48,230 nucleotides of DNA from Ionaspis alba (Eukaryota): NCBI GenBank assembly GCA_964255285.1, contig CAXUUL010000041.1:1-48230 (forward strand), read 5' to 3'. Shown piece by piece: positions 1-48,230 of the stretch. Position 1 is the stretch's first letter. The number at the start of each line of letters is the position of its first letter. Position numbers and translations under genes: made by a program. Below the pieces are notes generated by a model. It was not told the origin of the DNA, made no database searches, and saw only the letters and a list, made by a program, of their open reading frames with translations.

Positions 1-357
1 GGATTGGGGGGGTTTGGGAGGCTCGAGACTTGATATGTGGGATGGGATTTACGATGGGTTGTGGATTTGATGGTGAAAGGTCGGGCTTGGAAAGATCTGA
101 TTGGGTTAGATATCTGAAATGGGCATTGCGAGGGAGTATCACTGAGGCAAGGATAGAGGAGTTAGAAAACACGTGATCTGATGCAGTCTCAAGGAACTAG
201 TTGATATGAGTACACGATCTAGAATTTGACGTTCCTATAAGGAGTGTAATGGACATCAAATCAGACTGGAGAACGTGATCGGACTCGGTAACTATGGTCA
301 GTTGTTCCGAACCTGGCCATGCAGCTAGGCCAGTTATTTTAGGCTCAAACTTCCATG

Positions 358-480
358 CATCAGTCGGTCATTGTTTCGGTCATTGTTTCGGTCGGTTATT
401 GTTTCAATCGGTTATTGTTTCAATCGGTCATTGCTTCAGTCGGTCATTACTTCAGTCGATCATTGCATCAGTCGGTCATG
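358..480. repeat. Degenerate minisatellite, ~16-bp unit (CAGTCGGTCATTGCTT-like), about 8 copies, some truncated to ~12 bp
   Basis: Recurring TCGGTCATTG/TCGGTTATTG cores visible directly between 361 and 480, just past the 3' end of the TFIIIC gene. Confidence 0.85.
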
Positions 481-685
481 CACATGATCGCCAACGCATA
501 TCTTCAGCCGCACAATGTTATCCACTAAAAAGCCAGATAGCCCTTCAGCGCCTTCGCTAAGCCAGACAAAGCCATCCAAATCAGACACCAACGCCTCAAT
601 CCATGAGCTCAAAATCCACAGCCGGTCTTTAATCGAACTCAACATCCATCTCCTATGTTCCCACACGCCTGCAGCTTAGAATCTT

Positions 686-3600
686 TCAGCCTAGCTTGCC
701 CTTGCCCTTCTCTTCTCCAACACACAACCACCACCACTCTCCCACCATCAAGCCCCTCCTCTTGCCCCTCCAACCGTCTTCGTTCTCCACATTCACTACA
801 GTCCACTTCCCTACCCCAGCTTTCACAATCCAGCCCATAATCTCCTGCACCTCCCACACTTCCAAGCTCGGCGCCACACACTTCTCAACCTCGAGTGCAC
901 TGACCCCTGGTCTAAGCATCACAACCGTCAACACAGCTGCAAGCGCCATGTTCCACAGCAGAGGGAGGAGATCGCCATTGATATCGATCCAGGCCGGGTA
1001 GCGATCAAGCATCCCTCTCGCATCCACATCCACATCCATATCACTGCCCGACGCGGAAGAAGCACGCGTCCGATCAGGGACAGGCAGCGTCGTCGGCAAC
1101 ATCGAAGGCGGTGCCGGCAACGGAAGTAGCGGATTCCCTTCGACATACGTATCCGTAGGAAAAACCTCCACCGCAAACCGCAAGCGAGATTTATCCATGA
1201 ATCGCGTCTTATACCCACTCTCCATCAGGCCAAAAGGATTATTCGGGATATCCACACCCTTGAGCTTGATCCTGCCCGTCGCAGAAAGATTCATCACAGC
1301 CAAGACGTCCCCATCCACAGCATGGTAACTGAAGAGCGCTTTCCCTTGCTCGCGGAATGCGGCATCCAGCTCGGACTTGTAAGCTGCGGCGCGCTGGTAC
1401 TGACTGACTCCGAGGTTCTTCCGCAGGCGCGAGAGAAAGTGCTCGGAGATGTCGTAGTTGCGGCCTGGAAGAAGCCGGCCTTTGTTTTCTTGCATGAGTA
1501 CTTTCGCTTGTAGGAGATCGCGGACGGCGGTTTCGATGGTGGAGTCGTCGAAGACGGAGAGTTTAGCACGCGCGAAAGTGGGGGAGTAGGTTGACTCTGG
1601 AGTGATGACATTGGAGCGGACCCAGGATTTGGCGACATCGAGCTTGGTGGTTGGTGGTGGTTGGGATCGGTGGGGAACGGGGATAACATAGGGATCACGG
1701 TGGAGGATGCTGTGGCGTTTGGGGATTGTGGTGATGCCGTTGAGTTCGAAGAAGTCTTGCATGTCGCGATCATTGGTTGGTCGGAGCTCGAAGAGGTCGT
1801 CCAGTTTGTCTCTGGTTGCAGGGAGATCCGGAATGGAACTCTTCGGAGCATCGATATTCTTGAAAGTCCATTCCATGAGCCACTTCCAGTCGTAATCTTC
1901 GAGGTGGTCGTAATCTAGCGGGGGGACGGATCCATCTTCGTAGGCTTGTGCAAACATTTCCTGGAAATCGGCTTGCATCTTGTCGATTATGAGTCGATAT
2001 TTCTGGAGGATCCACGCCCAGCGTCGGTGGATCAATCGCTCGGACCAGCGAGGCTCGAATATTCGGGCAAGAAGCACCCAATCAATGTTCTGCTCGACTC
2101 CACCGGTCAGCGTCCGCACTATGATGACAGCAACTAATATTTGTCGGTCTCCATCTGGGCCGATTTCTTTGGAGAGCTGCGGTCCTCGAAACTTGGGTCG
2201 CTTAACCCTTTCGACGTCTATCTCCTCGACGATTGATGCAGGTGTGGATGATGGTTTCTCAAGTAAAGACGTAAGACGTCGAGTCTTGAGAATAGGTGCT
2301 TTCGGTTTCGTTGGTATAATTTTGGGAGGAGGTAGTGCTCTTTGAGTTTCTTGCGTGCCACTACTCTTGCTTACTCGAAGGACGACTTCATCTTCTTCAT
2401 AGGTTCTAAGGTCTTTCTCGAGATCGATTGTCCGGACAGCATCCTCTGCAACTTCATGTTCTCCAGGGAAATTGTGATTAACGAAACGAAGTTCTTGTTT
2501 TCCTCCAACTTCTGGAGGCATATTCTCGAGTTCCCAAGAGAGAACGTTCTGAATTTCGCGGCCAATTTCATGGCCTGGTATCTCGAACCACTGGCTTGGC
2601 TTTCCTCGGACAGGAACAGACATTATATCGTCCAGATTTTGAGGCATCACAAATTTCTTTTCAGGCTTTTTCAATACTAAAGCAAGACTTGCTGTTGGCC
2701 CAAAGCCCCAAAATTCCGTGGAGAATGTTCCGGTGTGATCGTGGAAGATTTGCTCCGGCTCCACAAAGCTCGAGATTTGCTGCCTTCGTCTCTCGACTCC
2801 TGCCTGTGTCCTGGGCCGCCGAGTAAATGGCTGACCACTCCCTGGATCTCGGTCCATTCGGTCTCCATTACCTGGGTCAATCAATCGATCCAGGGTCGGG
2901 TCTAGCCAGCTTCCTTGTCCTACTATTTCCTCTGGTTCTGGGGATGTCGAGGGAGTTCGATCAAAGTTGCTATGTAGACCAAGCGTCTCCATAAATTGTA
3001 ACCGTGGTCTAGTTGCAGAGCTGGTACCAGATCCTGCTAACTCCCTCGACAGCTGTTTCATTCTCTCAGTGAGACTTGCGGGTTCGTGACCTCGATGGAT
3101 TGCGGCATAGTCCACGCGAGGTTTGGTTCTCAGAGTGCTCCGTCTGATGATGGGCACTTTCCTCAAAGGAATTCTTGCCGAAGAAGGGATCTGTGGCCCG
3201 GTTGCCTGTGTGTTGAGTTTCATCAGATGGCCTGGTACGTGTCCTGTTCTAGTCGTTGTACCCGTTAGTCCTGGCAGGCGTGACAAGGGTCCTCCCAGAC
3301 GCGCAAGACGCTGAACTCGGGGTCGATGAATGGTATCTTCTGGTTTAGTTCCACCAGGGAGCAAAAATTCGACCTTGCCTGCTCTCTCTGATGGTAATAT
3401 TATAGCATTATGTTTGTAACCTGCAATCTCAAAGTCGGGCTCCCCAAGCTCCTCTTCAGCTTCATGGAGTCTTCGAAGACGTTTCATTGTCTGGACCCCT
3501 GGAATAATCTCAGGTTCAATTACTTGCCGACGGCTCCGGTATGGGTCGGCGTGGGATCTGTCTTCATTAGACAATCGCGCACGGTGGGCTCTCATTGCAT

Positions 3601-6600
3601 TTTCATGAACGTAATGAAGATCAACGGTCCCCTCCTCTACCTGTAGTCGGTTGACATACTGCTTGTCTGTAGCAGACTTGTAGTTCCAGCTCAGCTCTGG
3701 CGATACTTCTGCCTTTTCAGGGATATAGGAGCGAGGATCGCACTCTATCATCCTCCTCTGGCATTCTCGGACTCTGGGATCATTACCATCCACATCAGGT
3801 AGCGTGATAATGGTTCCAATATGCGGTACTCCGATCTTTGTCTTGAAGGTGAATTTGAGGAGTCGAAGCTTGCCGATGTCGACAAGATATTTCTGCGCCG
3901 CTCTGATTGTTCTTTGGTCAGGCTTGCCAGCTCCTGTCCGCCTCTGCCATATTGTGGTAAAAGGATACCAAAGTTCCTTGTCTCCTGGAAATACTCCATC
4001 ACATTTCTCCACAATCTCCAAGATGATTGTCCTTCGTAAAAGGGCAATGGAGCCCCCAGTGGGGGTGATCTTGTTCACCTTCGGAGCTTTAGTACGTTTC
4101 GACGTAATAGTGGAAGTCTCAAGACCATTAGCCTCAGAAGCTGCATGATCATTGACCAGAGCTGAAGAGTTGTTCGATATGTTCATAGAAGTGACCTGGA
4201 TTCCAGGCTCTGTAGGAGCTATCATAGTCTCCTGTACTATTCCGTCCGATCGATCTTTTCTCGATTCCAACCTTAGGTCAGTCTGCGTTGCAGGAAGCCC
4301 GTTGAGCTCCGTCTCGTACGATGGAGTAACATCTTCGTCCAATCTGGGCAGAACGGTCTTATTACCATTTGCAGGAGGTCCGTTGGTTTCTTCAGATGAT
4401 TTTCCACGATCAATGGCCACTGCTTCCCCATCCACGAATTCCATAACCGTGTCAGTCACGTCCGGTCCGTCAGAAGAGGGCTTCGCAGTAGAAGCGACTG
4501 GAGAAGAGGAGGAGTTATGCGGGTGAGCAGGAGTACTATTTCGAGGACTACGCCCACCCGAAGCCTCCGATACTGGTCGATTAATTTCCTCAAGCACGCT
4601 CTTGGCAACTCTCGGCTTCTTCCTGGGCCTGCCCATAGCTGCATACGGAGGAATATCCCTTGAGGCATTTCCCATTGCAAGAAATGTCGCATTTCCGTCT
4701 ACGCTGATGTCCATTCTATCGTCGACGGCCAGTGCCACGGTCGAGAGGGCGTCTAATTCTGTCAACGAGTGCTGGTTCGGTCCGCTCGAATCAGGTTTCT
4801 TGGAGACCTGCTGATTCTGAGGTCGTGAAGCAGGTGGAAGCCGAATCTCCCGAATGCCACGGGTTCGCCTTGAATCTTCCTCTGTCTCGGATAAGGATGG
4901 CCTTCGAGGACCCATGTTAATGACATCAGAGGAAAGTGGCCGTTTCCTCTTCAGCTCTTTGCCTGCCGCAGAAGTATATGGTACATACGGAACACCCGAA
5001 GATAAAGAGAGATCAGAGCGAGCTCTGTAAGCAGGTGTTGGAGTGGTATCGATTAGTGGCTGACCTTGAGGTAAGACAGACTTTGCATGAGTAACTTGAG
5101 CCGCTTGTTCAGTATCCTGAGCCTTCAACTTTGATGCAGTCTCGGAGATAGTCCGCGATGTTTGCACATTCCTCGGCGTGGTTCGAGTCGCGGATACAGC
5201 AGTCACTCTGTCAGACGAAAAGGCTCCTGCCAGGGATACTGCATCCAGTTCTACTTTGAACCAGTCAAGCTGATGCAGACCTGGAAGCTTAAAAATGGCA
5301 ATTCTACTCCTCCTTGGGCGTCCTCGAGCATGCGGGATCTTGTAATGACCCAATTCCCCGATAAAGACACCATTTGATGGTCTGCGAATAGCTGCTGCTT
5401 GAGCACTGTGACTCGAGTACGGCTTGGCGGATCCGATTTCAGCACTAACTCTAGATTCAACGCCTTCGGTTATTTCAGGACCAAGTGTTATTGACCTCGC
5501 TGCCGCGGACGACGGATAGTCCTGTTTCAAATATGACCGACTGTGCGCAGCGACGGAAGGGAAGTACGGTGGATTCGATCCGTTCTTGCGTTGGCGCTTT
5601 GAAAGAGGCTCCGTCGCCAATAGAGCTTCAACGTCTGCGTTTCGTTTTCGTGGCTTCCGGTGGCCACCCGCCAGCTGTAGCAAGAATTGCGTCTGCTCGA
5701 CTACGGTACCGAAGGCATCAAGTGTAGCTCCTCCAGCTACTAACTCTCGAGCAGGTTCGGGCGAGATGAGAGAGGCTGAATTGAGTGGCAAAGTCGGACT
5801 TGAAAGCTGCTCTCTAGCCTTTGCGGTTTTCCTGATAGTCCGCCCTGAAGAGGTCTTGGGCTTGTCATTGATCCTGAGAGGGATCTTTTCTGCTAGCTGG
5901 GAACAAGCGATAGTGTGCGCAGCAATCGATGGAAAGTATCCTAGTGCAGACTGTGGTGTGACTAGGCGCGCCTTTCTTCCAGCTCGTACTTTTGAGTCAG
6001 GCTGTGTGTTACGTGGAGCTCTCTTTGGTGTCGCTCGAGTAGTCACAAAGCTTGAGGTATCGGCAGCAACATTTTTCTGCCGGGGTCTTCCAGCTTGTCG
6101 GGAACCAGGAGCTGGGTATACTGCAAATGTGTGTGCGGCGACGGACGGAAGATAGCGACTCCTCTGCGTTTCATTGAAGAAAACACGAATCGGTGAGACT
6201 GAAACGTCTTTAAGAGCTCTTCTACCGGTTCGTTTTCGAGGAACTTTCAACGCCACTACATCCGCTTCCAACTTCTTTTGGGCTGCGGCTGCTGCTAAGA
6301 CGTCTCTTCTTGCTTCATCCACATCTTGCCCAGTAGCGGCTCGTCTCGCGGTTTCTTGCTCGATCTTCTTTGTTTCGTATTCTTTTGCCCTCATCTGTGA
6401 CTTCTTGATCGACACGAGTTGTTCTGGTGTCAACTCGTCGGCGTCCTTTGGAAGGCCTTCCTTTGGGTATTTGCGTGGTCGTCCTCGAGGTTCCTTTCTT
6501 ATTCGCTGCTTCTCTGGCACGAGCCGAGAGGTCTCAGCATCGTTCTCTTCCAAATTCTCCGAACTCTTCTCCGGCTTGCTTGACGGCTTTCCGGTAGTCT

Positions 6601-8890
6601 TCTGGCGAGGTCTACCCGATGCAGGGCGTTCGGAAAATCTGTGGGTTGGCTGGCCCAGGCGAATGTCTACAATCATTAGCGATATCCATGTCTATCAGGC
6701 ATAATTTTGGCGTACCATATGTGCCATCTCGAAGCTTGATGGGTATAGGGTCATGGAGTGTGAGGCGAAAGGGCTCAAACCGAGCTGCTTGGACACATTC
6801 CGCGAGTGTAGCATCGTTGTCTCGACCTTGGAAAAGCGATTGATCAAGCTTTGGAAATCCATACTCATCCAGATCAGGAACAGCCTCGGCAGCGAGCTTA
6901 GACACTTCCTTCGCATTGTTATCGTGCTTCATAGTCTCCACCGCTTCCCAAGATGCTTCACCACTAGCGACTTTGGTTTTGAAGTTCTGATAGCTGTAGT
7001 GCACATAATGAGCGATCTTACCAGTTAGGGTTGTATCTCTTATTATAGCGTAGTGGCGAAGATGGAGAGGTTGTGAGATCTGCCACAAGTCGACTAGGCG
7101 CGTGAGTTGATGTTCGAGTGGTCGATTGAAAAAGTTGCCAACCAGCTGGTCTTTGATACCCTGGAAGTCGTGTCAGTCATAGAAGCAATTATGCGCTGAT
7201 TGATCTGAAATACCTGGATGCTTATGCCATTGGTACCTGATGCATGAATGATATCGTACAACATGTTCACAAGTGGCCGATCCGAACTCCATTGTGGGAC
7301 ATCTATCTGCGTAACGTCGAGGTCCTCGACGTTCTCGTCATCTGCCACCAAAACCTTTAAAGAATCATCTGGCTGATAGTCCTCGTCAGCATCTCCTTCA
7401 GCATCGTTATCGAAGTCCTCATCTTGGCCAACTGGGGTATTTTGCTGCATGTAATCTCTAGTCAATGCAAAGAAAGTAGCCCAGTCCTTCTCCTTGGGTT
7501 CACGAACGAGTTTGACGCATCGATACGGTTTACCACTGAGCCGAGGAATGCTTCCGGCGACTCTGACTCGTTGCACAAAGCCCAGGAACTCCCATCTTCG
7601 TACAGCCTTTGCGAGATTATGAGAAGGACGTGCTTGTCGCCAAACTCCCTAGGTATGGCATCAGCACAAATGGTTCATTTTTCGACTCGGCCATTCGAAG
7701 CATACAAGCTTTCTTTTCAGATCATCCCAAGTCATGATCTTCATGTCTCGAAGAATTCCGAACATTTCCCGAGTCTTTGGCTCTACCTCGAGCAGCCTAC
7801 ACTGATTTTGAGATGGCTGCAAAGAGTCTCCATTCTCCACACTTGTACCAGTACCAACCATCTCCTGCTGAAGCTTTCTTCTTTGATTTTCAGTAATGCC
7901 GGCAAACCTCTTAAGAATGAGAAGACTAGTTTTGAGTAGCCCGAGCCGGATAGGTCGTTTTTCAATGTAGCCCTTGTCGTGTAAAGACTGCGTCCGGCCG
8001 GGCACAGAGCGCTTATCTTGCCCACTAATCCGAACAAGATCTGGCTGCATGATACCCTGCTCTCGGTGTGCGGCGATGATTGAAAGACAGGTGAATTCCA
8101 TGTCTGCAATTTTCTCTAGGTCTGGGCCATGTCCTGCTGCGGCGAGCCACATGCGCTCCCTTGATGTGAAAATTCTCAGCGGAGACTTGCCAGATGATTT
8201 AGTGTTGAAATTAGAACGTGGCAATTGCGGAACGGAAGTCTGAGTCTGAGACTGGGCTTGAGGCAGACCGGCTCCGCGTATCCGACCCTGAGCGGAGTCC
8301 GATGCGACGGTATCGGCATTTTCTCCACAAGTTGCGCCAGAGAGTTCGGCCACTCTCAGCTTTTCGTTGTAATCCTCTACTTCCTTGAGGCTCATGCCAT
8401 TGCCTAATCCATCTCGTCCGACCCAGATCTCCGGATGAGCTGTCAGCCATCTCCAGACTTGTTCCTGGAACAATCTGTCGATAGTCTGTTTCTCCTCGAC
8501 GTGGAAGAACTTATCATCATCTTCAGCATCCGGTGACTGCTCATGGTGTTGCTCGGCATAAAATCGGTCAATGTAGAGCAAAACATCGGATACTCGTGCG
8601 CCTGAGGAGACGTAAGTTAAATTTGTCGCAAACAGTTATGATAAATCCAAGCTGAGCTCTTTCCATGCTACTAAAATAATGCTTTCCGCAAGAAGCAATA
8701 AAAACTAAACATACAATTTGGTGAACTGTAAGAAACATAACATGGTGGGTGGATAGACGCTCTAGCGACAGGCATGAGAGAAACCATCAAGACGACAAAT
8801 TTGAGTGCATGACGGAAACTTACCAGCCTCACCCCCAAGCGCAATTTCGTCGAGCAAAAACACGATCAGATCATCTAAACTGCCTCCCAT
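686..8890 (-). CDS. TFC3: RNA polymerase III transcription factor TFIIIC B-block-binding subunit (Tfc3/Sfc3-like), ~2607 aa, 5 exons
   Basis: Exons 8890-8824, 8601-7706, 7648-7214, 7160-6716, 6666-686 with GT-AG introns splice into one frame (7824 nt). N-terminus MGGSLDDLIVFLLDEIALGG; B-block winged-helix-like segment LSIIAAHREQGIMQPDLVRISGQDKRSVPGRTQSL; several AT-hook-like GRP motifs; Sfc3-like C-terminus ending GEWWWL. Confidence 0.9.
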
Positions 8891-8946
8891 CACTCATCTT
8901 CCACTTGACGGTACAATATCTCCACAAAGGAGAAAAATCAGCCCAT
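8871..8946 (-). promoter_or_regulatory. Two upstream ATGs/uORFs in the putative TFC3 leader
   Basis: ATG GGC TGA at 8946-8938, and an out-of-frame ATG at 8897 (MSDGRQFR*, ending 8871) overlapping the main ATG at 8890. They function only if the transcript starts upstream of them. Confidence 0.4.
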
Positions 8947-8960
8947 GAGCGCTGTTGCTG

Positions 8961-8972
8961 AGGTTCGAACCT
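8961..8972. promoter_or_regulatory. Isolated B-box (ETC-like TFIIIC site), palindrome AGGTTCGAACCT
   Basis: Matches the Pol III B-box consensus GWTCRANNC on both strands; no tRNA cloverleaf or clear A-box seen around it; about 70 bp upstream of the TFC3 ATG. Confidence 0.6.
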
Positions 8973-9279
8973 TGTGACAGTAGTGACAATTGAGTCAGAT
9001 TCTGCTTTGGCGATTTTGGTCGTGGTGGGGCACGAGCGAATGAAAAAAATTGGACAAATGGCGCAGATGTCGAGTGGGGCCCCTGGGTAAGGTTTGGACG
9101 GCGAAAGAAGAACGGAGCTAAGCTGAAAAGGGACGGTTGCGACAAGCACAAAACGGCCATCGAAGACGAATTGGATACGGAGCTACCAAATACTGCATTT
9201 CATGACTAAAGCAACGCTATAAACCGAGTGGGTATCTGCCAACGCCTGTTCTATGCTCCCTCGTCATGCAGCAGTTCTT

Positions 9280-10872
9280 TCATCTAAAATGTCTTCCCCT
9301 TCTCGGGCTCCGTTTCCCCCAATCCGATCGACTTGCAGCCCTCAAGTCATCAACGCTCAGCACGTCTACTCCCTCCTCCATGAGGATCTTCCAAACACTA
9401 TTCCGCAACCCGATTGGCCAGTCAGGCAAGTCCCAATACCGAACCTTGAGGCCTCTTCGGTGTGCTCCACGAATCTGTCCACGAAGCAATGCTTTTTGGT
9501 GAGCAGAGAGACTATATCTCCACATACGTCCAACTGTATCACTGAAGGAAGCGCTGGCATAATAGGAGTTGGATTCGTTGTAGGTGTTACGAGGTGAGAG
9601 TCGCGCATCGGCTGCCGGTCTCCGGAAATCTCGCGGACTCAGGTAACGCGTATCCTTAATGGCTTTTGAGTAGTCTTTGTGGTATGATCTAAGTTCTCCA
9701 GGCTTGTAGAGATGTTTGTCTTCTCCCCATGGATAGATGCCTAGTGGTTTATCATCTTCCATGAACGCCTTTCCGTCAAGATTTTTCTTCCCATCGTTTA
9801 TCTTGCTGCTCTTGGGTCCAGAACTTCTTTCCACCCACTCCTCATCTTCCCACATCGTCTCCAATGGCGCATCGTAGAATATATCATGATAAGGATTTGT
9901 TTGGTCCGATGCAATACGATCGAAAGGAGCATCACCAGTTGCTACCACAACAACAGGGCCAGACACGACGTGTGTGCCGTTCCAATGGCTAAGGTAACCC
10001 CGAGACCTGAGAGGCTCCAGAGCTGAGAAGAGATATGGCCATAATGTTGGACCAGAGGTCTTGAATTCGACTAGGAGGGTAAGAGGCTGCATTAGATTGG
10101 TGTCGAAGACTCCATTGCGGGGACTGTCTTGAGTAGTATGATGTGAAGTTATAGGATTCTGCTTCGAAAGGATATCCATTACCGGGTTGATGTAGAGGGA
10201 TTTGAGGGTGCGATTCCGTGTAAGACTCCCGGCGCTATGACCGACATATAACTCTCCATTGTATAACCATATGTCAGCCTCGACACTTATGCATCCAGCG
10301 CTTATGGCCGAGTACAACGGTACGCGACGCCAATAGTCATTATGCGAATGACAACGGACGGGTCTAATATCTCGAGTAAAGTCCGTAGGCCAGGAATCGA
10401 GACCTTCCCCAGTTTGACTGATCTGACCCCATGAATCGATAACGTCGTGGATGTCGTCGGGGTAAAGTGCTTCTATTATGCCACCGGTCAACGCAAAGAT
10501 TTGTACGACTCCGCTAGAGAGATGTCAGCCTCAATCAAACGAGCAAAATTTTGCAATTCGACTGTACAGGACAAGAAGAGTGCCCAGTCCTAACATCAAG
10601 CACCACCGTAGGCGCTTTCGCCTGCTGGACCTGCTTGTTCTACATCTGAAACACTGATCATCATCCCTTTCTGAGTATGTTCTTCTGCACTTCCTTTCGT
10701 CATATCTGAGGAAAGGTGGGAGTAGTCGCCAGGCGATAGAATTTCGATGCGTCGTGGTATGAAAAGGCTCAGGAATCGAGTACTCGAATTCGGAGTACTG
10801 ATGCAGTAGGGAATCATCCAGTAAGAATGGTGTCGCCGGATCGCTGCTGTCGGTAGAAATTCGGAAGGCCAT
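9280..10872 (-). CDS. AIM6: Aim6-like PLC-like phosphodiesterase-fold protein with N-terminal membrane anchor, ~512 aa, 2 exons
   Basis: Exons 10872-10568 and 10513-9280 (intron GTACAG...CTGAC...TAG). Motifs CHSHNDY, GCISVEADIW, LYVGH, AHRRGLKVRYWDLP and GVDVLSVDDL are typical of the family; hydrophobic segment WCLMLGLGTLLVLGVVQIFAL. Confidence 0.85.
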
Positions 10873-11794
10873 ATTGATCCCTATTCGCCAAGTACCGTTT
10901 TCTATGCGCCAATAATGCAGTGGCGTGAAGTATGGTACAATCCAGTGATTGAATTCCTCAGATATTGGACTTTACTGCCGGGCATGGCAAGTGATACTTG
11001 TTATGATGAGAAGCAAAAGCTTTAGGGGATCTATGAATTGAATAGTGCGATGTGGTCGTTGTCTTTTCCCAACATGAGGCACGGACCCGACCTGAGGGCA
11101 GCGTTTGGACTGTGGAAGGAAGGACCCAGCTGGAATGCTGGTGTGGAGCGTCCGCCAGCTCATTTTCCAGCATGTCATGTCATGCAATCGCTCAACCCAC
11201 GTGCAGTAACCGCCATGTAGCTAGTTGGCGCCGGAAGAATGGACCATCGACCGACCGAGGAGAAGCGGTCATACCACAATCACGATATCCAAGCCATGAA
11301 TTAGCAGCAAGCTATATTCCGTTGCAAGTGTGACCCTAGGCCAAGAAGGGTGTGCAGCGGACAAATGATACTGCTAAAGGTTGCGAGTATGTCATCTAGA
11401 AAAAAGCATTTAGTCGCACATCGATTGTTGGTGTGGGTGGCTGAGGCGCTTCTCGAACTATATGCAACTCTTCACGATTTAGTTCGACGTCTACTGATTG
11501 GCTGTGGCCGTCTCCCTAGTGGCTGCTCCAACAGCGCTGAGGGCGGCTCATCATGGCACAAGCGGGCGACAAAGGTCTCGGGAGGCTAGACCAAGACAAT
11601 TTCCCAGGAACATTTACCAGAAAAGTAACAAATAATCGAGGTCGGAGTACGGGCTTTACCATCACCGTCGGCAATGCTAGCATTGCAATTCCTCGCGGTG
11701 ATTATCAAGTTGAAACTCCTGGGCTAGCTAGTCCATGCAGCCATAATCATTATTCGAGCAATTGACAACACCCAGTGGGCTCCAGCCATCAACA

Positions 11795-12969
11795 ATGCCG
11801 CACAAACACCGGCGAGATCCAACCCAAAACAAAGACTTGTAAGATCCCCGAATGCAACATCGCAAGTCGGCGTCTTTCCATCAATCTGACAACCACTACT
11901 CTCGCAGGTACAATCTCCCACCCACAACTCTTGCGAAACCCCTTCCCGTCACCAAATCATCCAAAGCACCTCCCGCTACCAAATCGTCCAAACCCGGAGA
12001 AAGCTCTCAGAACCGCAGCCTCAAACGCAAGCGTCCAGCGAAAGATGCCTCCACAGACGACACCCCCCGCGNNNNNNNNNNNNNNNNNNNNNNNNNNNNN
12101 NNNNNNNNNNNNNNNNNNNNNNNNNNNNNNNNNNNNNNNNNNNNNNNNNNNNNNNNNNNNNNNNNNNNNNNAGCCTCAAACGCAAGCGTCCAGCGAAAGA
12201 TGCCTCCACAGACGACACCCCCCGCGCCTTTGCCCGCCTCCTAGCCTTCACCAAGGGCGTCAAACCCCGCTCTGGTCTCGACGACGGCGTCCGCCCCACC
12301 AAAAAGCAAAAGAAAAAGCAACAGCAAAAGCCCAGCTCGGAACCCCTTCCCGACATTACCAACAAATCCACAATCCCGAAAATCGCCCCTGGCGAACACA
12401 TTTCCGAATATGGCGCCCGTGTCGATGCTCTCCTGCCTGTGTCGGGGTTGATCAACAAGTCCGGAAAGGGAGGCAAGGATCTACCGGGCGTGAAGGTTAG
12501 GCAAACGAAGTTGGAAAGGAAGATGCAGAGGATGCAGGCCGAGTGGAGGGAGGCTGATAAGAAGAGGAAGGAGAGGTTACTGGCTGAGAAGGAGGAGGCG
12601 GAGGATGGGGAGGAGAACATTTGGGCGGGAAGGAAGCGGGGTGTGAAGAAGGGGAAGGGGAGGGGAAAGGAGGAGAGTGATGATGAGGATCCTTGGGCGG
12701 TGGTTGGTCGGAATAGGAATGCTGTGTCAGGGAAGCCAGCGATAGGGGGCTTGGTGGGATTGCATGATGTGGTACAGGCACCGCCGCAGTTCGCGAAGGT
12801 CCCACGAGAGAAGTTCAAGGTTAGGGACGGGGCGGGTGTGGATGTAGTGAATGTCCCTGGGGCAGCGGGAAGTTTACGGAGGAGAGAGGAGCTAGGAGCA
12901 GCAAGGAAGGCGGTTGTGGAGGGCTATAAGGCGATGATGAAGGAACGGAGGGGTCTGCAGGAAACGTAA
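11795..12969 (+). CDS. Conserved basic coiled-coil protein (UPF0653/CCDC137-like, probably nucleolar), ~316 aa after collapsing the false gap
   Basis: Exon 1 11795-11838 (MPHKHRRDPTQNKD), intron GTAAGA...CTGAC...CAG, exon 2 from 11908. Removing the gap and one 55-nt duplicate gives one frame: DDTPRAFARL...IAPGEHISEYGARVD...DVVQAPP...LRRREELGAARKAVVEGYKAMM. Confidence 0.75.
12017..12226. other. Scaffold gap (12072-12171) flanked by an exact 55-nt duplication; likely assembly artefact
   Basis: 12017-12071 is identical to 12172-12226; merging them restores the reading frame. Confidence 0.9.
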
Positions 12970-13859
12970 TAAGACTCTGTACTTGTGTTTATATTCATGA
13001 GTATCATCAGCATCGTCCAAGTGAAGAAAAATAGTCTCTCGATTGTCCTTAGAATCGTGACCAATTAGAAGCATCCATTCCTATTAGTGTCCTTGGCAGA
13101 ATCTCGAGATGCTTGGCGAATGGCCAACTTCACGTCTCTCCAATTTTTTGGTCCGGCTCAGAACGATGGAAGCAGGAGACGCCTGCCATTCTCACAAAGG
13201 GACAGCCCTCATTGTCAATGGCTTCTAAAACAGAAGGCACTGTCAGACCTGACAAACAGGGAAATATATGACGGGAGGACTTCTCCATCTTCTATGTCGC
13301 TTTTATCTATTGCTCTGCTGCTTCCTCTTTTCTTTCCTTCTTCCTGATCTTCATTGATTTTGCGACTTTATTCGGTGTGACACATTCAGTGTCGCGGCTT
13401 CCTATACGCCGTGTCAGCACCCGCCTCCATGTATCTTCGTCGTAAAGAAGAACCTGCCAATTAAACAACGCTTTCTAGCGCCAAGAAGTTCTGCAAGCTG
13501 AATATTTGAATGTTTGAATGGGGTTTTCGTACTGCCATAGCACTTTGCAGTGGCCCCCCTATGTTTAAAGGACCATGAGATGTGGTTTGCAACATGTGTA
13601 TTCCCTTATTCAGGATTTTGCGACAACACATAATGGTATTCTAATGTCGTATCCTCTGAGGCGGAGACCTTCAATTGCTGTTTTATGTGGAACTGAGTAG
13701 AATTCTGCACCGACGTTCGCTTTCTACCTGGGTATCTTTACAAAAGCAAGGCAATATGCCAGATCATACAGAGAAGGAAAAGAAGGCAGAAGGCGTCCGC
13801 CCTAGTCAATCCTCACTGCTTTTGTGACATCTCCATCTCCAATAGCTGTATTCCGGCCC

Positions 13860-14561
13860 TCATCGCTTGTTGCCGGGCTTTTTCTTTTTCGATGGCCCCT
13901 CGTTGTCGTCCTTCTCCTTGTCCTTCTTGTTCGGGTCAACGAGCTTAGTGAATTCGCCACTGTAGAATGAAGTGTTAGCGGTTGCCTACAATGACAATCA
14001 TGGAAAACATATGATGATGAAGAGAAATACGACTTACTTCACTTCGACGATGCCTTTGTTCAGAGTGTTCTGATTAATAGGCCTCATCACCTCGTACCAA
14101 TAGCTTTTCATTAATTCCTCGGAGATCTTCTCGGGATCAACGTCTACAGCCACCAAGATGGTGGCAAGGGTCGGGCTAGACTTGTCAAACTTCTGAGTGC
14201 CAGTCCTGCTCGTGCGAACAAGCTCGGCAAAATACTTGACAGCATTTTTGTTGACTTGAAGTTGGATGTTGAAGGCCTTCGCGCCACTCGGGAGGCTGGC
14301 TGTTTTCTATATAATGTATGTCAGTCATCAGTGAGTAAAGACAAGAATAGTGAGAGCAGCGTGTTGTGAGATATGTGGTAGGTAAGAGAGTGGAGGCCGG
14401 AACGAGCTTGGATGACTTACACCTTGAAGATCAATGCGGAGGCTTTCCCCTTCGGCGAGGGTGCATTTGTCCTTTACGAGGCCAAAGAACCCCAGAAACT
14501 CATTGTCTTTGACTTCCTCTTCCAGAAAGTCCTCTAAGAGCTTTTCATACGTCGTCGGCAT
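13860..14561 (-). CDS. Hypothetical protein, ~169 aa, 3 exons, Lys-rich C-terminal tail
   Basis: Exons 14561-14421, 14306-14038, 13959-13860; both introns have GTAAGT donors, CTGAC/CTAAC branch sites and YAG acceptors; the frame stays open for 510 nt and ends GPSKKKKPGNKR*. Confidence 0.75.
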
Positions 14562-14663
14562 GTTGGACGTGTTAGACCAAGATTGAACACGAGACGGCAA
14601 GGTTTGATCGGATGAAAGACAGGTAAGGATTGAAGGATATCAAAGATCTGGAGGGTGAATGTG

Positions 14664-14782
14664 GTGAAAACTATCGTGCGGTGAGTTGAGTGACCAAGAA
14701 GGCTACGAGTCAACGTGAGGTGAAACTATTGTGTGGTGGATTGAGTGAAGAGGAGGGTTACGAGCCAACGAAGTGAATCTAT
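14664..14782. repeat. Imperfect ~56-bp tandem duplication (2 copies plus a partial third)
   Basis: GTGAAAACTATCGTGCGGTGAGTTGAGTGACCAAGAAGGCTACGAGTCAACG versus GTGAAACTATTGTGTGGTGGATTGAGTGAAGAGGAGGGTTACGAGCCAACG. Confidence 0.75.
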
Positions 14783-15147
14783 AGAACCTATTGGACCATC
14801 ACTTGCTCGGCAATTCATTCACTTTGATCACGCAAACGATCAACACCTTCAGTGAATGATTATTCTGATACGCAAGAGTCATACACTTCGAAGCTTAACT
14901 GAGCAGGATGATTGCCTGAAGCACGTGCTCGTCCTTCTCCAGCACTGGCGCAAACCCTAATCCAGGTAGATCACTCCTTACGACTGCGAAGTTCTGACTA
15001 GTGGTTCTCATCGCCTACCAGATCAAGCAGCCGTGACTCTTCCAATGCTCTCAGTTCACCCGACCGAGCCTGGTCCCACATTTCCATCACGCGGCCATCC
15101 ACCCCTTCCTTTACTCCTACCTCTCCTGCCTTATCCTCCGCTCCCTC

Positions 15148-17868
15148 TCAATCGTTCTCCTCATCATCTGCCTCGAGCTGATCCGCGAGCCAATTCATGA
15201 GCCCTCGTTCATTCTGGTTGGGGTTCATAGCCCACTTGTCGAGTTGTGACTCAAACGTCACCTCCTCATCGTAAAGCTTAACAAGAGATGACTGGAGCTC
15301 TTCAAGGCGCTGCCTGTAGATCGGACGGAGATGGCTGGCAATGATTCGAAATTGCTCAAGCCCCAAAGCACCCCAGAACTCTTCTGGATCATCGTAGCTG
15401 CTAAGTCTCTTGACCTCGTCTAAGTCGGATTCGTCGACCTCATCCAAGTCAATGAACGTGGGGTAGCCACAGCCAGATCTTCGGATGTATGGCTTGAACT
15501 CATTGTGCTCCCAGTCCAGAAGAGCAGTAATATTGCCATGTGCATCAACCAAAAGATTGCTGGCAGAAATATCGTCGTGAAGTAACAACGTCGTAGGATC
15601 ATCGTCAGGGCTTGGAAAATTGATGGTAGGGATAGCGTTGCGTAGTGCCCGAACAGCGGGGAGACTTGTATCATCCCAATGAAGTTGTGGGCCGCTGCTC
15701 CTCGCATCCTTCCTCTCATTCTCATCAAGCCCACTCAAGATGGCTTCTTTGTCTGATTTGAGCAATTCCAATGCTTCCTCCTGCTCTGGTGCGAGTTTGC
15801 CCCGATTGAGGAGCAAGTAGACTGGATCGAACATTTCCTTGAGCAGGACATCAAGGAAGGCTTCATAATACTCATTAATGCATCTGAAGGGTCCACGAGG
15901 CACATCGTAAGTATGTCTTCGATTCCAGTAGAAGCTCGACTCCACAGTACGACCAATGAAAAATTCTAGATGTGTAGTCGTCCAGCGAAGATAAAGCCCG
16001 CCGATCAGAGTATCCGTCATGCGCGACAACTCGTTCTGCCAATTCGCCACTTGCTGTGTAATCTGCATGTGCGTGGCGTTGTCGAGGTCAAGCCACCTTC
16101 GGATAAGAGGTTCTCCACCCATCTTCTCCATAAGCATCCACTCGAGACCAAGCTTATTATTGGCCGATGAATCGTATGCGTATATGATCGGCACAGGAAT
16201 GCTGGTGAAGTGTCTGACGAGCTCAGTAGTAGCGACGTCGCTCTCCGTCTTGTAGTATGGATAAATTGGAATGGGCACTCTCATAATGAACTCGTGCTTG
16301 GTTCCCCGCCTGCTCTTGATTCTGATGTTGTAGACGCTATGAAAGCCCCCGGTTGTGATCAAGGTGACTTTGCAAGTTCGTGAACGGAAGCTAGAGTCTA
16401 GGAGCTTTAGGACTGGCTTGATCGTCCTTCTGACGAGATTGATATCTGGTTCTACTCTCCAGGTATCCTCTGGAGGCTTGAACACGAAGTGCTTGTGTTT
16501 GATCCAGTGCTTGAATCTCTCAGCTGTCCATGGTTGAGGACCACTGTCTCCCATGCGAAGTGGGTAAGTTGGTCTTAAAACCTTCCGGAATGTGGTGTCA
16601 GATGGATTGAAATCTTCTTGGTCTGGTGTCAAAGGTGGTGTCTGGTAAGGTGCCTTGTCTTCGAGATCGTCGGCTTCGGATGAGCTGGTAGGGCTAGATG
16701 GTGGACTGTCATGTGTTGGAGAGACAAAGGCTTGGTGTTCGTCTGAAATGTGACGCAACTCCATGGCTGCTGGGGACCGGTGACTATACGCAATATTAGC
16801 ATTATCAAAATGATATCATGCAGAGCGATTGAACTTACTCGGAGCAATCTGAGCCGTGCTGGTGTGTTTCCTCATGGTGCAGACCAGGAGCGTTAGACTC
16901 GTTACGAGAGGTCTCAGAAACATCCATCTCCACGTCTTTGAGTGGCTTGCTGAATGGTTCCATGTCAGTGCATGAGCTCAGCTTAATCTCGAGAGCCACC
17001 ACATACCCAATGCCGTCTTCATCAGACACACAAGTTAGACCGTGCCTCGGCAGCGCATGTACTTCCGGTATTTGCTCCAATGCATCTGAAAACACTTCGT
17101 CGCCCATCGTCGTGTCTGAGGGGTAAGAACAATCTGAGGAGGTGGACGTTGTATCACTTGAACTCCCTGATGACGACGATGATGTTTCGCTGACGCTTCG
17201 CAGGGTCGGGATGAACGAGGTGGAAAGCTTCGACTTAGTCAATCTCAAGATCGGTTGTGTTTCGTGAATGATTTGCGGAGTTTGTGTTGATGAGCAGGCT
17301 GCCTCAGCCGTGGCCTTCTTTGAGGTCGACGATGTTCCGTTGACACTTTGTGGAGTGTGGACCGATGAGCTAGCTGTCCCCAGTGCGGCCACTTTCGAGG
17401 TCGACGATGCTTCGCCGGTAGTTTGAGTAGTCTGACTCGATGAGCTGGCAGGATTGGACAAAGCTACTTCCGAAGCTGACGATGTTTCGCTAGCACTTTC
17501 GGGTTTCTGAGTTGGTGAGCTGGCTGTCCTGGGCTTAGCCACCTTCAGAATGAATGAGTCCTTGTCTTCTGCGACGAGGTCAATGTCGATCGGGTCAGGC
17601 AGAGTTCTAGCAGCATGTCAGTCCCTACCAAGTGGATTATCATGGATACTGCTTACTTCTGTGCCTTGATGTAACGTAGGATGTGCTTCCGCGATATCTT
17701 ACGGGCACGACGGCGACGACTTGCTTCCAATGGGATGTTCACCTCATCAGCGTCTTGAGCTGGCAGACAAAGGTTGCTTGTTTCTGGAAATGGCGTAGAC
17801 ATGCCACATTCGGGTTCTCTGCGCTCATCGTCTACACTTTCGACCTGCGCCTGAACTTCAGCCATCAT
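15148..17868 (-). CDS. Aminoglycoside phosphotransferase (APH)/choline-kinase-like protein with long Ser/Thr-rich N-terminal extension, ~871 aa, 3 exons
   Basis: Exons 17868-17657, 17606-16839, 16783-15148 join in frame via GTAAGC/GTAAGT donors. Kinase-like motifs GGFHSVY, IPVPIIYAYD, EWMLMEKMGG, Brenner-type HDDISASNLLVD and LLDWE. Confidence 0.8.
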
Positions 17869-18076
17869 GAGGAGTATCTCTCTTAACTTGTGAAGCGGTT
17901 GGTCAGGTTTGGGTACAGAACAAAGGTAGTAGCAGAGTACCACAGTTGCACTGCCAGAGAGAAAATTTGATACAACGTGACCTGGGTATGAGTGAACTAA
18001 TGAAAGATTCGTGTGAAAGAGGATTGAGGTAGAAGTTGGACGGAAAGATTGACGAATGTTAAGGTAAGTTTCAAGA

Positions 18077-18201
18077 AAACGCGTGCTATTCCGAGATTCC
18101 GCACGACCGAACAATACGTATGAGTCACGGTACTGGAAATGTGTTGAGACAAGATTCCTTGTGGAGCTCTGCACAGTAGTGTTGACGAAACGCGTGGTAT
18201 T
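18077..18201. promoter_or_regulatory. Two perfect MCB-like ACGCGT boxes in a repeated AAACGCGTGSTATT context, upstream of the APH-like gene
   Basis: ACGCGT at 18079-18084 and 18190-18195, about 210 and 320 bp upstream of the ATG at 17868. Confidence 0.4.
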
Positions 18202-18575
18202 GGCACAGATGGAAAAAGAAAGCCTGGCTACTATCTACCTTGTCTAAGTCGTTGTCGCATTACTACCGCATGGTGCTCTATAGGTACAGCGAAGAGGCGA
18301 AGCGAAAGGAACAGGTCTCATTATTACAGTTCCCTTTGCTTGCCGACCAAGGAGTGGTAATAAGTATGATATGGAATGCTTGTCTTGATATCTAAGAGGT
18401 ATCGATCTTCAACAATCAATCAGGGCAAAAGCTATTGATGCAGCTACTGAAGATCCCTGCCTGATGGCTTCCCAAATGGTACGTAGTGAGCAATCCTACA
18501 AACCTGAGTAATTGACACAAAAGGCTGTGTCACGTTCGAATAATCCAAGTAAATCAAGTTCATTGCCAGTTGCAT

Positions 18576-19839
18576 CTACTGTTTGCCCTTCTTGGATTTC
18601 TTTTTCTTTGGCTTCGACTCTTCCTCGCCAGTCTCATCACCAGTAGAAGTCCTACGCTTCTTCCTCTCCACCCCATTCTTCGTTATCGCTTCTTCCTGTC
18701 CTGCAATCTTGCTCTTCTTCTTCTTCGGCTTGGACGTCTCAGCTACAGCTTCAACGACTGCGGATTCTTCTGAATCTCGCTTCCGTTTCTTTTCCTCCTT
18801 CTGCTTCCGTTTCGCCTCCTTCTCCTTCAGTCGCACATCTACCTCTGCTGAAATATCCTCGAACTCTACCTTCTTCTCAAATGTCTGGGGAAAAGGACCT
18901 TCATGCTTCGTTTTCGACTTCTTAACCCTGTCCCCAATTGGTTCCGTTTCGGGTTGAGCTTCAGACGCTCTCTTGGCTGGTTGAGCAGAAACACCTGGTA
19001 TATTGACAAGGGTTGGGTTGACATCGATAACGAAATATGGATTTCCGTCATCCTTGACATCACCTACACTCTGCGATTCTGTTTTCTTTGCATCTGGCTG
19101 TGCACTGGGTCCTGTTCCATTAGGAGCCACCAGCGCTGTCCCAGCATCAGAGCCAGACCCAGTGCCACTTCCACTCCCCTCGCCGCGTGCTGCTTTAGCG
19201 GCCCTTATTTGTGCGAGAGTCCTCTTCTTGACCCCTCTTGCCTGCCCAAGTTCATACTGTGGTCCATCAGGAGTGACATTGAAATCAATTCCTTTCGCCT
19301 TAGCGGCAGACCACTCCGAACCGAACTCTTGGGCTGCTTCTCCATATTGATGGTCTGCTGGCGAGTACCCGGGATACATAGAGGCGGAGGAAGATCCAAT
19401 GGGTACCGCCTCCCGGTGATTTGGTGGTGGTACCTAAGCGCATGTTAGATGCGATGATTCATGGAGCAGTATTTGCAAATAAACCTACGAAGCTCCGAGT
19501 AGCATCTTTAGACATGCGTAGCATTTCCTGAGCTCTTTCGACCATCTGGTTGATTGTCCGCCAATTGCCAGTGTTTGGTACAGTGTGCTTCCTGATCATA
19601 TCGATCATCTTGAGATGACCTTCGACAACCGAGATGTGGTGCTTGAAGATCTACATGTCCTATTGTCAGTAGGTGATAACCCTGCCTGCAACATAGCATA
19701 CCTCCGGCCAAGGAATATGCCTTGCTGGTCGAGGTCCACCACCAGTCCATCGCTTCGGTCCGCCCCGCAATCCTCCACCTTTGAGATGGGAGCCTGGCGG
19801 ATGCTGAGGCGCGTGCAGGGCCTTTCCACCGTTGGCCAT
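18576..19839 (-). CDS. Hypothetical Lys/Glu-rich, probably nuclear/nucleolar protein, ~385 aa, 3 exons
   Basis: Exons 19839-19702 (MANGGKALHAPQ...IPWPE), 19650-19489 (IFKHHISVVEGHLKMIDMIR...), 19433-18576; donors GTATGC and GTAGGT; FVIDVNPT motif and KKKK-rich tail. Confidence 0.75.
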
Positions 19840-20529
19840 ATTGTAACGCGCGAAACCGATCGAAACGAACTGCTCTCGGGAGTCGATGTTGTTTCTCAGT
19901 GGGCAAGGAGTCGAGTCGCGATTCGTGGGGACCGAATTTCCAAAAAATTGCATGCCAAGAAATTGCGGACACTAAGCTCAAAGCCTACTAGCTCAGCCCT
20001 CGTCACTAAGCTTGCCTTGTGGACAAAACACAGTACAAGCTTAGAGGTCTTGAAGCTACGCATGGAGCATGGAGCTCTGAGAGCGATAAGCTCATCAAAA
20101 TGTCTCAGAAAGATGGTTGAATATAAGAAGACTCCAGCGAGCACCAGACCTCAACCAGGACTGGCCGAATCCTCCACGTTCCGTGTGCTTATAGAACGAT
20201 ACCTATTCATTTCAGATCAGCATCGTTCATCCAAGCATCTGCTGCGCGGTGAGATAGTCCACTCAGGGTGAGGTTAGGAGCTTTAGAACTCATGCAGGCA
20301 TGTTCACGATACGTTCGTCTTCTTATCTCGTTTCATTGTTCAAAAACTAGAGACCTAGTGCAAGTTTTGTCTCGGATACCTTCTTTAGCAGCGAAGAATA
20401 ATTACCACGAACACCTCTCAAAAATCCTATCTCTTAAAATCAATCTTCATTTGAAGGACTACTCCTAGCTGCGATCATTGCTTTGCACTTTTAACTGTGC
20501 TTTCAGCATTACAAATTTATTTGTTTCCA

Positions 20530-21294
20530 ATGGCAGATCGTCCTTACACCACTAGAACTCCTCCCGATCCAGTATTGGCCATTGACCCCGCCCTGCTTTC
20601 TCGTCCTCTCTCTCCAAGCTCCGCAACGCTGGGAAATGTGTTACCGCCTTCGTCGCCATTATTTGAAACTCAGCAGCCACTACCAGAGATTTCGCCCCAA
20701 CTACTATCTTCACCAATTTGGTTTACGCAACCGCCTGAAGCCCAAGAACCAGTGATCGCAAGTTCTGGCACACGATCGGTTGCTTACTCTCCTATGCAAG
20801 AGAGGCTCAACGGCGGTTTCGTAACTCGCGCTCAATCCCAACCGCCGGGAGTCCAGCTCCCACCGTCAGTGCCACGTAATCTAGACTACTCAGTCGAGGT
20901 CGGCCGTCCAAGATCCATTGAGCGTTTCTCAGTTCGACGATATCATCCGTACCCCCAAAACGTTCGATCTCAACGTACACATGCTTCTGCTTCTACTTCT
21001 ACACCATCTAGGAGACGATCCGTGCAAACTAGTTACCCAAGTGAAGACAGTTCGCCGACAAACGAGAATTCGGTCCCAATAACACAACCTATTTTGACCA
21101 AGCGGGAAGATCCAATGAACTACCCGTTCATATTTCACAGAGATCAAACCATGCTATCGTTTGGGGTTCTAGCGCGTCTGTCAGAGCTGGAAGGAATTTG
21201 CTTGGAGATAAGGACATTCCTAGCGAAGGGATATTGTATTGGTGATGGAGAAGGCGGCGAGCAGCGGAAGCGGCATATGGAGATTGAGCAGTGA
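20530..21294 (+). CDS. Hypothetical Pro/Ser-rich protein, ~254 aa
   Basis: Uninterrupted ORF from the ATG at 20530 (MADRPYTT...); low-complexity body with a more ordered C-terminal helix; no family recognised. Confidence 0.5.
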   Translation: MADRPYTTRTPPDPVLAIDPALLSRPLSPSSATLGNVLPPSSPLFETQQPLPEISPQLLSSPIWFTQPPEAQEPVIASSGTRSVAYSPMQERLNGGFVTRAQSQPPGVQLPPSVPRNLDYSVEVGRPRSIERFSVRRYHPYPQNVRSQRTHASASTSTPSRRRSVQTSYPSEDSSPTNENSVPITQPILTKREDPMNYPFIFHRDQTMLSFGVLARLSELEGICLEIRTFLAKGYCIGDGEGGEQRKRHMEIEQ

Positions 21295-22064
21295 GTTTCG
21301 ACATCCAAAGATTATTTGCTTAAATCTTCATCATACCTTCCAATCATCCAGACCACTTGCCGGTATTTGGTCGCAAACAGATGGCTCAACTTGGTCGTGT
21401 TCTTTTCGAGCTTCGAATTCTCATTTCGCATTCCAAGCATTGAACAGCTTAGAACAGAAACTGGATAATGACTTGAGGCTACTCCGGGGCGCGGTCTACA
21501 CTCACTGACGATCGGTAACAGAGCTCGACTAAATGCCCGTAACCAAAATCGACAATGTACCGAGCTCACCGAGCCGCTCATTCCTCTCTCTTTGCATCAA
21601 GAACTCTCATCCTCTAGCCAACCGCCTTCCGGAGCTAATCTCCTCCTACCAAGAACAGGTGCGGACGTTAGGGCTCTCACGCGTAAGCCCTCTATTGTCT
21701 CGACGGTTGTGTGTCATCAAGGAACTGGCTGGTACCTAACATTCGAATAGATGCTGAGCTCGATAGAATCCTTAATGCCTACAGCATCCTTTTCAGCCCA
21801 ACTGCATTTCTTTGGGAAAAGAAATTGCTGTACCTACGTTTTATTGGAGCTGGAAGAGGATTGATGCATCGTGTGCTGGACTAGCCTGCCAGAGTTGCAG
21901 TAATTGGAAGTTTTCTATAGCTAGAAGCAATGCAAATGCTCGAGACATAGCTCAAAGAATCTGTACTACACACAGTAGTAATCTCCACGAGCCAGTATTC
22001 CATTCCAATACAAGGCGTGGAGCCCATACAGCCATATACCGCCTCCGCAAATGCATCAAACACT

Positions 22065-25000
22065 TCACCAAGCTGCGACATCATGATCAAACCTGGTCAA
22101 CTCTTTCCCCGCATCCTCAACATCCTTCTTCGCCTTCATGCGCATATAGAAAATTGGACAGTCCTTACTCGAGCAAATAACCTCACAATGCATGCTCCCT
22201 TGACAGCGCTGACATTGTGTCCACAGCCTCCCAAACCTGACCTCCAAATCCGAGACTTTGTGCAGCGACTTCTGATACAGCTCTCCCATCCGAGGTCGAC
22301 AATTCTCGCACACTGCGCCTGCAGACTCTTCCTTACCAACTAGTGGCTTTTTGCACCCCAAGCAGGTCTGCGTCTTCTTCGTGAACTTCATCAAACCACC
22401 CAGCGTTGGGGCGGCAATGCTGACCGAGCGGGTGTGCTCACCTGTCAACAACTGGCCCGACTTCTTGACTCCCAAGATGGGATCGAAGATTCTGCCCAGC
22501 GGCTTAGCAAGCTGATTTTCGAGGTAGTACTTTGTGTCAATAGGGATGTTGTTCTCGAGGACGAAGATGGGATCTTCCGAGCGCTCGTAATTTTTGGCAC
22601 CGCCGGCTCCTTTGACAATGACATAGGCTACTCGATCACCAAGAGTTGGGGCGGAACCTGCATCGCGCTTTTTCATGCGCTCGGCGAGCTCGACGTGCGC
22701 TTGTTTAGCGGTGTAGTCGGACTTGGAGAGGGCTTTTGTGATGACGAGTTTGGACATGTCGATTTTGTTCTGCAGGAGGTCGGAGATGGTGTCTTTAACA
22801 TAGCTGGTCCTTTGGGTTAGCTTGGTACATTGTAGTCGTCCTGGAGAGGGAACTCAATGACTTACTCTTGTGCTGCTTCGAGATCCTGGTCGATCAGGAT
22901 CTTACGCAGAACGGTCTCGATGACTGTTTGCACCATACGACAATTGTCTCTCCGCACAGTTTCAATGCCTTTGGTGTCCATCTTGTCGTACTTATCCGGA
23001 TTTGTCCAGTAGAGACCTGCATATCGCTTCTTGTTGATCAGCAAGTATGGAAAGTAAACCTTCTCGAACTCCAGCTTAATTGGTTTGATGAACTTGGAAG
23101 AGACATAATTTGCTGCTCCTTCCCCTAACTTCATAGCTTCAGCCAGATCTTTGGTTCCGAACTTGACCATGACAGAATCGGTGTCTCCGTAAATAACTTC
23201 CGCATCGTGACTGTACCCATTGGCTATTGTGTACTTTGCTTCCACTTCAGCTTTAGTCTTCTCTATCATTTGTCGCCCGTAGGACGTTGTACTACTTGCA
23301 ATAGCCAGGCAAGGCAGTTTCCCAACGGTGGCACCAGTGATACCGTACACACTATTGGCACTGATCTTTAGGGCCAATTGCCGTCCGTTCAGAACTGCCT
23401 TTCTGAAAGGATCGGTCTCAACTGCCAGCTCCTTCTTAGCCCGTTTTCGGGCTCCAAGAAGCTCTTCCAAAATCTTAGACAACAGACCCTTCCGTATCTT
23501 AGCAGTGCAGAACATGTCCCCGTTAGGAGTGACAAGGTAGTCCTCATCCTTGACCAGCCCAAGTTTCTCGACGCTGGTTTTATTGAGCAAAGTAGTATAG
23601 CAGAGATTGTGGGCTTGTATAATACTCGGGTACAGAGATGCAAAATCGAGAGTAGCTACCGGCTCTTCGTAAAAGCCCCTATTGGGCTCAATGACTGTAG
23701 CGCCTTCATACTGTTCATCGGGTCCGTCATTGTGGAGATTGGGAATCACAAGTGATTCTGAGAGTGCTTTGCGAAACAGCTGACTAATGAACTTGACCTG
23801 TTGGCCCCTGGCGAGCAGGTAATTGAAAGGCACTCCCGTAACTCTTGCCATTTCCGTATAGTTGACTAGACACATCAACTTGTCCATCAATCGTTGTGGC
23901 AAGTAAGCATCTTTGAGACAATATACAGCTAGTCGGCGCCTAGATTCTGGGGTGCCGTTGAATAGCTCTGTGATCATCGTATGATGTACATCTTCTTTCT
24001 GCTCTCCTAAGAAGTGTGCACAAACAGAATTGAGGGTATAGCTTCGAAGCTGATGATCTCTTTGTACAAGCTGTAGCAGATCCAACTGCAATCGTCCATT
24101 TGTATTGGTAGCTTTGGTATCCCGGTTACCCATTTGCTTGCTAGAGAAGTTGGTGTCCTTCGCATGTGACTGAATGCTCTTCAATCTCGTCCAATAAGGG
24201 AATTTTGTGCACTTCAAGTGTCTTGCACGGTCGAGCAGGTACGGAAAATCGAAATTGCAAATGTTGTACCCAATTATGACATCAGGATCAACCTTGTCTA
24301 GGAAGTCTCTCCATGCCATTAGCATTTTCTCTTCTGCATCGAACTCAAGGATCTGGGTATTGACGATCAGACTGCAGGTATCGAGGCAGAACACATTCCG
24401 GATGAAAGGTTTTGTGTCTCCATATCGTGTGACGACGTTAGCAATCTGAATGACAGGATCTTGGTTGGCTTCGGGAAAGACTCCTTTACGTCCTGCACAT
24501 TCGATATCGAACGAGAGGATCCTCAATGGCGCCATTTTTGCCCACTCTCCATCGTTAGGGTGCGCTATCAAGTCTTTGTAGTGCACGTGTGCCTCTATTT
24601 GACAGTTGGAGTGCCGATCCCGATATGGTATGACATGGTACTTCATAGGAGGCACCTCAACCCACGACATCCCAGAAATCTTGAGTTCTTAGCATATGCC
24701 AGACCATCTTTCGACAGCGTACTTACCCCTGTGTCTATCATAAACCGTAGCACATACTGAATACTGTCAAAGGTCAGAATACCACCCTCGACTCCCTTCC
24801 AAAGCCCCTTCCAGTTCGCATTGCCAGACTCTACCGTGGTCCGAAGCTTGTTGATGTGCTTGGGATCAGAGACTGTGATCTTCAGGTAAGGATTCTTTTG
24901 ATTGCCCTGAAATCCGAACAGATTCTCTCGCATGACCATTTGTACTGAATGAATAGTCTGCTGGAATTGGTTCGATCCACCTAGGTTGGTCTCAAGGTAT

Positions 25001-25558
25001 GTCCTGAATGCATCACAGTCCTTTTGTGCAAAACCTATTGGCGCCGCAACGTAGAGGTAGTGCATAAAGCCAGTGACATGTAGAAGTACCGAATGGCCGG
25101 TCTGATGACGAATAGCAATTAGAAGAGGATTCCATGACTCAAGAGGATCGTGTGCCTACTTCAGTGACACCAAACAGTTTGACTGTAGTCTTGCCTCCAT
25201 GTAGAGTCCCATCCTCCGCCTCGATCTGCTGGAAGCACAAGCTATCTCTTTTCTCGTCGAATTCGTCTAGAGATGGCCGTTCCCATTGCTGGTCTTTCTC
25301 CGAATTCTTCTGCTTCAGGCCATGGATATCTTGAGTCAACTTCTCTAGCACTTCCTCTTCAAATTGACTCTTGGGCTGACTCGAACCAAGCTTTCCCTTG
25401 GTACCATTTTGCTTGTGAAAGCCTGCAGCAGGAGATGATCCAAGGTCAAGCTTGCGCCGTTTGGAAGCGCTTGGTGAGGGAAGAAGGTTGGAATTTCGAT
25501 GCATCTTTGTAGCATCTCCAAGAACCCGCTTCTGGGGTTGGAGGACTGCGGCGGACAT
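22065..25558 (-). CDS. POL3: DNA polymerase delta catalytic subunit, ~1108 aa, 4 exons
   Basis: Exons 25558-25160, 25101-24727, 24679-22866, 22803-22065. Exonuclease SFDIEC; polymerase motifs [24 protein letters not shown]-terminal CysA/CysB (CLGC...CENC, CQRC...C...C). Confidence 0.98.
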
Positions 25559-25612
25559 CGTGATGGGAGGACAGAGTTGCGCAACTACCTGGTCATGGTA
25601 AAGTCTTGTTTA

Positions 25613-25680
25613 ACCGCGTCTTAGAATGAATTTGGCGGGGAGGATATTATTTAGTGACGCGAGCGTGATGAAGCGCGATG
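25613..25680. promoter_or_regulatory. Cluster of CGCG-core (MCB-like) elements upstream of POL3
   Basis: ACCGCGTC, GACGCGAG and AGCGCGAT within about 120 bp of the ATG; none is a perfect ACGCGT; consistent with G1/S regulation of replication genes. Confidence 0.4.
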
Positions 25681-26189
25681 CGGTAAGTTCCGTCATGTCC
25701 GTCCTGCTCTATCTCCGAGCTGTCTCGACACTAACCCTAGCCTTATGAAAAGACACAAAACATCTACCGAAACCCTTCGACTCCGATACACTTCTAGAAC
25801 ATCTGAGCCAAGGCTATGATTAGGCCTCTTCGACGCAATGCCTCCAATTTAGCAGCACTTCAGACAAACTAGATTGCCGATTTCCAGCGCTGAGCATGAC
25901 CTACAATGGTCCAAGCCTTCAGGTGGCTTTGCCTATAGTTAGGGCAGCATGCAATTGAGCACTAGAGGCAGAGATACAACCTAAGAGTGGTTCTCTAGGT
26001 GACCGATGTTCTATATACAGACATCATGTACTACGATTTTCCAATAACCAAGATTTCTCCAAACTTTTGGTCCTCCTTATTATACATCAGCAATTCCCGT
26101 TCCTGTTTTGCCAAGTTCCAATCTCAATCCAGAGTCTCTCGGTCTCGAACCACCATGGCTCTATCTAGCAAGTATATGCATCAATCGGA

Positions 26190-27227
26190 TCACTCAGGCT
26201 TGCTTCTGCTCTTAGGTCTCGCAGCCCCACTCTTGACTCTCCTTGCCTCAGGGCGGTTGATGTGGTGCGCAGGAATCCAGCTCTCATCGTACGCCTTTGC
26301 TCCACTGGTGACAGCTGGACCATCAGCGCCAACGACAGAAGCTTGGTCGGCAGGGTCGACTTTCTTGGATCCGCCCGAAGATCGCTTGGCTCGTTCACCA
26401 CCTTTGCCTCCCCGGGCTTTTTGTGGAAAGAGAGTGACGATCCAGGTCAAGTAAGAGAAGTAGCAGATTCCGAGGAAGAGGGCTAGAAGGAAGAGGTAGA
26501 GGAATATGCTAGATTTTGTTAGCTATACCAATTCCTCCTGAATCGCAACTTGCAGAGACTCAGTGGGGGAAGCTCAAGCCGGGAATACTCGTTCGATCGA
26601 AAATCTACCTCTAAAAACAAGGCTGCTAGGCAGGGGGTGGGAAGAAATAAAACTCACAGCTGAATATCAAACAAACTCGCATCCGGCTCCACAATGCTGA
26701 CAGTCTCATTAAAAGCCTGGACAGTGTAAAGAGCACCTTTCTCGGCCGTCAACACCGCAATCAAATTGAGCCTCAGATCCTGCGGGTGTAGCTCAGTCGT
26801 GAAGCTGTAACTGACACTCTCTTTCTGGCCGGCCGGAATCTGCACATTGTATCTAGTGCTCGTCATGTTACGCACGATTATGTCTGTAGCGCCTTTCGTC
26901 TTAGGATCGGGACCCCATAGGGAACCACCAATGAAAGCGACGGTGACAGGTGCGGGCTCGTCATTGGTAATTGAGAGAAGAGCTTGGGTGGGATGGCCAT
27001 TGACGAGCTTGACGCCGAAGACTTCGGCTTGCGGGAACGAGGTGGAGACCTTGACGGCGAGGTTGGGGGAAGTCTTCGTGTCGACTTCTGGGGCTGCTAC
27101 AGGAGACTGTACTCTTTAGCAGGGATTGGAGGGGGTTTCAGGGATGTGATCTTCGTACCTCTGCTGCGATAGCGGAGAGAGCTCGCAAGGATAGCAAGGC
27201 TAGGGTTGAGAAACGTAGGACTGCCAT
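26190..27227 (-). CDS. IRC22: Irc22/translocon-associated protein alpha-like ER membrane protein, ~278 aa, 3 exons
   Basis: Exons 27227-27159 (signal peptide MAVLRFSTLALLSLRALSAIAAE), 27106-26658 (FPQAEVFGVKLVNG...AFNETVSIVEP), 26508-26190 (TM segment IFLYLFLLALFLGICYFSY, then YDESWIPAHH). Confidence 0.85.
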
Positions 27228-28111
27228 GATGAGTGATGCCCGAAAGATTTAGGAGTTGTGTGAGCTCAATGAAACAGGCCAGCCTTAAGTGCGCGAGATA
27301 TGAATTGTGGTTTACACTGGCGCATGCATAATCATTTATGCAAACTGTCAAGTTCTACGCCTGGCTTCTACCCAGATTCTGGTCCTGGAGATTTTGAGCA
27401 GTATACAATCAAAATACATCGAATATATTGGGGTGCCCTAATTCAAGATCATCGAGTTATACCAAGCTCGAGGGCTTTGAGCTAGGCACAGTAGCCCTAG
27501 GCGATAGGATGAGCTCTCCAGCTTCGAACATTGCTATCGGCTTGTCCCACATCCAGATTCTGGAATTGCGGAATAGAATACTGCGATGGCTTCAGAAGGA
27601 ACCACAATCCGAGCATTCCGTCGGGTCGTAACTTTAGATAGCGTTACCGGTTGAGTAAAGCTCTCATACATGATCATTCGGGCTTGATCGGCTCCTTGCA
27701 GTTGGTCGGCGACGTTGCTCTCATTGTGTAATCAGTACCACTTCTCTACTATTCGCTCAAACCCTATAGTGCCATACGCAGAAAGAGACCTTTAACTCCA
27801 GACTCAAAGTTTTCTCATCCAATCCGTTCGTAGCAGATCTCCGGGGGCCTCGTCCCCGAGTTTTGCACATCGTTGAGTTGTTTTTGCGTGAAGTGCAACG
27901 TAATTCCCATATCTCACTGCAGTGGGTCGATCGAGTCAAGAAGTGCCGTCAGCTCCGAATATGATAATCCCTGCAGCATGCTCCCCTATATGAAGGTAAT
28001 TGACCTCTTCTCTCCAAGCTACCACGCAGCTGTCAACACCACAACCTCTTCACCATTTCTTTCGCACAACCTTTAACCTATATCAAGTGATCGACTTCTC
28101 GCCTTCACAAC

Positions 28112-29009
28112 ATGTCTCACTCAGAAGAGTCTTCGAAGCCAAACCAGGTATGCTGAGGTTCTCGAGCATCGCTTATGTCGTACTGATAGAACCCAGGAGT
28201 TCCAGCCGCTCCATAACATCTGCGAATTCCTTACTGCCATCCATATCTACGCAGATGAGGCTCGTCAAGGGAAGACACGATGGGTTCCTGCCAATCATTA
28301 TTGCTCTCATGTTCGAGAGGGTGGGTATATTCCAGAACAATCATACTTATTGGTCTGCCTTTGCTGACTCCAAGTCATGTAGACTTACGTCAATGCTTGA
28401 TCTATGATTCGAGCAAGAAAGACGCTCGTCTGATCGGCATCGAGTATATGATACCAAAGGCGAAGTACTTGACTTTGCCGGCTGACGAACAGAAGCTCTG
28501 GTAAGCCAGCTTGGATGGAACAATATGGCGCTGGTGTATGTTGTAAACTCATGCTCTCTAGGCACTCTCATGAGTTCGAAGTCAAGTCTGGCATGTTGAT
28601 CTTGCCAAAGCCAGTAGGAAAAGAACATGATGAATGGGAGAAGGTGGAACTCGAAGCAATGCAAGGAATTATGAACCTGTATGGAAAAACCTGGCACACC
28701 TGGCAAGTTGATCGTGATGATGAGCTGCCACTTGGTAGGTCGAAGTCATGCTGCGCATGAACATGGAGGACGACTAAAGCACGATAGGTCGTCCTGTCCT
28801 GATGGGATCGGCAACGCATGCTGGCCAAGTCGATCTAGATGGCGCAATGAAGGAAAGGAACAGAGAGCATGGGGTACATCACGGTGAGAAAGCAAAAGCT
28901 CGTGCGGGATTGACGCATCCTGGGATACCCGAAAGTATGATATCAAGCGCAGTGAAGCATTCAGAAACTGACAGCGACGTTAGATGCAGACTCCTGGTGG
29001 AAGTCGTAG
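28112..29009 (+). CDS. DUF1264 / oil-body-associated-protein-like, ~207 aa, 6 exons
   Basis: Exons 28112-28147, 28197-28320, 28383-28500, 28562-28734, 28788-28934, 28984-29009 join in frame; motifs [48 protein letters not shown]. Confidence 0.85.
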
Positions 29010-29558
29010 ATCCGGCATACCATCTTCGGAGGTGTCATAGCACATCTGGTTCATGCGCACGTCGCTTTTATATCCGACGCGACCAGAACATCAATCCGAC
29101 TGGACGTAATGTGCGGAGAACGGCATAAACACGTTCATGTACCCCAGATTCGGCAGTAGCATAGCCTCAACACCACTCATCTTGAAAATTTCGTCTCATC
29201 TGATAGTCCCTTGCAGCACAGTATTGCGTGATTGTCCATGCTTGGCGGATAAAAGGAACGCAACTAGATGCGCATAGAAGAAGCATCATAAGCGCTCTTA
29301 AGATAAACATATCTCTGCAGTTTTAATGTGGACCCTCGTATGATATCACAGATTTTCCAGCAATGGGTCCAGCAGGTCATTCCCTGAGTATAGAAGATCA
29401 GATCTTTGCGAATACCACAACGATGCATATTGTCAACAGAGATGATGCACTTCGAGATCCCACCTCGGAGCCGTCCCTGTAGCTCTGGGTTCCAGTTCAG
29501 TCCTAAGTTCGGAGAAGGTATAGAGCTATTGATCGTTCATCCAGCCATAACATGGCGA

Positions 29559-30204
29559 ATGGAACATAAAGATGACGCCTCAGCATCAACATGGAGCGAC
29601 ACAGCGAGCCACCGATCCAAAACCAAAACGCCAAGGTATAATCGACGAGAGAGATTCGAACGCTGGTGGGGATCCCGGGTTTCGATCATCTTGCCACAAA
29701 GCGCTGATATCCGTGATCACTATGGTCGGTGTTTTCCTTGGCCAGCATGCTTCGTATTGCTGTCGGATATGGGATGAACGGAAGCTTATACTCTATAGCT
29801 CTCGAGCGCACCTTCCTGGGCCATCTTCGAACGTCGGTAGCCCTCGCGACACTGTCAATTCTCATCTCGCAGCTTTATACCTTATCACTTGGAGCAGAAG
29901 ACCGAAATGCGCCAGACCAAGTTGCACTGAGAAAGATCGGCAAACCACTCAGCTGCCTCATTATGGTCTGGGCCATTATTACAACGATAGCAGGCGCATA
30001 CAGATTCATGAGGATGCAAGACGCATTGGTGAAAGAAGTGGCAGTAATTGAAGGGGGATGGGAGCTGCATGTTGAGGGGGTAGGGGTCTCAGTGGTGAGT
30101 TATCATATTCAAGAATTTGAGTGACAGAAACAATTTCCTCGCTAATATTGCATGCTGAATAGATTGTGTGCGCACTTTTCATCGCAACCGTGATAGCAGC
30201 TTGA
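29559..30204 (+). CDS. DUF202 (YidH-like) small membrane protein, ~167 aa, 3 exons
   Basis: Exons 29559-29724, 29799-30094, 30163-30204; signature RDHYALERTFLGHLRTS followed by three hydrophobic helices. Confidence 0.8.
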
Positions 30205-30876
30205 GAGCATCTAATAAGATGACAGAATTTGGATTGAAACACTGTCCAGATCACGTGCTATGATGTGAGAGGCCCTAGTCTGTATTTGGCCATCAATGAA
30301 AGCATGACTGGGAAACCCTAGAACGTCAATAAACTCGAGCTGCATTTGAGAACCGAGAGGCATATAATCAGCTTGCTCAAACAAGCTGCTTCTTTTGTTG
30401 AATGTTGGTGGATGATGTGATGGTTGTCGCTGCTCATGTATCCTGTCATGCTCACTCATGCCGTGTTCAAATCTCACTGTACATCCCCGAAATCAAATGA
30501 TATGCTAGCTTCGAGACTGCTCTAGAGCCTTTCCGCTGCTTATAGCTACTACTGTTCGCCGATATAGTTCTGCAAGTGTCATGTTCCTTCCCGATAGACG
30601 GCGATGACGATGACTCGTAGTGGACGCCGTTCGGGAAGGACCCGAGTGCAGTTCGGCGACCTCAATCCTGACCTCCGGCGAATAACCTGCTGCAATCAAA
30701 ACACCCCCTTTCCCTGCACTCTCTTCGTCCGCACTCGCGACCTTTGACTCTTCGTACTGCATCTAAGTCGTCCTAACAGGCTTCCTTGAGTTTTGAATTT
30801 GCAAGATTCTCACCACATTTTACTACTGATTGTAGACGATAATCCACGCCTACGCATACTCCAACAAAGCTTCATC

Positions 30877-31537
30877 ATGTGCAAAAAGGGAACGTGTGCA
30901 AGTTGCAGTAAGTCCCCTTCCTATCCTCGCTTCCTCGTCCTTCTGCCTGTTGCCGTTATATTGTATCTAGCACATCGACCTGTTGCTGCTCGCGTTTGCG
31001 CTCGGTCTTGGTTCCGGTTGCAAAAGAATGAATGGACGTGCAATTAAGCCCTTCCCCATCACGCTCATAAATGATAAAGTTGAAGCGCGTGGCCGCTCAG
31101 CGCTATCTTGTCACGTTTCGTCGTGGCAGTCCCTATCTTGTCCCTATCTTGCACGGAAAGCACGAGATTGATGCACCTCAGACAACTTCACTCTCTGCTT
31201 CCTGGCCTTCCGTCTCGCCTTGCTGGCAAATTAGGCTCTCTGCTCCTTTCATCTCGTTCTTGCTCTGTTCTTCTCCAAAGCTCAGCTATCCATCACAAAT
31301 ATTTGTCATCGCTGTTGATCCATGTCGAGTTTCCTCAGCCATGTTCAACTCGACTTCTTTCACCGGTCACGCACTAGATACTAATTCCATCGTTCAGAAA
31401 AGTCCTCTTGGTGGGGCTGCGGCAACCATGTTCCAACTGTCATGTCATCCATCCCAAAAGACGAATGGTGTACCTGCAAGCCAACTGTCGAAAAGGAGGG
31501 AAAGGAGTATCCACCCATGGCCGCCAAGGCTGATTGA
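30877..31537 (+). CDS. Small Cys/His-rich protein, 56 aa, 2 exons with a 490-nt intron
   Basis: Exon 30877-30907 (MCKKGTCASC, GTAAGT donor) plus 31398-31537 (CTAAT...CAG acceptor): KKSSWWGCGNHVPTVMSSIPKDEWCTCKPTVEKEGKEYPPMAAKAD*. The C-x4-CxxC-x4-WxGCGxH...CxC pattern resembles a conserved uncharacterised small-protein family. Confidence 0.8.
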
Positions 31538-32006
31538 CTCCCTGGCTGGTTTTGTCGTCTAGTCGTCAAGCCAATATGAGAATCGATACAGCATTGCGAT
31601 GCGATACAAAAGGAACGTATTTCCGAGAGGAGAGGGAGGATGTCCATGGACGGTTATTGCTCAGGGTCCCGCAAAGTGTTGCTCCCTGCTTAACAATGGT
31701 GATCTGCTATAGGACGAGTAGTTAATGATTCTGGACCGGGTAGAGTGTGTAACGAGTACACGATCCTGCATCGGTAGCACCCTCATATTGAGAGGCGAAT
31801 AGACGTAACGCATAGTAGATAGTAGCTAGATCAACATAAACCAATAACGACGATGCAACACATAAGACCCTGGATCCTCCAGACCCACCACAGAACACCT
31901 CGTCACTTTTTCCCATATCCGTGTCCACGGGTTCCGTCCGGCGTTCCCTGACCCCATAACCCCGGGCCCAAAGGCTCTACGAGGTTATCCAAACACATCA
32001 ATAGCA

Positions 32007-34114
32007 TCACCCACTGAACAATGGCGCCGCCATCGCCTGCCTAGCCGCCATTTCAGTCATCTCAGCAAAAAGTGGGTCCTGCAACCCCTCCAACCACAGA
32101 TCACAACCGATAATATTATACGCATCAGGAATTACATTAGCCTCCAATGCCAGCTGCTGGGGCGGTTGTCTCGCGCTCATAATCTCCCTTGCGGCGCCTT
32201 TGATCCGCATCATTACCGAGTCGGCGACTGCCCAGACTTCCCTTACGGCCTTGAGCGCGCCCACGCCCAAGGCTAGCCGGTCCTTGAAGATGGATTTCTG
32301 TGCTGGTGATTTTGTGATTACATGTGCTGAAAGGTGAACAACTGCCCCGAGTGTGATCATGCAGGTGAAGAACGGCGTGTGCTTGATCATGGGGCATGGC
32401 AGCGTGACGAGCGCAGCGATCTTGTCGGCCGCTGCAATGGCTTTTGCGGTGTGGACTGCGTAGCGACCGGCCGGTACAGCGATTCTTCGTGGTGGGGTGC
32501 AGGACGTTGTGTCCTGGACTTGGGTGAAAATTAGATCAGAACGAGGACGATGGAGGAAGATCGTCGCACTAGTAGTGGAAGTCTATGATTAGCTAGTGTT
32601 TCTGTGAATGAAGACGGAGGACATACGCGCTGATAATCATATGCGCTTGAAACATCATCTCATCTATTCGGCCATCTGCGTCTATGGGATCCTTTTTGCT
32701 TTCTGGAAGATGCAACACCCAGTTGTTGAGAGCTGTGTCGAGGTTGACAACAATCTCTGAGCTGTCTGGGCAGAACGATTCGTTCAGGGCCAGGAGTTTG
32801 CCCAGTTCCCGGATGGCCATGATTCGATAAGTGTAGGAGGAGAACTGGACCTCGTTCTCCGAGAATTCGCCAACTTCTATCTCATCCAATGTTTGTGGCT
32901 CACCCCGCTGCATCGTGATGGTCAGCTAGCTGAGGCGCACATCAGAGAAGTCTATCACTCACAGGAACATTACCAGCACGGTACACTCCTTCCTCGCAGG
33001 GAAGGCCCACATCTGTAGGCACCGAGTGCAATCGAAAAGAAGTTTTCATATGCACGGCAGCAAACATGCCATCCATGACATAAAGTTCCCACCAGGTACG
33101 TCGCCAGCTCTCTGCAAGCACGGGAACCCCAAAGCTCCTCTCCGCAGCAAAGGACCGTCTGTTCATGCCGAGATCCAGCGCTAGGTCGATGGCTCGATCG
33201 AGAGTGTGGGTTGCCTGCTCAGCCATATCCATAGAATGTTGCGCAATGGCGAGGAGGAGCAATGCTTGTACTGTGTGGCCATCTCTCTGCGCTCGGTCGG
33301 AAAAGAGCGATGCGGCGACAGCGGGCCACTGCATATCTTTGCTCTCCAGGCTCGAGTAACAGGCTCCGATATAGTCCATGACAGCAGCGACGGAGTCAGG
33401 CACTCGGGTGGCTAGCTTCCAATGGTTTTGGGGCACGAGTATAGGGTGTCCATCGTGGAAATTTTGGTAATAGAGCTCGCGAACCTTGGAGACAGCATGG
33501 CTCGGTTCGATGTAAGGCGCACTGGGTGTGTATTCACCACCATTGATGGACTCAATTGGAGAATCACCATTAAGAGTCGTCTGGTTCGAAAGCGATATAT
33601 AGTGGTTAGGATTATTGACTATGACTGTTCCTTGATTGTTGTTGTTGAGCCCCGTCGCCATGCCATCGTACTGTTGTGGCTGGCCCGTGAGGTCCTGACC
33701 AAAGTTGTCGTTGGTCAAGAATGCCAACTCATCGTTGACCAGTCCGCCGCCATCACCGATATTGTGAATGGGGACTGTCGAGTTTTGAGCAAAGGATTTG
33801 TCATTTTCCACCGAGTTCTCTTTCTTCTTCGACGGTCGATATCCTCGGCGCGAACGGATGTACTGGCAATCCTGCCGGGCGGTGCGACACCTCCCACAGG
33901 TCGGTTGCACTCCGTCACATTTGACGTGCCTTTCACGACAAGCTAGGCAAGCCAACTGGACAGCAGGTCTTTCTGCTCCGTCATCCTCGAAATCCCTTTT
34001 GTTGCTAGAGGTGGTGCTTGGGTTCGACATTGTGGTGCTGGCCGGAGAAGGTTTGGAGGAGGGAGGAGTTGGCGACATGGCTGGCGGTTTTGGAGAACCT
34101 GCATGAAGCAACAT
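32007..34114 (-). CDS. Zn(II)2Cys6 fungal transcription factor with fungal-specific TF domain, ~664 aa, 3 exons
   Basis: CLACRERHVKCDGVQPTCGRCRTARQDC; ESWRRTWWELY; exons 34114-32963, 32907-32627, 32568-32007. The start may instead be the ATG at 34078. Confidence 0.92.
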
Positions 34115-36401
34115 CTTGTCCTACTCTCGTCAGTATGCAACAGAGAAAAACCAGATCTCTGGTCTATACACAAGCCTACCCTCACAAATTGGAATCTCCT
34201 TGTCTCAGATGAGGTCCCTACTTCTCGAGAAACCCCTCTACTAGCTGAATGCTTATTGACGCCTCCCGCCTCAGTAGTGGAGCGCTCAAACCCTGGTCCT
34301 GAATATCTTAAGACTGTCGATCTCGACAACTCTACGAAGAAGAAACATATTCAAGATGGAAAATCGGCAACAGTGACATACAGCCTCTTGCTAGTCAATA
34401 GTAGGGCTTATGGTATACACTAGCAGCATATGCACGTCAACCACATCCCTCAAACCGGCGTTCTCGGGCTTCTTCACGAAGGTCCCCGAAATGGAGCCAA
34501 GTCCAACAAGTCATCGTTGCTAGAATCTTATCTCGGGAGTGCCACAACGGCTGACGGACAGCTGCTTCTGCATCTGCATGCTGAGGACTATGTCAGAGGC
34601 CGAGAATTTGTTGCAGCTACATCATTATTTGCTTTTTACAGCTGTCGAGTTCTTGAACTTCATTCCACCTTCCGATTCATTTCTGGCTTTTGGTTGGCAC
34701 TTCGTTCCACCTGCATCAGCAGTGCTATCCCTCCACACACCCACGGGGCTACAGGTCTGCCATGTTGATCTGAATACCTGAATATCCATGTATCATGCTG
34801 AATTGATTATCTTCCACCCTTGCTTGGCTATGGGGTTTGCCCGCAGAATCATAAACTCGCTGGTAATGCACGATTTGGAGGCATCATAAGAGATCTCTTG
34901 CTTCCCCTAATACCGCAGAAGCTCGGGTTTTGTGGACCTTTTGAACACCGCAACGATGATTGAGATCACAAGGGGTAAGCCCTCCTTTTTGAGGACCTCT
35001 GTTGTGGAATTGAACTACGTTCATTACCAGTGACGCAGCGAGTCTAAGTGTGGCAACCATGCAGTCCAAATGCCGTGGCACGGCGAGCTGCGATCCTTCG
35101 TGGTTTGCCTCGGGCTCATCATATTCATGCGATGAAACCCAGAGATCCCTTCTCTCTTTAGACGTGATTGGAGTCTCGTTGATCATCCAGAACCCCACGT
35201 ACTTTTGCAGTCCTTTTAGTCTTTATCTTCATTCGAATTATTCCTAGCTGCTTCTCTTTACACAGTCAACTGATACCAAGTACAGATTGGTTCGTTTGCA
35301 ATGATTATTCTTCCTGTCTGTTCTACCTCCTGCCATTTTGGTTTGCGTACTTCCAAAGTGGTCCTTCCCAAGACCCCGCTTCATTTTTGCTGTAACTGCA
35401 TCCAGTACTGTCTCTGAGATAGTGTTCAGAGGCTCATGACAAGATTGATAATCTCAGAGCCAGTTGGACCAAATTCGTACCGTTGTATGCTGCAGTTAGA
35501 CAGATCATTCACGATGGTTCTTTATGTCCACGAGTTCTCCGATCAATGCTTTCTGCTCTCTTCCCCGAACAGCATCCACCTCATCATCGTTTCTACTGCC
35601 TGTGTCTTCACCCTCAATCCGGTGATGTCAAAGGGAGTATGCAAAGCCGCCTACAACGAAGTCAAGGTCTGTTTGGTGTGGGCTATATAACAAGATGCCA
35701 GAGCGAAAGTATCGAGGAGCTGATTGTGTGCGATAACGGTCAAACCATTGAATGCAGCGCAGAATACAAGAACGGACGGGCAGTTAAAGGGCATAATAGC
35801 TCCTTGCAGGGTTGAGAACGCAGGGACAATACCATCGGTGGAATGCATCACCCATACCAAGAAAGTTTGCAGTGAGATTGTGTCTATTGGAACGAGCTAT
35901 AATGGATATCGTGCATGTCATGGGCGGTAGCGACAGAGACCGCTTTTCACAATTCCTTCCAGGTCACCCACACCCGACCGCCTTTCTCGTCTGTATTCAG
36001 ACTCTACCACGCCAAGCTCCCACCAAAGTGACACTGTCTAATCTTCACAAGTATACCATGAAGAAAATGCTTGCTGATAAGCACCCAGCTGCAATCCACG
36101 CGGTTTCAAAGGCCGCTGTTTCGGGATGTGGACCGGTGCTGGTAGTCTTCGCAAGATCACCGTAGCATGGATTCATAACGGCACCAAATGTGGTTACGCA
36201 AGCCCTAATAGTCGAGGTTGCTGTCACATGACGCCTTCTCTGACACTCGGACCTTGTCATTTTTTCCAATTACCAAGAACGGATCCGTCTCGTCTTGTTT
36301 GCACCAACCAGAAGAGTCATATCACTGTTGGAAGCCCTGATATTAGTAACGAGTAGATGTCCTTGTCTTAGCCATTTGGCACTAATCCAAGCCTTGGCTA
36401 T

Positions 36402-37306
36402 CTACTCCGACTTCCACTGCTCAAACTCCTCCTTTAGGTGGATCTTGAGCTTTTCAAATTTCGACCCGAAGTTCTTTCCACATCTCCAGCAGACCATGTC
36501 ATCCCTCAGATATCCACCATGAGAGCGTTCCCGCCTGATATCGTCCCTGGCGAGTGGAAATTCTTCCAGTCTGACTAGGAATGGTGTAGCGAAGCTATTG
36601 TAGTGCTTCTTGTGCCTGAGGCACACCGACTGGCGGTCCACGGACATGACATGGACATGCAAATGGTTCATGGAAGGCCCCGAGTGTATGCCTACCAGTA
36701 TCTCTTTCTCCCAGTCTCTACCCGCCGGTAATGTATCTGGCGGTGGATCTGCATCCATGGCCTCAGTCCGAATCTGCTCTGTAGCAGAATTCTTACCATA
36801 GCGGCGGCGCAGCTCACTCGCCGCCATCGCCTTGACTTTCGCCGCTTCATATTGGACTGAGGCTAAGAACTCCTTGTCTTCGAAGGCGTCGATGGGATGG
36901 AGCAGCATCTTGGTCTTATCTCGAGGTAAGATGAGAAGGTGGATGGAGGATTTGGGGTAAAGGTCATTGATAACCACAAAGTTCTCATTGTGATATATCA
37001 CTCTGGATTGTGGATACGACTCGGGAGAAGTAATGTAAGCACCCAACCCGTCCCGCCCAGGAAATGTGTATCTGCTCCGTGAATTGGCGACTGCAGGCTT
37101 GGGCGATTTAGAATTCTTAGGGGAGGTCATGAGTTCTGTGACTGCAACTCATGAGCTTCCAGTGAACAAGATTATGTATGAAGTATCCCACAAGCATTTC
37201 GGCTCTGTGAAACCCTGGAGCTCTCAGTGTCTTCAAAGGGCACTGCAGTTCCCGAAATCTCTTCTTCTGTGATGGCATCTTCAGAGGTCTCCTCTTTGCT
37301 CGCCAT
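36402..37306 (-). CDS. HNT3: Aprataxin-like HIT-family DNA deadenylase, ~284 aa, 2 exons
   Basis: DLYPKSSIHLLILPR, GIHSGPSMNHLHVHV (HIT), KKHYNSFAT, and C2HE finger CWRC...HLKEEF. Exon 1 37306-37192 joins 37141-36402 to give RNAFTELM, using a weak GTGGGA donor. Confidence 0.9.
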
Positions 37307-37933
37307 CTTTAAATATGCTGGTCAACAAAGCCTCCTTTTCGGCGGGACTCGACATGCGACAGACCGCCGGCCAATAATGCCTCGTATCATCGGTGTATTA
37401 TTTATAAAATAGTGGCGGGACAATTTGTGAGATTATTTGGAGAGCTCGCTCTGACTTGGCCGGCCATGAACGAGGGATCCTGGGCCGAGGCGGAGGTACT
37501 GAAATCGTTACCGAGACATAACAATCACGATAGTTGGCGAAACGGATGGCTCCGGGGGTTGCTCGCTATTTTCAGCTCCCTTACAACGGTGGCAGTGGCC
37601 CCTAAAGCAACTATCGAGGCGATTATGCTTCGGCAACCATTTAACTACCCCAGCCTCGGGCGCTTGCGCTTATCAGGACCTGCATATTCTAGATTTCTGC
37701 TGGAGACATGCGTCACAATTCTACCACCACGAAAACATAAGTCATCATTTTCCTTACGATCCATGACTTCCTTCGCGGTAAATATGGATTTGAGTAAAGT
37801 AGTGGCTCTTCATTATTGTTTTCCGGCACGATAGCCTAAATTTCAGCCTCTCTCAACCAACGCACCATCTTACACCAGGCCAAAGCTCCATGGAAAGTCC
37901 GAGTACTTTCGATATCTACGGAGTCTGTGAAGA

Positions 37934-40900
37934 ATGGTGGTTCACGGGAAGCGTGGTGGCGGAGGTTCCAAAAAGCCAACTACAGCACCTGCTTCGACCG
38001 CAGACGATAGCTACATCGTGTTCTCGAATGCGAAAGGCGATGCTAAAGGGAAGAAAGCAGAGTCAAAGGCGTCTGAGAGCAAGGATGGGGTGAAATCTGC
38101 CCAAACTCCTGGCGAAAATGCGCCAAAGAAACCAGATACTAGGGCGTTGATAGGGGGAGCATCATGGACGGGTAAATTACCTGTAAATATATTGTCTGAG
38201 CACTGTCAGAAACAGAGATGGGAAAAGCCCGAATACACAATGGTACTATCTTCGTGTACGTACTTCATAGCATAGGAACTGAAGATATTCCCTGCAGAGC
38301 AAATCCCCGGAAGGCTTCTCCTCCACGGTAATCCTGAAAGCCGTGAATCCCAAAACCAAAGATCTTACCATTCTTCCGCCGTTCAAACTGCCGCCTTCCC
38401 ACAAGCATCTTGCAGTGGCGCCGACTGCTGTCGAGGCCCGTCATTTTGCTGCTACATATGCACTGTTCCGAGTGTGCAGCATGCGAAATATCCATATGAT
38501 GTTGCCTCCTAATTACCGAGATCTTTGGAAAGGAGAATTCGATGAACTAAAGAAGGATGATGTCAAGAACGGAAGAGCATGGATGTATGAGGCAGACCCG
38601 TTTACTGCCAAGCAAGAGCGTGAAGAAGCACAGGCACTCATGGCAAAGGAAAGGGATGATAAGGAGAAGCAGAAGGCTAAAGAGGCAGAACAGCCGGCCG
38701 GTCCAGGATCCTCGAACATCAGCGGCATCAATCGATGCGTTGGAAGAGCGTGGACGAACGTACCGAAGATCGATCTGGGCAAGCGAATGCGGGCACAAAT
38801 AGAAGACCTGGTACGGCGACACACGATATGGAATCCTCACGGCATTATGTTGTCGGAATTCCAGCGTCGGAGCATTGTCAATGAGCTTGTCGAGTTGGGA
38901 TTCCGAAAGAGTCATGTCGAAGAAGCCGCCGATGAATGCAAAGATAAGGAGGAGGTTCTCGAGTGGCTTCTCATTCATGTTCCCGAAGATGACCTGCCGG
39001 GATGGGCTCTACCGGAAGGATATGTAGCTGGTATTAGTATGGCGAGTGGAAATATCAAGAGAGAGGCTTCGATCAAACGACTTGCCGAGTCAGGATACTC
39101 GTCAGAGCTGTGTGAGAAGTTTCTTGACATGAGCCATGGAGATGAAGCAGCTGCCTCCGAGGAGCTGCAGAACCTTCTCGTACATAAGACGACAGACTTG
39201 AACGACCTTCCTTCCGAGGCTTTCTCAGGACTGAACATTACCTCCGAGGAAGATGGAAGCCCGGTATGGGAAGAGGAGCAAGGTACACTCCAAGCCATTT
39301 ACGGTTCTCGCTACAACAAAGTCTCGAAAAGCTCTTGTCAGATCAGGCTTGAGGTATCTCGAATTAAGGTACCGCACGTCTTGATAGTCCGGAAGTCACG
39401 GTTATATCCAGCTACAGCCCCAATTGTGTTTATTTCACCAACAGGCCTACCAGCGCACATCAGGCTCAGCATCTATCGTCAGGTCATTGAGCACGCAAAT
39501 GCTGATCTTCTCGGCGGTCCTATGATCTTCAATCTCGTGGATTGGCTAGAAACTGAGATCCCGAGAATTGTCGAGCACCCTGGGAGGTTACGAGATGTCT
39601 CCGCCGCTGTCTCTGCTGCAAACGAGCCACCAAGCAAAGCAGAAAGAACGAAGTATTGGAACACTAGAAGGATACCTCGACCAATTGACTGGAGACCTGG
39701 AAACCCAGAAAGTTTGACTCTACTAAATCGCTGGAAAGCTCAACAAGGAACGGGTCGGCAGCAGAAGATGTTGGCAGCACGAGAGACCTTGCCTGCCTGG
39801 AACCTCCGAGATGAGATCGTCAAGACTGTCAATGACAACCAAGTCACTATCATATCTGGTGAAACAGGGTCTGGAAAGTCAACTCAATCTGTGCAATTCA
39901 TCCTCGATGACTTGATCCTGCGAAAGCTGGGTTCTGCTGTAAACATTATCTGCACACAGCCTAGGCGAATATCAGCACTAGGTCTTGCGGACCGTGTCAG
40001 CGATGAGAGGTGTTCTATAGTCGGCGATGAAGTAGGATATGTCATTCGAGGAGAATCAAGACAGAAGCCTGGCGTCACAAAGATAACCTTCGTGACCACT
40101 GGAATTCTCCTACGACGATTGCAAACGTCAGGCGGGAGTAGTGACGATGTCGTTGCTGCTCTGGCAGATGTCAGCCACGTCGTTGTCGACGAAGTACATG
40201 AACGGAATTTAGATACCGACTTCCTACTCATTCTTCTACGAAGCGTGCTGGCTAGGAGAAAAGATCTCAAAGTCATACTGATGAGTGCTACACTTGACGC
40301 TGGAGTGTTTGAACAATACTTTCGAAGCGGCTCATCAGTCGGAAAAATCGAGATCCAAGGAAGAACTTATCCAGTCGACGATCACTACCTCGATGATGTG
40401 GCTCGCATGACCAATTTCAATCAATCGTCAAAGTATGGCGATGCGGATGGCGACGATGAGGCTTCGGTTGCAGGCGCTATCAAGAGTTTTGGGATGCGCA
40501 TCAACTACAACCTCATAGCAGCGACAGTGGAAGCGATCGATGCGGAGCTTGGTGCTGTTGAAGGAGGCATATTGATCTTCTTACCTGGAGTTATGGAAAT
40601 AAATCGGACCCTCGATGCAATCCGATCCATGCCTCAAATCCACGCCTTACCGCTCCATGCTTCCCTCACATCTGCCGAACAGAGACGAGTGTTTCCATCT
40701 GCACCAAAGGGTAAGAGGAAGGTGATAGCTGCTACGAATGTCGCCGAAACATCTATCACAATCGAAGATATTGTCGCTGTCATCGACACAGGAAAGGCCA
40801 AAGAAACCAGCTTTGATCCTCAAAACAACATGGTCAAGCTTGAGGAAGTCTGGGCTTCGCGTGCAGCGTGTAAGCAACGTCGAGGTCGAGCAGGTCGAGT

Positions 40901-42134
40901 TCGTGCTGGGAAATGCTACAAGCTCTATACTCGCAACGCAGAAGCCAAAATGGCCGAACGACCTGAGCCAGAAATTCGTCGCGTACCGCTAGAGCAGCTT
41001 TGTCTGTCTGTCCGTGCGATGGGCATCAAGGAGATTCCAGCATTCCTGGCCAGTGCTCTGACACCACCAGAGAGCATAGCTGTCGAAGGGGCTATTGATC
41101 TCCTCGGCCGCATGGGTGCTCTGGATGGTGATGAACTCACCGCCCTGGGACGACATTTGGCACTCATTCCAGCGGACCTCCGCTGCGGCAAACTGATGGT
41201 CTACGGCGCCACTTTCGGTTGTCTCGAAGCAACCTTGACCATTGCCGCAATTCTGACCGTCAAGTCCCCATTCGTGTCTCCTCAAGACAAGCGGCAAGAA
41301 TCCAAAGCGGCGCGCACATCCTTCGCTCCAAACACTCAAGGCGATCTCCTCGCCGACCTCCACGCCTACAAGATATGGGCCTCGATGCGGCAGTCTGCGC
41401 ACCCGCAGGAGGTCCGCACGTGGTGCTCTGAGAAATTCTTGTCTCACCAAACTTTATCCGATATCGCCTCCAATCGATCACAATACCTCTCCTCGCTCAG
41501 GGAAGCTGGTTTCATCCCACAATCCTACGTGTCCTCTACTTCGGTTTCAGACTACCCATCGGTTACATCATCGTCCTCGCTTAATGCCTACAACGACTCT
41601 GAGCCTCTGCTTCGTGCTCTCATCGCCGCAGCCTTTACTCCGAATTTGGCGCTCATTACCCTTCCAGCTCAGAAATATGCTCTGTCTGTGTCCGGATCTA
41701 TCGCCCTTGACCCGGAAGCTCGTGCTATCAAGTATCACACAGCATCCCACTCGCGGGTGTTCCTACATCCTAGCAGCACGCTCTTTGAAGCGCAGAGCTA
41801 TCCTGCGTCTTCAGCGTTCATCAGCTACTTCACCGCCATGACTACGAGCAAGGTGTTTGTGAGGGAGGTAACGCCTTGCAATGTTTTTGGGGTGCTGATG
41901 TTTGCTGGGAACTTAGTGGTAGATGGAGGTGGTAGAGGCGTTGTCGTAGATGGGTGGGTAAGGGTGAGGGGCTGGGCAAGGATTGGTGTCCTAGTGGGGA
42001 GATTGAGAGGAATGGTGGAGAGTGTGCTAGAGAGAAGGGTGGAGGATCCGGGCGCATGGGGTGGTGATAATGGGGAGGAGGAGGTGCTTGGTGTTGTTAG
42101 GAGGCTGATTGAGTTTGATGGTATGGATCTGTAG
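37934..42134 (+). CDS. DEAH/RHA RNA helicase, DHX57/YLR419W/Ucp12-like, with UBA- and RWD-like regions, ~1381 aa, 2 exons
   Basis: Exons 37934-38242 and 38298-42134. Motifs GETGSGKST, TQPRRISA, DEVHER, MSAT, ATNVAETSITI, QRRGRAGR; UBA-like LVELGFRKSHV...LEWLLIHVPEDDLP; RWD-like EEEQGTLQAIYG. Confidence 0.93.
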
Positions 42135-42845
42135 AAGATTAGCATAGTTCGCAGAGTTCTAGATGCGCAGGTTTAAGAAGGGCACCCAGAAGTCCAGCCA
42201 GCAAATGGTATCGTTATATGCAGTAATCAATCTCACCGTGACAAGGTCGTGGAGCGTCATTGACTTGGTGTCGCCATGGCTACACAGGTTGTGTCATCTC
42301 CCTTCTCAGGGCAGCCGTGCTCAATTGCAGCACAAGCTTCTGACTCCATAAAGGACCAGGAGGCCTCCTCGCGTGCATGTAATATAGAAGCAGTGGAGGC
42401 GGACGTACTCTTATTGTTGAACACAGGTGTCGGAGAGTGACTGTCAAGACGCTGCTGTTTGGTGATTTTAATTCTTGAGAATCATGTTCAAGCACTTTGT
42501 TTGTCTTCGGGGTGGTGCGAACGATGACCAGGCTATATAAGACCTTTGAGCCAACTGGTCAGACTACCCGGAGGCCATGGTGTCACTGTAATATCGGATA
42601 GGACAAATATTGCATTTCTTTTGTGTAGTGCCAGAAGAGCTAAGCAGAAGCAGGGCAAAGGAAAAGTGGGATGACTCGAGCAATGACAAGACAAAATGGA
42701 AAGGCAGGAAACAGAAGCTCATAAGTAGGAAGAGGGTGGACTACACCACCATCAGCTTTTGAAACAACACGAGATCTCAGTCTAAAGGGAAACAAAAAAA
42801 TAGGCAATATTGGACCGCCCATCCCTGCTGTGAAACAAGCAGGAT

Positions 42846-43709
42846 TTACTGTTGTCCGGCACGCTGACCACTAGAGCCAGAGGGACCAGAGCCAGAGGGA
42901 CCAGAGCCAGAGGGACCAGAGCCAGAAGCTTCGTTGCGGCGTCGTTGGTCGTCCGCCTTCTTGCGATCATTTTCTTCTGCGACCTGTCTGGCGCTATCGG
43001 TCTTCTGCTGCGCGATTTTTTGATCCCTCGCGGCTTTCTCTGTTGATTTCAGAATAACGAGTCAACTGGCTGCTCGAAAGGGGAACTCGGGCAATTCACC
43101 TTCTTTTGTCAAGGGTTTGCTCTCCAACACAAAAAGGTGCCTGTTAAAGGTGACCAATTCATGATAGGACAAATCCCTTGCTCCGAGCAGGATATCAAAG
43201 CCATCGCAATCGACTATCACAAAATAGGTAACAAAGATCCGCGGCGACCCTTGCGCTAGATTTTCAGCAAGCGCTCGTCTGATTATTATTATCTCTTTGC
43301 ATGAGCTTTCCGTACCTTCAACATACCACTCCAGGGTAATGCCGCCCAGCGGCACAATAAGGCTGCCACAAGCGGCTCGAAACCCCATGTTGTGGTCTTC
43401 ACTCACCGGTTGTGGCTCCAAACCCATGAGCTCCACTGCGCGCAGAGAAATGACGCTGTAAGTACTTCCAGTATCCGGGGTGAGTCGTAGACGCTGCGTT
43501 CGTCCAATCCTGCCATGTTCTCCTGCAATCACAGTCTGTACTGATTTTTAGAATATTCGGAATGGTTTCTACCAGATTAGTTGACTCACTATCGGCTCCA
43601 CCTTTTTTACATCACTAAGCAAATCAGAGTTGGGTGCACCGGTGGAACTGACAGCCCTTCTATGAGTTCCTTGTCGCATCTGCGTGTCATTGTTGGTGTT
43701 GTTTGCCAT
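42846..43709 (-). CDS. Stand-alone retropepsin-like (single-domain) aspartic protease with charged helical C-terminus and SGSGP repeats, ~229 aa, 4 exons
   Basis: Exons 43709-43590, 43535-43316, 43255-43100, 43039-42846 (690 nt, in frame). Catalytic-type DTGS (LTPDTGSTYSVIS), flap-like FRAACGSLIVPLG and FDILLGARDL; no gag, RT, integrase or LTR seen nearby. Confidence 0.7.
42873..42926. repeat. 15-bp coding tandem repeat (AGAGCCAGAGGGACC, about 3.5 copies) encoding SGSGP
   Basis: Directly visible; lies in the last exon of the retropepsin-like gene. Confidence 0.9.
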
Positions 43710-43881
43710 GATGACTGGTGATATGCTTCGAATAAACCAAACTTTTTAGTAACAAAAGATGCTCCTAATGTTAGAGTTGTCTATTCCTGTCAAATTTGTC
43801 TGCTGTTATATAAGGACATGTCCCCAGATCTTTTCCAAAGCTTCTGCTAGCTTGGTCACATAGCGTGTGTGTTACTGATGA

Positions 43882-44105
43882 CCTACCCCATGACTATATG
43901 CCTACTCAGGGACTATGTGCCTACCCAGGAACTATGTGCCTACCCAGGGACTATGTGCNNNNNNNNNNNNNNNNNNNNNNNNNNNNNNNNNNNNNNNNNN
44001 NNNNNNNNNNNNNNNNNNNNNNNNNNNNNNNNNNNNNNNNNNNNNNNNNNNNNNNNNNTACCCAGGGACTATGTGCTTACCCAGGGACTATGTGCTTACC
44101 CAGGG
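43882..44105. repeat. 19-bp minisatellite (CCTACCCAGGGACTATGTG) spanning an assembly gap
   Basis: At least 4 units before and about 2.5 after the N-run at 43959-44058; true copy number unknown. Confidence 0.9.
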
Positions 44106-44553
44106 CATGTATTAAATGACCCCAGATGACCCCAGACCTCTTAGTGTTTCCCCCAATTGCACAGTCAAGATTCTACGCTTTCTCCAAAGCATCTTTGACT
44201 GCACAACAGACTGCTTTCTTTGAAGCTGTCCTGGGGCCCATCTGTGGAAACAGACCGAAGGCTACAAAAGATGTATCAAAGCCAACATTATTCGCTAAAG
44301 CCAGCTACCACCTGCATAAAATTGTGCATTGCCTGCCGTGCCAACTAATTTAGGCGATTTAGCGAGTCTGCCCCCTCCAGCTTTTCCGTGACCGTTGAGC
44401 AGGTGCACTTAACCCTATGACTCCACCACAATGTACTTCTGACTTCATCCTTTCCATGGGGCTCCTGTTGCCTCTTCGCCTTCATCATGACAGTCTTCAC
44501 CTTTCCATGTCGCTCACTATTTCTGTTTACTTCCACGTACCATAGCTCTAGAG

Positions 44554-45490
44554 ATGTCCTATTCCACGCAACGCCGCGACAACAGGGTAGCTAGCGCGAG
44601 GAGCGACGGAGGCTCCCTACCCCACGACATTAATGTCGCCACCAGGTGTGCCATTTCCATCTACCTGTGAGTGACGATAGCTGACATTCTTCTCCTTCTA
44701 GACCGTTCCATACCGATCTGAACCGACTCATCCTCGCACGATTGCCTCTTGCCCTTCCACCTCACGCAAACAGTCCAGATGTTTATGCGAAAGGCCTTCT
44801 TCACATCGCACCGATTTACGTTGCATTTGAGTCAGCCTGGGAAGACTTGCTGGAGGATGGAGCCCTTCATCCTCCATTGACAGACGACTTCGTCTTCTCT
44901 GCCCTGAAACACTTGTACATACCCGAACTCCTGCGAACGGAGCCCTTGAAGGAAGACCTAGCCACTCTACTACAACAGTCGCGTGAAGAAGTTGAAAACG
45001 GACTACATGGCGCAAAGGATTCGCATTTGCGCAAAATTGTCGAGCACATGCAACAGACATTCGCGTCCAAGCCGCACGTGCTGATTGCCTACGCTTGGGT
45101 CATGTATATGGCGCTCTTCAACGGTGGTCGTTGGATTAGAGCTCAGCTGTTGAGTGCGCGTGACTCTACATGGAAGCTGAACCTCGACAAGCTAGATACA
45201 GACACGCCAGCCGGGCTCTTGTTCTGGCATTTCCCGGGCGTGGAAGATGGCGAAGACCTGAAGAATATGTTCAAATCACGCCTGGCAGCGGTCGAAGGTC
45301 TTCTCACGCAAGAAGAGAGACATGACATCATGAATGAGGCACAACGTATCTTTCAGAATCTGGCGCTGTTGGTCGAGGAACTCGACGAAATGATTGCTGT
45401 CCAGCAATGGCAATCACACGCTGCTACTACACCTCTGCCCAAGTTGCTCGCCAAACATGTCTTACCTCTGGGCTTAATCGAACTGCTCGG
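44554..45490 (+). CDS. Heme oxygenase-like protein; C-terminus lost in gap
   Basis: Exon 44554-44645 plus exon from 44702: DINVATRPFHTDLN (proximal His position), IYVAFE, ELLRTEPLKEDL, HVLIAYAWVMYMALFNGGRWIR, EAQRIF; runs into the N-gap at 45491-45590. Confidence 0.85.
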
Positions 45491-46037
45491 NNNNNNNNNN
45501 NNNNNNNNNNNNNNNNNNNNNNNNNNNNNNNNNNNNNNNNNNNNNNNNNNNNNNNNNNNNNNNNNNNNNNNNNNNNNNNNNNNNNNNNNNTCGATCGGTC
45601 CGAAAGCAGCTCTCACATTCCATTGAGGATTGAGGCAATCAGGACTGTAAGGCAGCTATGCTGCCCATTTCCCAAAGTCCGGATTTTCTTCAGATGCCTC
45701 GATCGGGACGATGCAGCTAGTGAGTGAGGCTGCAGCCCCTACCTTACGCGAAACCATTCATCTATCGCTGGCGTCTTCAACCTAACTTCTTTTGAGGGCG
45801 GTACATAGTCGCGAGGCTGTCCCACCCCAAGTCTTTGCCTTTTCCATCGCCGTGGAGGTGGAACGTGCAACCGTACGGCTGAAAAGCCATTTGCCCGCTG
45901 TTCTGGGTTATATAGACCGTCGGAGAGCTATGTCGTGCTCCTATCCTTCGATACTGTATTTCTTCATGTTTTTCTTGGATACTGGATGAGACTGGTACTA
46001 TATTGTCATTGTTACGAAACAGAGCAAACTATCAACC

Positions 46038-48230
46038 ATGAGTGCACACGACAATGGCAATGACGAGAAGAGTAGGGAGGCGGGCTCCCAGCAGCCAAAC
46101 GCCAGCACGACCTCTGTGCAGGAGCATGCGGCGGTCATGAGGAACGCAAGTGCAGCTATGGCCGTTGTGGAGGAGGCCGGTGAAGCATTCGAGGCTACGA
46201 AGAATGTCGAGATAGCGGGCCCTCGAAAGAGCGGCGAGAAGGATTCCGAGGACAATACTCAGCGTGTCGAGCGGCCACCGGTCCACGAGAACCACTCTGA
46301 AAAGTCGAAAGGGATGGGGCCACCTCCTACGAATGGAACACCTCCTACAGCGAAACACTGTGCGAAAAAGAGCTCATTCACGAAGAGGTCTGATCCATTA
46401 CGCTTTGCATATCGTAACATGATCCAAGTATGTATTGATTCACCTTAACTACTTCCTTTACATGTATAGCGGCGTACAGATAGCTAATGACGCCTGGCAG
46501 AACGCTGAAAGCACTATACTCATGATCCTGGCCAAAGCATTGAAAGAACAAACGGACGATGAGGCTGAGTGTGGACGAGTAGCATTACTGGAATACAAGG
46601 ACGGCGCCGCTTGTGATGAGAAGCAGTTTGAGAGCTCGGATGATCTGCGTCAGTTCCTTGATTCAGTGCAGCGACATCAATCGGTGGAATCTTCGGGTGG
46701 TGCGACCTCCTTTTCCGGTATTGTGGGTTTGGCTCTCAATTCTGACCTCTGACTCTAGGGAACTCGAGCACTGCTTCTCAAGGCAATCATGATGAAGACG
46801 CTGCCAACCCATTCACTGGGGGTGATGCTTCGCCAACCCGTCCTGTCACTTCTGGCAAGAAACGCATATTCATCATGGAAGATCTAGCGAGGAATTATGT
46901 GGAGATCTTGGGCTCACGATTGCATATCCATCCTGCAGTTTTTGCACGCCACTGGGGTGATCTAAGCTTTTTGGAATCCCTCGATGAACTCCATACAGAT
47001 GATCTACCTCGCTTTACCCTTCCATATCCTCATTTCATGAATGCGCCCAAGATACTTGGTGAACCGCGAAAGGACTTGGAAGAGTTATACCGAGCCAAGT
47101 TCAATGTGAGGCGATACATGGCTGTCCCCAAGGCTTTTGGCGACTGGGATTTACGTGGGTCGATCGCAGAGCTTGAAAGCTGCGTGTCATATTGGGGTCA
47201 AGAGACTGGTACTGATGGCAGCTGGGATGGTAAGTCGCGTCTTTGCCAATTTAGCAAACATCGAGATCATGTTGTGTACTAACATCTGGTTAGCATTGCT
47301 TCTAGTGGACCCAACGATGAGAAACGAAATGATGTTCATCGACACACCGCATCGTCGAAAGGTCTCGAGGCAGCCAAGTACTCTTCCATTGGACATATCG
47401 AAGGGACACAGCTGCATCCCTAACTTCCCAGCTAAAGAGGTTCTGTCTCCGGACCCTGGCCAATGGTCGAAAACCGAGCAAGTCCTACAATACGACTCAG
47501 TCTTCGACCACATCGTTGATCTCTTCGCTGACCCGAGCTATAACGTTCCAAAGAAACCCTTCGACTGTACCGGTCAAGTTAGACGCCTCGCTCTACTGAA
47601 ATGGAACGAATTTCTCAACCACGCCATTCACTGTCTCGTCCTCACGAAAGGCGAACCCTACTCCAACAACGGCCACTTCAGCTCCGCAATTTCTACCCTC
47701 TGGGCTCCCACAATCGAAGAATGGCTCCTCGCTCGCCTCGTGAAGTGGTCTCGACGTCTCGACATGGAACGCACTACAGTCGGCAGTATCATGCGCAGTC
47801 TAGGCATCAACCCCGACTCCCCTGATGATGAAGGGAGAGTCGGAAAGCACGAAGCCACGCAATGGCGCTACATCAGACAGAAGTTGCTTGAGTACAAAGG
47901 TCTCTATGACGACACCACAGCCTCGTATATCCAAGTCATGGGCCTAAGAGAATCCATCACCTCGAACCAGCAAGCCAGAAGCGTCGGACGTATCACACTC
48001 CTTGGCTCGCTCTTCGTGCCATTTTCCATCACCAGCGGGATCATGTCCATGGGTGGCTCGTTTCTACCTGGTGAAGGCAAATTTTGGATTTTCTGGGCGG
48101 TGGTGGCTCCGCTCATTTTTTCCATCGCGGTCTTTTTGTTCACGGACCTTCCGGCTTGGTGGAGGAAGATTTTGGGTTTGTCGAAGTCGAACCAGCAGGA
48201 GACGGCCGGGTTGCCGTTGTTTTATACTAC
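46038..48230 (+). CDS. Fungal CorA-like membrane protein (two C-terminal TM helices); runs off the window
   Basis: Exons 46038-46427, 46501-46717, 46759-47229, 47294->48230 join in frame; RIFIMEDL...LHIHPAVFARHW, ALLLVDP and SVGRITLLGSLFVPFSITSGIMSMGGSFLPGEGKFWIFWAV. Confidence 0.8.

Follow-up and report, generated by a model that had tools for sequence, protein, structure and literature searches.

The whole stretch of DNA analysed here, referred to below as the window, is 48,230 nt long. It carries an AIM6-like gene and a TFC3 gene arranged in tandem, both on the minus strand with AIM6 upstream, and the short spacer between them contains a perfect 12-bp palindrome, AGGTTCGAACCT, which reads as a B-box in both directions. 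The features located at this locus and in the rest of the window are collected in Table 1.

Table 1. Features located in the window. Negative values give the distance from the TFC3 ATG.
Feature	Position	Strand	Remarks
TFC3, remaining part of the gene	686..7648	-	putative, at least three further exons; stop codon 686-688
TFC3 exon 2	7706..8601	-	B-block-binding winged-helix domain with GQDKRSV; PF04182
Putative TFC3 intron 1	8602..8823	-	GTAAGT ... CAG, 222 nt; donor at 8823, acceptor ends 8602
TFC3 exon 1	8824..8890	-	ATG 8890-8888; encodes MGGSLDDLIVFLLDEIALGGEA and ends after the first base of the following codon
AIM6 stop to TFC3 ATG spacer	8891..9279		389 bp
Leader stretch with two upstream ATGs	8895..8946	-	upstream ATGs at 8946 (-56) and 8897 (-7)
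Pyrimidine-rich tract TGATTTTTCTCCTTTGTGGA	8921..8940	-	-50 to -31, between the palindrome and the ATG
Palindrome	8961..8972		-82 to -71
TGACTCA	8991..8997	-	-107; by motif only, as a heptamer of this sort often arises by chance
CCAAT followed by T7	9049..9053	-	-163; candidate Pol II promoter element, motif only
AIM6-like gene, large 3' exon	9280..10524	-	stop TGA 9282-9280; frame 9283-10524
APH-like kinase	15148-16815	-	Pfam
DNA polymerase delta catalytic subunit	about 22065-25609	-	Pfam
TRAP-alpha	26190-27115	-	Pfam
Zn2Cys6 transcription factor	32942-34120	-	Pfam
HIT/zf-C2HE (aprataxin-like)	36402-37148	-	Pfam
DHX29-like DEAH helicase with RWD domain	38283-42134	+	Pfam
Heme oxygenase	44685-45626	+	Pfam
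CorA-like, weak	47110-48228	+	Pfam E=1e-4, 22.2 bits, under the 27-bit cut-off

The N-terminus of the TFC3 product fits the consensus MAPSL..LID.LL.EIALCG.QGAS..DVL.FID.FY, taken from an alignment of 18 fungal Tfc3 proteins, and the putative first intron joins exon 1 in frame to the ARVSDVLLYIDRFY frame. The second exon matches the Pfam family B-block_TFIIIC (PF04182) at E=1.1e-21, and a 2001-codon frame of the same gene (689-6691) carries the C-terminal domain DUF6581, which TFC3 homologues have alongside PF04182. At E<=0.001 there were 23 homologues, several of which are named Tfc3 or tau subunit, and a search of the PDB with the family profile retrieved yeast tau138 8ffz_B at E=9.4e-17 and 9gc3_A at E of about 1e-16. 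The fungal GQDKRSV aligns with GQDPRSV of yeast tau138, that is with R139/S140, which are reported to read B-box bases in the sections of PMC11724288 that were available. Because of this alignment, the PF04182 match, the Tfc3-named homologues and the profile match to tau138, the gene is, as judged by homology, a clear TFC3/tau138/Sfc3 orthologue, predicted to encode the B-box-binding subunit with its base-reading residues kept. The orthologue is very long, as its open frames total ~2,600-2,700 codons compared with 1,160 residues in the yeast tau138 chain, and the 2001-codon exon has long low-complexity stretches ahead of DUF6581.

The closest hit to the product of the neighbouring gene is an unnamed protein with 58% identity, and the relatives bearing the name 'Altered inheritance of mitochondria protein 6' come from Lecanoromycetes (Toensbergia, Hypocenomyce) with 54% identity at E of about 1e-145. 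The nearest AIM6 relatives are Lecanoromycetes, and the host is accordingly lecanoromycete-like, without a close relative in the collections that were searched. No Pfam family matched the AIM6-like frame. The 389-bp spacer must contain the 3' UTR of AIM6, the promoter of TFC3 and the TFC3 leader. An earlier note on this DNA had placed the palindrome about 70 bp 5' of the TFC3 ATG, between that gene and the 3' end of AIM6, and this placement holds: both genes could be identified by homology, the ATG and the nearer end of the palindrome are 71 bp apart, and about 310 bp separate the palindrome from the AIM6 stop codon.

Two overlapping minus-strand frames (8871-9182 and 8894-9199) are open for 103 and 101 codons, and both span the palindrome. 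An 18-nt direct repeat with 83% identity was also seen, with one copy at the start-codon region of TFC3 (TCATCTAAACTGCCTCCC, 8871-8888) and the other at the stop-codon region of AIM6 (TCATCTAAAATGTCTTCC, 9280-9297); this is probably due to chance.

A motif scan of the spacer gave no match to a TATA box upstream of TFC3. Two other candidate elements were seen, the CCAAT followed by T7, and TGACTCA, which we take to be an AP-1/Gcn4-type heptamer. Whether the B-box is situated just upstream of the transcription start or within the leader, it lies between these candidate upstream elements and the coding region. Nearer to the gene, the upstream ATG at 8946 reads ATGGGCTGA, and that at 8897 opens an 8-codon uORF which ends just inside the main ORF and so overlaps the TFC3 ATG. 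Both would lower translation if the leader starts upstream of them.

Elsewhere the window is interrupted three times by exactly 100 N (within 12017-12226, and at 43959-44058 and 45491-45590). An exact duplicate of 55 nt flanks the first run (12017-12071 is identical to 12172-12226), which falls inside an open reading frame; at the second run the flanking duplicate is 18 nt long, and the third run has none. The N runs look like scaffold joins at which overlapping contig ends were left unmerged.

No other sequence in the window matches the palindrome, even with one mismatch tolerated. As the earlier note had stated, it reads as a B-box on both strands, and the match to GWTCRANNC (the Donze-laboratory consensus, as printed in the part of PMC4228148 that was seen) is GTTCGAACC from 8963 on the plus strand and from 8970 on the minus strand. 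A stricter motif, GGTTCGANNC, is also matched. On either strand a B-box-like 11-mer, GGTTCGAACCT, starts at the second base of the palindrome and corresponds to tRNA positions 52-62, in a numbering that agrees with the contacts described in the available portion of PMC11724288. All six invariant T-arm bases (G53, T54, T55, C56, A58 and C61) are kept on both strands. Against GGTTCGANTCC, the consensus printed in the accessible text of PMC3395662, the palindrome scores 8/10 specified positions; the T at position 62, where it mismatches this consensus, also occurs in the yeast tRNA-His gene of the tauB-DNA cryo-EM structure, according to the same portion of PMC11724288. As the site is palindromic, the central CpG supplies the invariant C56 to both strands (8966 on the plus strand, 8967 on the minus strand), and an exchange of CG for GC would therefore leave no B-box in either orientation, although the symmetry would be kept.

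No Pol III gene was detected around this B-box, in agreement with the claim of the earlier note that it has no tRNA body. ARAGORN found 0 tRNA genes in the 48230 bases, and Rfam gave 0 matches at the gathering score in the whole window. When the Rfam threshold was relaxed to E<=10 between 8600 and 9400, none of the matches overlapped the palindrome, and the only ones obtained were two sub-threshold snoRNA-like matches at 8848-8904. The best A-box-like match at 25-110 bp upstream of the B-box was 4/9 on the plus strand and 6/9 on the minus strand, which is no better than the background (the best match at 2000 random places in the window, with a mode of 6/9). Neither a repeat nor a longer inverted repeat was found around the palindrome. 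By these ARAGORN, Rfam, A-box and repeat searches a tRNA gene, a tRNA pseudogene or relic, a tRNA-derived SINE and a larger inverted repeat were rejected. Downstream of the B-box there is a T5 run at 25 nt on the minus strand, within the pyrimidine-rich tract, and a T4 run at 43 nt on the plus strand; such runs are common.

The frequency with which B-box-like sequences would arise by chance was calculated from an analytic Markov expectation for GWTCRANNC and GGTTCGANNC, and from 30 block shuffles for GGTTCGANTCC. For GWTCRANNC the window has 43 hits against 32.5 expected, and 0.26 are expected in the 389-bp spacer. The stricter GGTTCGANNC has 6 hits at 5 distinct sites, counted on both strands, where 1.45 hits are expected, and its expectation inside the spacer is 0.012. 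Sequences matching GGTTCGANTCC at >=8/10 positions number 39, against 36.3 in the shuffles, with about 0.3 expected in the spacer; when the six invariant bases are also demanded this becomes 10 hits against 5.4 +/- 2.0, and about 0.04-0.07 in the spacer (5.4 shuffle hits, or the 8 other hits, multiplied by 389 / 47930). Stricter and looser definitions of the motif thus put the probability of a chance B-box in the spacer anywhere from 0.012 to about 0.3. For a good B-box beside TFC3 it is roughly 1-7%, which is suggestive, not compelling. Three other sites in the window reach 9/10 to GGTTCGANTCC with the invariant bases kept, at 5180 and 25377 (coding) and at 26141 (3' region).

The last of these, GGTTCGAGACC (26141-26151, minus strand), is a second lone B-box-like site, and nothing else in the window matches GGTTCGANNCC in full. 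The frame continuing the TRAP-alpha gene has its stop codon (26190-26192) 38 nt before this site, and the N-terminal exon of the DNA polymerase delta gene is about 580 bp downstream of it. Both flanking genes are on the minus strand and there is no tRNA, so the tandem geometry is the same as at TFC3. On reading the two sequences, no 3' flank is shared between this site and the palindrome.

We tentatively favour an explanation in which TFIIIC binds the palindrome as an ETC-type site and so damps TFC3 transcription, blocks read-through from AIM6, or does both. Nearly as likely is that a B-box-like palindrome without a selected function happens to lie beside TFC3, whether or not it binds TFIIIC weakly. 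Palindromy in itself is ordinary, as there are 18 perfect 12-bp palindromes in the 48 kb, GWTCRANNC has an expectation of 0.26 in the spacer, and matches to GGTTCGANTCC at >=8/10 positions are no more numerous than in the shuffles. Besides the palindrome the window contains four GGTTCGANNC sites, of which three are in coding sequence, and the identity of the neighbouring gene was already known when the palindrome was singled out and the hypothesis formed. However, the strict 10-mer GGTTCGANNC is hardly to be expected within the spacer, the adjoining gene is exactly the one whose product reads the B-box, and there is a proven precedent at the gene for a sister subunit, TFC6. Chance B-box matches in the yeast genome far outnumber ETC sites. 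The part of PMC12409998 that was seen lists no more than eight ETC sites for yeast, and because these few stand against many chance matches, a B-box match alone does not guarantee TFIIIC binding.

The two remaining explanations both keep a function for the site. It could belong to a homodimeric Pol II transcription factor that is unrelated to TFIIIC and has a target that merely resembles a B-box, which would be in keeping with its place among other candidate Pol II motifs, the CCAAT and the TGACTCA, and with a symmetry that takes in one more base pair, A...T at 8961 and 8972, outside the 10-bp core of the B-box. An additional symmetric base pair is nevertheless found by chance in 1 of 4 cases, and we know of no fungal factor that recognises GGTTCGAACC. 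A heat-shock element needs a 2-bp spacing, which TTCGAA does not have, and these points make the homodimer site improbable. Heat-shock elements and Zap1-type palindromes were rejected by eye, as the half-site spacing or the sequence is wrong when compared with their consensus sequences. Less probable still is a Pol III unit, either an unrecognised small RNA gene or a decayed but still transcribed tRNA or SINE relic, from which Pol III interference would act on TFC3. The T5 and T4 runs would suit such a unit, and there is a mammalian parallel in Polr3e, which is affected through interference by a Pol III-occupied MIR in its first intron (PMC5358760, in the part available); against it stand the empty ARAGORN and Rfam results, the lack of an above-background A-box within 25-110 bp on either strand, and the lack of a repeat or inverted repeat around the palindrome.

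Under the favoured explanation, that of an ETC-type site, the tauB module (Tfc3 with Tfc6 and Tfc8) would bind the B-box in either orientation, and without an A-box neither TFIIIB nor Pol III would be positioned there. We infer that TFIIIC would occupy the palindrome, that Pol III would be absent from it and that transcription would be affected. The bound TFIIIC would sit between the candidate CCAAT and TGACTCA elements and the TFC3 ATG, where it could hinder the assembly of the Pol II pre-initiation complex or the communication between activators and the promoter. More TFIIIC would then mean less TFC3 mRNA, a negative feedback as for ETC6 and TFC6 in S. cerevisiae, and the same complex could block Pol II read-through from AIM6, which ends 310 bp upstream on the same strand. 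From this single motif match a role in autoregulation or in insulation is plausible. If real, the palindrome would add a further autoregulatory site to the known ETC type without being an element of a new kind. Should a B-box prove conserved upstream of TFC3, feedback on TFIIIC dosage through its own motif would be shown to be a general fungal strategy, and the central CpG would offer a simple mutable handle on the action of TFIIIC at Pol II promoters.

A broader and more doubtful proposal is that filamentous (lichen-forming) ascomycetes run TFIIIC feedback via TFC3 rather than TFC6, with a palindromic, orientation-independent solo B-box in the TFC3 core promoter that, occupied by TFIIIC without Pol III, would set the level of Tfc3 and end AIM6 read-through. 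If this were true, ETC-type regulation of Pol II genes would be ancient in the Ascomycota, and the target subunit would have shifted between lineages.

The openly accessible literature was searched for comparable sites. A promoter site of this kind was not found for TFC3, sfc3 or GTF3C1, the similar site near S. pombe sfc3 mentioned in the earlier note included, and searches combining sfc3 with B-box or COC returned structural and evolutionary papers only. No description of ETC sites in filamentous fungi was found within the same scope; among the papers listed for TFIIIC in Neurospora or Aspergillus, none takes up TFIIIC sites in its title or the opening of its abstract, and in PMC11413187 TFIIIC is confined to the reference list. 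The only case of TFIIIC autoregulation in the literature found was that of TFC6, in a single yeast. When GTDB contigs were scanned for relatives of Tfc3 with the N- and C-terminal alignments, 18 and 73 pattern matches were obtained, none of which was confirmed.

ETC and COC sites bind TFIIIC without TFIIIB or Pol III and act as insulators, barriers and peripheral tethers. The palindrome resembles the ETC sites of S. cerevisiae and the COC sites of S. pombe in being an intergenic B-box that has the invariant C and no Pol III gene, and in lying in the promoter of a gene for a TFIIIC subunit it corresponds to the ETC6/TFC6 type. It differs from most yeast ETC sites in its tandem gene arrangement: 6/8 of those sites lie between divergent genes, according to the part of PMC3395662 consulted, a feature that is typical of the family and not obligatory. 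The same text describes yeast ETC sites as a B-box with a 10-base 3' extension that is common to all eight and conserved in sensu stricto species; this extension may be specific to Saccharomyces.

With regard to read-through, Pol II transcripts of neighbouring genes become longer at the 5' or 3' end when the B-box of a tDNA or an ETC site is mutated (PMC4228148, Donze laboratory), and TFIIIC together with TFIIIB can roadblock Pol II (Roy et al. 2016, PMC5052057), as far as the accessible parts of the two papers describe. The palindrome likewise has the 3' end of one Pol II gene on one side and the promoter of a second on the other, whereas the roadblocks described there are mostly full tRNA genes with TFIIIB as the main obstacle, and here there is a B-box only. 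The MIR of Polr3e is similar, in the available account of it, in that an element of the Pol III machinery lies in or next to a gene for that machinery with the potential for feedback. It is however a transcribed intronic SINE that acts by interference, and at the palindrome no transcription unit is detectable.

The nearest counterpart is ETC6 itself. In S. cerevisiae this B-box in the TFC6 promoter binds TFIIIC and its mutation roughly doubles the transcript, with binding mapped to about -150 to -90 (PMC3334521, on Kleinschmidt et al. 2011, as far as that text was seen). Compared with ETC6, the gene controlled would be TFC3 instead of TFC6, the flanking genes are in tandem (AIM6 then TFC3) instead of divergent (TFC6-ESC2), the site is a perfect palindrome, and the host is a lecanoromycete-like filamentous ascomycete. 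What the two have in common is a lone B-box, at a comparable position, within the promoter of a gene that encodes a B-box-contacting subunit of tauB.
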